A stretch of 64,000 nucleotides of DNA from an uncultured Spirochaetota bacterium (GTDB lineage Bacteria; Spirochaetota; Spirochaetia; SZUA-6; CAVTHK01), in the NCBI GenBank assembly GCA_963734495.1, contig CAVTHK010000013.1, positions 480,001 through 544,000 on the forward strand, given 5' to 3'. The translations under genes were made by a program, and so were the position numbers. The notes under the pieces are model-generated. The model saw nothing but the letters and a program-made list of their open reading frames with translations. It had not been told where the DNA came from and ran no database searches. The first letter of the stretch is position 1; each line of letters begins with the position of its first letter. Positions 1 to 64,000 of the stretch are shown here, piece by piece.

Positions 1-888
1 GCTCGCGCGGTACAGCATGAAGTGGTGCGGGCAGGTCATGGGCCGCAGGACGAGCTCCTCGCCTTCGAGGCCGATCGGCGGGAACATCGCCGCGGCGTAG
101 TGAGCGAGGTGCCCGGAGGTCTCGTAGAGCTCGCGGCGGCCGAGGGCCGGGGTGTAGACGATCTCGTACCCGCGGGCGATCTCCTCGTCCACGATGAAGC
201 GTTCGAGGACGCGGCGGATGACCGCGCCGCGCGGAAGGAGCATCGGGAGCCCGCGGCCCACTTCGTCCGAGATCACGAAGAGGCCGAGCTCCTTTCCGAT
301 CGTGCGGTGGTCTCGCTTCTCCGCGTCGGCAGCGCGCCTGCAGTGATCCGCCAGCTCCGCCGCCGAAGCGAACGCCGCGCCCGCGATGCGGGTCAGCATC
401 GGGCGGCTCTCGTCGCCCATCCAGTACGCGCCGCTCACCGCCTCGAGGCGGAACACGGCGCCGGGCGCCAGCGCGGCGGCCGGCGGACGGTGCGCGAGCA
501 TCGGGATCCCGCCGATGCGGACGAGCGTCTCGTCTGCGAACCCGCCGCGCTCCAGCTCCTCGCGGACGAGCGGCTCCGCGGCGGCGAAATCGAGCGCCTC
601 TTCGGCGGAGAGCCGCGTCATCTCCACGGGCGACGCGTCCAGGAGCCGGCGCATCGCGGCCTCGAGCGCGGGCAGCCGGTCGGTTCCGAGGCGTGAGGGC
701 AGCATAAAGTCGTGGTAGAAGCCCGTGCCCGTCGTCCCGCAGGAGCCGAGCACGGCTCCCGGGATCACCTCCCTGACGGCTGCCGCGAGCGCGGCGCAGA
801 GGAGACGGCGCTGACCTTCGAGAGCCTCGGTGAGGTCGAAGGCCGGCGCCCCGGCCCGCGCGGACGCGGGCGAAGAGGCGTGGACCAT
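1..888 (-). CDS. thrS: Threonyl-tRNA synthetase, 5' part (runs off the window); no TGS domain, degenerate editing domain
   Basis: Manual minus-strand translation from ATG at 888 (GGAGGAGG upstream) gives GFYHDF, SGAYWMGD, KRDHRTIGKELGLF, LYETSGH, LRPMTCPHH, all ThrRS motifs. Absent from the ORF track because it has no stop in the window. Confidence 0.93.
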   Translation of the reverse strand, partial: MVHASSPASARAGAPAFDLTEALEGQRRLLCAALAAAVREVIPGAVLGSCGTTGTGFYHDFMLPSRLGTDRLPALEAAMRRLLDASPVEMTRLSAEEALDFAAAEPLVREELERGGFADETLVRIGGIPMLAHRPPAAALAPGAVFRLEAVSGAYWMGDESRPMLTRIAGAAFASAAELADHCRRAADAEKRDHRTIGKELGLFVISDEVGRGLPMLLPRGAVIRRVLERFIVDEEIARGYEIVYTPALGRRELYETSGHLAHYAAAMFPPIGLEGEELVLRPMTCPHHFMLYRAS

Positions 889-953
889 GAGCCCTCCTCC
901 CTGGAATGCGGCCCGCGCATGCGCGCAGGCCTTCCGCGGCTCAATGGCCGCGG

Positions 954-993
954 AAAACAAAAAAGCCCAGAGGTGCTCGTTCACCCCTGGGCT
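954..993 (-). terminator. Intrinsic terminator (attenuator) upstream of thrS
   Basis: Minus-strand RNA AGCCCAGGGGUG-aacgag-CACCUCUGGGCU followed by UUUUUGUUUU; 12-bp stem with one G-U pair. Confidence 0.88.
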
Positions 994-1015
994 CGATCGC
1001 CTCGCGAACCGGCTG

Positions 1016-1117
1016 TCACGACCGCGCTGCTGGTCGCCTCCGCCGGCGGACGGATCGAGCCCCGTGGCGCATCGTCGTCGTCGTGTTCACGAAATTGCGC
1101 GGCTCGGTCCGGTCCAC
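1016..1117 (-). CDS. Thr-rich leader peptide (M)DRTEPRNFVNTTTTMRHGARSVRRRRRPAARS
   Basis: GTG at 1117 (alternative GTG at 1090), four consecutive ACG codons at 1073-1084, TGA at 1016-1018, directly before the terminator hairpin. Confidence 0.8.
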   Translation of the reverse strand: MDRTEPRNFVNTTTTMRHGARSVRRRRRPAARS

Positions 1118-1123
1118 GATGGG

Positions 1124-1152
1124 AAATTAGCACTTTGCGGCGGGCGGGTCAA
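1124..1152 (-). promoter_or_regulatory. Sigma70-type promoter for the thrS leader
   Basis: TTGACC-17 nt-TAATTT with a TGn extended -10; the predicted start site falls at about the GTG at 1117. Confidence 0.7.
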
Positions 1153-1222
1153 CGCGCCGCTGAACCATTTCTGGGCACTGGCCGTTGTAGCGGGGGCGCG
1201 TCCGAGGCTATAAATGCGATTG

Positions 1223-3573
1223 ATGGCTGAGGCCTTGTCGTTCTTCGCCCCCGCTCCGCGGCACGCCGAAGATCTCCTCGCGGCGGAGCTGGAGTCGCTC
1301 GGCGCCTCCGGCCTGCACGAGCACCCCGCGGGCGTCGCCTTCGCGGGGCCGCTGGAGGTCGGCTACCGCGCCTGCCTCTGGTCCCGGATCGCCACGCGCG
1401 TGCTGCTGCCGCTCGCCGAGTTTCCCGCCACCACGGCGGACCACGTGCGCGCCGGCGCCAAGGCGATCCCGTGGGAGCGGCACATGGGGGTGGACTCGAC
1501 CTTTGCCGTGAGCTGCACCCTCGCCGACTCGCCGATCCGCCACTCCCACTACGGCGCCCTGCTCGTCAAGGACGGAGTGGCCGATCGCTTCCGCGAGCTC
1601 ACTTTCCAGAGGCCCTCGGTCGACACCGCTCGGCCTTCGATCCGGCTGCACGTGCACCTCAGCCGCGACCACGCGAGCGTGAGCCTCGATCTGTCCGGCG
1701 AGAGCCTGCACCGGCGCGGCTACCGCACGGGCCAGGGCGCGGCGCCGCTCAAGGAGAACGTCGCGGCCGCGATGCTGCTGCGCGCCCGCTGGCCCGAGAT
1801 CGCGGCGGCCGGCGGCTCGTTCCTCGACCCGATGTGCGGGTCGGGAACGCTGGTGATCGAGGCCGCGCTGATGGCGCTCGACGCCGCGCCCGGGCTGACC
1901 CGCGGCGCCTTCGGGTTCCTCGGCTGGAAGGCTCACGATGCGGCGCTCTGGCGGCGGCTCACGGAGGAGGCCTGGGCGCGCAGGCGGCGAAACGCCGGAT
2001 GCACGCTCCTCGGCTGCGACGCGGACGCCTCGGTCATCGGCAAGGCGAAGGCGAACGCGCTGGCGGCGGGGCTCGCCGGCGTGGTGCGTTTCGAGCAGCG
2101 CAGGCTGAGCGAATGCGTGCCCCCGACGGCTCCCGCGGGACTGGTCGCCGTCAATCCGCCCTATGGTCACCGCCTCGGCGACGCCGCCTCCCTCGTGCCG
2201 TTGTACGAGGCGCTGGGACGCGTGCTCCGCGAGCGATTCGCCGGGTGGAAGCTCGCGCTGCTCACCGCGGACCCGAAGCTCTCGTGGTCCACGGGCCTGC
2301 GCGCCGTGCGCGTCAACAAGCTGTACAACGGGCCGATCCCCTGCGAGGTCACGCACTTCGACCTCGGCGCCCAGGAGCCGGAGGGAGCCGGAGCCTCCGC
2401 CGCTTCCTGCCGCTCCGCCGCCTGCGCCTGCGCCCGCGCCCGCGCAGCCGGAGCAGCCGCCCGAGCCGCCGCCTCCCTCCCCCTACGCCGTGCGCAAGGC
2501 TGCGCGCGAGGCCGAGCGCGAGGCGCCTCCGAGGCCCGAAGCGGAGATCGCCGCCGAAGAGAAGGCCACGCTCGAGAACCGCCTGCGCAAGAACCTGCGC
2601 CGGCTCAAGGACTGGGCGCGCGAGGAGCAGGTGCGCTGCTACCGCGTCTACGACGCCGACCTCCCGCAGTACGCCGTGGCCATCGACTTCTACGAAGGGA
2701 AGTGGGCGCACGTGCAGGAGTACTCGCCGCCGGCCGTCGTGGACGAGGAGCGCGCGGCGCGGCAGGCTGCGCGACGTGGCCGAGGCCGTGCCGGCGGCGC
2801 TGGGCATCCCGCCCGAAGCGGTCTTCATCAAGGAGCGGCGCAAGCAGAAGGCCGGCGATCAATACGAGCGCCTCGACGACCGCGGAGAGCGGCACGAGGT
2901 GCGCGAGGGCGGCCTTCGTTTTCTCGTCAACTTCACCGACTACCTGGACACCGGCCTGTTTCTCGACCACCGCATCACGCGCCGCATGATCGGCGACCTC
3001 GCGCCGGGCTGCGCCTTCCTCAACCTCTTCTGCTACACGGCGTCGGCCACCGTGTACGCGGCGTGGGGCGGCGCCCTGCGCACGGTCTCGGTGGACACCT
3101 CGAACACCTACCTCGCGTGGGCCGGGGAGAATCTCGCGCTCAACGGGTTCACGGGCGAGCGCCACCGGCTCGTGCGCGCCGACGCCCGCGACTTCCTCGC
3201 GTCCGACAAAGGACGCTACGGCCTCGTCTTCATCGACCCGCCGACCTTTTCCAACTCCAAGGGGGACCGCGAGAACTTCTCGGTGCAGCGCGACCACGCG
3301 GAGATGATCCGCGCGGCCGTCGATCGGCTGGACAGCGACGGGGTCGTGGTGTTCTCGAACAACTTTCGGAAATTCAAGCTTGATGAAGAAGGCCTGGCCG
3401 GCCTCGAAGTCACCGACGTTTCGAAACAGACGATCCCCCGCGACTTCACCCGCAACGCGCGGATCCACCGCTGCTGGATCATCAGGCGTCCGCCGGCCGG
3501 CGCGCGCAAAGCCGCCGCGCGCGCCCGCGAGACCCACGCACCGCGGCGGAGGCGCGTCCGTGAGGACTCTTGA
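1223..3573 (+). CDS. rlmKL: Bifunctional 23S rRNA methyltransferase RlmKL (two frameshifts, ~2380 and ~2760)
   Basis: THUMP/RlmL motifs SLHRRGYR, APLKENVAAA, DPMCGSGT, NPPYG; RlmK motifs YRVYDADLP, DYLDTGLFLDHR, NLFCYT, FIDPPTFSNSK spread over three frames. Confidence 0.92.
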
Positions 3574-6435
3574 GCCGGGCTTCTACCCTTTCTGGTTCTG
3601 GAACGCCGGCCTGGATGAAGGCGAGATCCGCCGCCAGATCGGCGAGATGGCCGCGCAGGGCATCAAGGGCTTCTTTATCCACAGCCGGCAGGGCCTCGAG
3701 GTGCCGTATCTCTCGGAGGCCTTCTTCCGCCTCGTCGCCGTTGCGGTCGACGAGGCCCGCAAGCGCGGCCTGGTCGCCAATCTCTACGACGAGTACCCCT
3801 ACCCGAGCGGCGTGGCGGGAGGCGAGGTCGTCCTCGGCGCTCCCGGGTTCCAGGCCACGGCTCTCGTCCACGACCGGCACGAGACCGCGGGCGGCCGCGT
3901 GCGCCTGGCGCTGCCGCGCGGCCAGGTCCTCTGCTGCATCGCCTGCCCGGTCCGCGACGGGCAGACCGACTGGGGCGCGGCGATCGACTGCCGCGACTCC
4001 GTCGGCATGGTGCTCGCGGAGCAGTCCTACGTGGAGACGGGACTCACGGCGTACAACCGCAAGCGCTTCTTCGCGAGCTCACCGACGCCGACGCTGGACG
4101 TCACGCTTCCCGACGGGAATTGGCTGATCCACGCGTGCTGCCAGGTGCTCGTCACCCATCACAAGTACTGGGGAGCGTACGTCGACGCGCTTGAACGAAC
4201 GGGCCGATCGCGCGCTTCATCGAGCTCACGCACGAGCGTTACGCGCGCCGATTCGCCGGGGAGATGGGCGAGACCATCCGCGCGATCTTCGTGGACGAGA
4301 CCGCGCCCTCCTGGACGCCCGACCTCCCTCGCCTCTTCCGCGAGCGGTACGGATACGACCTGCTTCCGCTGCTGCCCGCGCTGGAGGCGGAGGATCATCC
4401 GCGGCACGTGCAGGTCACCGCGGACTTCGAGCGGCTGCGCCACGACCTCTTCCGCCGGTCCTTCGACGAGCCGCTGGCTGCCTGGTGCCGGGAGCACGGC
4501 ATCGCCTGGCTCGGCGAGAAGCCGAGCTACCGCCTCTCCGAGCTCCGCTTCATGGACGTGCCGGGCTGCGACGTCGGCCACACCAAGGCCGGCGCCCCGA
4601 CCGACATGCTGCGCTCGCGCCTGCGCTGGCAACGCCGCGCGACGGCCTCGGCCGCCTACTTCTACGGCAAGCCGCGCTCGCTGTGCGAGTGCTTCCACAG
4701 CCTCGGGTGGGGGGCGACGATGCAGGACGCGCGCCTCATCGTGGACGAGCTGCTGCTGCAGGGCATCGACGTCCTGGTGCCCCACGCGTTCTTCTACTCG
4801 ACCCACGGCCTGCGGAAGCACGACGCGCCGCCGAGCTTCTTCTTCCAGATGCCGTGGTGGAAGCTGTGGCACCTGCTCTCGCGGCGCTTCGACGCGATCG
4901 CGGGCGCGTTCGCGGGGACGTGGATCGACGCGGCCGTGCTCGTCGTGGACCCCGGGCCCGGCGTGCCGACGGCCCGCGGCAGGGAGGTCTACGAGCGGCT
5001 GATGGCAGCGCTCGGGCGAGGCGCATGTCGACTTCGCCGTCGTGGACACCGACATCCTGCAGGCAGTGCCGGATCGAAGGCGGAAGGATCAAGGTGAAGG
5101 ACCTCGCGGCGGCCGCGGTCCTCGCTGCCGCCCATGCGGTACGTGGAGAAGGAGCTGGAGTCGTGCCTCCGCGGCCTGGAGCAGGCCGGGGGGCGGGTCG
5201 ATGCGGATCGGCGAGGACCCCGACTGGGACGCGCTGCTCGCTCGAAGCACAGCGGTGGCGCGCCCGCTCGGCCTGCGGACCGAGGAGCGGCGACGCTTCG
5301 CGAGTGCGGGTGGTGAGCCGAACGGACGGCCGCGGCGGCTCTGCTTTCTGCTGAACTCGTCCGGCGACCCGGTGACGGTCGCGCTGCGGACGACGGCGAG
5401 CTGGCCGAGCTGCCTCTCGAGGCGGACGCCCCGCCCTGCTGGAGCGCTCGGGCGGCGGCTTTGCCCGCAGGCTCGGCCCCTTCGAGGCGGCTCTGCTCGA
5501 AAGCGGCGGAGGCGGCGCGCGTCGCGATGCTGCCGCCCCGCCCGCCGGGCTCGCGCTCCGCCTCGAGGGTGCCGCGACGGTGCGCCTCCTCGGGCGGAAC
5601 CTGCTGCGCATGGCGCGCTGGGAGCTGACGCTCTCGGGCCGGCCGGGCGGCGGGCAGGCCGCGGCCGCGGTCGTCTCCGCCGCCCCGATCGCGAACCAGA
5701 TCGCCGAAGGCCGGCTCGCCTTCGCGCCCGACGTTCGCAGCTTCTTCGGCCACGAGCCGGAGCTGCTGCTCCCCGAGCTGACGCGCCGAGTACGCCTTCA
5801 CTTCGAGAATTCGTACGCGGGGGCCGTCGAGCTTGTCATGGAGCCGGACTCGATCCGCGGGGAGGCGCGCGTGCGGGTCAACGGCGGCCGGCCACGCGTT
5901 CCGGACGACTTCAGGCCGACGGACGCGCACGTGCCCGGCTGCATCGGGGTGGACGTGACTGCTGACCTGGTGCCTGGCGCGAACCGCGTCACCGTCGAGG
6001 TCGTCACCAACCGGCTGGACGGCGGGCTCCTCAACCCGCTGTACCTGGCTGGGGATTTCGGCGTGAGCCTCGAGCCGCTCGCGCTCCGCGCGCCCACCGC
6101 CGGCGGCCTCTTCGAGGACTACGATGCAAATTTCGCACCTTTCTATTCGGGGACCGTCGAATACGGGATGGAGGCGACCCTGCGCGGCGTTCCTCGCGGG
6201 GGGAACGTGCTCCTGGAGCTGGCGCTGCCGCGGCACTTCGAGGAGGCCTGCGAGGTCTCGCTGAACGGACACCCCTTCCGGCCGGCCCCCTGGTCACCGT
6301 ACCGGATCGTGGTTCCGGCTGCCGAGATCAGCAACGGCGCCAATCGACGTCCGCGTGCGCGTGCTCACCACGCTGGCCCGCGCCTTCGACGGCACCCGCT
6401 TCGACGCGGCCGCTCACCGCTACGTTCCCGTCTGA
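3560..6435 (+). CDS. Large glycoside hydrolase, GH106/alpha-L-rhamnosidase-like (multiple frameshifts)
   Basis: PFWFWN, GFFIHSRQGL, LYDEYPYPSGVAGG, IFVDE, PHAFFYSTHGLRKHDAPPS motifs across several frames; C-terminal beta-sandwich-like region. Confidence 0.7.
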
Positions 6436-6469
6436 AGGCGCCGTTGCCCGTCAGGCCGCGAACAGCAGG

Positions 6470-7350
6470 CTACCGCCTGCGCTTGCGCGCCTCCTCGTGC
6501 AGCCACGCGTTCTCGGCGCCCGCGACGTCGCCGAAGCGCGTCAGCTTGGCGCGCGCCTTCTTCTTCATCAATTCCTCGTAGCGCCCGTCCTCGACCAGGG
6601 CCACCACGCGGGCGATGCTCGACTCTCCGTCCACGAACCGCCAGGGGAAACATCCGATCAGGGCGCGCTGGTTGAGCAGGAGGTCCATGTCGCCGCCGGC
6701 GCACTCGACGTGGATGATCCCGTGGTCGAACATCTCGATGTGCATGAGCTGGTACTTGTCCGCGCGTGAAGATCTCGTCCAGCCCCTTGCCGTACTTCGA
6801 GCGCATGTGCGCGTCGCACTCCCTGGCCTGCACGGGCATCCACTCGCGGATCTTGGTGTTCATCGGGTGATCGCCGCTGCCGCAGTCGACGGCGAGCCAG
6901 CGCAGCTTCTTGCGCTTGCACCACTCGGCGAACTCGCGGTCGGGCCCCGGGTGCTTGATCATGTAGCGGATCTCGTCGGCCGTCGGCTGGTCCCAGCCGT
7001 AGTGATGGAAGCCCGTGTGGATGATCAGGATGTCGCCGTCTTTGACCTCGACGCGCTCCTCCACCATCTTCGGAGGTGTAGACGTCGTAGTCGCCCACGA
7101 CGTCGGACAGGTCGACGATCGCCCCCTCGTGGACGAGGAAGTCCATGTCGAGGCTCGCGATGTCCTTGCCCGGAGTGTAGAAGTGAATCTCGCCGTCGAG
7201 GTGCGTGCCCACGTGGTTCGAGTGGGTCACGACCTGGCCGTTGGCGCCGTTGGGCGCGAGGCGCTTGAAGTACTGCACCTGCAGCGGAATGTAGGTCGGC
7301 CAGGGCGGGGTTCCGATGCCGAGCGGGATCGAGAGATCGATGGCTTTCAC
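6470..7350 (-). CDS. Cyclase family (kynurenine formamidase-like) metallohydrolase (frameshifted)
   Basis: DLSIP, HVGTHLDGEIHF, GDILIIHTG, DCGSGDHP, FPWRFVDGESSIARVVA across three ORFs. Confidence 0.85.
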
Positions 7351-7404
7351 GATAGCCCTCCTCTGCTGTGATGCGGGTCAGGGCGCCGTGCGCCCTGATG
7401 CCCG

Positions 7405-8827
7405 CTACCTTCCGTACTTTTCCACAAACGCCGCGAAGGCGTCCCCGAAGCACTTGACCGGCGGCTTGACGAGGCCGGCGCCGACCATCCCTATGCCCGG
7501 CTCCTTGTGCGCGATCCCGGTGTTGATGGCCGGGAGGATCCCCGTCTCGATGATCTTGAGAAGGTCTACGCCCGTCGGCGTTCCGCGGAAATCGAGGGCC
7601 GGGATCTGGTACGACTCGTTCTCCGCGGCCGTGATCTCGTACATGCGCAGCGTGGTGTTGACGGCGTCTGCCGGCGAGCCGCCGACGAACTTGACGATGG
7701 CGGGCGCCGCGGCCATCGCGAAGCCGCCGATCCCGGCGGTCTCCGTGATGACGGAGTCGCCGATGTCGGGCGCCGCGTCCTTTGCGCTGAATCCCGGCAG
7801 GTAGAGCCCCTCGACCATGGACGCGGGCCCGGTGAACCAGCGGTCGCCGAGCCCCGAAACGCGGATGCCGAAGTCGGTCCCGTTGCGCGCCATCGTCACC
7901 ACGATGGAGCTCCCCTCGATTCCCGCGGCGGGGTCCACGGTGGACTTGGCCGACGGCATCGAGAGGTTGAGGAAGAAGTGGTCGTTCCCGTTGATGAACC
8001 GGATCACGTCGCGCACGGTCTCCCGGCTCTCGTCGAGCATCACGAGGAACGGGGCGAGCTCGCGGAGGACGAGCGACGTGCCTGCCCGGTTCCTGTTGTG
8101 CCCCTCGTCGCCCATCTGCAGCACCTGGGCGATGACGTTCTTCATGTCCAGCGGCCCGTGCGCCTCGAGCGCCCGCGCGATCACCGGAGCGAGAACGCGC
8201 TCGATCCACCGCAGCCGTTCGATCACCTCGGGCGAATTGGCGCCGTAGCGCAGCACCTTGCCGAGCCCTTCGTTGAAGGTGCAGAAGGCGCGGTTGCCGA
8301 ACGCCGTGTTCTCCAGGATCCAGACAGGCATGCTCGCGGTCACCACCCCGGCCATGGGCCCCACCGCGGAATGGTGATGGCACGGCTCGAAGGTGATGTC
8401 GCCGGAGGCGGCCAGAGCTTCGGCTTCAGCGGCGTCGCGGGCCAGCCCTTCGTAGACGAGACCTCCGATGACGGCGCCGCGCATCGGACCGCACATCCGC
8501 TTCCAGGTCACGGGCGGGCCGGCATGGAGTACTGTCGTCTTGGTCATGCCCGGGACGGTGTTCAGAGCCGTGCCGACGCCCACCAGCGTCGGGACGGGCC
8601 GCCTGGATGCGGCGGACGGCTTCGGCGTTCGCGCGCCCGATGTCGAGCGCCGGGTTGGCCTCCAGGCGATCGAGCCGCGCGGCGAGCGACGGGTCCGCGG
8701 GCGGGGTCCAGGCGACCTGAACGGCGGGGACCCCCTGCTCGCGCAGGGACTGAGCGAAACCCTCGAGGCCGAGGTTGACTACCTTCAGCTCAGTTTTGAA
8801 CAGCTCGTCGATCCGGTTCGCGCTCAT
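7405..8827 (-). CDS. DUF1116 / YlbE (AllG)-like protein (frameshift ~8590)
   Basis: LHAGPP, PCHHHSAVGPMAG, NEGLGKVLRYGA, MGDEGHNRN, DIGDSVITE, INTGIAHKEPGIG. Confidence 0.88.
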
Positions 8828-10559
8828 CGGTTGCGCCCCCTGGCTGCCCCGCGGCTTCGCGCGGGCTTCGCCGCGCGCCGGCCGCGTGCCTGACGCCTTG
8901 CGGCTGGAACTCGCGGCTTTCCGCCCCCGCCGCGCGGGCGCTGCCGACGCCTTGCGGCTGGGACTCGCGCGCTTTCCGCCCTCGCCGCGCCAGGCGCTCC
9001 ATGATCCGCAGCGCCAGCCTCGCCGCCTGGAAATTTGACGGCATCACGACCACGCCGGCCGACTCGAGCCTGCTCTTCTGCGCGTCCAGCCCCTGGAAAT
9101 CGCCTGCGGTCCCTGTGACCGAGGCGATCACCGAAAGGTGGCCGCGGCGCCGAGCGAAGCGCGCCTTGGCTTCGGCGATCGGCCCGGCGATGGCGCCGGC
9201 CGGGTCTGCGTGCGAGCCGTAGCCCAGCACGAGGTCGAGCAGGACTGACCGCGACCTCCGGGTCCTCGGCCTCCTGAACCAAGCCGTTCCACCCGGATCG
9301 AGGGATCGATCATCGGGTGAGGCCTTCCCACTGTAAATTTGTCATCCCCGAGGTCGACGATCGTGTTCGCCTTCGACGCGCGCGGGTCAGCGAGGACGAA
9401 AGCGGGGTCCGTCTGATTGTTGGAGTAGACGCCGCCCGGCAGACCGCTGAGGACGATCATCGCCTCATCAGCCAGGGTTCCACCGGTGAACAGGCCCCGC
9501 AGCCACCGCTGACGTCTTCCCATCCTTCGCGTCTCGGCCGCCGCGATCGACTCGATCTCGGGCTCAGTCAGGGTGAAGGGCCCCCGCCGCCCGGCGCCGC
9601 GCCCGCGCTCGAGAGCCACTGCCATGACCGCGGTCTCCTCGAGGCTCGAGGCGAAGTGAACCGAATCCGGGCTCTCCGCGGCCGCAGGCGCCGGCATCCC
9701 GACGAAAGTGCACGACCGCAGGTTTGCCCGCGTCGACCAGCGCCGCGATCACCCTGGCAGCGACCGCAGGCGCGGGCGGTTTGGATACGACCGCGATCAC
9801 GCGCGTGCCCGCGTCGCGCGCGAGCGCCTCGATGCCGGCGAGCATGGTCATGCCGCCCACTCGTTCGTCCTTGAGGTCGCGGCCGCCGGTCCCGATCGCC
9901 TGCGAGACGCCCGCGCCGAGCTTCTCGATGCAGCAGGTGACCTCCTGCAGGCCGCTGCCGGCCGCCGCGACGACGCCGATCGCGCCGCGACGCACCACGT
10001 TCGCAAAACAGAGCGGCCTGCCGTTGATGATGGCCGTACCGCAGTCAGGCCCCATCATCAGCAGCCCGCGCTCACGGGCAAGCTTCTTGAGGCTGATCTC
10101 GTCCTCGAGGCCGACGTTGTCCGAGAAAAGCATGACGTGCAGACCGCGCAGCAGCGCCCGCCTCGCCTCCCGCGCGGCGTAGGCGCCGGGCAGCGAGATG
10201 ACCGCCACGTTGGCCCCGGGGAGCTCCTTGAGCGCGGCGTCGAGGCTCGCCGGCCTGTGCTCGCCGCTCTGAGCGCCCGCTCCGCCTCCCCTGTTCTGGA
10301 CGAGGCGCTGCGCTGCCTCGAGCGCCTCGTCCAGCGCTTGTGCCGTCGCGCCTTCGAGGGCGATGACCAGGTCGTTCGGGGTGGCCGCCGCGATCTCTGG
10401 CGCACGGTATCCCATGTCGCCCAGAAGCTGCTTGTTGGTGTCGGTGGCCATGGCGACGACCGCATCCGAGACGCCGTCGAGCTTTCTGGCCTCCTGACTG
10501 ATCAGCATCAGAAGCACGGAGTCGTAGTAGGAGTCCTTCCGCACGAGGACCTTTTTCAC
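8824..10559 (-). CDS. fdrA: FdrA (AllF)-like acyl-CoA synthetase family protein (frameshifts ~9700 and ~9250)
   Basis: YYDSVLLM, MLFSDNV, MMGPDCGTA, IGTGGRDL, GLFTGGTL, DLGDDKFTVGRPHPMIDP, GYGSHADPAG. Confidence 0.9.
8887..8990. repeat. Two ~49-bp tandem direct repeats in the fdrA 3' end
   Basis: GACGCCTTGCGGCTGG(A/G)ACTCGCG...GCTTTCCGCCC(C/T)CGCCGCGC at ~8887-8935 and ~8942-8990. Confidence 0.8.
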
Positions 10560-10743
10560 GGCATCACCTCACGACACGGAACGGCCTGAGCATTATGGCT
10601 GGAAACCGGCCACGCTTCAACGCATCGCCGGCACCCGCTTCCGCCCGCGGCGCCGCGCAAGGACGGCGGATCGCTGCCCCGGCCGGGCGCGCCGGGCGAC
10701 CGTCGGCTGCAAAATTCGCAATGCACGCCGGCCCGCGGGCGCG

Positions 10744-11586
10744 TTGACGAGGGTAGGGACGCGGCAAGGGGCAGGACCCCGGGAGGCGCAGCCGGTGTAT
10801 CGGCTTCACGAACTGCTGCGGGCGTTCGCCTGCCACCACGGCGAGATGCTCAACGCCAGCGCGATCGCGCGCACCCTGGGGACCACTCCTTTCCAGGTCG
10901 GCCGCCACATGCGCCGGCTCAAGGCTGCCGGCTATCTGCGGGCCCTGCCCGCCCTGCCAGAGCCCTGCCCCGCCGACATGATCCGCAAGCAGCGACTGTA
11001 CCTGAGGCCGCGAGGCTGGAAGCAGGCCTTTGTCAGGGCCGAGAATCCCGACGGCTGCGTGCGCGTGCCGATCCAGGGAGAGCTCGCCGCCCGAATCACC
11101 GATGGCGTGATCGAGCGGGAGAGCTCGCCGGGCCGCCGCCACCCCAGCAGCTTCCACTCCATGGGCCGTTACCGGCGTCGCGGCGTCGACCTCATCGTCA
11201 CGCGGCATTCGGGTCGCAGGATCGGCTTCTCCTTCGAGCCGCGCGGCACGGACCGGAACGCGTCACAGGCCGCCAGGGCCCTGCGCGAAGCGCTGCGGAA
11301 GCGCTGGATTCACGCAGCCATCCTGGTGACCTGCGAAGGGCTCCCCTGGGTGCGCGCCGGCGACGTGCTCAGCGTCCCGGGTCCACTCCTGCTGGCGCTG
11401 TACAGTCGCTGGACCTCGGACGCCGTGGCATCCGAGAACATGTACGACCTGCTGACGTGGATCAGGGACCAGATGGAGATCCTGATCGGCGGCTTCAGCG
11501 ACCCGCGCCGTCCGATGGGGCTGGACTTTCAATACGAAGCCCTCGATGATGACGAGTGGTTGCCCGAGGTGCTGCGTCCTCCGTGA
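10744..11586 (+). CDS. wHTH + DUF4143-like domain protein with no AAA ATPase part
   Basis: HHGEMLNASAIARTLG...YLRALP...KQRLYLR...GVDLIV resembles the C-terminal half of AAA_14/DUF4143 ATPases; no Walker A motif. Confidence 0.5.
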   Translation: MTRVGTRQGAGPREAQPVYRLHELLRAFACHHGEMLNASAIARTLGTTPFQVGRHMRRLKAAGYLRALPALPEPCPADMIRKQRLYLRPRGWKQAFVRAENPDGCVRVPIQGELAARITDGVIERESSPGRRHPSSFHSMGRYRRRGVDLIVTRHSGRRIGFSFEPRGTDRNASQAARALREALRKRWIHAAILVTCEGLPWVRAGDVLSVPGPLLLALYSRWTSDAVASENMYDLLTWIRDQMEILIGGFSDPRRPMGLDFQYEALDDDEWLPEVLRPP

Positions 11587-11625
11587 GATCACGCGCCGGC
11601 GGGCACCGCACGCGGCGCAGCTCGA

Positions 11626-12438
11626 TCACGGGATCCCGCCGGCGCGCCACACGAACCCGAGGAGCGCGTCGGTGCCCGAAGTCTCGCCGTGGGCGACGGC
11701 CTCCCGCACCGCCGCGCGCACGTCCTCGGCCGACCGCGACGCATCGAGCCGGGCGAGGAACCGCAGGAGGTACGCCGGGTAGCTGCCGCGCAGCGCGAGC
11801 GTAAGGAGCGTCCTGCCGCCTGGGGTGGTCCGCGAGAGGCCCAGGCCGACCGACTCGCGGTCGATCGGCCGGCCGCGGGCGCCCCCGACACACTCCTCCG
11901 CCAGCAGCGCGCCCGCCAGGAAGTCGTCGCCCGACGGCGTGAACCCGGGCCCCAGGCCCACCAGGCCGCCTTCGAAGCCCGAGGCGGCCGCGGCGCTTGC
12001 CCCGCGAAGCAGTGCACGCGCCTTGGCGCCGAATGGGTTCGTGTCCGTCGGCACGATCACCCCCAGGAAGCCGCCGGGCACGCCGCAGGAGCGCAGGGCC
12101 GCGGCAACTGACCCGACACGGGCGCGGCCGAGCGCCGGGCGGGATACGGGCCGCCCCTCCCACACCACGGCGCCGTCGAGGCTGACGCGGCCCCTGCCGC
12201 TCACCCGCAGCCCGGCGCCCGACACGGCGTCGCCCGGAGCGATCCCCCCCGGAAAGCGGGGCACGAGCACCGCCATTCCGGTCATGTCGGCCTCGCGCAG
12301 CAGGAGCGACACCAGCAGGCCCGACGGCTCGTCGAGCACGTTGACGGCGGCGGCATGAACCGACAGGACGCGGCCGCTCACCGCTTCGGGCACGAACGCC
12401 CCGCGCGCCGTGGCCTGCACCGCTTCGGGCTCATCCAC
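11626..12438 (-). CDS. DUF2877 / YlbF (AllH)-like protein
   Basis: LVGLGPGFTPSGDDFLAG and HGETSGTDALLG motifs; GTG at 12438 with GAAGGGAG upstream. Confidence 0.85.
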   Translation of the reverse strand: MDEPEAVQATARGAFVPEAVSGRVLSVHAAAVNVLDEPSGLLVSLLLREADMTGMAVLVPRFPGGIAPGDAVSGAGLRVSGRGRVSLDGAVVWEGRPVSRPALGRARVGSVAAALRSCGVPGGFLGVIVPTDTNPFGAKARALLRGASAAAASGFEGGLVGLGPGFTPSGDDFLAGALLAEECVGGARGRPIDRESVGLGLSRTTPGGRTLLTLALRGSYPAYLLRFLARLDASRSAEDVRAAVREAVAHGETSGTDALLGFVWRAGGIP

Positions 12439-12544
12439 CGCGCAGCTCCCTTCATTTTTTGTTTGACAACCAACGGGGCGCGTGTCAACATCGCGGCAAG
12501 CGCATGTCCCCGTGCGCCGCACCCTACAAGATAAGGAGCACAGG

Positions 12545-13925
12545 ATGGCCAAACAAGAAGGAAAGGTCCTCGGGTACCTGCCCGCAGACACGCCGCCCTT
12601 CGGGGCGATGGTGAGCCTGGGGTTCCAGCAGGTACTGACGATGTTCCCGGCGACGGTCCTGGTCGCGATACTGACAAAATTCGACGTCGGTGTGACGCTG
12701 CTCGCGTCCGGGGTGGGCACGATCGTCGCGCTCCTGGTTTCGGGCCGCAGGATCCCGATGTACTACGGGTCGAGCTTCAGCTACATCACCGTGGTCATCA
12801 CGGTGATGAACCTCTATGCCCCGCAGGCGTTCGCGGATAAGAACATCCACTACGTGGCCGAGGGCGTCCGCATCGTCCAGGTCGGCATCGTCGGCACGGC
12901 GGTCGTCGAGATCCTGGTCGGGTCTGCTCATCATGCGCGTCGGCAAGGCGGCGCTCGACAAAGTCCTTCCGCCTGTCATCACCGGCAGCGTCGCGATGGT
13001 CATCGGAGTCGCGCTCGCGGGCGCGGCCCTCGGCTCGGCCTCGGCCAACTGGTTCATCGCGATCGTCACGCTGCTGTTCACGATCGGCTTCTCCGTCTAC
13101 CTGCAGGGCAAGGGCCTGCTCGGGATGCTCCCGATCCTGCTCGGCGCCGTGGTCGGCTACGTAGTCGCGGCTCTGATGGGGATCGTGAGCTTCGGCCCCT
13201 TCGTCGACTCGCAGTGGCTGCGCGTTCCGAGGATCACCTTCCCGGCTTTTGAAGACCCGCGGGCCTGGTCCATCGTCGTGAGCGTCGCGCTGATCGCCAT
13301 AGCGACGATACCCGAGAGCACCGCCCACCTGTACCAGATGAGCCTCTACATCGACGCCCTCGCGAAAGAGCTCGGCAAACCGGCCATCGAGATCAAGAAG
13401 CTCATCGGCCTGAACCTGGTCGCGGACGGCGCCGACGACGTCGTCGTCGGCATGCTCGGCGGCTGCGCGGGCACGAACTACGGCGAGAACAACAGCCTCA
13501 TGGCCATCACCCGCAACTACTCCGTCCCGGTCTTGATGTGCGCCGGAGTGATCGCGATCCTCCTCGGCTTCGTCGGGAAGCTCGCAGGGTTGGTGGAAAC
13601 CATCCCCGCGGCCGTCACCGGCGGCCTCTCGATCTACCTCTTCGGCGTCATCGGCATGCAGGGCGTCGCCCTCATCCAGTCCGAGCGCGTCAACCTCTTT
13701 GAGCCGCGCCAGCTCGCCGTCGGAGCGACGATCCTGATCCTCGGGATCGGCGGCGCCATGGGGTTGCCCAACGGGCTTTTCCCCTTCCCCATCCCGATCC
13801 TGTTCCCGAGCGGGATCCCCGCCATCGTGTTCTCCGCGATCTGCGGCATCGTCCTGAACCTGATCTTCCTCGTGATGCCGCCCGCGATGTTCGGCGTCAA
13901 GGAGCGCGAGAACATCAACTATTAG
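12545..13925 (+). CDS. NCS2 uracil/xanthine permease (frameshift ~12920)
   Basis: GFQQVLTMFPATVLV, YYGSSFSY, PPVITGSV, GTNYGENN signature; many hydrophobic helices. Confidence 0.9.
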
Positions 13926-13955
13926 AGTATGTTGAACGAAGGCATCCGCGCCGAA

Positions 13956-13990
13956 GCGAACGCCTCCCCTCGGGGAGGCGTTCGCGTTTT
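13956..13990 (+). terminator. Intrinsic terminator after the permease
   Basis: GCGAACGCCTCCCC-TC-GGGGAGGCGTTCGC followed by GTTTT. Confidence 0.8.
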
Positions 13991-14000
13991 GCGGGGCGCG

Positions 14001-14559
14001 CTACCGGCGGCGGCCGCGGCACGAGGGCCTGCGGCAGATCCTCCAGCGGGATCGCCGGCTCGCCGTCGGGGCCGTCGACCAGCCGCTCGCGCAGGCAGCA
14101 GCGCAGCTGCATCCAGCGCGCCACCGCGCGCTCGACGGCCTTCGCCGCGTCGTCGTCGCCCGCCCGGACGCGCGCGTAGCGGCGCAGGATCCGGCCGCGC
14201 GTCGCGGCGTACAGCAGCAGGGCAGCGGCGAACACGACGGCGGACGCCAGCGCGAGCGACGGCTGCTCCCGCGACGCGCGCACGAGCGCGACCGCGACGA
14301 CAAGCGCAAAACCGCCGGCGAGCGCGTCCGGGTGTACGGTCCGCGTGACGCGGCGCTCGCCCGAGGGCGGGCCCACGAGGCGGAGCAGCCGACGCAGGGC
14401 GCGGATGCGAAGCCAGCCGCGGAAGCCGGCTTCCGCCCCCAGCGCGCGCGCAGCGGCTCGGATAAATCGCCCGCGGCGCCGAAGAGCGCCTCGAGCGCTT
14501 CCATGTAGATCGCGCTCAGACGGGCGGTCGGCCCGCCGCAGCGGGCGCAGGCGGGTCAT
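14001..14559 (-). CDS. Hypothetical membrane protein (probable frameshift)
   Basis: Two hydrophobic helices (ALAGGFALVVAVALV, LALASAVVFAAALLLY) in ORF 13915..14559; boundaries uncertain. Confidence 0.4.
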
Positions 14560-14562
14560 CGC

Positions 14563-14841
14563 TCATATCGACGTCGTCAGCACCGCGAATCCGAGCGCGA
14601 CCGGGACCCACCACCACGCCTTCGCTTCCATGGCGGGCCGCGCGGCAGGGCCCCGGCGGCCGCGGCCGCGCCCGCGAGCACGAGGGCCAGCCCGAGCACG
14701 AAGAGCGGCCACCTGCGGATCAGCCGGGGCCGGGCGCCTTGGCCGGAGTCGCGCGAACAGCACTCGCTGCGCGCGGATGAGCCGCAGGTAGAAGAGCACC
14801 GCCGCGGCCGCGGCCGCGATCACGCCGAGATCCACTTCCAC
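14563..14841 (-). CDS. Small hypothetical membrane protein
   Basis: Two hydrophobic segments; TTGACA-17-CAATTT lies just upstream of the GTG. Confidence 0.45.
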   Translation of the reverse strand: MEVDLGVIAAAAAAVLFYLRLIRAQRVLFARLRPRRPAPADPQVAALRARAGPRARGRGRGRRGPAARPAMEAKAWWWVPVALGFAVLTTSI

Positions 14842-14872
14842 GCCGACAAATTGAGCGCTACGGGGCGACCTG

Positions 14873-16153
14873 TCAAGAATGCCGCCCGGGCAGCCCGGGC
14901 GGACCTTTCTGAGCGGGTTTCCGGCGGGTCAGCACGAGGTTCAGCAGCACGCCGGCAGCCAGCGCGAGGGCCACGCCTGAGAGGGCGACGGGGTCCGCGG
15001 CGAACTGCGCGCCTCCCACGCCCAGCACCAGCATGAAGGCGATCACCATGAGGGGGCGCGGTCCCGCGGCGTCGACCCGCGCCTCGACCAGCCGCCGGAT
15101 CGCGTGAACGCAAAGCGCGCCGTAGAGGAGGATCGAGATGCCGCCGATGGCGACGCGCGGCAGGGATGCGATCGCGGCGCCCACCTTGGGCATGAACGCG
15201 AGCGCGATCATCGCGAACGCGGCCCACCGGATGGGGGCGTTGTCGGTCTGCCCCGTCGTGGCTGCCAGGCCCATGCTCTCGCTCGAAAACGAGAGCGGAG
15301 GGCCGCCGACCGCCGACGAAAGGACGGTCGCGCCGCCCGTGGCCAGCAGCGTCCTCACGAGCGTGGGATCCCGCAGGTAGTCTTCGCCTGTCACCGCCTC
15401 CATTGCGAGAACGTCGGCGACGTGCTCGATGGCGGCCACGAGCCCGACGGCCACGGCCGTGAGAATGAGCTGAGGAGCGATGCGCGGCAGGGAGAAGTGC
15501 GGCAGTCCGACCCACGGCGCCTTCAGCACCAGCGTGAAATCGACGATGCCCAGAGGCAGCGCGACGAGGGTCCCCGCCGCGAGGGCCGCCAATGCCGGCA
15601 GCTGGGTCCCGCGGCGCAGGCCCCACCGCGGAAACGCGAGCTGAACCATGACGCCGGCGGTCAGGGCGATCCCGGCCACCAGCCATGCCCCCCAGGGGCC
15701 GACACGGTCGACCACGGCGGGCGAGGTGCCGCCGGCGGCCGCCTGAACCGCCACGGGCGCAAGCGCCAGCCCGAGAACGAGCACCGTCGTCGCGGTGACG
15801 TGCGCCGGGAGCAACCGCCGCAGCGTGGGCGCGGGGACGAGCCTCAGCCCGACCGCGGCGACGACGAAGACCAGCCCTGCGAGCCCTGCGACTCCGGCTG
15901 CCTGGGCCGATCCGTGCGCCTTCGCAGTCGAGACCAGCACGTAGGCGAAGGAGTACGAGCTCCCGAGCAGAACCGGGATCCGGGAGCGGGTGACGTACTG
16001 GAAGATGAGGGTGCCTGCCCCGGCGCACAGCAGCGCCATGCTCGCGTCCAGCCCCATCAGGAGCGGGAGCGCGGCGATCGAAGGCAGGGCAAGCAGCGCC
16101 TGCTGGAGTCCCAGGCGCAGGGGCTCGCGCGGGTCTTTCACGGGCGTTTTCAC
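14873..16153 (-). CDS. Second NCS2 nucleobase permease (divergent)
   Basis: GLQQALL, IPVLLGSSYSF, AIEHVADV, TLLATG, GGPPLSFSSES; GTG overlaps the apt stop. Confidence 0.82.
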   Translation of the reverse strand: MKTPVKDPREPLRLGLQQALLALPSIAALPLLMGLDASMALLCAGAGTLIFQYVTRSRIPVLLGSSYSFAYVLVSTAKAHGSAQAAGVAGLAGLVFVVAAVGLRLVPAPTLRRLLPAHVTATTVLVLGLALAPVAVQAAAGGTSPAVVDRVGPWGAWLVAGIALTAGVMVQLAFPRWGLRRGTQLPALAALAAGTLVALPLGIVDFTLVLKAPWVGLPHFSLPRIAPQLILTAVAVGLVAAIEHVADVLAMEAVTGEDYLRDPTLVRTLLATGGATVLSSAVGGPPLSFSSESMGLAATTGQTDNAPIRWAAFAMIALAFMPKVGAAIASLPRVAIGGISILLYGALCVHAIRRLVEARVDAAGPRPLMVIAFMLVLGVGGAQFAADPVALSGVALALAAGVLLNLVLTRRKPAQKGPPGLPGRHS

Positions 16154-16677
16154 TCGCCGTGGTAGTCGACGAGTGTCGTCACGTCGTAGCCGGCGAGCAC
16201 CCGGTCGTAGTGAAGGAACGGCAGGCCGATGACGCCGAAAATCGCGCCCACGCGCGCGCCTCCGGCGGCCAGCAGCCCCGCGGCAGCCTTCAGCGTACCT
16301 CCTGTCGCGATCAGGTCGTCGACCAGCAGCACGACGGCGCCCGGCCGCACGTCGGAGCGGTGGACTTGGATGGCGTCCTCCCCGTACTCGAGTGCGAATT
16401 TTGCAGTCAGCGTCTCGCCGGGAAGCTTCCCCTTCTTTCTGAGGAGGATCAGGGGAAGGCGAAGCCTGTCGGCGAGCGGTGCGGCAAAGACGAACCCCCG
16501 CGCTTCGATGGCCGCCACGGCGTCGAACCCCCTGGACCGGTAGAGGCTCTCCATCCGGTCGATGCACCATCGAAACGCCTCGGGCGTCGTCAGGATCCCC
16601 GTGACGTCGTAGAACAGAATGCCCGGCTTCGGGAAGTCGGGCACCTTGCGGACTGCGCGATCCAGGTCGTACTCCAT
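16150..16677 (-). CDS. apt: Adenine phosphoribosyltransferase
   Basis: PDFPKPGILFYD, IEARGF, RKKGKLPG, LEYG, VDDLIATGGT. Confidence 0.96.
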   Translation of the reverse strand: MEYDLDRAVRKVPDFPKPGILFYDVTGILTTPEAFRWCIDRMESLYRSRGFDAVAAIEARGFVFAAPLADRLRLPLILLRKKGKLPGETLTAKFALEYGEDAIQVHRSDVRPGAVVLLVDDLIATGGTLKAAAGLLAAGGARVGAIFGVIGLPFLHYDRVLAGYDVTTLVDYHGE

Positions 16678-16797
16678 GTCTCCCCCCGGCAGGCCCGGGG
16701 CATTCTACCCGCTCGCCGGCGGAACGGGAATCCCCGGCGCCGGATGCTTGTACCTTCCGCGCCGCCCCTGCTATCATCACGCGGTCGGAGGCTTGCC

Positions 16798-17847
16798 GTG
16801 TTACGCACTCCGCTCTACGAGAGGCACGTCGCCGCGGGCGCGCGCATGATCCCGTTCGCCGGCTGGGAGATGCCCGTTCAATACACGGGCATCATCGAGG
16901 AGCACCTCCATACGCGAGGCAGCGCGAGCCTGTTCGACACCTCCCACATGGGGGAGTTCCGGCTGTCGGGGCCGGGCGCCTTCGCGCACATCGACCGGCT
17001 CTTCACCGGCCGGCTCGACAACCTCGCGATCGGCCGCGGCCGCTACGGCTTCCTGCTCAATCCCGAGGGAGGCGTGATCGACGACATCATGGTCTTCCGC
17101 GCGGCGGAATCCGAGCTGTTCCTGGTCGTCAACGCAGCCACGACGGCCAAGGACCGGGCCTGGATCAGCCAGTCTCTGGGCGGGACGACCTTTCGCGACG
17201 AGTCCGCCGAGACCGCCATGATTGCGCTGCAGGGGCCGAGGGCCGCCGAGGTGCTCGAAGCGCACGCGCCGGCGGCCGTCGCGCTCAAGCGGTTCGCCCT
17301 GGCGCGGGCTACGATCGGGACGATCGACTGCGTCGTGAGCCGCACGGGCTACACCGGCGAGGACGGCTTCGAGGTTTTTGCGCCAGGGGCCGGCGCGGCG
17401 CGGGTGTGGGACCTTCTTCTCGAGAATCCGATCGTGAAGCCCGCCGGCCTCGGCGCCCGCGACACTCTGCGGCTGGAAAAGGGCTATTCGCTGTACGGCA
17501 ACGACATCGACGACCGGCGCTCCCCGCGCGAAGCGGACCTGATGCGGTTCGTGCACATGGCCAAGGACTTCGTCGGCCGCGCAGCTCTCGAGAAACGGGG
17601 GGAGCCGCGGGAAATCCTGATCGGGTTCGTATGCGAAAGCCGGCGCAGCCCCCGCGCGCATTTCCAGGCGCGCGCAGAAGGGAAATTTGTCGGCGAAGTG
17701 ACCAGCGGGGGCTTTTCGCCTGTCCTGAAAACGGGCATCGGGCTGTGCTACATCGCGGCCGAGCTCGCCTCGGAGGGCCGCGAGGTCGTCGTGACCGACG
17801 GCAAGGTGGAGATTCCGGCGCGCCTGAAACGGCCGCCGCTTGTGTAA
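16798..17847 (+). CDS. gcvT: Glycine cleavage aminomethyltransferase
   Basis: LRTPLY, FAGWEMPVQY, FDTSHMG, SRTGYTGEDGFE, GLGARDTLRLE. Confidence 0.96.
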   Translation: MLRTPLYERHVAAGARMIPFAGWEMPVQYTGIIEEHLHTRGSASLFDTSHMGEFRLSGPGAFAHIDRLFTGRLDNLAIGRGRYGFLLNPEGGVIDDIMVFRAAESELFLVVNAATTAKDRAWISQSLGGTTFRDESAETAMIALQGPRAAEVLEAHAPAAVALKRFALARATIGTIDCVVSRTGYTGEDGFEVFAPGAGAARVWDLLLENPIVKPAGLGARDTLRLEKGYSLYGNDIDDRRSPREADLMRFVHMAKDFVGRAALEKRGEPREILIGFVCESRRSPRAHFQARAEGKFVGEVTSGGFSPVLKTGIGLCYIAAELASEGREVVVTDGKVEIPARLKRPPLV

Positions 17848-17871
17848 AGTTCGGCACCGCAGGAGGAAGAG

Positions 17872-18258
17872 ATGGTTCCCAAGGGGCTTTTGTACACAAA
17901 GGAGCACGAGTGGGTGCGCATCGAGGGCAAGGAGGCCGTGATCGGGATCACGGACCACGCCCAGGCCGAGCTCGGTGACATCACCTTTGTCGAGCTCCCC
18001 AAGGCGGGAGCGCAAATTTCGCAACTCAAGGTGTTCGGCACGATCGAGAGCGTGAAGGCAGCGAGCGACCTCTACGCGCCGGTGTCGGGCAAGGTCCTGG
18101 CGGTGAACCCCGGCCTCGAGAAGACCCCCGAGCTGGTGAACCAGTCGCCCTACGAAAAGGGGTGGCTGGTGCGCGTCGCGGTCTCAGACCCCGCGGAGAC
18201 GAAGAATTTGTTGTCGGCGGACCAGTACGCGGCCCTCGTCGAGGAGCCCAAGCCGTGA
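17872..18258 (+). CDS. gcvH: Glycine cleavage H protein
   Basis: HEWV, GITDHAQ, lipoyl motif IESVKAASD, PYEKGW. Confidence 0.97.
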   Translation: MVPKGLLYTKEHEWVRIEGKEAVIGITDHAQAELGDITFVELPKAGAQISQLKVFGTIESVKAASDLYAPVSGKVLAVNPGLEKTPELVNQSPYEKGWLVRVAVSDPAETKNLLSADQYAALVEEPKP

Positions 18259-19595
18259 GCTTCGTCTCGCACACCCCCGACGACGTGCGCGAGATGCTCG
18301 CGGCGATCGGGATCGCCTCGGGCGACGCCGGCGAGCTCTTCGCCGCCATCCCAAAGGACCTGCGGGCGCGCTCCTTCGACCTGCCGCCGGGCCGCTCGGA
18401 GCTCGAGGTCGAGAAGTACCTGCGAAATTTGGCGCGCCGCAACGTCACCGACCTCGTGAGCTTCCTGGGCGGCGGCTTCTACGACCACTTCATCCCGGCC
18501 GCCGTCGACGCGCTCGCATCGCGCAGCGAGTTCACCACCTCCTACACGCCGTACCAGCCCGAAGCCTCCCAGGGGACGCTGCAGGCGATCTACGAGTTCC
18601 AGAGCTGCATCTGCCGCCTCACCGGCATGGAGGTCGCCAACGCGTCGCTGTACGACGGGGGCACCGCGCTCTACGAGGCGGCGATGATGGCCGCCCGGAT
18701 CACCGGGAGGGGCCGCATCATCATGGACGGCGGCGTGAGCCCCATCTACCGGAAGATGATGCGCTCGTACACCACCAACCTCAATTTCGAGCTCGTCGAC
18801 ATCCCTGTCTCGCACGGCCACGCCAACCGCAAGGCGATCCGCGACGCCCTCGACGACCGCACCGCGGCGGTGATCCTCCAGAACCCGAACTTCTTCGGGG
18901 TCGTGGACAACCACTCCGACATCTCCGAGATGTGCCACGCGAAGGGCGCCCTCGTCGTCGAAAGCGTCTACCCGCTCTCCCTCGGCCTGCTGGCGACCCC
19001 CCGGGAGATGGGAGCGGACATCACCACAGGTGAAGGTCAGAGCCTCGGCATCCCTCTCTCGTTCGGCGGCCCGTACCTCGGGTTCATGGCGGCGCGCAGG
19101 GAGCACGTGCGCCGCATGCCCGGCCGCATCGCGGGCGCGACGGTGGACGCCGCCGGCCGCAGGGGCTTCGTGCTCACGCTGCAGACGAGGGAGCAGCACA
19201 TCCGGCGCGAGAAGGCGACCTCCAACATCTGCACCAACCACGCGCTGTGCGCGCTCCGCGCCCTCATCTTTATGAGTCTCTATGGGAAGGAAGGCCTTCG
19301 CGAGGTGGCTCAGCTGTGCCTCGACAAGGCGGAGTACGCCAAAGCCAAGCTGGCCGAGGTCCGCGGCGTCGAGGTCTCGAAGGAGCCGACGTTCAACGAG
19401 TTCACCGTGCGGCTGCCGAAGGACCCGAGCGAGGTCGTCGGCAAGCTCATCGACCGCGGCATCGCCGGCGGCTTCCCGCTCGGCCGCTACTACCCGGACA
19501 TCAAGGACACGCTGCTGGTGGCGGTCACCGAGAAGCGGACGAAGCAGGAGATCGGGATGTTCGCCGAAGCTCTGGAGGACGTGCTGTGGAACTGA
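18255..19595 (+). CDS. gcvPA: Glycine dehydrogenase subunit 1
   Basis: YTPYQPEASQG, NASLYDG, FGGPYLG, REQHIRREKATSNICTN. Confidence 0.96.
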   Translation: MSFVSHTPDDVREMLAAIGIASGDAGELFAAIPKDLRARSFDLPPGRSELEVEKYLRNLARRNVTDLVSFLGGGFYDHFIPAAVDALASRSEFTTSYTPYQPEASQGTLQAIYEFQSCICRLTGMEVANASLYDGGTALYEAAMMAARITGRGRIIMDGGVSPIYRKMMRSYTTNLNFELVDIPVSHGHANRKAIRDALDDRTAAVILQNPNFFGVVDNHSDISEMCHAKGALVVESVYPLSLGLLATPREMGADITTGEGQSLGIPLSFGGPYLGFMAARREHVRRMPGRIAGATVDAAGRRGFVLTLQTREQHIRREKATSNICTNHALCALRALIFMSLYGKEGLREVAQLCLDKAEYAKAKLAEVRGVEVSKEPTFNEFTVRLPKDPSEVVGKLIDRGIAGGFPLGRYYPDIKDTLLVAVTEKRTKQEIGMFAEALEDVLWN

Positions 19596-21031
19596 TCTTC
19601 GAGACTTCCAGGCCCGGCCGCAGGGGAGTGACGCTTCCGGCGAGCGACGTGCCGGCTCGCGCGGCCCTCGACCAGCGGTACCTGCGAGCGGCGCCGGCGG
19701 AGCTGCCGAGCGTGAGCGAGCTCGACGTGGTCCGCCACTTTACGCGCCTCTCGCAGCGGAACTTCAGCGTCGACGCCAACTTCTACCCGCTCGGCTCCTG
19801 CACCATGAAGTACAACCCGAAATTCGCGGAGAAGATCGCCGGGCTCGAAGCGTTCACTTCGCTGCACCCGCTGCTGCCCCAGCTCAACATGGGAGGCACG
19901 CTGACGCAGGGCACGCTCGAGGTGATCCACTCGCTCGAGCAGGCGCTGTGCGAGATCTGCGGGATGGACGCGTTCACGACCCACCCGATGGCCGGCGCTC
20001 ACGGCGAGCTGACGGGCATCATGCTGATCGCCGCCTATCACAAGCACCACGGCAACAAGAAGCGCATCATCCTCATCCCCGACTCGGGCCACGGCACCAA
20101 CCCCGCGAGCGCCGCGATCGCCGGCTTCGAGGTCAGGGCGGTGCCGTCGGACAGCCGCGGATGCGTGGATTTCGAGGCGTTCAAGGCGGCGCTCAACGAC
20201 GATGTGGCCGGGATCATGCTCACCCAGCCGAACACGCTGGGGATCTTCGACCCGAACGTGCGGCGCGTCACCGACCTGATCCACGAGGCCGGCGGCCTCG
20301 CCTACTACGACGGCGCCAACCTGAACGCGATCCTGGGCCGGGCGCGGCCCGGCGACCTGGGCTTCGACGTGGTGCACGTCAACCTTCACAAGACCTTCGC
20401 CACTCCTCACGGCGGCGGCGGCCCGGGCGCCGGCCCCGTCGGCGTGAAGAAGGAGCTCGTGCCGTATCTCCCGATCTCGCGCGTGATCCGCCGTTCGGAC
20501 GGCACCTTCTACCTCCACTACGACGAGCCGCTCTCGATCGGCTACATTTCGCCCTTCTACGGCAACTTCCTCGTGCTGCTCAGGGCGTACGCCTACATCC
20601 TGCTGCTGGGCAGGGAGGGGCTGCTGCAGGTGAGCGAGGCGGCGGTGCTCGCCTCCAACTACGTGCTCGCGCGCCTCAAGGACTGCTACGACGTGCCGCA
20701 CCCCGGGCGGGTGATGCACGAGTTCGTGCTCTCGGCCTCGCGGCAGGCGGAGCGCGGCGTCAAGGCGCTCGACATCGCCAAGGCGCTCATCGACCGCGGG
20801 ATCCACCCGCCGACGGTCTACTTCCCGCTCATCGTCAAGGAAGCGCTCATGACCGAGCCGACCGAGACGGAGAGCAAGGAGACGCTTGACGGCTTCATCG
20901 CCGTGATGCGGGAGCTGGCCGAGCTCGCCGAGAGCGACCCGGAGCGCTTCCACCGCTTCCCCGAGACGACGCCGGTCGGCAGGCTCGACGAGGTCAAGGC
21001 GGCGCGCGACATGGACCTGGCGAAGCTATAG
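19586..21031 (+). CDS. gcvPB: Glycine dehydrogenase subunit 2
   Basis: YPLGSCTMKYNP, AGAHGE, HGTNPASA, NLHKTFATPHGGGGPG, EPTETE. Confidence 0.96.
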   Translation: MELIFETSRPGRRGVTLPASDVPARAALDQRYLRAAPAELPSVSELDVVRHFTRLSQRNFSVDANFYPLGSCTMKYNPKFAEKIAGLEAFTSLHPLLPQLNMGGTLTQGTLEVIHSLEQALCEICGMDAFTTHPMAGAHGELTGIMLIAAYHKHHGNKKRIILIPDSGHGTNPASAAIAGFEVRAVPSDSRGCVDFEAFKAALNDDVAGIMLTQPNTLGIFDPNVRRVTDLIHEAGGLAYYDGANLNAILGRARPGDLGFDVVHVNLHKTFATPHGGGGPGAGPVGVKKELVPYLPISRVIRRSDGTFYLHYDEPLSIGYISPFYGNFLVLLRAYAYILLLGREGLLQVSEAAVLASNYVLARLKDCYDVPHPGRVMHEFVLSASRQAERGVKALDIAKALIDRGIHPPTVYFPLIVKEALMTEPTETESKETLDGFIAVMRELAELAESDPERFHRFPETTPVGRLDEVKAARDMDLAKL

Positions 21032-21745
21032 GGCCGCCGGGCCAGGCAGCGCCTGCACCAGCGCGTCCCAGACCGGGTCGGGCGGAGGCGCGGCCGTTAT
21101 CGAGACGGGCTCTCCGCTGACGGGGTGCGCAAAGGCGACGCTGCGTGCGTGCAGATGGATCCCGCCGCCGGGGTTCGATCGGCGCGCCCCGTACTTCAGG
21201 TCGCCCTTGATCGGGCAGCCTATGACCTGGAGCTGCGTGCGGATCTGGTGGTGACGGCCCGTGTCCATCTCGATCTCGAGGAGATGGTAGCGGTCGGAGG
21301 ATGCAAGGAGCCGATACCGCAGCCTTGCCTCGAGCGCGCCCGGGCGCGGCTGATCGTACGCGAACGACTTGTTCTTTTCGGCGTTCCTCACGAGGTAGTG
21401 CACGAGCTCGCCTGTGGCCGCTGGAGGCGGGTTCGACACGGCGGCCCAGTAGACCTTGCGGACCTCGCGGCCGCGGAAGGCGGCGTTCATGCGCGCCAGG
21501 GCCTTGCCGGTCCGGGCGAAGAGCACGACCCCGCTCGTCGGCCGATCGAGGCGGTGGATCACGCCGACAAAGGCGTTGCCGGGCTTACCGTGCTTTTCCT
21601 TGAGCCAGGCGGCCACGCGGTCGGCCAGCGGACGGTCTCCGGTCTTGTCGCCCTGCACGATCTCGCCGCAGGCCTTGTTCACCGCGATGAGATGGTTGTC
21701 CTCGTAGAGCACCGGCAGGGGGGCCGCGGCCGGCGAATCAGCCAC
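21026..21745 (-). CDS. RluA-family RNA pseudouridine synthase
   Basis: YEDNHLIAVNK, HRLDRPTSG, TGRHHQIR, GDLKYG. Confidence 0.93.
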   Translation of the reverse strand: MADSPAAAPLPVLYEDNHLIAVNKACGEIVQGDKTGDRPLADRVAAWLKEKHGKPGNAFVGVIHRLDRPTSGVVLFARTGKALARMNAAFRGREVRKVYWAAVSNPPPAATGELVHYLVRNAEKNKSFAYDQPRPGALEARLRYRLLASSDRYHLLEIEMDTGRHHQIRTQLQVIGCPIKGDLKYGARRSNPGGGIHLHARSVAFAHPVSGEPVSITAAPPPDPVWDALVQALPGPAAL

Positions 21746-22388
21746 GGGGCTTCTCCGCCAGCACGAAGTAGTGGCAGCCTCTCCAGTCCGAGCCGATCTC
21801 CTCCTTGTGATAGAAGAGGCGCAGGGCGAAGTCCCGCATCAGGTCCCTGACGTCGGCCTCGGCGAGGTAAATGTGCGGGACCCCCGCCTCGGCGCCCTCC
21901 GTCTTGACCACCATGTTGGCGGCGATCCGCCGTAATCGCGGATCGCGGAGCTGCGGGCTCGCCGCCGAGTTGAAGGTCACGAACGCCTCGCCGCCCGGGG
22001 CGAGCACCCGCCGGATTTCCGAGATGATGCGCTCGAGGCCGCGGCGGTCCGTGTGATAGATCACGTGGAAGGCGATGAGACAGTCGAAGGCGGCGTCCGG
22101 GTACGGCAGCGCGTGCATGTCGCCGTGACGCACCGTGACGGCCAGCCGCTCGGCGCGGGCGCGCGACTCGACCTCGCAGACCGCGTCGGGCGAGAGGTCG
22201 TACGCATCGACGGCGAGCCCCCAGCGTGCGAAGAGCAGCGAGTGGCGGCCGAGCCCGCAGCCCAGATCGAGCACTCGTGCCCGCCGGTCGCGCGTCCAGC
22301 GGTGCGCCAGGTACCAGCCTTCCTCGGCCGGCTCCTCCCACATCGCGCGCTCGTCGACCGCCGCCCAGTTCCAGCTGACAGGCTCCAT
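21738..22388 (-). CDS. Class I SAM-dependent methyltransferase
   Basis: VLDLGCGLGRH, GDMHALPY, RVLAPGG. Confidence 0.88.
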   Translation of the reverse strand: MEPVSWNWAAVDERAMWEEPAEEGWYLAHRWTRDRRARVLDLGCGLGRHSLLFARWGLAVDAYDLSPDAVCEVESRARAERLAVTVRHGDMHALPYPDAAFDCLIAFHVIYHTDRRGLERIISEIRRVLAPGGEAFVTFNSAASPQLRDPRLRRIAANMVVKTEGAEAGVPHIYLAEADVRDLMRDFALRLFYHKEEIGSDWRGCHYFVLAEKPRG

Positions 22389-22466
22389 GCGCCCCTCCGC
22401 TGCCGCGACACTTGTTCGGGCCGCGACTCCGCTCTATAATGCGCCGCGCGTCAGCGACGCGCGCAC

Positions 22467-23558
22467 ATGCGATTGTTGTTTGTCATCCAGGGCGAAGGCC
22501 GGGGCCACCTGACGCAGGCCATCGCCCTCGCGGACATGCTCAGAAAGCACGGCCACACCGTGGTCGAGGCGCTCGTCGGCCGCGGCGCGTCGCGCGAGAT
22601 CCCCGCGTTTTTCACGGAGCGCATCGCGTGCCCGGTGCGGAGCTTCCCGAGCCCGAACTTCATCGTGGCCAACAACCGCCGCATCCTCGTCGCCCGATCG
22701 GTGGTGTACAACTTCGCGAAGACGCTTGTCTATCTGCAGAGCCTCGCTTTTCTGCGGCGCCGGATCCGCGCGCTCGCGCCCGACCTGGTGGTCAGCTTCT
22801 ACGAGCCCCTGTGCGGATGGGCGTGCAGCCTGCGGCTGCGGGCCGTGCCCTACGTCACGCTTGCTCACCAGTACCTCCTCCTGCATCCCGCGTTCGTGTT
22901 CCCTCCGCGGAGCCTCATGCACAGGCTCGGCGTCAACCTCTTTACGGCCGCGTTCTCGCTCCGCGCCCGCCGGAAGCTCGCTCTCTCCTTTGTCCGGATG
23001 CCCGACCGGCCGGGACGCAGGCTCTTCGTCGTGCCGCCGCTGCTGCGCGCCAGGGTCAGGGAGCTCGAGCCGACCGAAGGCGGCCACATCCTCGGCTACA
23101 TGCTGAACCCCGGCTACAGCCGAGAGATCATCGCGTGGCACATCAGGAACCCGGAGATCGAGACGCACGTGTTCTGGGACATGCGCGACGCGCCCGAGGA
23201 TCTCGAGGTGCGGCCGGGCCTGACCTTTCACCGCATCCACGACGAAAAGTTCCTCGCGCTCATGGCGAGCTGCCGCGGCTTCGCGGGCACCGCCGGGTTC
23301 GAAAGCGTGTGCGAGGCCCTCTACCTGGGCAAGCCCGCGCTCCTGGTGCCCACCGGGGGGCACTTCGAGCAGCGGTGCAACGCCCTCGACGCCTGGCGCG
23401 CGGGCGCCGGGGTCACCGCCGAATCCTTCGACCTGGACCGGCTTCTCGCCTTCATACCGCTGTACGATTCCGCCGACCGGGGCTTCCGCTGCTGGGCCGA
23501 CCGGGCGGAGGAGCTCTTCCTGCGCCACGTGGAGCAGGCGGCCCGGAGGCGGGCATGA
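22467..23558 (+). CDS. Glycosyltransferase (MJ1255/Glyco_trans_1_3-like)
   Basis: QGEGRGHLTQA, TAGFESVCEALYLGKP, HFEQRCNA; TTGTTC-17-TATAAT upstream. Confidence 0.88.
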   Translation: MRLLFVIQGEGRGHLTQAIALADMLRKHGHTVVEALVGRGASREIPAFFTERIACPVRSFPSPNFIVANNRRILVARSVVYNFAKTLVYLQSLAFLRRRIRALAPDLVVSFYEPLCGWACSLRLRAVPYVTLAHQYLLLHPAFVFPPRSLMHRLGVNLFTAAFSLRARRKLALSFVRMPDRPGRRLFVVPPLLRARVRELEPTEGGHILGYMLNPGYSREIIAWHIRNPEIETHVFWDMRDAPEDLEVRPGLTFHRIHDEKFLALMASCRGFAGTAGFESVCEALYLGKPALLVPTGGHFEQRCNALDAWRAGAGVTAESFDLDRLLAFIPLYDSADRGFRCWADRAEELFLRHVEQAARRRA

Positions 23559-24595
23559 GCGACACCTTGGATCGCGTCGAGCCGCGGCTCCTCTTCGAGC
23601 GCCGCGAGCTTCTGGGTGTGGCGCTCGACCCGCCCGACACGAAGCCGGGCTCCTGGATCGGCGCCGGAAAGATCCTGCGCGACCCCGAGGGCGGAGGCTT
23701 TCTCCTCTCGGCCAGGCCCCGGGTCGCCGCCGGAAAGGCGCGCGGCTACGCGGCCAACATATACCGGTCCAAGGACGACCTTCGCTTCGAGCAGGTCGGC
23801 GGGGTGAGCAAGGAAGAAGCGATCCGGGCGAGCGGAGCAGAGATCCACAGCATCGAGGGCACGCAGCTCCTGCGCGACCCCGCGACGGGCCGCTGGCACT
23901 TCTACCTCTCCGTCGACACCGGAGGCGACTTCATCTGGGGCGGCCTCCAGTGGGAGACTCTGCTGCTCGTGGCGCCCTCCCTCGCCGGCCCGTGGGAATC
24001 CCGGGGCCTCGTGTTGAGACACGACCAGTCCTACGACGCCAACCAGTCGCGGGACTCCAGCATCGACATCATCGACGGCCGGTGGGTCTGCGTGTACAAG
24101 GCGATGAACGCCGGGCGCGAAGTGCGGCCCGCGCTCGCCACCAGCGCCGACGGAATCTCCTGGCGCAAGCACGGACCGCTTACGGTCGACGGCCGCGATC
24201 ACCTCGGGTTCCTCAGCGGCACGACGTTCGCCCGCGGCGACGGCCTGCTGTTCGTCGGGCTCGAATCGAGCCTCGAGGATTACCGCAGGCGGGACCCCGA
24301 AGTCGTGTATGCCGACGAGCACGGCGTCGGCCACGGGAGCAGCGACACGTTCGGCGTCGCCTACGCGCTGGACCTCGAGCGTCGCGATCTCACCCCGCTC
24401 CATCGCGCCTTCTGGGAGTCCCGCTCCGAGTACGAGCACGAGCGCTACCCGCTGCTCGGCTACTCGAGCGCGCTCTTCGACCCGGAGGGCGGCCGCTTCC
24501 TGATCTGCGTGGAGGCCATCGACGGCCGCCTCACCCGCCGGATCGGGCTCAACGAGACGGTCGAGCGGCTGCTCGTGTACCAGACGCGGCTCTGA
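23555..24595 (+). CDS. Hypothetical protein, possible beta-propeller glycosidase-like
   Basis: Asp-box-like ATSADGISWRK and YRSKDDLRFE; ATGA overlap with the upstream gene. Confidence 0.55.
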   Translation: MSDTLDRVEPRLLFERRELLGVALDPPDTKPGSWIGAGKILRDPEGGGFLLSARPRVAAGKARGYAANIYRSKDDLRFEQVGGVSKEEAIRASGAEIHSIEGTQLLRDPATGRWHFYLSVDTGGDFIWGGLQWETLLLVAPSLAGPWESRGLVLRHDQSYDANQSRDSSIDIIDGRWVCVYKAMNAGREVRPALATSADGISWRKHGPLTVDGRDHLGFLSGTTFARGDGLLFVGLESSLEDYRRRDPEVVYADEHGVGHGSSDTFGVAYALDLERRDLTPLHRAFWESRSEYEHERYPLLGYSSALFDPEGGRFLICVEAIDGRLTRRIGLNETVERLLVYQTRL

Positions 24596-24620
24596 CAAAA
24601 AACGCAGGAGGAGGATCCGC

Positions 24621-27083
24621 ATGGGCCACGCATTCAACGCCGCCTACGACGGCGCGAACCTGGCGCGCGTCGCGTTCCCGCTCGGCGGGATCGGCACCGG
24701 CATGGTCTGCTTCGAGGGCGCGGGCGGGCTCTCGCACCTGTCGGTGCGCCACCGTCCGGAGATCTACAACGAGCCGCTCGCGTTCGCTGCCGTCCGCGTC
24801 GCGGGCCGCGGCGCGCGCGTGCTGGAGGGGCCCGTCCCCGAGTGGAAGCTCTTCTTCCCGTGGGACGGCACGCACCGCGGGAGCTCCGGCAACGGCGGCG
24901 GCGGCCGCACGTACGGCCTCCCGCGCTACGGCTCGGCCCGCTTCGAGCCCCGCTTCCCGTTCGCGCGCCTCGAGCTGCGGGAGCCCGGGTGGCCCGACGC
25001 GACGATCACCGCGTGGAGCCCCTTCACCCCGCCCGACGGCGACAGCTCCAGCCTTCCCGTCGCGGCGATCGAGTACGAGCTCGCGAACTCCGGCGACGCG
25101 GCGATCGACGTGACCTTCTCGTACCACGCCCGCAACTTCATGGCCGTGGTGCAGCCCGACATCCCCGCCCCCGTCGTCGCCAGCGGCTCCTCGGTCACCG
25201 CGATCCCCGGCGGCTTCGTGCTGCGCCAGGCGGGCTCGGCCGCGCGGCCGTGGGACGAAGGCGCGTTCGCGATCTACGCGCCTTTCGACGGCGCGCGCTC
25301 CTCGTGCGCGTGGTTCCGGGGCGGATGGTTCGACCCGCTCACCATTCTCTGGAAGGAAATAGAAGAAGGCGGCCCTCGGGCTGCGGAGCCGCCTCACGAG
25401 GGCGACCCGAGCCCCGGCGGAAGCCTCGCCACCGATTTCCGCCTCGAGCCGGGAGCACGCAGGAGAGTGCGGCTGCTGCTGTGCTGGTACGTTCCCGGCT
25501 CGGACCTCCGGTCCGGACGCGGCGTGGACGACGATGCGCATCCGCCCGGCACATACACGCCCTGGTATGCCGCCCGATTCCCCGGCCTCGAGGCCGTGGC
25601 CGAAGAGTGGCGCCGCCGCTACGACGAGCTGCGAACCGCGAGCCTGCGCTTCTCCGAGGCCTTCTACGACACCACTCTCCCGCCCGCGGTGGTCGAAGCC
25701 GTGGCCGCGAACCTCACGATCCTCAAGTCGCCGACCGTGCTCCGCCAGGCCGACGGCAGGATCTGGGGCTGGGAAGGCTGCTGCGACACCGAAGGCTGCT
25801 GCCCCGGAAGCTGCACCCACGTGTGGAACTACGCGCAGGCGATGCCGCACCTGTTCCCGGCGCTCGAGCGTACGCTGCGGGAGACGGAGCTGCACGAGGC
25901 GCAGAGCCCCGACGGGCGCCAGGCGTTCCGCGCGCCGCTGCCGATCCGGCAGGTCCTGCACGACATGGTCCCTGCTTCGGACGGGCAGCTCGGCGGCATC
26001 CTCAAGGTCTACCGCGACTGGCGCATCAGCGGCGACACCGAATGGTTGAAGCACCGGTGGCCGCTCGTCAAACGCAGCCTCGACTACTGCATCGGCGCCT
26101 GGGACCCCGACCGGAAGGGCCTGCTCGTCGAGCCGCACCACAACACGTACGACATCGACTTCTGGGGACCCGACGGCATGTGCGGCAGCTTCTACCTCGG
26201 CGCGCTCAAGGCCGCGGCCCTCATGGGGCGCGCGCTCGGCGAGGACGTGAGGGAATATGCGCGGCTGTACGATGCCGGGAGGAAGGCGCTCGAGAGCGAT
26301 CTCTACGACGGCGAGTACTTCGTGCAGGACGTACGCTGGCGGGACGCTCAGGCCGGCAGCCCCGCCGCGTACCGCACGCATCGGGGCACGGGGTACGGCT
26401 CGCGCGAGTCGCTGGAGCTGCTCGAAAAGGAGGGCCCCAAGTACCAGTACGGCGCCGGCTGCCTCTCGGACGGAGTGCTCGGAGCCTGGATGGCCGAAGT
26501 CTGCGGCGTCGGCGAGATCCTCGATCCCGCCAAGGTCGCGAGCCACCTGCGTTCGGTCTTCACTTACAATTTCCGGCCCGACCTGCGCGAGCACGCCAAC
26601 CCGCAGCGGCCGACCTACGCGGTCGGAGCCGAGGGCGGCCTGCTGCTCGGCACCTGGCCGAAGGGAGGGGAGCCGACGCTGCCCTTTCCCTACAGCAACG
26701 AAGTCTGGACGGGCATCGAGTACCAGGCCGCGTCTCACCTCATGATGATGGGGCGGGCGGACGAAGGGCTCCGCATCGTCGAGGCGGTGCGCGCGCGCTA
26801 CGACGGACGGACCCGCAACCCCTTCAATGAGTACGAGTGCGGCCACTGGTATGCGCGGGCGATGGCATCCTACGCGCTGATCCAGGGGCTCGCGGGGGCA
26901 CGCTACGACGCCGTCGACCGCACGCTCACGCTGGCCCCGAAGATCGCCGGCGACTGGAGGGCGTTCCTCGCTACGGCGACGGGCTACGGCACAGTCGGCG
27001 TGCGAAGCGGCAAGCCGTTCGTCGATGTGCGATCGGGGAAGATCGACGTCGCGAAGGTGGACTACCGGCCGTTGGCGCTCTGA
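24621..27083 (+). CDS. GH116 glycoside hydrolase (copy 1)
   Basis: [57 protein letters not shown]. Confidence 0.92.
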
Positions 27084-28087
27084 GCCGCGAGGCGCTCAGC
27101 GGCAAAGTGGCAGGCGGCCTGGTGACCCGGGGCGTAGTCCGCGAGCGCGGGCGCCTCGGCGCGGCAGATGTCGCGGACGTAGGGGCACCTCGGGTGGAAG
27201 TAGCAGCCCGACGGCGGGTTGGCGGGGCTCGGCACGTCGCCTTCGAGGACGATCTCCTTGCGCGTCGCATCCGGGTCGGGGATGGGGATCGCCGAGAGCA
27301 GCGCTTCCGTGTAGGGGTGCAGCGGCCTCTCGTGGAGCTCGTCCGAGGGCGCACACTCGACGATCTTGCCGAGGTACATGACGGCGATGCGGTGGCTCAC
27401 GTGCTTGACGACGCTCAGGTCGTGGGCCACGAACAGAAAGGTGAGCCCGAGGTTCGCCTGCAGGTCCTGCAGCAGGTTGATCACCTGCGCCTGGATCGAC
27501 ACGTCGAGCGCCGATACCGGCTCGTCGCAGATGATGAGCTTGGGGTCGAGCGCCAGCGCGCGGGCGATGCCGATGCGCTGCCTCTGGCCGCCGCTGAACT
27601 CGTGGGGATAGCGGCGCATGTACTCGGCGGTGAGGCCGACCGACTCGAGCAGGGAGGCGACCTTCGCCTCCCGTGCCTTGCGGCTCTTCATCCCGTAGAC
27701 CGCCAGAGGCTCGCCGATGATGTCGCCCACGAGCATGCGCGGGTTCAGCGACGATTGGGGGTCCTGGAAGACGATCTGCATGCCGCGGCGGATCTCCTTC
27801 ATCCCGCGCTCATCGAGCGTCGCGATGTCGACAGGCACGCCGTTGTGCCGGTAGATCACGTGCCCCGCCGTCGGCTCCAGCAGCCGCACCATCGTGCGGG
27901 CGGCGGTCGTCTTGCCGCAGCCGCTCTCGCCCACGAGGCCGAGCGTCTCGCCCTGGACCAGGTCGATGTCGATCCCGTCGACCGCCTTGACGGCGCCGAC
28001 GACGCGGCGGAACGCGCCGTGCGTGATCGGGAAGTGCTTCTTGAGACCCCTCACCTGCAGCAGGACAGTCTGATCTTCCAACTTCAC
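27062..28087 (-). CDS. Opp/Dpp-type ABC ATP-binding subunit (OppF-like)
   Basis: [33 protein letters not shown]. Confidence 0.94.
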
Positions 28088-29136
28088 TTCCCCCGCGCGC
28101 CGCTGCCCTCGGCGAGCCAGCACCTGGCCGTGTGACCGTCCCGCACCGGAAGCTCCGGCGGCATGGTCGCGCACTTGTCGAACACCATCGGACACCGCTT
28201 GGCGAACCCGCACCCCGGCGGCAGTTCGTAGGGAGTCGGAACAACGCCCTGGATGGCCACGAGGCGCTTTTTCTGGTCGAGCCGCGGGATCGAGTTCAGC
28301 AGCCCCTTCGTGTACGGGTGAACGGGCCGGTGGAAGATGTCCCGCACGGCTCCGCGCTCGACGATCTTGCCGAGATACATGACCACGACTTCGTGGGCCA
28401 TCTTCGCGATCACGCCGAGGTCGTGCGTAATAACCATGATGGACATGCCCATCTCGTCCTGCAGCGAGCGCATCAGGCGCAGGATCTGCGCCTGAACCGT
28501 GACGTCGAGGGCAGTGGTCGGCTCGTCGGCGATCAGGAGGTTGGGCCGGCAGCTCAGGGCCATCGCGATGACCGCGCGCTGCCTCATGCCGCCGCTCAGC
28601 TGGAACGGGTACTCGTCGACGCGCTGCTGCGGCGCCGGAATGCCCACCTTGGTGAGCATCTCGATCGCGAGCTCACGCGCCTCGAGCTTGTCCACCTGCC
28701 GGTGCAGCAGGACCGCCTCGGCGATCTGGGCGCCGATCGTGAGCACGGGGTTGAGCGCGCTCATCGGCTCCTGGAAGATCATGGCGATGCGGTTGCCGCG
28801 CATGCCGGTCATCTCGCGGCTGTCGGGCGCGAGCGTCGTGAGGTCCACCGGAGTGCCGCCGTCGGGGTAGTAAAGGATCTTTCCGCCCGCGTCGCGGCCG
28901 GGCCGCGGCACCAGGCGCATGATCGAGAGCGCCGTGATGCTCTTGCCGCACCCGCTCTCGCCCACCACGCCGAGCACCTTGCCCTTCTCGATGCGGAAGC
29001 TCACGCCGTCGACCGCCTTGACGACGCCGTCCTCGGTGTGGAAGTGCGTCTTGAGGTCGACGACGTCGAGGATGGTGCCGTTGCCCGACCCGGCGACGGC
29101 CCCGAGGGATTCGCCCGTTACCCCGCTTGCCGTCAT
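28084..29136 (-). CDS. Opp/Dpp-type ABC ATP-binding subunit (OppD-like)
   Basis: [24 protein letters not shown]. Confidence 0.94.
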
Positions 29137-29138
29137 GG

Positions 29139-30258
29139 TCAGCCCTTCTCGAACGGGTCCGCCGCGTCGCGGAGGCCGTCGCCCACGAAGTTCAGCGCGA
29201 GGATCACGACGATCACGAAGAGGCCGGGGATCAGGAGCCAGGGGTTCAGCAGCACGGTCTGGAAGTTCTGCGCCTGCTCCAGCAGGACGCCCCAGCTCAC
29301 GGCGGGCGGACGCAGGCCGAGCCCGAGGAAGCTCAGGCTGGTTTCAAACAGGATCATGCCCGGCGCCCCCAGGGTCACGCTCACGATGATGTAGCTCACG
29401 AAGTTGGGCACCAGGTATCGGAAGATGATGCGCATGCTCGAGGCGCTGTAGCTGCGCGCCGCGAGCACGTAGTCCTCCTTGCGCAGCGAGATGAGCTTGC
29501 TCCGGATGCCCCGCGCGAGCCAGGGCCAGTTCGTAAGGGAGACGAGGATCGCGATCACCAGGTAGACCCTGGTGACGGGCCACGTGTTGGGCACGGCGGC
29601 CGCCAGCCCCATCCAGAGCGGCAGCTTGGGCACGGCGAGCAGCAGCTCGCTCGAGCGCTGCACCACCTCGTCGAAGACCCCGCCGTAGTAGCCCGAGATG
29701 CCTCCGAAGATGATGCCGAACACGAGGCTGATGAGCACCCCCAGCAGCGCCATGCTCAGCGACGTGCGCGTGGCGAAGACGGTTCGCGAGAAGACGTCGC
29801 GCCCACTCTTGTCCGTGCCGAAGATGAACAGCGGCGCGTCCTTCTCGTCGACGCCGAAGAGGTGCACTCGCGCGGGGATGACCCCGAGAAGCTTGTAGGG
29901 AAAGCCCTGCACGAACAGGTGGATCGCGAAGCGGTTCTCCGGGGTGCGGACTTCGGTCCAGATCCTCTGCCAGGTCTTCGGGTCGAGATCCTCCTTGTAC
30001 CGGTACATGAACGGCCACGGGTGGAAGCGGCCGGCCTCGTCCATGAACCGGATCGGGCCGTGGGGACACGTAGACCTTGTTCTCGAACTGCCAGATCGGG
30101 TCGTTGGGGACCAGGAACTCGCCGAAGAGCATGAACGCCGCGTATACGCCCAGAATCCACAGGCTGACGACCGCCAGCTTGTGTTTCTTGAACCGCATGC
30201 GGATGAGCTCGGCCTGCGAGCGGGACTTGATGGTCGTCGTGACGAGCGTGTCGGCCAT
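29139..30258 (-). CDS. ABC permease (OppC-like; frameshift ~30065)
   Basis: FGTDKSGRD, EAA-like DYVLAARSYSA, ETSLSFLGLG, GDGLRDAADP. Confidence 0.9.
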
Positions 30259-30259
30259 G

Positions 30260-31270
30260 CTAGTCCGATTCCTTCTGCTCGGTAAAGCTGATCCTCGGGT
30301 CCGTGAGGGCGAGCAGGACGTCGGAGAGCAGGGTGCCGAAGACGGTAAAGGCGCTGAGGATCAGGATGATCGATCCCGCCAGGTACATGTCCTGGCTGAG
30401 AAGGGCCTGGAAGAGGTCCGGGCCCGTGGTGGGAAGCCCCAGGACGATCGAGACGATCAGGGCGCCCGAAACGATGTTGGGGAGCTGCCAGCCCACCGAC
30501 GCGATGATCGGGTTCAGCGCGATCCGCGTCGCGTGCCGGATGACGGCCTGCCAGTGGGAGAGGCCCTTGGCCTTCGCGACCTTGATGTACTCCTTGCCGA
30601 GCTCGTCGAGCATCGTCGCCCGGAGGATCCTCACCGTGCTCGCGGTCCCGGACATGCCGATGACGACGATCGGGACGATGAGGTGAGCCAGCGTGTCGAG
30701 GAGCTTGGGCAGGCTCATCGCCGCCTCGCGGAACTGCGGCGAGTTGAGGCCCCCCATCGAGATCCCGAAGACCTGGTAGACCCATACCATGACGAGCAGG
30801 GCGAGAAGGAAGTTCGGCACGGAGATGCCGACGAACGAGATGAACGTGAGGGCGTAGTCCGTCTTCGTGTACTGGCGGACAGCGGAGTAGATCCCCGTCG
30901 GGATCGCTACGACGAACTGGAAGAAGAGCGTGATGACGCCGAGCACGAGCGTGAGCGGCATGCGCTCGATGACGATCCGGCTCACCGGGCGGTTCCAGTG
31001 GAACGACATGCCGAAGTCGAAGCGCGTGATGATACCGCCCACCCACTTGAGGTACTGCATGACCATGGGCTCGTCGAGGCCGTAGCGGTGCGTCATCTCG
31101 GCGAGGAGCGCCTCGCGGCGCTCGGGGCTCATGTCCACGGTCATCAGCTGCGCGACGTAGGTGTCGGCGAACGACCCCGGCGGCAGCTGGATCACGATGA
31201 ACGAGATGATCGTCATCAGGAAGACGAGCAGGAAAGCGTAGAACAGGCGCCGCACCATGTACCCGGTCAT
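30260..31270 (-). CDS. ABC permease (OppB-like)
   Basis: QLPPG, DFGMSF, ATMLDELGKEYIKVAKAKG, QDMYLAG. Confidence 0.92.
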   Translation of the reverse strand: MTGYMVRRLFYAFLLVFLMTIISFIVIQLPPGSFADTYVAQLMTVDMSPERREALLAEMTHRYGLDEPMVMQYLKWVGGIITRFDFGMSFHWNRPVSRIVIERMPLTLVLGVITLFFQFVVAIPTGIYSAVRQYTKTDYALTFISFVGISVPNFLLALLVMVWVYQVFGISMGGLNSPQFREAAMSLPKLLDTLAHLIVPIVVIGMSGTASTVRILRATMLDELGKEYIKVAKAKGLSHWQAVIRHATRIALNPIIASVGWQLPNIVSGALIVSIVLGLPTTGPDLFQALLSQDMYLAGSIILILSAFTVFGTLLSDVLLALTDPRISFTEQKESD

Positions 31271-31338
31271 GAGACGCTCCCAGAGCGACCGGGAGCGAGG
31301 CGTCAGCCCCGCTCCCGGCATGACTCGATTCGCAATCC

Positions 31339-33468
31339 CTAGAGCCAGCCTTCTTCCTTGGCCCTCGTGATCGGGTCCTTGAGCTTGTCGACGGGATAGA
31401 GCTTCGGCAAGCCGGACTCGTCGTACTTCACCTGGGGTCTGTCCTTGAAGTAGAACTGCGGCGGCGAGTAGGCGCTGGTCCACCAGGTGCTCCACTCGTA
31501 GATGAGCGGCCCGTCCTTCTCGGTCGGGAAGTTCAGCAGGTCGTTCTTGACGATGATCGGGTGCGGGAAGTCGCTCACGGTGCCGATGACCCACACGTTC
31601 TCCATCGCGCTGTCCAGCATCTTGCGGCCCCACTTGATCATCTCGTCGCGCGAGGTCGCCCGGTCCATCTGGGTGTAGGCCTCGTAGATGTCGGTCGACC
31701 ACGTCCTGGGGGCCCGGATCGCCGACCTTGCCGCCGGAGAACCAGTACTGGAACCAGGACACGCCCATCATCGGGAAGATGTGGGTGTTGATGTAGGACG
31801 GGAACAGCATCTCCGTGCGCGCGTCGCCGTGCCAGATCCACATCTCGGGCTTGTTGGTGACGCGCGCGCACGCCTTCGAGCGAAGGCTCCAGGACCTTGA
31901 CGTCGACGTTGAGGCCGATGGCCCGCCAGTTCTCCTTGACCAGCTCGGACACGGGGATGCGCGGCGCCTCGGACTCGCGGAACTCGATGTTGAACGCCAG
32001 CGGTTCGGCCCTTGGGGTCCTCGCGCCAGCCGTCGCCGTTGCGGTCGACGACCCCGAGCTCGTCGAGCGTCTTCTTAGCCCAGGCGGGATCGTACTCGCC
32101 GTACTTGGTCTCGTACTCGGGCTTGAACCACATCGTGTTCGGCAGCACGGTCATCATGACCGGCCGCGCCTTGCCGAAGCAGACCTCGTTGTTGATGCGC
32201 ACGCGGTCGATGGCCCGGCTCAGGGCGATGCGGAACTGCTTGTTGCTGCACCAGGTCGCGGAACGGCACGTTCTCCGAGCTGTAGAACGGGTGGAGCACC
32301 GAGGCGCTGGCCGCGAACTTCCAGAGGTCGGCGTGGTAGCCGCCCTGCTGCTCGTACTTCTTGAACAGCGGGATGTCGGGCGTCGTGGTCGAGAAGCCCT
32401 CGAAGTCGGACTCTCCGGCGATGATCTTGCCGTTGATCAGCTCCTTCTTCGGCACGAGCTCGCCGATGATCCGATCGATGTACGGGAGCTGGTTCCCCTG
32501 CGGTGTCGACCGCGTAGTAGTACGGGTTGCGCTCCCAGATGATCTTGGTCTGCGTCTTGCTCACCGCGACGTAGGGTGCGAGGGTCGGCGGGAAGTTGCC
32601 GAGCACCTGCACTGTCGTCTGCTGCCCCTGGATCGGGCTGAAGAACAGGAACATCTGGAACCAGGTGGCGAAGCCGCCCTTCTTGGCGAGGTCCGCCGCG
32701 GCCTGCTGCCCGATCACGTCCGGGTGGAACTGCTTTAGGAAGTGCATCGGCAGGATGAAGTAGTCGGGACCTGCCCGAGTGCGGGTGGCTCAGGTGGTTG
32801 ATCAGCGTCGGGTAGGAGTAGTCGGACGTGAAGCGCATCGTGTAGTCGTCGACCACTTCCTTCTTGACCGTGCGCTTGTCGTTGTACTCGTTGTAGAAGG
32901 TGACCGCCTTGTCCTCGATCGTGACCTTCATGTTCCGAACCGTCGGGTTCACGTCCGGATTGGAGCTGAAGAGCTTCCACTTGTCGAGGAACTCCTGCGT
33001 GGTCAGGGGATAGCCGTCGGACCACTTGAGGCCCTTGCGCAGCTTGAGCGTCCAGACCGTGTAGTTGTCGTTGTGATCCGCGCTCTTGAACACGAGCGGC
33101 ACTCCGGGCTTGGCCTCCGGTGTCGCCTTGAACGGGCCGTCTGTTCCCATGAGCATCATCGAGGTGTAGGGCCGCTTCGGGTCTTCGGCGTTAAAGGTCC
33201 TCGCCGTGCCGCCGTAGCGGCCGATTTCGTGCAGCGGCTTGACGACGAGCCGGTCCTCGGGGACCGGAAGCCTCTGATCGACGGGCGGGATCAGCCCGCG
33301 CTTGACCATCTCGGCGAGCAGCGGCGACTCCTTGACCGTGGACGGCGCCGATGCAGCCGCGGCGCCCGGCGTTACGCCCGGCTTGCTTTCCTTGCCGCCT
33401 TCGGCGACTGCAAACGACGCAGCGACCAGGAGCAGCAAGAGGAACAGAGCGATGCGTCTTCCCGTCAT
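31339..33468 (-). CDS. Family 5 extracellular solute-binding protein (several frameshifts)
   Basis: Signal peptide, ESPLLAEMVKRG..PPVDQRLP, GRYGG, LRKGLKWSDG, ERNPYYY. Confidence 0.85.
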
Positions 33469-33582
33469 GAGAACCTCCTCCTTGTGTACGGGCGCCCGCC
33501 GCCCTCGGAGGGCGACGGAGCGAGTGGCCAGTATACCATGGCCTCAGCCGCGGCGCGCGCGGGCCGCGCCCCTGCCGCGTAA

Positions 33583-36141
33583 TCAGTCCGCCTTGACCGT
33601 GAGCTGCACCTCCTTCCCGGGGCGCGCCTGGAGCCCGCGCGCGGCGCGCGCCTCCCCGTAGCCGGTCAGCACGAGCTTCTCGAGGGCGATCGAGCCGCCG
33701 AGGACCTCGATGTCCACTCGCACGCTCGCCTTCGCAGGCCGTTGCCTGCAGGTCCCCCACGCGTACCCCGTCGACCAGAAGACCCTCGCCGCCTTCTTCG
33801 ACGGCGCGAGGGTGAGCGTCCGCTCGACCGCGGAGTAGCGGAAGCCCGTGAGCGCCAGGATCCCTCCCCAGGCCGCCATCGCGCGCGCGTAGTGGTGCCC
33901 GCACTCCGGCTCGTTGAAGGGGTTGCGCCTGCGGCCGTCGAACCGGTCGCGGATGGCCTTGAACACCTTGAGCGCGTCGGCGTTCCGGCCCTCCTGCATC
34001 ATGAGGACCGCCGCGGCGTACTCGATGCCCGTCCAGTTCTCGAAGAACCGGAAGCAGGGCCGCTCGGGACGCCCGCCTTTGGGCCAGGTGCCGTAGACCA
34101 ACGCCTTCTCATCCTGCAGCGCGAACGCGCGGATCGGGTTGACGTGGTCGAAGTGGTCCGTCACGAAGTTGTACTTCATGATGCTCTTGAGCGTCGCGAG
34201 GATGTGCTCCCGGTCGAGCAGGCGGCCGAGCCCGCAGACGTGGGCGAGGAACTGGCCCACGAGCTGGTCCGTGAGGCACCCGAGCCCGGGCTGCTGCGGC
34301 GGGTTGGTGACGTCCACGCCGGCCATGAACGCGTGGCCCATGAGCCCTTTCGCGATCGCCTCGGGCCCCGACGGCGTGCGGAGCTCCTGCACGTAGTACT
34401 CGCCGTCGAACAGGTGCTCGTCGACCCAGCGCGAGCCCCGCTCGTAGAGGCCGCGGCAGCGGCGCGCGAACCCTTCATCTTTCAAGTGCCTGGCCATCTC
34501 CTCTGCCGCCCGCAGCGCCCCGAGGTACCAGCCGGCCATCAGGGGGTTGGGACCGTAGAACTCGAGGTCTGTGGTATTGTGCTGAACGCCCTCCATCACG
34601 CCGTCCTGGTCCGCGTCCCACCCGCCCGGGATCCAGGCGAACTCCAGCGCCTTGCGCGCCTTTGGCCAGAGGTCGCGCAGCATCTGCTCGTCGCCGGAGA
34701 GCTGCCAGTCGCGGTAGAGCTTCATGAGGCAGCCCATCTGCCCGTCGGCCGCGGCCATGGGGAACTCGCGGCCGTGCTCGATGGGCAGCCAGACGCGGAA
34801 GCTCATGTGGCCGTTGTCGCTCGTCGAGCGGAGGAACTCCGTGTCGCGCATGTTGCGCGAAAGGCTGCCGAAGAGGTAGGGCGTGGCGAGGTCGTAGTTC
34901 CACACGTGGGTGCAGGAGCCGGGGCAGCAGCCGGCCTGGTCGACGCAGCCTTCCCAGCCGTAGAAGCGGCCATCCCGGGTGCGGAAGCAGGTCTGGGAGC
35001 GCAGGCTGTTGAGATTGAAGAGCGCCGCTTCCTTGACTACCGCCGGCAGATCGCTCTCGCACAGCGCGCTGACGAACTGCACCGTTTGTTTTTCCAGGGC
35101 GGGGAGGCGGGGCACGGTCTTCGTCACGACATCCCAGGCGTCGGCGTAGAGCGTGCTGTACCAGTTGCCGATGCGGTCGTTGACCGTGAGCTTGGGGCTC
35201 GCCCCGGCCACCGACTGGTAGCCCATGGCCCGTTCCATCTCGGGCGTCCAGGTCTGCCGGTTGGGGAAGGACCACGCGATGAGGAACGTGATCGCCTTCT
35301 CGCTCCGGGCAGGGACGCGCGTGCTCACGCAGACCGAGGCCATCGGGCTGTCCTTGCCGCCTCCGTCGCGGGCTTCGATCCTGCCGTCCGAAGAGAAATC
35401 GTCCCAGAAGTCGGTGAGCGACTCGAACATGTTGCCGGCGTCGAACCAGGTTGTTCGCACGCTCACGCCCGAGGCGGCTGTGGTCGCCAAGGCCATGGTG
35501 CCCCACTGCTCCGCTGCCGGGTCCACACCCTCCGAGCGCAGGAACACCCCGTACGCCCTCTGCCCTTTGCGCTCCTCGTTGACGTTGCGGCTCTGCGTCC
35601 CGTTGACGCCGTCGGTGCCGACAAAGTTGTTCAAGTTCCCGCAGACCGACGCGGCGATCGGCGCCGCCGTCGGGTTGATGAGCACGAAGCGCAGCACGGC
35701 GACGGGGATCCCGCTCGCGTCCTCGTCGGCCGGGATCAGCGGGTTGAACCCTTCGATGCGGACGGCGAGCGGCATGTCCTTGTCGCTGAGGATGACCTGG
35801 CCGAGCGGATAGGCGGCGTGGAACTCGGCCTGCCGGAACCGGGGCATCCCGTACCAGCGCCCGCGGTAGCCGTTGGCGGAGTCGAAGGGCGGGTCGACCG
35901 GGCCCTCGAGCACCTTGGCTGCCGTTCCGCTTCCGGTCTTCGCGAACAGCGAAAAGAAGCTGAAGCGCGGCACGAACCCCTTGGAGGGCCGGTTGACGAC
36001 CTCCCAGTCCCTCAGGTCGCCCCTGCCCCCGAGCGAGATCGTCCCCGTCCCGATGCCGCCGAGCGGCAGCGCGACGCACGTGAGGTGGTTCCGGTCGTAG
36101 CTCTTGAGCACCGGCCACTCGCGGCTGGTGAGCCTGGGCAT
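33583..36141 (-). CDS. GH116 glycoside hydrolase (copy 2)
   Basis: ATG at 36141 with [52 protein letters not shown]. Confidence 0.92.
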   Translation of the reverse strand: MPRLTSREWPVLKSYDRNHLTCVALPLGGIGTGTISLGGRGDLRDWEVVNRPSKGFVPRFSFFSLFAKTGSGTAAKVLEGPVDPPFDSANGYRGRWYGMPRFRQAEFHAAYPLGQVILSDKDMPLAVRIEGFNPLIPADEDASGIPVAVLRFVLINPTAAPIAASVCGNLNNFVGTDGVNGTQSRNVNEERKGQRAYGVFLRSEGVDPAAEQWGTMALATTAASGVSVRTTWFDAGNMFESLTDFWDDFSSDGRIEARDGGGKDSPMASVCVSTRVPARSEKAITFLIAWSFPNRQTWTPEMERAMGYQSVAGASPKLTVNDRIGNWYSTLYADAWDVVTKTVPRLPALEKQTVQFVSALCESDLPAVVKEAALFNLNSLRSQTCFRTRDGRFYGWEGCVDQAGCCPGSCTHVWNYDLATPYLFGSLSRNMRDTEFLRSTSDNGHMSFRVWLPIEHGREFPMAAADGQMGCLMKLYRDWQLSGDEQMLRDLWPKARKALEFAWIPGGWDADQDGVMEGVQHNTTDLEFYGPNPLMAGWYLGALRAAEEMARHLKDEGFARRCRGLYERGSRWVDEHLFDGEYYVQELRTPSGPEAIAKGLMGHAFMAGVDVTNPPQQPGLGCLTDQLVGQFLAHVCGLGRLLDREHILATLKSIMKYNFVTDHFDHVNPIRAFALQDEKALVYGTWPKGGRPERPCFRFFENWTGIEYAAAVLMMQEGRNADALKVFKAIRDRFDGRRRNPFNEPECGHHYARAMAAWGGILALTGFRYSAVERTLTLAPSKKAARVFWSTGYAWGTCRQRPAKASVRVDIEVLGGSIALEKLVLTGYGEARAARGLQARPGKEVQLTVKAD

Positions 36142-36180
36142 CGGGTCCCTCCTTTTCGCGCACTGCGCCTCGCGCGCCCC

Positions 36181-36234
36181 GACCGTGCACGTGTACGGTC
36201 GCGCGAGCTTAGCACGCACCCTGTGCACCGTCAA
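36181..36234 (-). promoter_or_regulatory. Promoter and palindromic LacI-type operator for GH116 copy 2
   Basis: TTGACG-17-TAAGCT, then GACCGTACACGTGCACGGTC (20-bp near-perfect palindrome). Confidence 0.75.
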
Positions 36235-38931
36235 CGAAATTCGATGGCGAGGGGCCGCCCGGGCTCGACCACGACGGGCGAGCCGAAGAGGAGCCGGTCG
36301 GCCTCGAGCGAATGCGCGACCGGCGCGCCCCCGAGCGCGACGCGTACGCTGTGCCTGCCCCGCAGCCGGTCGACGCTCAAGGCGCGCAGCGTGAGCGGGG
36401 CGCCGAGGACCGAAAGCCGGGCGCTCCGCGAGTCGCACTCGAAGACGCCCCAGGAGCTGCCGACGCTCCAGAACGTCGAGAACGCACCGGGCGCGAGCGG
36501 CGCGAATCCGATCGCGCCTTCGACCATGTCGAACGAGAAGCCGGAGTACGCGAGGAGCAGCGCGTACGAAGCCATCGAGCGCGCGTAGTTGCTGCCGCAC
36601 TCGATCTCGTTCCAGGGGTTGCGCTTCGCCCCGTCGTAGCGGCCGCGGACCGCCCGGACGATCGCCAGACCTTCTTCGATCAACCCTTCCTGGATCATGT
36701 GGCAGGCGGCCTGGTACTCGAAGCCCGCCATCATCTCCTCGGCGTACGGCACGGGGATCGTGGGCTTCGCGCGCCGCGGGAAGCTGCAGATGATGGCGCC
36801 GCCCTCGTCGTCGACCGCGAAGACCCGGCACGGGTTCGCCAGGTCGCGGACGCTCGCCTTGTAGTTGTGGCGGTAGATCGCCTGCGAGCGCCTTGCGCGT
36901 CTGCGCGGCGTCGAAGATGCGGCCGAGCCCGACGATGTTCGCGTGCCACTGGGCGAGCACCTGGTCGATGATGCAGCCTTCGGCCACCTGGTACTTCATC
37001 TCGGCGTGCTCCTCGTCCCAGTAGGCGTCGCGGGCCTCGCCGATGCGCTCGTCGGCCCCGGGGTAGCTCTCGAGGATCGAGCGGTCCTTGAGATCGATCT
37101 TCTGGAAGTAGTACTCGCCGTTGAACAGGTGCTCGTCCACCCAGCGGCGCCCGCGCTCGAACAGCGCGAGGTACTCGGCCGAGGCATCGCGGTCGCCCAG
37201 GTGCTCCGCCATCTCGCGAGCCCGCCTTGAGCGCCGCGAGGTAGAAACCGGTGAGCCACGAGTTGGGCCCGAAGAGCTCCATGTCGAGCGTGTGGTGCTG
37301 GCGGCCTTCGAGCACGCCGTCGCGGTCGCGGTCCCAGCGGTCGGCGTTCGCTTCGGACCAGGCGAAGGCGAGCGCGCTCTTGATCTCGCGCCAGTGCGAG
37401 GCGAGCCAGGCCGTGTCGCCCGAGATCTTCCATTCGCGGTACGCCTTGATCACGGCGCCGAACTGGCCGTCCGCGCAGGCGCGGAACGTCGCGCGCGCGC
37501 GGCCGAGCGGGAGCTGCAGCCGGAACGTCATGTCGCCCGCGGCGCCGAGGTTGTACCGCAGCTCCGCGTCGCGCATCGAGCGCTCGAGGGCGGGGAACAG
37601 GAACGGCAGCGCGTAGGCGTAGTTCCAGACGTGCTGGCAGCTGCCCTTCGCAGCAGCCCTCGCGGGCGTGGCAGCCTTCCCAACCGTAGAACGTGCCGTC
37701 CTCGAGGCGCAGCACCGTCGGCGACTTGAGGATCGAGATGTTGGCGCTCACCGCGTCGAGGACCGCCTCGGGAACGGTGCTCCCGAAGAGGGCATCCGTG
37801 AACGCCCGGGTCTCGCGGGCCAGCCGCTCCCAGTTGCCCAGACGATAGAGGGCGCTCTCCGTGGAGTCGCGGAAGAGCGTGGCGTAGTAGTTCTTCCAGG
37901 TCCTGGGCTTGCAGGCGGCGCCGCCGCCGGCCCCGGCGCCCGCGGCACCAGCGCCCCCCGCCCCGCCGGCCCCGGCGCCTGCGCCCCCCGCCCCGCCGCC
38001 GCAGCCGCACGCCTCGGGCCTCCAGTAGTTGGTGCAGTTGGGAAAGGACCAGCTGATCACGAAGCGCGCGGCTACGGACGTCGCCCGGCTCCACGTCGAG
38101 GTGCGCCGCGAGCAGCGCAATGTCTTCGCCGCTGTACTGCTTGCGGCCGCCGGAGGCGGCCGCGTAGCGCCGGTTGGCGAACGGCCCCGCCTTTGTCAGG
38201 TCCTGCCAGTAGACGGCGAGGTTGTCGAACCAGCGCCCGCGGTACAGGTACTCCTGGTAGCTCACGGCGGCGGCGTCGGTGGCGATCGTGAGGTCGCCGA
38301 ACGCGGGGTCGCCCGCGTCGACGCTCTCGGAATCCAGGCGCACGAGCGAGACACCGCCGTCGCGGGCGAAGCGGTTGCGGGCACCCGAGGCGAGCGGGTT
38401 GCGCACGACGAGCGCGAGCGTGTAGGCGAGCGGCTCCGCCGTCGTGTTGCGCACCTCGATCTCGAAGAACGCCGCGGGGATGCCGGAGTCCCGGTCGTTG
38501 TGGGGGATGAGGGGATTGAAGGCGGTCATGCGCACTTCGCCCGGGAAGCCGGCGGGAGCGTCGTTGTCCGCGAAGCTGAGCGACGCCAGCGGGTACGTGC
38601 CTGCAAACTCGACTTCCCGGAAGTGAGGCAGCCCCGCGAGGGAGTCGCGCGGCGCGCCGAAGCCGAACCCCCGGTAATTCTCCCCGGCAAGCTCGCCGGA
38701 GTACGGGGCGGCGAGATCGCCGTGGAGGACGCGGGCGGCGACGACGCGGCCCTCCCGCTCCGCCCTGATCGCGAAGTGGCTCGGCCCGTTGCGGCTGCCC
38801 TTGTTCGGCCGGTTGTAGATCTCCCAGTCGATCAGGGCGCCGTTGCCCGCGAGCCCGATCGAGCCGGTGCCCAGGCCGCCCAGCGGGAACGAGATCTCCC
38901 GCGCCGCGGCGCCGCGATGCACGAAACCCAT
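36231..38931 (-). CDS. GH116 glycoside hydrolase (copy 3; several frameshifts)
   Basis: [50 protein letters not shown] across ORF fragments. Confidence 0.88.
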
Positions 38932-38943
38932 GCCGCCTCCCTG

Positions 38944-39930
38944 CTACACCGATTCCCCCGGCACGATCTGGTGCTCGACCACCACCGCGGGCGATCCCTT
39001 CCCGCCGTTCATCAGGGAGAGCAGCGTCTCCACCGCCCGCCGCGCGATCTCCGGGATGTGGAAGTCCACCGTCGCCAGCGCCGGTCGCACGAACTGAAGC
39101 GTCTCTATGTTATCGAAGCCCATGACGCCGGCATCCTCGGGCACGCGGAGGCCGCTCGCCGCGAGATGCCTCAGGATCCTGAGCGCGAAGATGTCGCTGT
39201 GGCACATGAACGCGGTCCGCTCGCGCGCGAGGTCGAGGCCGTCCACGTCCGCGAGGTACCCGTGCGTCCTCAGCACGAGCGGCTGCGCGAGGCCGGGTGT
39301 CTCGCGCAGCGCGTCCCGGTAGCCGAGCGCGCGCTGCTCCACCGCGTACCGGTTGGCGTCGTCGCGGTCGCCGAGCGGCGGGCTGACGTACACGATGCGC
39401 CGGTAGCCCCGCGACGCGATGTATCGCACCGCCTCCGCGGTCGCCAGCCTGTCGTCCAGGCCCACGAACGGCCACTTCTTCGACAGCCTGTTCGCGATGC
39501 AGACGAGCGGCCGGTTGAGGCTGCTCAGGTAGCGCTCGAACTCCCTGCCCTTGCCCACCGGCAGAATGAGGAACCCGTCCACGTTGAGCCCGGCGAGGCG
39601 CTCGAGCGCCGCGGTCTCTTCGCCCCGGTCCTTGCCCGAAAGCGCGACGTGGGCGAAGTACCCGGCGGCCCGCGCGCAGTCCATGATCGCCGACACGAGC
39701 TCGGCAAAGAACTCGTGCGCCAGGTCGAAGACCACGACCCCGATGGCGCTCGTCTTGCCCTTGACCAGGCCGCGGGCGAGCAGGTCCACGCGGTAGCCGA
39801 CCTCGCGGCTCACGCGCAGGACCTTCTCGCGCGTCGCGCGGCTGATCCCGGGCTTGTCGTGCAGCGCCCGGTCGACGCTGCCGCGCGAGACGCCGCAGAT
39901 CCTGGCGATGTCCTTGGTTGTGACTCTCAT
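38944..39930 (-). CDS. LacI-family transcriptional regulator
   Basis: VTTKDIARICGVSRGSVDRAL HTH, VPEDAGVMGFDN; TTGACC-17-TAAGGT upstream. Confidence 0.95.
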   Translation of the reverse strand: MRVTTKDIARICGVSRGSVDRALHDKPGISRATREKVLRVSREVGYRVDLLARGLVKGKTSAIGVVVFDLAHEFFAELVSAIMDCARAAGYFAHVALSGKDRGEETAALERLAGLNVDGFLILPVGKGREFERYLSSLNRPLVCIANRLSKKWPFVGLDDRLATAEAVRYIASRGYRRIVYVSPPLGDRDDANRYAVEQRALGYRDALRETPGLAQPLVLRTHGYLADVDGLDLARERTAFMCHSDIFALRILRHLAASGLRVPEDAGVMGFDNIETLQFVRPALATVDFHIPEIARRAVETLLSLMNGGKGSPAVVVEHQIVPGESV

Positions 39931-40034
39931 CGCGCGGACCGGACCTTAGCACGTCGCCGGGCCGGGGTCAAACACGGGGTCGCCCTTCCAACTGACCACA
40001 GGAGAATGAGATAATGAAGAAGTCCGCCGCGCCC

Positions 40035-40077
40035 TTGACCCCGTTTTCCCGACGCCATAGACTCGTGCACGTGCACG
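40035..40077 (+). promoter_or_regulatory. Promoter and palindromic LacI-type operator for GH116 copy 4
   Basis: TTGACC-17-TAGACT followed immediately by the perfect palindrome CGTGCACGTGCACG. Confidence 0.8.
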
Positions 40078-40087
40078 GGGGGACAAA

Positions 40088-42634
40088 ATGAACACGACCA
40101 CGCATCGATTCAACGGCCCGTACGAAGGGGACCACCTCGCGAAGACGGCCTTCCCGCTCGGCGGCATCGGCGCGGGGATGGTGTGCCTGGAGGGGACGGG
40201 GGCCTTGTCGCACGTCTCGCTGCGGGGGCGGCCGGAGATCTACAACGAGCCGCTCGCCTTCTCGACGCTGTGGGTCGAGGGCCTGGGCGCCCGCGTGCTC
40301 GAAGGCCCGGTGCCCGAGTGGAAGCTCTTCTTCCCGTGGGGCGACTCCGGACGCCTCTCGAGCGGCAACGGCGGCGGCGGCAAGAGCTACGGCCTGCCCC
40401 GCTTTGCCGAAGCGAGCTTCCTCCCGCGCTTCCCGTTCGCGACGGTGACTCTGCGCGGCTCGTGGCCCCTCGCCGTCGAGATCACCGGCTGGAGCCCCTT
40501 TGTGCCGGGCGACGAGGACGCTTCGAGCCTGCCCGCGGCGGCGATCGAGCTGCGCGTGCGCAACCGCAGCAGCAGGAGCCTGCGCGCCGTCTACTCGTTC
40601 CACTCGCGCAACTTTGTCGCCACCGGCGCGGGCGGCGACCGCGTCGAGCGCATCCCCGGCGGCTTCGTGCTGCGCCAGGACGAGGCGGCCTTTGCGGCCG
40701 CGATCGCGGAGCCGGGCGCGCGGGTCAACGCCGCCTGGTTCCGCGGAGGCTGGTGGGACCCGCTCACGATGCTGTGGAAGGAAGTCTCCTCCGGCAAACC
40801 GCAGGACCGCGAGCCGCCCGCCGAGGGCGCCCCGAGCCCGGGCGCGAGCGTGGCAGTTGCCTTCAATCTCAAGTCCGGCGCCGAGCGCACCGTGCGCCTC
40901 CTGCTCGCGTGGTACGCGCCGAAGACCGACCTGGCGACCGGCAAGGGCGTCGAGGACGAGACGCGGCCCGCCGGCACGTACTCCCCCTGGTACGCGGCGC
41001 GCTTCGCCGGCGTCGAGCAGGTGCTGGAGAAATGGCGGGCGGACTACAGGAAGCTGCGCGAGGCGAGCGAGACCTTCACCCGCTGCTTCTACGACACGAC
41101 GCTTCCGGCCGCGGCGGTCGAAGCGGTCGCCGCGAACCTGACGATCCTCAAGTCGCCGACCGTGCTGCGGCAGACCGACGGGCGGCTCTGGTGCTGGGAA
41201 GGCTGCTACGACAGCAAGGGCTGCTGCCCCGGAAGCTGCACGCACGTCTGGAACTACGCGCAGGCGATCCCGCACCTGTTCCCCGCGCTCGAGCGGACCT
41301 GCGGCAGAGCGAGTTTCACGAGGCGCAGGACGACGAGGGGCAGCAGTCGTTCCGCGTGCCGCTGCCGATCCGCAAGGCCGCGCAGGAACGGCCTCCCGCG
41401 GCCGACGGTCAGCTCGGCGGCATCATCAAGGTCTATCGCGACTGGCGCATCAGCGGCGACACGGGCTGGCTGCGCTCGCTGTGGCCGCAGGTCAGGAGCA
41501 GCCTCGACTACTGCATCCGCCACTGGGACCCCGACCGGGGCGGGCTGCTCGTCGAGCCGCACCACAACACCTACGACATCGAGTTCTGGGGTCCCGACGG
41601 CATGTGCGGGACCTTCTACGTCGCGGCCCTGCGCGCCGCGGCGCTGATGGCCGGGGCGATTGGCGAGGACCCGAAGCCCTGGCAGGAGCTCTACGAGAGG
41701 GGACGGCGGCGCCTGGAGGAGGAGCTGTTCGACGGCGAGTACTTCGTGCAGCAGGTGCAGTGGAAGGGGCTCCGCGCGGGCGACCCGACCGCGTTCAAGA
41801 CGCTGGAGCAGACCACTTACGGTTCGGCCGAGGCGCGGGCGCTGCTCGACGCCGAGGGGCCCAAGTACCAGTACGGCGCGGGCTGCCTCTCCGACGGCGT
41901 GCTCGGCGCCTGGATGGCCGAGGTCTGCGGCGTGGGCGAAACGCTCGACACGGCGAGGATCACGAGCCACCTCATGTCGGTCCACCGCTACAACTTCCGC
42001 GGGAGCTTCGCCGACCACGCCAACCCCCAGCGGCCCACGTATGCCGCGGGCGGGGAGGCCGGCCTGTCTGCTGTGCTCGTGGCCCAAGGGGGGCATGCCT
42101 TCGCTGCCCATGGTCTACAGCGACGAGGTCTGGACCGGCATCGAGTACCAGGTGGCTTCGCACCTGATCCTGCGGGGCAGGGTGCGCGAGGGCCTCGCCA
42201 TCGTGGAGGCGGCCCGGGCCCGCTACGACGGAAGGACGCGCAACCCCTTTAACGAATACGAGTGCGGGCACTGGTACGGCCGCGCGCAGTCGTCGTACGC
42301 GCTGCTTCAGGCGTTTTCCGGTGCGCGCTACGACGCCGTCGACCGCGTGCTGACGATCGCTCCCGCGCAGCCCGGCGAGCTGCGGGTGTTCCTCGCGACC
42401 GCGACCGGCTACGGGACCGTGGGCGTCAGGCGTGGACAGCCGTTCATCGAGGTGCGCTCGGGAACGATCGCGGTCGACCGCATCGACTATAAGCCGGCCG
42501 GCGGGGTGACGCGGCCGCCGAAGAGAAAGCGCGCGGCGGCGAAGAGGCCGGCGGCGAAGAAGCGCGCGGTCAAGCCGCGGCCGAAGCGAGCGCGAGCGAA
42601 GCGTAGCCGACGACCCGCGACCGGCTCCCGGTAA
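40088..42634 (+). CDS. GH116 glycoside hydrolase (copy 4; frameshifts ~41300 and ~42065)
   Basis: Close paralogue of copy 1 ([41 protein letters not shown]). Confidence 0.9.
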
Positions 42635-43420
42635 CGTCGCCGGAGTTGGCCGCGGAGATGCAGCTGCGGCGGCAGGCCGCCCATCACCTTGGACAGCAGC
42701 AGCAGCGTCGTCACGGCCGAGGCCCCGCAGAGCTCGCAGGGACCGAGCTGCGCCAGCTCGTGGAAACGGCTCGGGTCGCCCTGGACGATCGCGGCCAGCG
42801 TCCGCTCGTCGATCCGCTTCGCGTCCTCGTAGGTGTGGTAGTGCGAGAGGTCGGTCGAGGCGACGTAGAGGGCCTGCCTGCCGCCGAGCGCCTTGTGCAG
42901 CGCCGCTGCCAGGCGCTGGCACGTGTCGAAGGCGCCGTCGCCGATCAGGATGGGAAGGATCCGCGGCGCAGCCGAAGAGCACCTGCAGGAACGGCAGGTT
43001 CACCTCCAGGCTGTGCTCCGTCTCGTCCACCTCGGGCCTGAAGCCGACGCCGCCCTCGTCGGAGATGAGGCGTTCGGCCGTCTCCCGATCGACGGGCACT
43101 TCGCCGAGCGGGGTGCGGTACGCGGCGTGGCGGCTGACCGATGCGCCGCGGAAGTGGGCGTGGTGCGACGGGCCGAGGAGCACGACGGTGTCGAAGCTCC
43201 GCCCCTGCACGAGCCGGTAGCCGGCGGCGGCCACCGCTCCGGAGTAGGCGTACCCCGCGTGAGGCACGATCAGGCCCCAGGGCCGGCCTTCGATCCGGGC
43301 TTCGGGGGCAGCCGCGAGAAGGCGGCGGACCTCGGCTTCGAGCGCCCCCGCTTCGGCCGGGTAGAAGGAGCCGGCGACCGCGGGCTGTCGGCTCTCCTTG
43401 AACTGCGCAGGCGTCGCCAT
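42570..43420 (-). CDS. AmmeMemoRadiSam protein B / MEMO1 family (frameshifted)
   Basis: PAVAGSFYP, PHAGYAYSG, GPSHH, EHSLEVNLPFLQ, STDLSHY, ANSGDV..VVGYAS. Confidence 0.9.
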
Positions 43421-43534
43421 GGGCTCCTCCCGCGGCGATTATGGTCCGGCGCGGGGCAGGCGCTCAAGCCCCGGCCGGTCCGATTCTCACGGGGTCCGCG
43501 GCCCAGGCCGATATAGGAATTCAGGGAGGGTCTG

Positions 43535-45746
43535 TTGAAGCGCGACGTCCGCACCGCCTCGCTGGCGGCCGCAGCCGCGCTGGCTGCAGCCGGCGGCGTG
43601 CTCTGTCTCTCCTAGTCGCCCACTTGCGGAGCGGCGAGATGGACCTGGGGTTCCTGGCCGTGCCGGGGGCCTTGCTCTTCACGGCCTTCCAGTGGGCCGC
43701 GTTCTTCGTGCCGGCCTACCTGCTCGCGTGCGCCTGGATCGTCGGCGCGCGCTCCTTTGACGGCGGCGAGCTGCTCGCGCTGACGCTCACGGTGGTGCCG
43801 TTCCTCACGGCCGCCCTCGCGCTGAAGACGCTGTTCGAGGACGCCGACGCCGCGGCTCCCGTCACGCGGGTGACGCTGGCGCTCTTCGGCCGCTTTCCGG
43901 GGGTGCTGTTCCTCGGCGGGCTCATGACGCTGGAGCTGCTCGCGATCCACCGCGTGCGCGAGGCGCTGGCCTCCCGCGCGGGACGCCGTCCGCGGCCGCC
44001 CGGCCGCGCCCCGCTCCCGAGCCCGAAGCCGGCGACTACCAGGACGTGGAGCCGCTGGAGGAGGCGCCCGACGCGCCGGCCGCCTCCGCGCCGGCGTCCG
44101 AGCCCCCGCCCCCTCCGCAGCGCCGCAGGACGGCATTCGTGCCGGCGAGCCTGCTGCCGCCCGACGCCGTGGTCGCCGAGGCGAGCGCCGCGCCCGTCTC
44201 CCCTGCCGAGGCGGTGGCCGAGCCCGTTCCCGAGCCGGTCCCCGAACTCGAGGCAGCCGCCCCCGCCGGCGAACCCGGCGCGGCCGCGACGCCCGCGCTC
44301 CCTCCCCCGCGCAAAGGCAAGCGCCCCGGGCACTACTCCGTGCCCATCAAGAACATCCTGGTCGAGCGGCCCCAGGCCGACGCGACCACGGTCGACAAGG
44401 AGATCCGCGACGCCGGCGCGATCCTGATGCGCACCCTCGAGGAGTTCAGCATCGCCGCCGAGCTCACCGGGATCCGCAAGGGCCCGGTCATCACGATGTT
44501 CGAGATCCTCCCGTCGCCCGGAGTCAAGCTCTCAAGGATCGTGAACCTGGCCGACAACATCGCCCTCCGCCTCGCGGCGCCGCGCGTGCGCATCGTGGCG
44601 CCCATACCCGGCAAGCACGCCGTCGGCATCGAGGTCCCGAACAAGCGGCGGTCCATCGTCTCGTTCCGCGACATCATCTCCCTCGACCTGTTCCGCGACA
44701 GCCACTACGAGATCCCGCTGGCCATCGGCGAGGGCATCTCCGGGGAGGCGCACATCGTCGACCTGGTGCAGATGCCCCACCTGCTGATCGCCGGCGCCAC
44801 CGGCAGCGGCAAGAGCGTGTGCGTCAACTCGATCATCGCCAGCATCCTCTACCGCAAGACCCCGAACGAGGTGAAGCTTCTCCTCATCGACCCCAAGATC
44901 GTGGAGCTCAAGCTCTACAACGACATCCCCCACCTGCTCACCCCGGTCATCACCGAGCCCAAGCGCGCCTACCGGGCGCTTCAGTACTGCATCTACGAGA
45001 TGGAGCGCCGCTACTCCCTGCTCGACGCCCTCGGGGTGCGGGACATCCGGTCGTGCAACCGAAAGATCAAGAAGAACCGGATCGCCCAGACGCCGCTTCC
45101 GTACATCGTCATCGTCGTCGACGAGTTCGCCGACCTCATGGCGACCATCGGCAGGGAGATGGAGTCGACGCTCGCGCGCCTGGCCGCCATGTCCCGGGCG
45201 GTCGGGATCCACCTCGTCCTCGCCACGCAGCGGCCTTCGGTCGACGTCATCACGGGCCTGATCAAGGCCAACATCCCCTCGCGCATCGCCTTCATGGTCG
45301 CCAGCAAGATCGACTCGCGGATCATCATCGACACCGTCGGCGCGGACAAGCTCCTCGGGCAGGGCGACATGCTTTTTACCCCCGCCTGGGACCCCGTGCC
45401 CGTGCGCATCCAGGGCGCCTATCTCGCCGAGGAGGAGATCGAGGCGCTCACCGCATACGTCAAGACGCTGGGCGAGCCGGAGTACATCGACGAAGCGATG
45501 TTCCTCGACGACGAGGAAGAGGACGTCCCGTTCGACGCGGCCGACGACCCGCTGATGGACAAGGCGCTGGAGATCGTCGTCACCGCGGGCAAGGCTTCGG
45601 CCTCCTACCTGCAGAGGCGCCTGCAGATCGGCTACAACCGCGCGGCCCGCCTCGTCGAGTCGATGGAGCAGCAGGGCATCGTCGGCCCCGCGCAGGGCAG
45701 CAAGCCGCGCGAGATCCTGCACGTGCCCGAGCGCTCGCGCGACTGA
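43535..45746 (+). CDS. ftsK: DNA translocase FtsK (frameshifts in the N-terminal region)
   Basis: N-terminal TM helices, Pro/Ala linker, PHLLIAGATGSGKS, DEFADLM, ATQRPSVDV, gamma domain LQIGYNRAARL. Confidence 0.93.
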
Positions 45747-45775
45747 CCGCCGCCCGGGGCGCGCGGACCTGCACG

Positions 45776-45831
45776 GAAACGCTTCGTGCAACGGCCCCCG
45801 GAACGTTCGCGAAACGGCCCCCCGATAGGCT
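45776..45831 (+). promoter_or_regulatory. SARP-type repeat promoter 1 (GNAT)
   Basis: ACG cores at 45779/45791/45803/45814, 8 nt after the last heptamer, TAGGCT at 45826. Confidence 0.72.
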
Positions 45832-45852
45832 GGATCACGTCGGAGGCAGGCC

Positions 45853-46422
45853 GTGATCAAGGGCACCAAGGTTCATCTGCGGCTGATAGAGGAAGGCGAC
45901 CTCGAGGTCCTGCATCGATTCCTGTGCGACGTCGGGAACCGGGGGCCGTATTTCCCCGGCACGATCCGCTCCCTGACCGAGCTCCGCGCGCGTTTCCTCC
46001 AGGACGGGTTCTGGTCCCCGAGGGAGGGGACCATGGTCATTGTCGACCAGGGCGGGCGCGTCGTCGGGTGGATCCTCTTCTTCATGCCTCATTCGGAGAA
46101 CGACGCCTACGAGGCAGCCTACGTCATCTTCGACGAGCAGAGCAGGAACAAAGGCTACGCTACCGAGGCGCTGTCGCTCTTCGTCCGGTTCCTGTTCCGG
46201 ACCACGGCCGCGCACAGGATCGAGCTGAACATCGCCACCGACAACGTCCCGTCGAGGCGGGTGGCCGAGAAGTGCGGCTTCGTGTGCGAGGGCGTCTCGC
46301 GGGAGGTGTGGTTCTCCAGCGCCCTCGGAAGGCGGCTCGACGGCGCACGGTACGCAATCCTCAGGAACGAAGTGGACTACTCATCCTGGGCCCTCCCGGG
46401 GCAGGGCGGTAGCGGCAGCTGA
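45853..46422 (+). CDS. GNAT (RimJ/RimL-like) N-acetyltransferase
   Basis: RNKGYATEAL, NVPSRRVAEKCGFVCEG; GGAGG RBS. Confidence 0.88.
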   Translation: MIKGTKVHLRLIEEGDLEVLHRFLCDVGNRGPYFPGTIRSLTELRARFLQDGFWSPREGTMVIVDQGGRVVGWILFFMPHSENDAYEAAYVIFDEQSRNKGYATEALSLFVRFLFRTTAAHRIELNIATDNVPSRRVAEKCGFVCEGVSREVWFSSALGRRLDGARYAILRNEVDYSSWALPGQGGSGS

Positions 46423-46573
46423 GCGAACCCGCGCGCGTCCCGGGCAGCGGAGGCAACCCTCGTTTGACTCCCCAATGGACAATGGGCCTGCCACGACGTC
46501 TACCACATCGTGCAGATCAGGAACATGGGGTTGAGTAACCTGCCTCAGTGAGGCGTTCGGGCCGCGGCCCGGG

Positions 46574-47737
46574 CTAATTCCCGTCGCCCGCCATCCTCGA
46601 GATACAGGCTCGATAATGCAGGTAGTTGGCCCAGCTCACGTCGGGCGGCACCTGGTGGTCCACCATCGGCACGTAGCCGCCGCGCTCGAGCATGGCCGGC
46701 ACCTGGCGCGCGAGCTCCGCGTCGATCGCATCGCGGCCCCGCGCGAGGGCCTTCTTGTCTATCCCTCCCAGAATCTGCAGGCGGGGGAAATCACGGCGGA
46801 TCTGCACCACGTCCATCCCCGCCTGGGCCTCGAAGGGGTAGAGCCCGGTGACGCCGCCTTCCATCATCGGGCGGATCAGCTTGCGGCAATCGCCGTCCGT
46901 GTCCACGAGCACGACCTTGACGCCGTGACTGCGCGCGACCTCGGTGACGCGGCGGTAGGCGGGCAGGAGGAACTCACGGAACATCTCGGGGCTGATCAGC
47001 GGCCCGTTCTTGTACGACATGTCCTCCCAGATGTGGACGCAGTCGACCTTGACCCGGGACAGCACCCGGTCGTACAGCGCGACCCAGAGCGCGCCGAGCC
47101 GGTCGATGAGCGCGCGCACCAGCTCGGGCCTCTCGATGAACGCGACCATGAGCTCGACCTCGCCCATGAGAAAGCGCGGGGCGCCGAAGAACCCGCAGGG
47201 GTAGCCGCCAAAGGCCACGACCCCGTCGTAGGCGTTGAGCTCGGCGACCGCCGATTCCCAGTCGGGAGGGAAGCGGCCGGGCGCGTCGGGATCGAGCCGC
47301 TCGGCCGCGACGCGCTCGAGGTCCTCCATCGTCGAGACGGGCCACGACAGGTAGTGCGGGATGCTGTTGCGCGCCCTGGGCATGAGCTTCACGATGCCGG
47401 TGTCGTCGCGGATCACCACCTGGTCGCCGCGGTCCTCGAGGATCTTCTCCTCGAAGGGCGGCCAGAGGTAGAGCTGCACCGGGACGCGGAGCGTCGGCTT
47501 GTCCAGGCCGGACGCCTCGAGCGCGTCCAGGCAGAAGCGGTCGCCCGGCGCGATCGGCGTGGCGGGCCCGCGCACCGTATCGCCCCACGCGGGGTCGCCC
47601 TGGACGCCGTGGCGGCGCGGCATGCCTTCGGAGTACCAGCGCTCGATCGTGCCGCCCCAGAAGCCCTGCTCCCAGAACGGCACCCGGTCCGCCGGCTCGA
47701 AGCCCATCGCCGCATGAAAGCGCTCCTTGTCGGTCAT
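46574..47737 (-). CDS. Uroporphyrinogen decarboxylase-like (MtaA/CmuA) protein
   Basis: DRVPFWE, WEDMSYKNGPLISP, DTDGD, GGIDK, GGYVPMVDHQVPPDVS. Confidence 0.88.
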   Translation of the reverse strand: MTDKERFHAAMGFEPADRVPFWEQGFWGGTIERWYSEGMPRRHGVQGDPAWGDTVRGPATPIAPGDRFCLDALEASGLDKPTLRVPVQLYLWPPFEEKILEDRGDQVVIRDDTGIVKLMPRARNSIPHYLSWPVSTMEDLERVAAERLDPDAPGRFPPDWESAVAELNAYDGVVAFGGYPCGFFGAPRFLMGEVELMVAFIERPELVRALIDRLGALWVALYDRVLSRVKVDCVHIWEDMSYKNGPLISPEMFREFLLPAYRRVTEVARSHGVKVVLVDTDGDCRKLIRPMMEGGVTGLYPFEAQAGMDVVQIRRDFPRLQILGGIDKKALARGRDAIDAELARQVPAMLERGGYVPMVDHQVPPDVSWANYLHYRACISRMAGDGN

Positions 47738-47927
47738 CGACGCCCCTTTCGCTGGTCCACGGGGCGATCTTGGCACGGCGGAGCGGGCCTCGGCAACACT
47801 GCGCGCGTTGACGTGGGGAACAGCTGAGGGTGCCTCCTCATTCAGAAAAACCGGAAATTCCGTCCCTTGCATTCGGGTTTTCCGGAGGAACTGATGGCGG
47901 TGAGCCCTCACCCCCGGAAACAGGGGC

Positions 47928-50900
47928 TCAGGTGGGCTTCGGATGCGGCGCCCGGCCGCCTGAGGGGCGCCGCCGCGGCGACGCCGACGGGGAGCGACGC
48001 CGCGACGGCGCGGCGGCGCCTTCAGCGAGTGCGACGTCGACGGCCTCCTCGTACGACGTCTCGAGCCCGCGGTGCCACGCGTCGTCAGCCTGGTACTGCG
48101 CGAACGCCTCTTTCTCGTCCGGGTCGCAGTCGCTGCGCGTGCTCACGTCGCCGCCCACCGCGGCGTCGCGCAGCGCCTTGAAAGCGCCGAGCAGTCTCGC
48201 CGCGATCGCGTGCCTCCCCAGGGCGCGGGCGACCATGCCCAGCCTCCCGAGGACGTGGACCGCGCCGCCGCGGTCGCCGAGTCTCACGAAGAGCGAGAGG
48301 CTTTCGCGCAAGTGAGCCGCCCCGCGCTTCGTCTCGCCTCCCAGGAAGAGGGCGCGGCCCAGCCCTTCGAACGTCCACGCAGTCATCCACCGGTCGCCGA
48401 GCTCCTGGAACGCCCGCAGCGCGCCCTCGTAGCGCGAGCAGGCCTCGGCGTGCTCGCCCGCCTCGCGCAGGAAGTCGCCGAGGCTATTGAGAGCATGCGC
48501 GGTACCCCAGAGGTCGCCGCACCGCTGCGAGATGCGCACCGCCTCCTCGAGCCCCTCCCGCGGGCTGCGGCCGACCGGCCTGCCGCCCGTGGTGCCGTAG
48601 GCCCAGATGAGCGAGGTCGCCAGGCGCGCCGGGCCGCCGATCTCGCGGGCGATGGCCACCGCCTCCTCGCAGAGCCGCGTGCCCTCGTCGTCGCTGCCGA
48701 GCCACCGCTCCGCCACGCCGAGGTCCGCGAGCAGCGCGGCCTCCACGCCGCGCGCGCCGAGCCTGCGCGCGAGCGCCAGGCCCTCGGCGTAGAGCGCGTG
48801 GGCCCGTGCCCAGTCGCCCTGAACAAAGACCAGCCAGCCCAGCGCGTCCAGCGCGCGGGCGCGCTCCTCGCCGAGCGAAGCGCTCTGCGGCAGCGCCAGG
48901 GCCTCCTCGAGCCAGCGCGCGCCCAGTTCGAAGTCGCCGCGCCTGTGGTGGAACCAGCGCAGCGCCACGGCCAGGCGCAGGGCTTCGGTCGCCTTCCCGC
49001 GGCGGAGGAGCCAGGACATCGCCCGGCCGCAGTTGTGCTCTTCCTGCACGAGGCGGGCGACCCAGCGCATCTGCTCGGGGCCGTGGAGCTGCGGCTCGGC
49101 CTGCTCGACGAGGCTCAGGAAGAAGGCGGCGTGCCGGGCGCCGGCCGTCTCCGCCTCGCCGCCCGCCTCCAGGCGCTCGCGGGCGTACTCGAGGATCGTC
49201 TCGAGCATCCGCAACCGCGTCTCGCCGCCGGATTCGTCGCGGTGCAACAGGCTGTGGTCCGCGAGCGAGGAGAGCCCAGCGAGAACGTCGGCGTCCTCGG
49301 GGCCGCCGCGGCAGACCCGCTCGGCCGCGTCGACCGAGGCGCCGCCCGCGAACACGGCAAACCGCGCGAACAGCTTCTTCTCACCGTCGTCGAGCAGGTC
49401 GTAGCTCCAGTCCAGCGTGCGGCGCAGCGTTTGCTGCCGCGCGGGCGCGCCGGGCAGCGGCCCGGCGGCGAGGTCCAGGCAGTCGGCGAGCCTTCGGGCG
49501 AGGTCCTGCGGCGTGAGGAGCCGCAGCCTCGGGGCCGCCAGCTCGATCGCCAGCGGAAGCCCGTCGAGCCGCGCGCAGATCTCGCCCAGGGCGGCCGCAT
49601 TCTCCGCGGTCACGACAAAGTCCGGCCGCGCCGTGGCAGCGCGCTCGGCGAGCAGGCGCACGCTCTCGCAGCGGGTGACCTGCAGGGCGTCCGCCCCGGC
49701 GGCCGCCTGCTCCACGGAGAGCGGCGGCACCGGGAACTCCTTCGCGGCCGCAAGATGGAGGGACCGGCGGCTCGTGACGATCGCCCTCGCGTGAAGCGCA
49801 GAGGCGAGCAGCTGCTCGACCTGCGCGCTCGCGGCCGCCACGTGCTCGAAGTTGTCGAGGAGCAGCAGGACCCTGCGCCGCCTCAGGTGATCCGCGAGCA
49901 TGGCGTCCACCGGCCGCGCCGCGCCGACAGGCCGGCGGACCCCGAGGGCCGCGGCGATGGCCGGCACGACTTCGGCCGGCTCGCGGAGGGGAGCCAGATC
50001 AATGAAGAAGGTACCCTCGCCGAATCTTCCCGCCGCCTCCCTGGCGGCCTCGACCGCGAGGCGCGTCTTGCCGGTGCCTCCGGGGCCCGTGAGCGTGAGG
50101 ATCCGGGTGTCGCCGAGGGCGAGCAGCTCGCGCAGGTGCGCCAGCTCCTTCTCGCGGCCGACGAGCTGCGTCGCCGGCTCGGGCAGGTTGTTCGGCGGCG
50201 GCGGCGCGGCCGGGACGGGCGGCGTCGAGCGCGGCGAGGCGCGTGCCGGGGCGCGCGAGGGGACGCCTCGCGCGGGGGCCGCGCTCTGCAGGCCGGCGGC
50301 GAGCTCCGCGCCATGGGCGCCGCGGATCGCGTCGGCGAGGCGCTCCGTCTCGGCCGACGGCTCCTCGTTCAGCTCGCGCGCCAGGATCGATCGACACTGC
50401 TCGTACTGCCTGAGCGCCGCCGCCCGCCGCCCCGCCCTGCCGTAGAGCCGCATGAGGCTGCAGTGCACGCGCTCGTCGAGCGGGTCGAGGGCCAGCCAGC
50501 GGCGGGCATTCTCGATGGCGCGATCGAGCTGCCCCGAGCTGCCGCAGGCGTCGACGAGCCGCGCGAGGACCTCTCCGTATTCGCGGCGGAGGCGCTCCTG
50601 CTCGAAGAACTGCCACTCTTCGAAGGGCGGGCTGTCCCTGAGGCGGAACTCCGAGAGAAAGTCGCCCCGGTACAGATCGGCGGCCCGGGCGAGCGCCTCG
50701 CCTGCGTGCGACGCCGCGTCCGGCGCTTGGCCGTCGCAGCGGGCCAGCCGCCGGAACTCGTGCACGTCAACCAGGAGCCCGCGCCGCGGGCTGAGCGCCA
50801 CGTCGGCGCGATCCGCGTTGAGCCACTCGTCGCCGACGAGGCCCTTGAGGAACGACAGCGTCTGGCGGAAGTCCGCCCGGGCGCGCTCCGCGGGCTGCTC

Positions 50901-51059
50901 GGGGAACAGCAGCGCCGTGAGCGCCTCCCGGCCGTGGGGCCGGGCCGTGACGGCGAGGTAGGCGAGGAGAGCCGCGACCTTCCGCCTCTGCAGGCGCAGC
51001 GGCGCGCCCTTCAGCTCGAAGCGCGGTGGTCCGAGGACGAGCACCGAGAGAGCCGGCAC
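47928..51059 (-). CDS. AfsR/SARP-like regulator (wHTH-BTAD, NB-ARC-like ATPase, TPR), copy 1
   Basis: RKVAALLAYLAV, YRGDFL, LDPLDE (BTAD); GPGGTGKTRLA, LLDNFEH, LDGLPLAIELAA; TPR-like C-terminus. Confidence 0.92.
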   Translation of the reverse strand: MPALSVLVLGPPRFELKGAPLRLQRRKVAALLAYLAVTARPHGREALTALLFPEQPAERARADFRQTLSFLKGLVGDEWLNADRADVALSPRRGLLVDVHEFRRLARCDGQAPDAASHAGEALARAADLYRGDFLSEFRLRDSPPFEEWQFFEQERLRREYGEVLARLVDACGSSGQLDRAIENARRWLALDPLDERVHCSLMRLYGRAGRRAAALRQYEQCRSILARELNEEPSAETERLADAIRGAHGAELAAGLQSAAPARGVPSRAPARASPRSTPPVPAAPPPPNNLPEPATQLVGREKELAHLRELLALGDTRILTLTGPGGTGKTRLAVEAAREAAGRFGEGTFFIDLAPLREPAEVVPAIAAALGVRRPVGAARPVDAMLADHLRRRRVLLLLDNFEHVAAASAQVEQLLASALHARAIVTSRRSLHLAAAKEFPVPPLSVEQAAAGADALQVTRCESVRLLAERAATARPDFVVTAENAAALGEICARLDGLPLAIELAAPRLRLLTPQDLARRLADCLDLAAGPLPGAPARQQTLRRTLDWSYDLLDDGEKKLFARFAVFAGGASVDAAERVCRGGPEDADVLAGLSSLADHSLLHRDESGGETRLRMLETILEYARERLEAGGEAETAGARHAAFFLSLVEQAEPQLHGPEQMRWVARLVQEEHNCGRAMSWLLRRGKATEALRLAVALRWFHHRRGDFELGARWLEEALALPQSASLGEERARALDALGWLVFVQGDWARAHALYAEGLALARRLGARGVEAALLADLGVAERWLGSDDEGTRLCEEAVAIAREIGGPARLATSLIWAYGTTGGRPVGRSPREGLEEAVRISQRCGDLWGTAHALNSLGDFLREAGEHAEACSRYEGALRAFQELGDRWMTAWTFEGLGRALFLGGETKRGAAHLRESLSLFVRLGDRGGAVHVLGRLGMVARALGRHAIAARLLGAFKALRDAAVGGDVSTRSDCDPDEKEAFAQYQADDAWHRGLETSYEEAVDVALAEGAAAPSRRRSPSASPRRRPSGGRAPHPKPT

Positions 51060-51195
51060 TTCTTGTCCCGAAGGCCGCGGCAGCGGCCTCGCCCCGTCGC
51101 GGCTGGCGACCGGGGGGTCGCGAGCGGCGGCGCCGCAGCCTTCTTCATTTACTCTATCCGACTTTCCCTCCGCGAAAAAGCGCAAAAACAGCTTT

Positions 51196-51251
51196 GTAAC
51201 GCTGCGTGGAACGCCCGGAGGGACGATCCCGTCACGGTCGTCGCGTAGGCT
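51196..51251 (+). promoter_or_regulatory. SARP-type repeat promoter 2 (NTF2-like pair)
   Basis: ACG cores at 51199/51211/51223/51234, 8 nt, TAGGCT at 51246. Confidence 0.7.
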
Positions 51252-51281
51252 GGGGCAAAGTCAGAGGACGAGGAGGAAGCA

Positions 51282-51761
51282 ATGAGAAGGCTCGTGCTCG
51301 TGTTGGGGCTCGCCACCGCGGCAGGGCTGCTGCTGTGCGGCTGCGCGACAGTCAAGGCGGCGGACGCGGATGGTTTCAGGGCGGCAGCCGAGGAAATCTA
51401 CGCGAAGTACGCGGGCTCGGTGACTTCCGGCGACCAGGACCGCTGGCTCACCAACTGGGACGAGAACGGCATCCAGATGAGGCCGGACGGGCAGTCGGTC
51501 GTCGGCAAGAAGGCCATCGAGGAGCGCGTCCGCAGCCGGTGGCCGACGATGACGATGGCCATGACGATCAAGGTCGAAGAGGCGACGGCAGCAGGTGACT
51601 GGGGATATGCGAAGGGGACCTACGTACAGACGATCATGCCCAAGGCGGGAGGGCCGGTGACCAACGTGGACGGCAAGTGGCTCGACATCCTCAAGCGCCA
51701 GCCTGACGGCACCTGGAAGCTGTACATAGACTGCTTCAATTCGAACGTGCCGCCGAAATAG
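51282..51761 (+). CDS. NTF2/SnoaL-like (DUF4440) lipoprotein
   Basis: Lipobox-like LLCGC; GDWGYAKGTY, GKWLDILKRQPDGTWK; strong RBS. Confidence 0.85.
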   Translation: MRRLVLVLGLATAAGLLLCGCATVKAADADGFRAAAEEIYAKYAGSVTSGDQDRWLTNWDENGIQMRPDGQSVVGKKAIEERVRSRWPTMTMAMTIKVEEATAAGDWGYAKGTYVQTIMPKAGGPVTNVDGKWLDILKRQPDGTWKLYIDCFNSNVPPK

Positions 51762-51777
51762 GCGGGGGAGGAAGGAA

Positions 51778-52245
51778 ATGAAGAGGAGCGTCGTGCTTGT
51801 GTCTCTGCTTGCGTTTACGCTGATCGCGGCCGCGGCGGCGACGGCTCAGACGCGGATGATCGGACCCAGGGCGGACTGCGATGCGATCGCGAAGATCATG
51901 GAGGACTATGCGCTCGCCGGCACCCGCAGCGACCCGGAGCTGCGCCTTTCGCTCTGGGATCGCGAGGGGATCGCGTACAAGGGGGACCTGAGCGTGTTCG
52001 ACATGGCGGGGGTGGAGAAGAGGGTCCGCGCCGGCTTCGCAGCCACCACCATGAACATGTGGATCAAGATCGAGGAGATCTTCGTGTCCGGCGACCTCGC
52101 CTACGCGCTCGGGCCGTACGGGAGCAGGCAGGGGCCCAAGGCCGGCGGCCCCATGATCGTCGTCGACGGCAGGTACCTGACGGTCCTCAGGCGGCAGCCC
52201 GACGGGTCCTGGAAGATCTACCGCGACTTTTCGGCCACCAAGTAG
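51778..52245 (+). CDS. NTF2/SnoaL-like (DUF4440) exported protein
   Basis: Signal peptide; GDLAYALGPY, GRYLTVLRRQPDGSWKI; paralogue of the upstream gene. Confidence 0.85.
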   Translation: MKRSVVLVSLLAFTLIAAAAATAQTRMIGPRADCDAIAKIMEDYALAGTRSDPELRLSLWDREGIAYKGDLSVFDMAGVEKRVRAGFAATTMNMWIKIEEIFVSGDLAYALGPYGSRQGPKAGGPMIVVDGRYLTVLRRQPDGSWKIYRDFSATK

Positions 52246-52266
52246 GAAAGCCCGGCACGCCGGGCA

Positions 52267-55200
52267 TCAGCGGGCGCGGGGCGGCCCGGCAGCAGGGCGG
52301 GGCCGCCTCGCTCCGCCGCCGGCGCCGCCGCGCAGGGCGTAGGCGATCGCGTTGTCGAGCGTCATCGTGAGCCCGCGGGCCCACTCGGCGGCGAAGCGGG
52401 CCCGGTAGCGGGCGGAGGCGGCCGCCGTCACGGCTCCGCCTCGGCGCGCGGCCTCGGGGCCGAGCGCCGCTTCGCCGAGGGCCGACGACGCCGCCATCAG
52501 GCGCGCGGCGCGCGCGTCGCGGCCGGCCCCGCGCGCGGCGAGCGCGAGCCGGCCGACCATGTAGACCGAGCTTGCCCGGTCGCCGAGGAGCGAGAAGAGG
52601 GAGAGCGCCTCCTTCATGTTCGCCTCGGCGCGCCGGAAGTCGCGGCCCCGGAGCGCCGCGGACCCCAGCCCTTCGAGCGTCCAGGCGACCATCCACGGGT
52701 CCTCGACCTCGCGGAACCCCGCGAGCGCCGCCTCATAGACGGGGCGCGCACCCCGGTGATCGCCTGTCTCGCGCAGGAGATCGCCGAGCCCGTTGAGCGC
52801 ATGCGCCTCGCCCCACCTGAAGCCCGCCTCGCGCGAGATCCGCGCCGCCTCCTCGAGCTCGGCGCGCGGCGAGCGGCCTTCGAAGCGGCCTCCCGTGGTG
52901 GCGTACGCCGAGATGAGCGCGCGCGCGAGGCACACGGGATCGCCGACCTCCCGCGCGACCGCCACCGCCTGCTTGCCGTGCGCGGTGCCCGCGGTGCGCT
53001 CGCCGAGCCAGCGCTCGACGACTCCGAGGTAGGCCAGCGCCGACGCCTCGACGCTTCGCTGCGAGAGCTCGCGCGCCTCGGCGAGGCTCCGTTCGTAGAG
53101 GGCCCGCGCCCGGGTCCAGTCGCCCTGGACAAAGGCGATCCAGCCGAGAGCGTCGAGCGCCCGCGCGTGCGCGCGCGACGGAGCTGCCGGCTGCTCCAGC
53201 GACCGCTCGAGGATGCCGCGCCCTTCGCTGAACCGGCCGCCGCGATACCAGTACCACCTGAGCGCGGCCGCGAGTCTCAGCGCATCTTCTCCGCGCCCCG
53301 CTGCCAGGAACCGCTCCACCGCGGCCCGCAGGTTGGCGTTCTCGACCTCGAGGCGCGCGAGCCACACGGCATGCTCGGGCCCGTCCAGCCCCGCCTCGCC
53401 GGTCTCGGCCAGGCGCAGGTAGTACGCGGCGTGCCGGTCGGCGACGGCCGCCGCTTCGCCGCTTTCCCGCAGCCGCAGGCGGGCATATTCCCCGATCGTC
53501 TCGAGCATTCGCAGGCGGCTTTCGCCCGATGCCTCCTCGCGCCGAAGGAGGTTCTTCTCGGCGAGGGAGACGAGCCCCTCCAGGACGTCGGCGCCGCCCG
53601 CGTCGCCGCACACCTCTTCGGCGGCCCGCGGCGCGAAGCCGCCCGCGAACACGGCGAGACGGGCGAACAGCCGCTTCTCGCTCCCGTCGAGGAGGTCGTA
53701 GCTCCACTCGATGGCGCCGCGCAGCGTGCGCTGCCGCGCCGGCAGATCGGGGGGCCCCGCGCCGAGCAGCCGGAGGCGATCGGAAAGGCGGCTCGCCAGG
53801 TCCTGGGGCGAGAGGACCCGCAGCCGCGAAGCTGCCAGCTCGATCGCGAGGGGAAGGCCGTCGAGCCCGGCGCAGATCTCCTCCACCGCCGCCGCGTTGG
53901 AGTCGGTCAGCGTGAAGTCGGGCCTCGCCGTCACGGCCCGTTCCACCAGCAGCCGCACGGCCGCATAGCCGGCCAGGTGGTCCGCTGAGCGCGACGCCGC
54001 CGGATCGGGGACGCGCAGCGGGGGCACGGGGTACTCCCTCGCGTCCCGGATGTGCAGCGACTCGCGGCTGGTCACCAGCGCCTCGAGGCCGGGGCAGGCA
54101 GCCGCGAGCGCGGCGACCCGGCCGGCAGCCTCTGCCACGTGCTCGAAGTTGTCGAGCACCAGCAGCACCTTCCTGCGGCCGAGGGTCGCGGCCAGCAGGT
54201 CGAAGAGCGGCACGGCCTGGCCGCGCGATTCCCTCACGTCCAGCGTCGCGGCGATCGCGGGCACCACCTGGGCGGGCTCCTCGAGCGCGGACAGGTCGAC
54301 GAAGAAGACGCCGTCGGGAAACCGGCCGGCGAGGTCCTCGGCCGCCTTCACCGCCAGCGCCGTCTTGCCCGTGCCGCCGGGGCCGGTCAGCGTCAGCACG
54401 CGCCCGTCCCCGCGGCCGATGAGGTCGAGGACCTCCGCGAGCTCCTTCTCCCTGCCCACGAGAGCCGCGGGCCCCGCGGGAAGGGTGGCGGGGCGCGGCG
54501 ACGGCTCGCGCGCCGCCGCCGGCCGCGGCTCGCGCGCGGGCGCCGGCCCTCCGCCGGCCGCGCGACGCCGCTGGATCGCCTCGCGCAGCGCCTCGGTCCG
54601 CTCGTCAGGCTGCTCGCCGAGCTCCTTCGCGAGGACCGCGCGGCACACCTCGTACTGCCGAAGCGCCGCCGCTCTCTGTCCCGTGCCGCAGTAGAGGCGC
54701 ATCAGGAGCCGGTGGGCCGCTTCGTCGATCGGGTCGAGGGCGAGCGCGCTGCGCGCGTACTCGACGGCGGCCTCAGGCCTCCCGCTCCCCTCCTGCAGGC
54801 GGACGAGCCGCTCGAGCACTGACGCGTACCGCTTGCGCAGCGTCTCCCGTTCGAAGAGCTGCCAGTCCTCGAAGGCCGGGCTGTCCCTGAGGAAGAAGCC
54901 TGAAAGAAGGTCACCGCGGTACAGCCGTGCCGCCTCCGTGAGCGCGGGCTCGTCGCCCGCGGCCAGCGTGCGGAAGCGCCGCACGTCGACGGCGAGCCCG
55001 CGCCGGTCCGGCAGGGCCACACCGCCGCGGTCGATCTCGAGCCAGCCCTCGCCGATGGCGCGCAGCAGGAACGACAGCGTGTGGCGGAAGTCCGCGCCGG
55101 AACGCTCGCGCCCCAGCCCGGGGTAGAGCAGCTCCGCCAGCGCGTCGCGGTCGCGGGGCTCGCCGGTCACGGCGAGGTATGCGAGCAGCGCGAGCACCTT

Positions 55201-55278
55201 GCGCCTCGGCATGCGGATCGAGGCGCCGTCCCGCTCGAACCTCGGCGGCCCGAGCAGCTGCAGCGAGAGCGTGGCCAC
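52267..55278 (-). CDS. AfsR/SARP-like regulator (wHTH-BTAD, NB-ARC-like ATPase, TPR), copy 2
   Basis: Same motif set as copy 1 (GPGGTGKT, LDNFEH, GLPLAIELAA). Confidence 0.92.
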   Translation of the reverse strand: MATLSLQLLGPPRFERDGASIRMPRRKVLALLAYLAVTGEPRDRDALAELLYPGLGRERSGADFRHTLSFLLRAIGEGWLEIDRGGVALPDRRGLAVDVRRFRTLAAGDEPALTEAARLYRGDLLSGFFLRDSPAFEDWQLFERETLRKRYASVLERLVRLQEGSGRPEAAVEYARSALALDPIDEAAHRLLMRLYCGTGQRAAALRQYEVCRAVLAKELGEQPDERTEALREAIQRRRAAGGGPAPAREPRPAAAREPSPRPATLPAGPAALVGREKELAEVLDLIGRGDGRVLTLTGPGGTGKTALAVKAAEDLAGRFPDGVFFVDLSALEEPAQVVPAIAATLDVRESRGQAVPLFDLLAATLGRRKVLLVLDNFEHVAEAAGRVAALAAACPGLEALVTSRESLHIRDAREYPVPPLRVPDPAASRSADHLAGYAAVRLLVERAVTARPDFTLTDSNAAAVEEICAGLDGLPLAIELAASRLRVLSPQDLASRLSDRLRLLGAGPPDLPARQRTLRGAIEWSYDLLDGSEKRLFARLAVFAGGFAPRAAEEVCGDAGGADVLEGLVSLAEKNLLRREEASGESRLRMLETIGEYARLRLRESGEAAAVADRHAAYYLRLAETGEAGLDGPEHAVWLARLEVENANLRAAVERFLAAGRGEDALRLAAALRWYWYRGGRFSEGRGILERSLEQPAAPSRAHARALDALGWIAFVQGDWTRARALYERSLAEARELSQRSVEASALAYLGVVERWLGERTAGTAHGKQAVAVAREVGDPVCLARALISAYATTGGRFEGRSPRAELEEAARISREAGFRWGEAHALNGLGDLLRETGDHRGARPVYEAALAGFREVEDPWMVAWTLEGLGSAALRGRDFRRAEANMKEALSLFSLLGDRASSVYMVGRLALAARGAGRDARAARLMAASSALGEAALGPEAARRGGAVTAAASARYRARFAAEWARGLTMTLDNAIAYALRGGAGGGARRPRPAAGPPRAR

Positions 55279-55331
55279 GCGGCTCGCCTCCGGGCCGCCG
55301 CGCGGGGCCGGGGTGCGCGGCGGCGGCCTTC

Positions 55332-55460
55332 AATATGATGCCCCTTCATTCTACGCGAAAACGCGGTGAAACGCATTCCGAAACGCGGCGGCAACGCCGG
55401 CGCAACGGCGGACGCCTATCCTTGGGTCGCCGGTGGGGACACCGGATGCGAGGAGGTGCA
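55332..55460. repeat. ~125-bp duplicated divergent promoter region, copy 1 (includes SARP-type promoter 3)
   Basis: Highly similar to 56159-56285; ACG cores at 55371/55383/55394/55405, 8 nt, TATCCT at 55417. Confidence 0.85.
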
Positions 55461-55461
55461 G

Positions 55462-56247
55462 ATGCGCGGCCAGGTTGTCGAGTTGCGCGTGAGCACCGTG
55501 CAAGGAGGCGCAGCGGCGGCGCCGCCGTCCACGAGGCGGCTCGGCGATGGGGCGCTGCTCGCGGCGAAGGTCGGGGTCCTCTGCTGCGGCGCGCTCGCGC
55601 TGCTCGCCGCCCACCTGAGCCCGCCGCTGGTGAGGCGCGTCCACAACCACGCGCGCGGCGTCTCTATGCGGCTTCCGGCGGGGTGGACCGGCTACGATCG
55701 GTTTGAGCAGGGCGTGGTGGCTTTCAAGCGCGACGGCCGATTCAATGCGTCGGTCACGGTGTGGCGTTTTTCGTGGTGTGAGTTCGACAGCGCCCGCGAG
55801 ACGCCCGGAACGCCGGTCCCCGCACGTCAGCTGCCGACGGATCTCGTACAAGCCGCGGCCGAGGTGGCGGCTTGCCTGGGGTTCCCAGACGCAACGGGGA
55901 GGGCGCACATGGAAGGCGCCGTCGTCGGCGGGAGGCCTGCCCTGGTGCTTGTCGCGCCCCGCTACTCGACCGAGCCATGGCGCGCGATCGCGGTGGCTGC
56001 CGGCGAAGACCTGCTCTTTCTCGACCTGCGTGCGGCGAGCGAGGCGGATCTCCGGGCGGTCTGGCGTTGTTGGAAAGCGATGATACGGTCGGTTCGGGTG
56101 ACGAACCGGCCGCGGCCAATGGTCGAGCGTTTCGGCTGCGAAGACGGCTGCGGCCTTGAATATGTTGCTCCTTCATTCTACGCGAAAGTGCCGCGCAGCG
56201 CATTCCGAAACGCCTGCGGCAACGCTGGCGCAACGGCGGACGCCTAG
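55462..56247 (+). CDS. Uncharacterised membrane-anchored protein, paralogue A
   Basis: GAGGAGG RBS; RLGDGALLAAK, hydrophobic helix, GVSMRLPAGW, GEDLLFLDL..SEADLRAVW..WKAMIRSVRVT. Confidence 0.75.
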   Translation: MRGQVVELRVSTVQGGAAAAPPSTRRLGDGALLAAKVGVLCCGALALLAAHLSPPLVRRVHNHARGVSMRLPAGWTGYDRFEQGVVAFKRDGRFNASVTVWRFSWCEFDSARETPGTPVPARQLPTDLVQAAAEVAACLGFPDATGRAHMEGAVVGGRPALVLVAPRYSTEPWRAIAVAAGEDLLFLDLRAASEADLRAVWRCWKAMIRSVRVTNRPRPMVERFGCEDGCGLEYVAPSFYAKVPRSAFRNACGNAGATADA

Positions 56248-56285
56248 GCTTGGGTCGCCGGTGGGGACGCCGGAGGAGGCGCAGC
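56159..56285. repeat. ~125-bp duplicated promoter region, copy 2 (includes SARP-type promoter 4)
   Basis: ACG cores at 56210/56222/56233, 8 nt, TAGGCT at 56245; overlaps the 3' end of paralogue A. Confidence 0.85.
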
Positions 56286-56990
56286 GTGGGGCTCAAGGCG
56301 ATGACAGTCGGACTGCAGGTCTGTTCCTTGCGCCTGCAACCGGAGGTGGAGCCGAAGCCGGGCACGAGCCGACTCGGTGACGGCGCCCTGCTGGCGGCCA
56401 AGGCGGCCGCGCTCACGGCCGCGGCGCTCGCGCTGCTCGCGTCATACCTGGGGCTCCCGCTGCCCCGCGTCCTGCGCAATCAGACCCTCGGCCTGTCCAT
56501 CAGCTGCCCACCGGGGTGGGAAGACTGCCGGCTCCCCAAAGGATTGGCCATGGGAGCCTTCAAGAGCGACGGCCGCCTGTCCGCGTGCGTGACGCTGTGG
56601 CGCTTTTCGTGGCCCGAGATAGGCGCCGTCGCGTTCGAGTCCGGAAGGAGTCTCTCCGCGCACGGAGTGCAGCCGGACCTTTTCGCCGCACTGAGCGAGC
56701 AAGCGGCCTGGCTGGGGTTCGGGGACTGCACGGGCCCGGTCGACACCATGACACTCGACGGCAGGCCGGCCCTCATGCTCACTGCGCAGGCGCCCTCCGG
56801 GAAGTCGCGGAGTGCGCTTGTGGTCGCGTTGGGCGAAGATCTCGTGTCGCTCCACCTCTTCGCGTCGAGCGAGGCTGATCTCCGCGCGGTGTGGCCGCTG
56901 TGGAAGTCGATGATCCGCTCGGTCCGTGTGACGCGACGGTCGCGGCCTTCCGCCAAGGGTTCCGACGACGGCAAGCGCGCAGGGTGGTGA
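56286..56990 (+). CDS. Uncharacterised membrane-anchored protein, paralogue B
   Basis: GGAGGAGG then GTG; RLGDGALLAAK, GLSISCPPGW, DGRPAL, GEDLVSLHL..SEADLRAVWPLWKSMIRSVRVT. Confidence 0.75.
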   Translation: MGLKAMTVGLQVCSLRLQPEVEPKPGTSRLGDGALLAAKAAALTAAALALLASYLGLPLPRVLRNQTLGLSISCPPGWEDCRLPKGLAMGAFKSDGRLSACVTLWRFSWPEIGAVAFESGRSLSAHGVQPDLFAALSEQAAWLGFGDCTGPVDTMTLDGRPALMLTAQAPSGKSRSALVVALGEDLVSLHLFASSEADLRAVWPLWKSMIRSVRVTRRSRPSAKGSDDGKRAGW

Positions 56991-57039
56991 TCTTCCGGCG
57001 GTTTGACGGCCTTCTTCTTTCGTCTGTAGGTTTTCGGGC

Positions 57040-57933
57040 ATGACGGCACTCGGGCCCGCTGTGGAGCGCCGCCCGGACATGTCGGGGCGGGTGTGCCTCG
57101 TCACAGGAGGCACCTCCGGCGTCGGACGCGCGATGGCGGGCGGGCTCTCGAAGCTCGGCGCCCGCGTCGTCATCCTCGCGCGGGACCGGGAGCGCGGCCG
57201 CGCCGCCGCCGTGGAAATGACCGCGTCGTCCGGCCACGCGGTCGAGGTGGTCGTCGGCGACCTCGCGGACCTGCGCTCCATCGGCCGCGCCGCCGCGGAT
57301 TTCGGCGCGCGGTGGGACCGCCTCGACGTCCTCGCGCACGCCGCGGGCATCCTCTGCTGGAACCGGCAGATGAGCGCCGACGGCTACGAGCTCACGTTCG
57401 CGGTCAACGTTCTCGGGCCGGCCCTCCTGACCCGGCTGATGCTGCCCCTGCTCGAGCGCAGCGCGCCCGCGCGGATCACCGCGGCGTGCGGCGGCCTGGC
57501 GACGCTCGCGCACGCCAGGCTCGATCTCGACGACCTCCCCTACCGCGCGGCGCGGTTCGCCCCGCTCTCGACGGCGCTGCAGGCGATGCTCGCCCGCGTC
57601 CTCTACTGCGCGGAGCTCGCGCGGAAGCTCCAGGGACGCGGCATCGCGGTCAACGCGTTCTACCCGGGGCTCGTGCGCTCGCGGCTCGATCGCGGGCTGC
57701 CGTGGCCCCTGCGCGTCCCCGTGCGGCTCGTCCAGCCCTTTCTCAAGGCGGGCTCCGCTTCGGCGGTGCGAGCCGCCGCGGACCCCTCCCTCGCCGCCGT
57801 CACAGGCGCTTTCCTGGCGGGGCGGCGCGTGCTCGAGCTCCGCAGCCGCCGTGTGACGCCGGAGGATTCGCAGCGCCTCTGGTCGCTGATCGAGAGGCTG
57901 CTCGACGAGCGGATGACGCCCGGAACCGCGTGA
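57040..57933 (+). CDS. Short-chain dehydrogenase/reductase (retinol dehydrogenase-like)
   Basis: VTGGTSGVG, DLADLRSI, AAG, FAVNVLGP, YPGLVRS; TTGACG-18-TAGGTT just upstream. Confidence 0.88.
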   Translation: MTALGPAVERRPDMSGRVCLVTGGTSGVGRAMAGGLSKLGARVVILARDRERGRAAAVEMTASSGHAVEVVVGDLADLRSIGRAAADFGARWDRLDVLAHAAGILCWNRQMSADGYELTFAVNVLGPALLTRLMLPLLERSAPARITAACGGLATLAHARLDLDDLPYRAARFAPLSTALQAMLARVLYCAELARKLQGRGIAVNAFYPGLVRSRLDRGLPWPLRVPVRLVQPFLKAGSASAVRAAADPSLAAVTGAFLAGRRVLELRSRRVTPEDSQRLWSLIERLLDERMTPGTA

Positions 57934-57987
57934 AACGCTTTCTGTAACGTCTACGGACACGATCCCGGGACGGCGCGCGCCTAACCT
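57932..57987 (+). promoter_or_regulatory. SARP-type repeat promoter 5 (paralogue C)
   Basis: ACG cores at 57935/57947/57959/57970, 8 nt, TAACCT at 57982. Confidence 0.72.
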
Positions 57988-58013
57988 GTCAGCGACAGTG
58001 CGAGGAGGCGTGT

Positions 58014-58706
58014 ATGCCGTTCGGACGAGGACTGGTCCCGGCTGCGGAAGCCTGCTCCCTGCGGCGGGATGACCCGACGCCGCCCGCGCCACGCGCGGGG
58101 CGGCTCAGCGATGGCGCTCTGCTGGGCGCAAAGGCGGGCGCGTTGTGCCTCGCCTGCCTCGTGCTGCTGCCCGGGCAGCTCAACCCGGACCGGGCCGGCA
58201 TCCTGTGCAGCCAGGAGGCAGGGCTCTCGATGCGGGTGCCGCGCGGATGGCACCGCTTCGCGCTGCCTCACGCGCTGGCAGCCGTGAAACCCGACGGCGC
58301 CGGCGGCCCGCGCGCGTCCGTGCTGCTCTGGCGCCCGCCGTACGCCGAGCCAGGCGCTGCCGACGGCAGCGAGGACGCGGTGGTCTCCGCAGGGTGGCCG
58401 AGAGCCGATCCGGCGGCCACGCTGGCTGAGGCGGCTGACTGCCTCGGGCTGGACTGGTCCGGGCAGGCGCGGCTGGAGACCGACACCATCGCCGACAGGC
58501 CGGCCCTGGTGCTCGCCGCACCGCTCCGCGCCAGCCGGTGCTGGCGCGCCCTCGCTGTTGCCGCGGGCGAGGATCTGCTGTTTGTCGAGCTCGACGTGTC
58601 GAGCGAACAAGACCTTCGTGCTGTCTGGCGTCAGTGGAAAGCGATGCTCCGCTCTGTGCGGATCACGGGGTCCGACCGCCCGAGTGTGGCAGGGGGCGCC
58701 GACTGA
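58014..58706 (+). CDS. Uncharacterised membrane-anchored protein, paralogue C
   Basis: GAGGAGG RBS; RLSDGALLGAK, GLSMRVPRGW, DRPALVL, GEDLLFVEL..SEQDLRAVWRQWKAMLRSVRIT. Confidence 0.75.
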   Translation: MPFGRGLVPAAEACSLRRDDPTPPAPRAGRLSDGALLGAKAGALCLACLVLLPGQLNPDRAGILCSQEAGLSMRVPRGWHRFALPHALAAVKPDGAGGPRASVLLWRPPYAEPGAADGSEDAVVSAGWPRADPAATLAEAADCLGLDWSGQARLETDTIADRPALVLAAPLRASRCWRALAVAAGEDLLFVELDVSSEQDLRAVWRQWKAMLRSVRITGSDRPSVAGGAD

Positions 58707-58934
58707 CGACTCAGTCCGCCGCCATCGGTTTCCCGATGTGAGCGGACTTCCAGCCTTTGGAGGCGTGTCGCCTCTTCTTGACGCACCGTCATATCTCCGA
58801 AACGTGTTGGTGACGCCGGCTGACTACAGCTTGTCGGGACACTCAGGCAACGATTCGGGCCTGGGGCGACACGGAGCGTCGGGCTTCCACGCGCTCTTGC
58901 TTCTCGATCGTGGCCGAGGAACCCGGGATACCTC

Positions 58935-58968
58935 TTGCATCTGATACTGAACATATGTATAGTATCAG
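58935..58968 (+). promoter_or_regulatory. Promoter with an overlapping palindromic operator, leaderless
   Basis: TTGCAT-17-TATAGT, ATG 6 nt later; CTGATACT-N12-AGTATCAG inverted repeat spans the spacer and -10. Confidence 0.75.
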
Positions 58969-58969
58969 T

Positions 58970-60235
58970 ATGACCCCTAAAGAGGAACTCGGCGAGGAGA
59001 TCGCCAGCCTGTCGGCGCACCTCGATGCGGCCGCTCATCGCCTGCTGGAGTGCATCAGGCAGTTCGACGACTCCGGCGGCTGGTGCGACCAGGGCGCCCT
59101 TTCCTGCGCGCACTGGCTGGCCTGGCGGCTCGGATGGGATGGGGCCACGGCGCGGGAAAAGGTGCGGGTAGCGCGCGCTCTGGGCAAGCTGCCCGCGATC
59201 GACGAGGCCTTCCGCTCGGCCACCCTTTCCTACGCCAAGGTCCGAGCCCTCACGCGAGTGGCAACCCCGCAGAACGAGGGCAAGCTGTTGGAGCTGGCGC
59301 TGGTGGCAACCGGGGCGCAGCTCGAGCGATTGTGCCGGGGCTATCGAGCGGCTGTGGACCCGGAGACTGCGCCGCTGCCGGAGGAGCGGTCCGTATATCG
59401 GCGATTGCTGCCGGGGGGAATGGTCAAGCTGGAGCTGGTGCTGGAGCCCGACGAGGCGGACCTGGTGATGCGCGCCATCGAGCGAGCCCGGGAGGTGCAC
59501 GCCGAGCAGGCCGAGGTGCCCGAGGGACCGGCCCCTGGTGGCGCTTCCGCGGAAGCGCCGTGGCCATCCCGGGCGGATGGCGCGGTCGAAGTCGCCGAGT
59601 CGTTCCTGGCCGGCCATCAGGTGACGGGAACCGGAGGGGAGCGCTTCCAGGTCATGATTCATCTGGAGCAGGAGGTGCTCGGTGCCGACGGCGAGTGGTC
59701 GGCGACGCTGGAGGACGGAACCCGTGTTTCCCCGGAAGCGTTTCGACGAGTCGCTTGCGATTGCGGTCTGGTGGCGGTGGGTGGGGAGGGGGAGAGTCTG
59801 AACATCGGCCGCCGCACCCGCAGCATTCCCCCCGCCCTCCGCCGGGCCTTGATGCTGAGGGACCGCGGCTGCGCCTTTCCCGGGTGCACCCACACCAGGT
59901 TCCTGCACGGCCACCACGTCAAGCACTGGCTGCATGGGGGAGAGACCAGCCTCGAGAATACCCTGCTGGCCTGCCCTCGCCACCATAGACTGCTCCACGA
60001 GGGAGGCTGGAGCATCAGCCGAGGCGCGGATGGCGCCTGGATCTTCCACTCGCCCTCCGGCATACCGCTGGCGCAGAATCCGCACTCGCAGCCGGTGGAC
60101 GACGCCCTCGCCTGGATGCGCGATTGGGCTGATGAGCGCGACCTTGACCTTGGTCCTGAAGTCAACTTCCCGGCGTGGGATGGGACGAGACCGAGCTACG
60201 ACCTGGCGGTGAGCGGCTTGCTCGAGCCGAAGTAA
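58970..60235 (+). CDS. DUF222 (13E12-like) HNH endonuclease
   Basis: SCAHWLAWR..AREKVRVARAL, LSYAKVRALTR, RRVACD, RRALMLRDRGCAFPGC, HHVKHW..GG.T.LENTLLACPRHHRLLH. Confidence 0.92.
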   Translation: MTPKEELGEEIASLSAHLDAAAHRLLECIRQFDDSGGWCDQGALSCAHWLAWRLGWDGATAREKVRVARALGKLPAIDEAFRSATLSYAKVRALTRVATPQNEGKLLELALVATGAQLERLCRGYRAAVDPETAPLPEERSVYRRLLPGGMVKLELVLEPDEADLVMRAIERAREVHAEQAEVPEGPAPGGASAEAPWPSRADGAVEVAESFLAGHQVTGTGGERFQVMIHLEQEVLGADGEWSATLEDGTRVSPEAFRRVACDCGLVAVGGEGESLNIGRRTRSIPPALRRALMLRDRGCAFPGCTHTRFLHGHHVKHWLHGGETSLENTLLACPRHHRLLHEGGWSISRGADGAWIFHSPSGIPLAQNPHSQPVDDALAWMRDWADERDLDLGPEVNFPAWDGTRPSYDLAVSGLLEPK

Positions 60236-60287
60236 GCCGACCTGCCAGCGGCGCCGCACCGCTTGGCCGGAGCGAAAGAGCAGTGAC

Positions 60288-61426
60288 TCAGTCCGCCGCC
60301 ATCGGAAGGTCCACCGGCTTTCCGCCCAGCTCCGAAGACTTGCGGATCGCGAGGATGATCTCCTGGTCGAGCCTTCCCTGGGCCGGCGCCGTAGGTGGGC
60401 TCGCCGCCGCTGCGCACCGCGTCCACGAGGCTCATGATGCAGCCGGCCACGCCGATCTCGTCGTCGTGCCACTGGGGGTTCGAGCCCTTCTCCTCGGTGC
60501 AGAAGGGGTTCTTCCACTCGAAGAGCTTCCCGCCCGCCGTGTGGCGCGGATCGAGACCAGCGCGCCGCCGTCGCACGCGCTCCCAGACGCGATCGAGCGT
60601 GATGAACTGCGGCTGCTCGCCGTCGGGGGTGAGGATCGAGAGCTTCTCCTCGAAGTCGAGCCCGTAAGCCGACGCTGATCCCCATGCCCTTTTCCGCGAG
60701 GAAGCGGCTGCTGCGCCACCAACGGAGCGCTGAGTCGTAGCCCACGCTGGTCCAGTGGAAGATGCCGAGGCGGCCGCCTTCGAACTCGACCATCCCGTGC
60801 TCCTGCGTCTCCTTGCGCGGCCCGTTCGTCCCGGCGATGAGCGACCAGTGCGGGGCGAGGTCGTAGCCGTGCACCGACCCGACGACCCGCACGGGCTTCG
60901 CGTCGAAGCCGAGGTAGCTGCGCATCACGCTCACGCCGTGGTAGCCGTGGCCCGAGAAGTCGTTGAACGAGGAGTAGACGCGGCCAAAGACGCCCGCGCG
61001 TATCAGCGCCAGCTTGATCTGCTCGAGCGGCCTGCGGTGGAACTGCTCCGAGACTTCGATCTTGAGCTTCTGCCTGCGGGCCGACGCGATGATGGCGTCG
61101 GCCTCGGCGAGCTTCGGCGCGATCGGCGTCTCGAGCAGCACGTTCAGGCCGTGCTCGACCGCGAGCAGGCCGACCTGCCCGTTGGAGGCGTGGGTGACCG
61201 CGACCACGCCGATCGCGGGCGAAGTCTCGCGCACCAGGCGCGAGAGGTCGGTGTACCACGGGATGCCGAGCTTCTCGCCCACCCTGCGGGCAGGCTCGGG
61301 GCTGCGGTTCCAGACGGAGACCAGCTCCACGTGCTTCGAGAGGCCCCGGAGCAGCGGAGCGTACATGTAGGCGGAGCGCTTGCCCGCGCCCACGAGCGCG
61401 ACGCGCACTCGCTGGTTCTGGCTCAT
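60288..61426 (-). CDS. Gfo/Idh/MocA-family oxidoreductase (frameshifted)
   Basis: VALVGAGKR, VLLETPIA; C-terminus DQEIILAIRKSSELGGKPVDLPMAAD* ends inside the right 21-bp repeat. Confidence 0.85.
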
Positions 61427-61535
61427 GAGCCACGATACACCGGCGGCCGCGGTCTAGGGAATCACGCCCGCTCCTTGAAGCTCCTTGAGCGACAAGGGTC
61501 GGAAAGTCCATACTCGGCGTCGGGGAGGACGGTGC

Positions 61536-63544
61536 ATGTACTTCGGCGTCGACTACTATCCCGAGCACTGGCCGGAGGAGCGATGGCGGGTCGACCTCGC
61601 GATGATGAGGCAGCACGCCTTCAACATGGTCCGGGTCGCCGAGTTCGCCTGGTGCCGGCTCGAGCCGGCCGAAGGCCGCTACGACTTCGCGTGGCTCGAC
61701 CGCTTCTTCGCGCTCTGCGAGAAGTCCGAGATGCAGGTGATGCTCGGCGTGCCGGTGCGCAACATCCCGGCCTGGCTCATGGAGAAGGACCCGACGATCG
61801 CCATCCAGGCCTACGAGGGCCACCGCGAGCAGTTCGGCACCCGCTACACCGTCTGCCTGAACCACCCGCGCCTGCGCGAGCGCGCGCTCGCGCTGTCGGA
61901 GCAGATGGCCCGCCGCTACGCCGAGAGCGCCGACCGTGGTCTCGTGGCACCTGGACAACGAGCTGGGCGATGCCTCGGTCTGCTACTGCGACAACTGCCG
62001 GGCTGCCTTCATCAAGTACCTTCAGGAGAAGTACGGCAGCGTCGAAGAGATCAACCGGCGCTGGGGCCTGGTGTTCTGGAGCCTGGAGCTCTCGGGCTGG
62101 GACCAGGTGCGGGTGCCGTCGCGCAGCAACCACTTCCCGCACAACCCCGGGCTGCAGCAGGACTACCGCAGGTTCACCTCGGCGACGACGGAGGAGTGGG
62201 TCAGAGAGCAGACGGCGCTCTTCAAGCGCCTCGCGCCGCGGCAGCAGGTGACCACCAACCTGCAGAGCATGACCCGCTACCACACCAACTACTACCGCAT
62301 GGCGAGGGCGCTCGACGTCGCGTCGGTCAACTTCTACCCGCCGCTCTCCTACAACACGGTGGACCTGGACATCGTGCGCGGGATGAAGGGCCGGAGCTTC
62401 TGGGTGGTCGAGCAGAAGGCCGGCACGCCGGAGAACAAGGTGCGCACCGCGGGACACGTGCACACCCATGCGGGATTCCTCAACCCCGAGCCCGGGGAGA
62501 CGCGCCTGTGGACCTACGAGTCGGTGGCCCACGGCGCGGAGGCGGTGCTCTACTTCCGCTGGAGGCCGAGCCCGTTCGGCGCGGAGCAGCTGCACCGCGG
62601 CGTCCTCAACCACGACGCCACGCCGAACCGCGTCTCCGAGGAGATCGGGCTCACCGGCGTCGAGCTCGGCCGGCTCGCGGACGCGCTCGATGGGACGAAG
62701 GTCGAGAACCAGGTCGCGATGCTGCTGTCCTACGAGAGCCGCTGGGCGCTCGACTACTTCTACCCGCACCCCGACCTGAAGTACCGCGACTACTTCCTGC
62801 TCTTCCACGGCGAGCTGGAGCGGCAGCACGTCGGGGTGGACGTGGTCAGCGCCCATCAGCCGCTGGGCGCCTACAGGGTCGTGATCGCGCCGCTGCTGTA
62901 TCTCGCGGACCCCAAGGCGATCGAGAACCTGGTCTCCTACGTCAGGGGCGGCGGCCACCTCGTGCTCACGTTCCGCTCGTGCGCCAAGGACGAGGACGCG
63001 AACCTGTTTCCCGTCGGGGCTGCCGCGCGAGATCGCCGAGATGCTCGGCGTCGAGATCGAGGAGTCGCAGGCGCTGCGCGCCGGACAAGGGCGCGACGCT
63101 CGCTGATGGACGACGGCACGTCGTACGGCGCGTCGATGTGGATCGACATGCTGCGTGTGGGCGGCGCCCGCGTGCTCGGCCGCTACGGCAGCGGCTGGTA
63201 CAGGCACAAGCCGGCGGTCACGGTGAGCGAAGGCGCCCGCGGGCGCGCCTAGTACGTCGGCACGGCGCCGGAGCCCGCCTTCTACACGGGCTTCCTCGCG
63301 GGCGTCATGCAGGCCGCGGGCGTGCAGCCGGTGCTGGCGGCGCCGCGCGCGCTCCACGTGTTCCGCAGGACCGACGGGTCGCGGGACGTGCTGTTCCTGA
63401 TGAACCCGACAGCCGAGGCGCGCGTCGTCGCCCTGCGCGGACGAGCACGTCGACCTGCTCGCGCGGCAGGCGGTCGCCGGCGACCTCGTGATCGAGCCCT
63501 TCGGCGTGCGCGTGCTGGAGCGGAGGCAGGCGTCACGTCGATAG
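61536..63544 (+). CDS. GH42 beta-galactosidase (frameshifts; in-frame TAG at 63250)
   Basis: FGVDYYPEHW, VRVAEFAW..LEP, WHLDNE, NRRWG..FWS, YFRWR..GAEQLH. Confidence 0.9.
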
Positions 63545-63607
63545 TTCACATTTCCGACGAGGAGCAACCGTTGCGAATTGCAGCCTAAGTGAAAGTTGAC
63601 GAAATGT

Positions 63608-63839
63608 ATGAAGACCATAACAGTCAAGGAGTTAAAGGCGAACTGGGCCAGAATCGAGGAGCAGGTGAAGGCTGGGGAGACCTTTGAGGTCCTGAACCGA
63701 GGAAAGGTGGCAGCCCATATCGTCCCGGCGGCTCCACGGCAGGTCTGCGGTGGCCCGACCATCTGGCGCAGCGCCTACAGGAACGACGGGTCGCAGGGGC
63801 TCGGACATCGTCCGCGAGCAGCGGGCCGGACGCGGATGA
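63608..63839 (+). CDS. Phd/YefM-family antitoxin (probable frameshifts in the C-terminus)
   Basis: MKTITVKELK...VKAGETFEVLNRGKVAAHIVP; ATGA overlap with the PIN gene. Confidence 0.8.
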
Positions 63840-64000
63840 TCTACCTGGACACCAGCGCGTTCATCAAGCTCTACCTGTTCGAGGATGGCTGCTTGTGCGA
63901 CGCGTCTCTCTTCGTCACCGCTGACTGGCGTCAGGCAGCTCTGGCCGGCGCCGGCGGTCGGCCGGTCAAGCTGGTCTCGCCGGCGACGCCGCCAAGCTGA
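63836..64000 (+). pseudogene. VapC/PIN toxin with an internal deletion
   Basis: N-terminal MIYLDTSAFIKLY is separated from C-terminal LFVTAD.RQA by only ~10 residues; 54 aa in total. Confidence 0.72.

Follow-up and report, generated by a model that had tools for sequence, protein, structure and literature searches.

Direct-repeat promoter arrays and two AfsR-like STAND regulators in a candidate local regulon

Five direct-repeat arrays around two paralogous STAND regulators, Reg1 and Reg2, are quite probably activator-dependent promoters of the SARP type, judging from sequence comparison. Their reading as a local regulon is supported because related regulators in other genomes carry a box of the same geometry; the promoter scan covered the window (the whole stretch of DNA analyzed, 64 kb), and the contig is 577 kb or longer. 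The genes under control here appear to encode exported and membrane proteins rather than an antibiotic pathway.

Promoter arrays

A preliminary description of this DNA had proposed repeat promoters at five sites, which are confirmed by direct reading and by five pattern matches versus a mean of 0.00 in shuffled sequence. In each, 8 nt separate the last heptamer from the -10.

45776..45831, + strand, promoter P1 (GNAT): ACG starts 45779/45791/45803/45814; GAAACGC / GCAACGG / GGAACGT / GAAACGG, spacing 12-12-11; -10 TAGGCT 45826-45831
51196..51251, + strand, promoter P2 (NTF2 pair): ACG starts 51199/51211/51223/51234; GTAACGC / GGAACGC / GGGACGA / GTCACGG, spacing 12-12-11; -10 TAGGCT 51246-51251
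55358..55422, + strand, promoter A: ACG starts 55371/55383/55394/55405, additional upstream ACG at 55361; spacing 12-11-11; -10 TATCCT 55417-55422
56195..56250, + strand, promoter B: ACG starts 56210/56222/56233; degenerate GCAGCG(C) at 56198, then GAAACGC / GCAACGC / GCAACGG, spacing 12-11 (12-12-11 with the degenerate distal repeat included); -10 TAGGCT 56245-56250
57932..57987, + strand, promoter C: ACG starts 57935/57947/57959/57970; GAAACGC / GTAACGT / GACACGA / GGGACGG, spacing 12-12-11; -10 TAACCT 57982-57987

Each promoter has three to five heptamers, arranged as direct repeats on one strand ahead of the -10. Their core is GNAACG, with G at -3 in 20/20 window repeats and A before ACG in 16/20. 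As first described, the final heptamer is nnnACGG in all five promoters, and exactly 8 nt separate it from TAGGCT, TATCCT, or TAACCT (TANNCT). The proximal repeat pair is 11 bp apart in 5/5 promoters, while in P1, P2, C, and B a 12-bp step separates the distal repeats, outside the 11/22-bp SARP rule. The earlier wording "identically phased" holds for four promoters but not for A, which is off by 1 nt. No sigma-70-type -35/-10 pair was found across positions 45600-58800, in agreement with the claim of no recognizable -35, and two promoters indeed diverge from a regulator gene, P2 from Reg1 and A from Reg2. Frame-shifted genes occur in the window, and single-base spacings could in principle reflect assembly error; the 12-bp spacers of P2 and C are free of homopolymer runs.

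The pattern ACG-N8-ACGG-N8-TANNCT, set post hoc from sites already seen, matches five times in 64 kb with both strands scanned, exactly at P1, P2, A, B, and C, all on the + strand and directly upstream of genes (mean of 0.00 in 100 dinucleotide shuffles); the independent test lies in other genomes. The background-frequency check suggested earlier yielded no sixth strict-pattern site elsewhere in the 64-kb window. Four ACG with 11/12-bp spacing occur at 4 sites in the window versus 0.13 in 30 Markov controls. An unbiased k-mer test on the 56-nt regions of the four independent promoters ranked AACG first among 4-mers (12 versus 0.53 expected, p = 6.5e-13, 92 k-mers). Because the A and B promoters are one tandem duplicate (identity, 86-93%; one 1-nt indel), the five sites stand but represent four independent promoters, not five. 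A coding stretch from the same duplication is 75% identical, and we count the better preservation of the promoters as a sign of promoter selection.

Regulators and candidate output genes

The regulators and the genes around them are as follows.

45853..46422, + strand, GNAT acetyltransferase (Acetyltransf_3, E 1.4e-22), GTG start behind GGAGG
46574..47911, - strand, URO-D / MtaA-CmuA-like protein (E 1.6e-14), lying 16 nt behind Reg1 if the ORF is taken as drawn
47928..51059, - strand, Reg1: SARP domain (putative wHTH + BTAD), NB-ARC, TPR; start most likely the GTG at 51059
51282..51761, + strand, NTF2-like protein NTF2a (DUF4440/SnoaL), lipoprotein-type signal peptide predicted
51778..52245, + strand, second NTF2-like protein (DUF4440), predicted signal peptide, 16 nt downstream of the first
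52267..55278, - strand, Reg2: Reg1 paralogue with the same domains
55462..56247, + strand, paralogue A, membrane-anchored protein of an unnamed family
56286..56990, + strand, paralogue B, GTG start after GGAGGAGG
57040..57933, + strand, short-chain dehydrogenase (SDR), 49 nt after paralogue B, without a box of its own
58014..58706, + strand, paralogue C, of the A/B/C family

Domain matches and alignment with AfsR bear out the proposed BTAD/SARP-NB-ARC-TPR architecture of the two regulators, which are 54% identical to each other and have almost the same recognition helix. Both match BTAD (PF03704; E 1.2e-24 for Reg1, 4.9e-21 for Reg2), NB-ARC, AAA_22, and AAA_16 in the ATPase region, with intact Walker A (GPGGTGKT) and Walker B (LLLLDN/LLVLDN) motifs, and TPR_12 plus further TPR models in the C-terminal part. 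This is the domain order of AfsR from Streptomyces coelicolor (PDB 8k60, 8jke), namely, OmpR-type DNA-binding (putative in Reg1 and Reg2), BTAD, NB-ARC/NOD, and TPR. The AfsR alignment (E 1.4e-15) starts at residue 4 and spans the DNA-binding, BTAD, and NOD regions, with Reg2 covering AfsR residues 25-630; in the NCBIfam AfsR model NF053617, both regulators align from position 28. Pfam Trans_reg_C was undetected in the N-terminal 110 residues of Reg1 and Reg2, even at E 10, and therefore the putative winged helix rests on the AfsR alignment. Orthology with AfsR is ruled out by NF053617 scores of 89-101 bits (100.6 for Reg1, 89.2 for Reg2) against an equivalog cut-off of 1430 bits. The AfsR base-contact residues T88 and R92 are replaced by H/Q and F, and F-H-D is replaced by M-L-E in both regulators (Reg2 residues 591-593), such that AfsR H603-D604 aligns with Reg2 L592-E593. 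Neither regulator has the F/Y-HD motif of the NOD (preprint 10.64898/2026.09.02.748808); at the position of its His, 65 of 72 aligned relatives have His and 5 have Leu. An anti-phage STAND system (Avs etc.) was also considered and rejected, as PADLOC matched the regulators only to generic TPR and weak ATPase models and the outputs to none.

The outputs first listed (GNAT, the NTF2 pair, and A/B/C) stand as candidates. Two genes are added to that first account: the SDR, which probably rides B's transcript, and the URO-D-like gene behind Reg1, which is probably cotranscribed with it. The GNAT resembles AAC(6′) and Rim acetyltransferases only weakly, below threshold, and the two NTF2-like proteins are 44% identical to each other. 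Of the suggested "detoxification or envelope response," the envelope part fits the predicted lipoprotein, secreted, and membrane-anchored outputs. As claimed before, there is no antibiotic biosynthetic cluster in the window: Pfam annotation identified no PKS, NRPS, terpene, or other biosynthetic cluster among the ORFs of the 64 kb, where it shows primary metabolism, glycosidases, transport, and FtsK. Two genes overlap the arrays themselves. The paralogue A ORF traverses promoter B, its stop TAG forming the first 3 nt of B's -10, and the SDR stop codon is overlapped by the first heptamer of promoter C.

Box and regulator in other genomes

The comparison set comprised 80 loci (1.08 Mb) coding for related regulators from other phyla (31-51% identical), in MAGs labeled Chloroflexota, Actinomycetota, Thermoanaerobaculia, and Spirochaetales. 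The pattern ACG-N8-ACG-N9-TANNNT has 21 matches in these loci, of which 19 fall within the 400-bp upstream flank of the regulator (3% of bases) and 18 are on the divergent strand. A motif scan of relatives had been proposed as a check, and its outcome favors the regulon: within 400 bp upstream on the divergent strand, the strict box occurs in 18/80 loci versus 0.05 expected (300 Markov controls), where the loci share ancestry and the 18 include one near-identical pair (L051/L057, 98%), although median identity over the first 110 residues is 39%. The relaxed box occurs in 35/80 versus 1.5 expected and is absent on the divergent strand in 45/80. Offset, period, and core are each specific: N9 gives 18 loci, and no other offset between 4 and 14 gives more than 2; period 11 gives 18 versus at most 1 for other periods; and ACG gives 18 versus 4 for the runner-up among 64 trinucleotides. 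With no core assumed, an exact 5-mer recurs at period 11 in 60/80 upstream regions versus 31.6 in controls (maximum, 40), most commonly CCACG, CACGT, and ACGTT. Relatives with three ACG repeats have 11-11 spacing in 6/6 cases, unlike the 12-bp distal spacing in the window.

The closest relative is the regulator of locus L002, with 51% identity over residues 1-908. A DUF4440 lipoprotein of 159 aa, sharing 44% identity with NTF2a, is encoded divergently from it, and the box there consists of two GAAACG repeats, 8 nt, and TAGGCT. Relatives with Thr where Reg2 has T67 tend to have A before ACG (20/32 repeats), and those with Ala there tend to have C (22/34 repeats); the window regulators have Thr, and the window repeats have A in 16/20. 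The 80-locus comparison indicates that box and regulator travel together across genomes.

Proposed mechanism, alternatives, and known systems

In the mechanism we propose, three to five direct GNAACG(C/G) heptamers would replace a usable -35, the last ending 8 bp before the TANNCT -10. The putative OmpR-type winged helix of Reg1 and/or Reg2 would bind one heptamer per protomer, head to tail, with the proximal 11-bp pair occupying the place of AfsR on the afs box. Protomers on this pair could then offer an alternative docking surface for sigma region 4 and the RNA polymerase core ("sigma adaptation"), while the two distal heptamers, with their 12-bp spacing, may take up additional protomers of the oligomer. 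The NB-ARC ATPase and TPR would couple a signal to the promoters by controlling oligomerization. Candidate outputs would be the GNAT acetyltransferase, two exported NTF2-like proteins sharing an operon, the three membrane-anchored paralogues, and probably the SDR. Observed here are the sequence anatomy, the regulators' domains, and the joint occurrence of box and regulator in other genomes; binding, activation as opposed to repression, start sites, the assignment of regulators to promoters, and the signal are all elements that we infer.

Bound to the arrays, the regulators might instead repress, or do both, through promoter occlusion, with expression upon their leaving. The arrays do cover the expected -35 place, and the extra upstream heptamers of A extend, by eye, to the expected divergent promoter of Reg2; still, we consider repression unlikely, given that no -35/-10 pair able to work unaided was found, that the proximal pair is positioned as in activator-dependent SARP promoters (excerpts of PMC10936776), and that BTAD is an activation domain family. 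Slightly less likely again is that the boxes serve another OmpR/PhoB-type protein with its gene elsewhere, for example a PhoP-like response regulator, and that the STAND regulators are mere neighbors. That class likewise reads 11-bp direct repeats, and boxes can be shared, since the direct repeats recognized by AfsR and by PhoP at afsS overlap (PMC10972967, in part). A distant factor, however, would not yield the observed linkage, in which the box, at a fixed offset on the divergent strand, accompanies related STAND regulators in different phyla and its core co-varies with their recognition helix.

We give very little credence to the repeats being relics of local duplication, promoters copied with their genes and devoid of sequence-specific function. 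The A/B promoters do stem from one duplication, and A/B/C, like Reg1/Reg2, are paralogous; however, in pairwise comparison P1, P2, A, and C share 28-42 of 68 positions, agreeing at GNAACG and the -10 while their spacers differ; no relationship links the GNAT or NTF2 genes to A/B/C; and the same geometry recurs in unrelated genomes.

Activator-dependent SARP-type promoters, the reading we prefer, involve a known mechanism; the locus extends an existing kind and defines no new one. In 5/5 promoters the proximal pair fits the published rule of direct repeats whose 3′ member lies 8 bp from the -10 (available text of PMC10936776), with an 11-bp period (same text and parts of PMC7040171), in line with the likeness to SARP promoters first noted here. 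The afs box likewise has one-turn direct repeats, the 3′ one 8 bp from the -10, over a poor -35 (PMC10936776, same excerpts), but it has two repeats at 11 bp, whereas the window has a GNAACG core, four repeats, and 12-bp distal spacing. Further departures from AfsR are the base-contact residues, M-L-E at F-H-D, and five clustered candidate targets with non-antibiotic outputs that are exported or membrane proteins. Large SARPs and SARP-LALs (PolY, RslR3, PimR, SanG) similarly carry extra ATPase or TPR domains, and several SARPs and PimR use three heptamer repeats with 4 nt between them (sections of PMC10972967); those regulators lie within and control biosynthetic clusters, in contrast to the window pair, which has no cluster in 64 kb.

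SARPs have been called exclusive to actinomycetes and activators of secondary metabolism (PMC7040171, as excerpted). Among AfsR-like regulators in Actinomycetota, 58% of 3,200 are ectopic, outside clusters and with targets unknown, and the HD motif is highly conserved in 3,853 AfsR-like proteins (both from the accessible portion of 10.64898/2026.09.02.748808). Reg1 and Reg2, by contrast, lack the His and come with a concrete set of five candidate target promoters and a defined box. Together with the 80-locus comparison, the pair offers a sequence-only rule for predicting targets of hundreds of uncharacterized STAND transcription factors, a natural variant without the His of the HD motif, and a natural four-repeat array for studying STAND oligomers on DNA.

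Much more tentatively, SARP-domain STAND regulators may be no Streptomyces antibiotic speciality but old cross-phylum sigma-adaptation activators with a conserved ACG-core box, usually wired to a divergent gene whose product is exported or acts in signaling, and Reg1/Reg2, L001, and L002 may form a subgroup that has lost the His of the NLR-type motif (M-L-E/D) and reads four-heptamer 12-12-11 arrays. Such arrays could hold a tetramer or a Reg1/Reg2 hetero-oligomer, its two dimers sitting on the distal AACGC pair and the proximal pair, respectively; if true, this would be a multi-promoter envelope regulon switched differently from AfsR. EmbR of Mycobacterium tuberculosis, which controls cell-envelope arabinan genes, is a SARP-domain regulator outside antibiotic pathways, set apart by description through its FHA domain and lack of NB-ARC or TPR. 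Its structure (PDB 2FEZ) resembles the AfsR SARP domain, and the same source likens AfsR to PafBC, in which sigma adaptation lets an activator replace the missing -35 contact (PMC10936776, portions available); PafBC belongs to an unrelated family (WYL) with another box position.

Gene layout and repeat promoters

Five promoters in the 45.7-58.7 kb region of the window (GC ∼70%) carry direct repeats with an ACG core. Closer reading confirms the feature as genuine and clearly defined, and the preliminary description of it is right in its essentials. P1 precedes the gene for a GNAT acetyltransferase, P2 precedes the NTF2a-NTF2b pair and is divergent from the regulator Reg1, and promoters A, B, and C precede three membrane-anchored paralogues of the same names, with A divergent from the second regulator, Reg2.

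Genes of the 45.7-58.7 kb region, in order after the end of ftsK
45853-46422, +, GNAT acetyltransferase
46574-47911, -, URO-D/MtaA-like gene
47928-51059, -, Reg1 (BTAD, NB-ARC/AAA, TPR)
51282-51761, +, NTF2a, DUF4440 NTF2-like (lipoprotein-type signal peptide, read from sequence)
51778-52245, +, NTF2b, DUF4440 NTF2-like (Sec-type signal peptide, read from sequence)
52267-55278, -, Reg2 (BTAD, NB-ARC/AAA, TPR)
55462-56247, +, paralogue A
56286-56990, +, paralogue B
57040-57933, +, SDR (stop codon overlaps the first heptamer of promoter C)
58014-58706, +, paralogue C

Reading each region and counting positions bore out the ACG-core direct heptamers upstream of all five, and at every site the last heptamer (nnnACGG) is followed, as had been claimed, by exactly 8 nt and then TAGGCT, TATCCT, or TAACCT. 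The phasing first reported stands for P1, P2, and C (12-12-11 bp) and for A (12-11-11); B, given as 12-11, reads 12-12-11 if a degenerate distal GCAGCG is counted. G occupies the third base before ACG in 20/20 repeats and A directly precedes ACG in 16 of the 20, so the repeat unit is better written GNAACG(C/G). Background frequency of the spaced motif had been named as grounds for rejecting it; with both strands of the window scanned, the pattern ACG-N8-ACGG-N8-TANNCT matches five times, at these sites and nowhere else, versus 0.00 in 100 shuffles, and arrays of four ACG at 11/12 bp number 4 in the window versus 0.13 in controls. When no prior motif was assumed, AACG ranked first among 4-mers by enrichment across the four independent 56-nt regions (12 versus 0.53 expected, p = 6.5e-13). 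The lack of a recognizable -35 also held, with no sigma-70-type -35/-10 pair found in 45600-58800, and all five -10 boxes lie 15-35 nt ahead of a start codon with a GGAGG-type ribosome site. The only Rfam match in 43000-60000 is at chance level, and thus no known RNA element accounts for the intergenic regions.

The A and B promoters are one tandem duplication, with 55318-55386 and 56145-56213 86% identical and 55388-55446 and 56216-56274 93% identical; the 1-nt offset between these two blocks is their 11-versus-12 spacing difference. P1, P2, A, and C are alike at the heptamer cores and the -10 and unlike in the spacers (any two share 28-42 of 68 positions). With A and B a single duplication and the others differing in their spacers, we count four independent promoters. 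A coding stretch of the A/B duplication is only 75% identical, and the promoter is therefore better kept than the gene. The reading frame of A passes through the B promoter, where the TAG within B's -10 serves as its stop codon; the C-terminal tail of A (last ∼35 codons of 55462-56247, +) is the translated duplicated promoter region of B and is absent from B, C, and an 87%-identical relative, P0004. The leaders of A (55430-55446, +) and B (56258-56274, +) share a 6-bp hairpin with stem CCGGUG, which folds better than shuffles in A (z = -2.5) and no better than shuffles in B (z = 0.05).

Beyond paralogue C lie a DUF222-type HNH endonuclease gene (58910-60235, +), directly after it, and beside that a Gfo/Idh/MocA oxidoreductase gene, apparently the N-terminal part only (60432-61426, -); a Phd/YefM-type antitoxin gene begins at the window end (63596-64000, +). 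PADLOC found no defense system. GH42 beta-galactosidase, GH116 glycosidase, ftsK, and Memo-like genes are frame-split or match half of a family model; split-gene coordinates are 61485-63491 with 61936-63252 (+), 40088-41647 with 40183-42252 (+), 43441-44427 with 44046-45746 (+), and 41972-43420 (-). The split genes are either pseudogenes or assembly indel errors, and the presence of several in the window suggests indel errors in the assembly.

Reg1 and Reg2 as AfsR-like regulators and proposed activators

Both regulators contain the BTAD, NB-ARC/AAA, and TPR domains for which they were initially described as SARP (Streptomyces antibiotic regulatory protein)-NB-ARC-TPR proteins, and they are 54% identical to each other (543/1008). 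Reg2 residues 4-618 align with AfsR residues 25-630 (PDB 8k60; E = 1.4e-15), a span that takes in the DNA-binding, BTAD, and NOD domains. The NCBIfam AfsR model matches both from model position 28 with 89-101 bits against a cut-off of 1430, and they are therefore homologues of AfsR and not orthologues. Walker A and B motifs are intact in both. Pfam Trans_reg_C gave no match in the first 110 residues of either protein, and the winged helix is predicted from the alignment with AfsR; the recognition helix is almost the same in the two, so both should read the same heptamer.

In the AfsR transcription initiation complex described in PMC10936776, each repeat is occupied by its own protomer next to its neighbor, the one farther downstream is close to polymerase, and the activator takes the place of a -35 as the docking surface for sigma region 4. 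By analogy, SARP protomers of Reg1 or Reg2 would bind in the same manner; the proximal pair of repeats is placed exactly like the afs box. Additional subunits of a STAND oligomer would occupy the two distal heptamers, and its ATPase and TPR domains would control oligomerization in reply to a signal.

Several features depart from the known kind. The distal spacing is 12 bp here, whereas each of the 6 relatives that have three ACG repeats spaces them 11-11; the P2 and C spacers hold no homopolymers, which makes assembly error an unlikely source of the 12-bp spacing. Where AfsR has F-H603-D604, Reg1 and Reg2 have M-L-E (Reg2 residues 591-593, window ∼53500-53508, -). His occupies the middle position in 65 of 72 aligned regulators and Leu in 5, namely Reg1, Reg2, one regulator from each of loci L001 and L002 in other genomes, and one other. 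According to the preprint 10.64898/2026.09.02.748808, 3,853 AfsR-like proteins show high conservation of the HD motif, and its mutation makes AfsR autoactive. Unlike the antibiotic-pathway setting, the 64-kb window holds no PKS/NRPS-type biosynthetic cluster among its genes.

The presumed own-promoter regions of Reg1 (∼51140-51160) and Reg2 (∼55340-55356), read on the - strand, share TAGAGT/TAGAAT followed by an ATGAAG-containing stretch. The extra upstream heptamers of the A promoter reach that region and could link target activation to Reg2 expression.

The box in related regulator loci

We searched one genome per GTDB species with an alignment of both SARP domains and collected 80 loci with up to 10 kb per side; the genome of the window is not among them. 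Their regulators are 31-51% identical to those of the window and come from MAGs labeled Chloroflexota (most), Actinomycetota, Thermoanaerobaculia, Deltaproteobacteria, and Spirochaetales, along with a few isolates (Naasia, Microbacterium); among 16 sampled regulators, BTAD was found in 16, the ATPase domain in 12, and TPR in 13 at E ≤ 1e-7. In 1.08 Mb the pattern ACG-N8-ACG-N9-TANNNT occurs 21 times. Of these sites, 19 fall in the 400 bp ahead of the regulator gene (3% of bases), 18 on the strand reading away from it; the remaining two (L052, L062) are also upstream, directly before ORFs. Counted by locus on the divergent strand, the strict pattern occurs in 18/80 versus 0.05 in 300 first-order Markov controls, and a relaxed pattern in 35/80 versus 1.5. 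Only N9 stands out among offsets 4-14 (18 loci versus 0-2 for the others) and only 11 among periods 7-17 (18 versus 0-1), and ACG ranks first of the 64 trinucleotide cores with 18, followed by GCG with 4. With no core assumed, exact 5-mer repeats at period 11 occur in 60/80 upstream regions against 31.6 in controls (maximum, 40), and other periods stay near the control level except 9 (45 versus a control maximum of 36) and, marginally, 12 (38 versus a maximum of 36). The 18 strict loci include one near-identical pair (L051/L057), and the median identity of their first 110 residues is 39%.

No synteny emerged when 25 further proteins of the window were compared by tblastn with the 80 loci. Over residues 1-908 the regulator of L002 shares 51% identity with Reg2, and it is divergent from a 159-aa DUF4440 lipoprotein gene whose product is 44% identical to NTF2a, with the same C-terminal residues; its promoter reads GAAACG, 5 nt, GAAACG, 9 nt, TAGGCT. 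L001 (47% identical) has, by eye, two GAAGCG with the same spacing before TAGTAT. In relatives that have a box, the base before ACG tends to be A when the residue matching Reg2 T67 is Thr (20/32 repeats) and C when it is Ala (22/34); the window regulators have Thr and the window repeats have A. This pairing of helix and box agrees with direct readout but is confounded by shared ancestry.

Sequence comparison points to a variation on the known scheme of SARP-type promoter and AfsR-like regulator, here with several promoters in a non-antibiotic setting, and to membership in a family that crosses phyla and has conserved its ACG box. PMC7040171 states that SARPs occur exclusively in actinomycetes; against that statement, the regulator family with this box extends beyond them. 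Our literature search, which covered sources other than subscription journals, found no publication that describes SARP-type regulators or their boxes from Chloroflexota or any other phylum outside the actinomycetes.

Candidate outputs in the window and in relatives

Identity among paralogues A, B, and C is 44-48%, and all three have in common an N-terminal tail, a single hydrophobic helix, and a ∼150-residue domain. No Pfam family was found among 25 members, nor an NCBIfam match or a PDB sequence match at E 10. Only 2 non-self relatives appeared in a word-indexed set of 5.8 billion, and an exhaustive search gave 38 representatives at E ≤ 0.001.

In relatives from Actinomycetota a well-conserved GTAACG...GGAACG pair recurs with a distance of 11 bp. 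Twelve divergent ORFs were scanned, and in 8 the pair precedes a GAF-SpoIIE-HATPase gene. The Chloroflexota box is typically CCACGTT-like and stands before a conserved ∼70-residue protein followed by large secreted proteins; further targets are an S41 peptidase, OsmC, EthD, and a WXG100-OmpA protein. Proteins that are exported, sit in the membrane, or act in signaling account for the window's candidate outputs and for most targets in relatives, which fits an envelope-directed response better than the detoxification also proposed at the outset, although the GNAT leaves detoxification possible.

The divergent GAF-SpoIIE(PP2C)-HATPase_c_2 gene is of partner-switching type and occurs in L011, L012, L017, L050, L063, L066, L076, and L077, with a further GTAACG copy near the regulator's start. 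The small protein that comes first after the box in Chloroflexota-type loci (L042:9608-9829, L051:5702-5920, L057:1876-2094, L060:9640-9855, L061:9637-9867, L062:9474-9683, L019:1367-1780, and L052:3261-3506, all -) matches no Pfam family, and the very large secreted protein that often follows it carries SdrD_B, PKD, or DUF11 domains.
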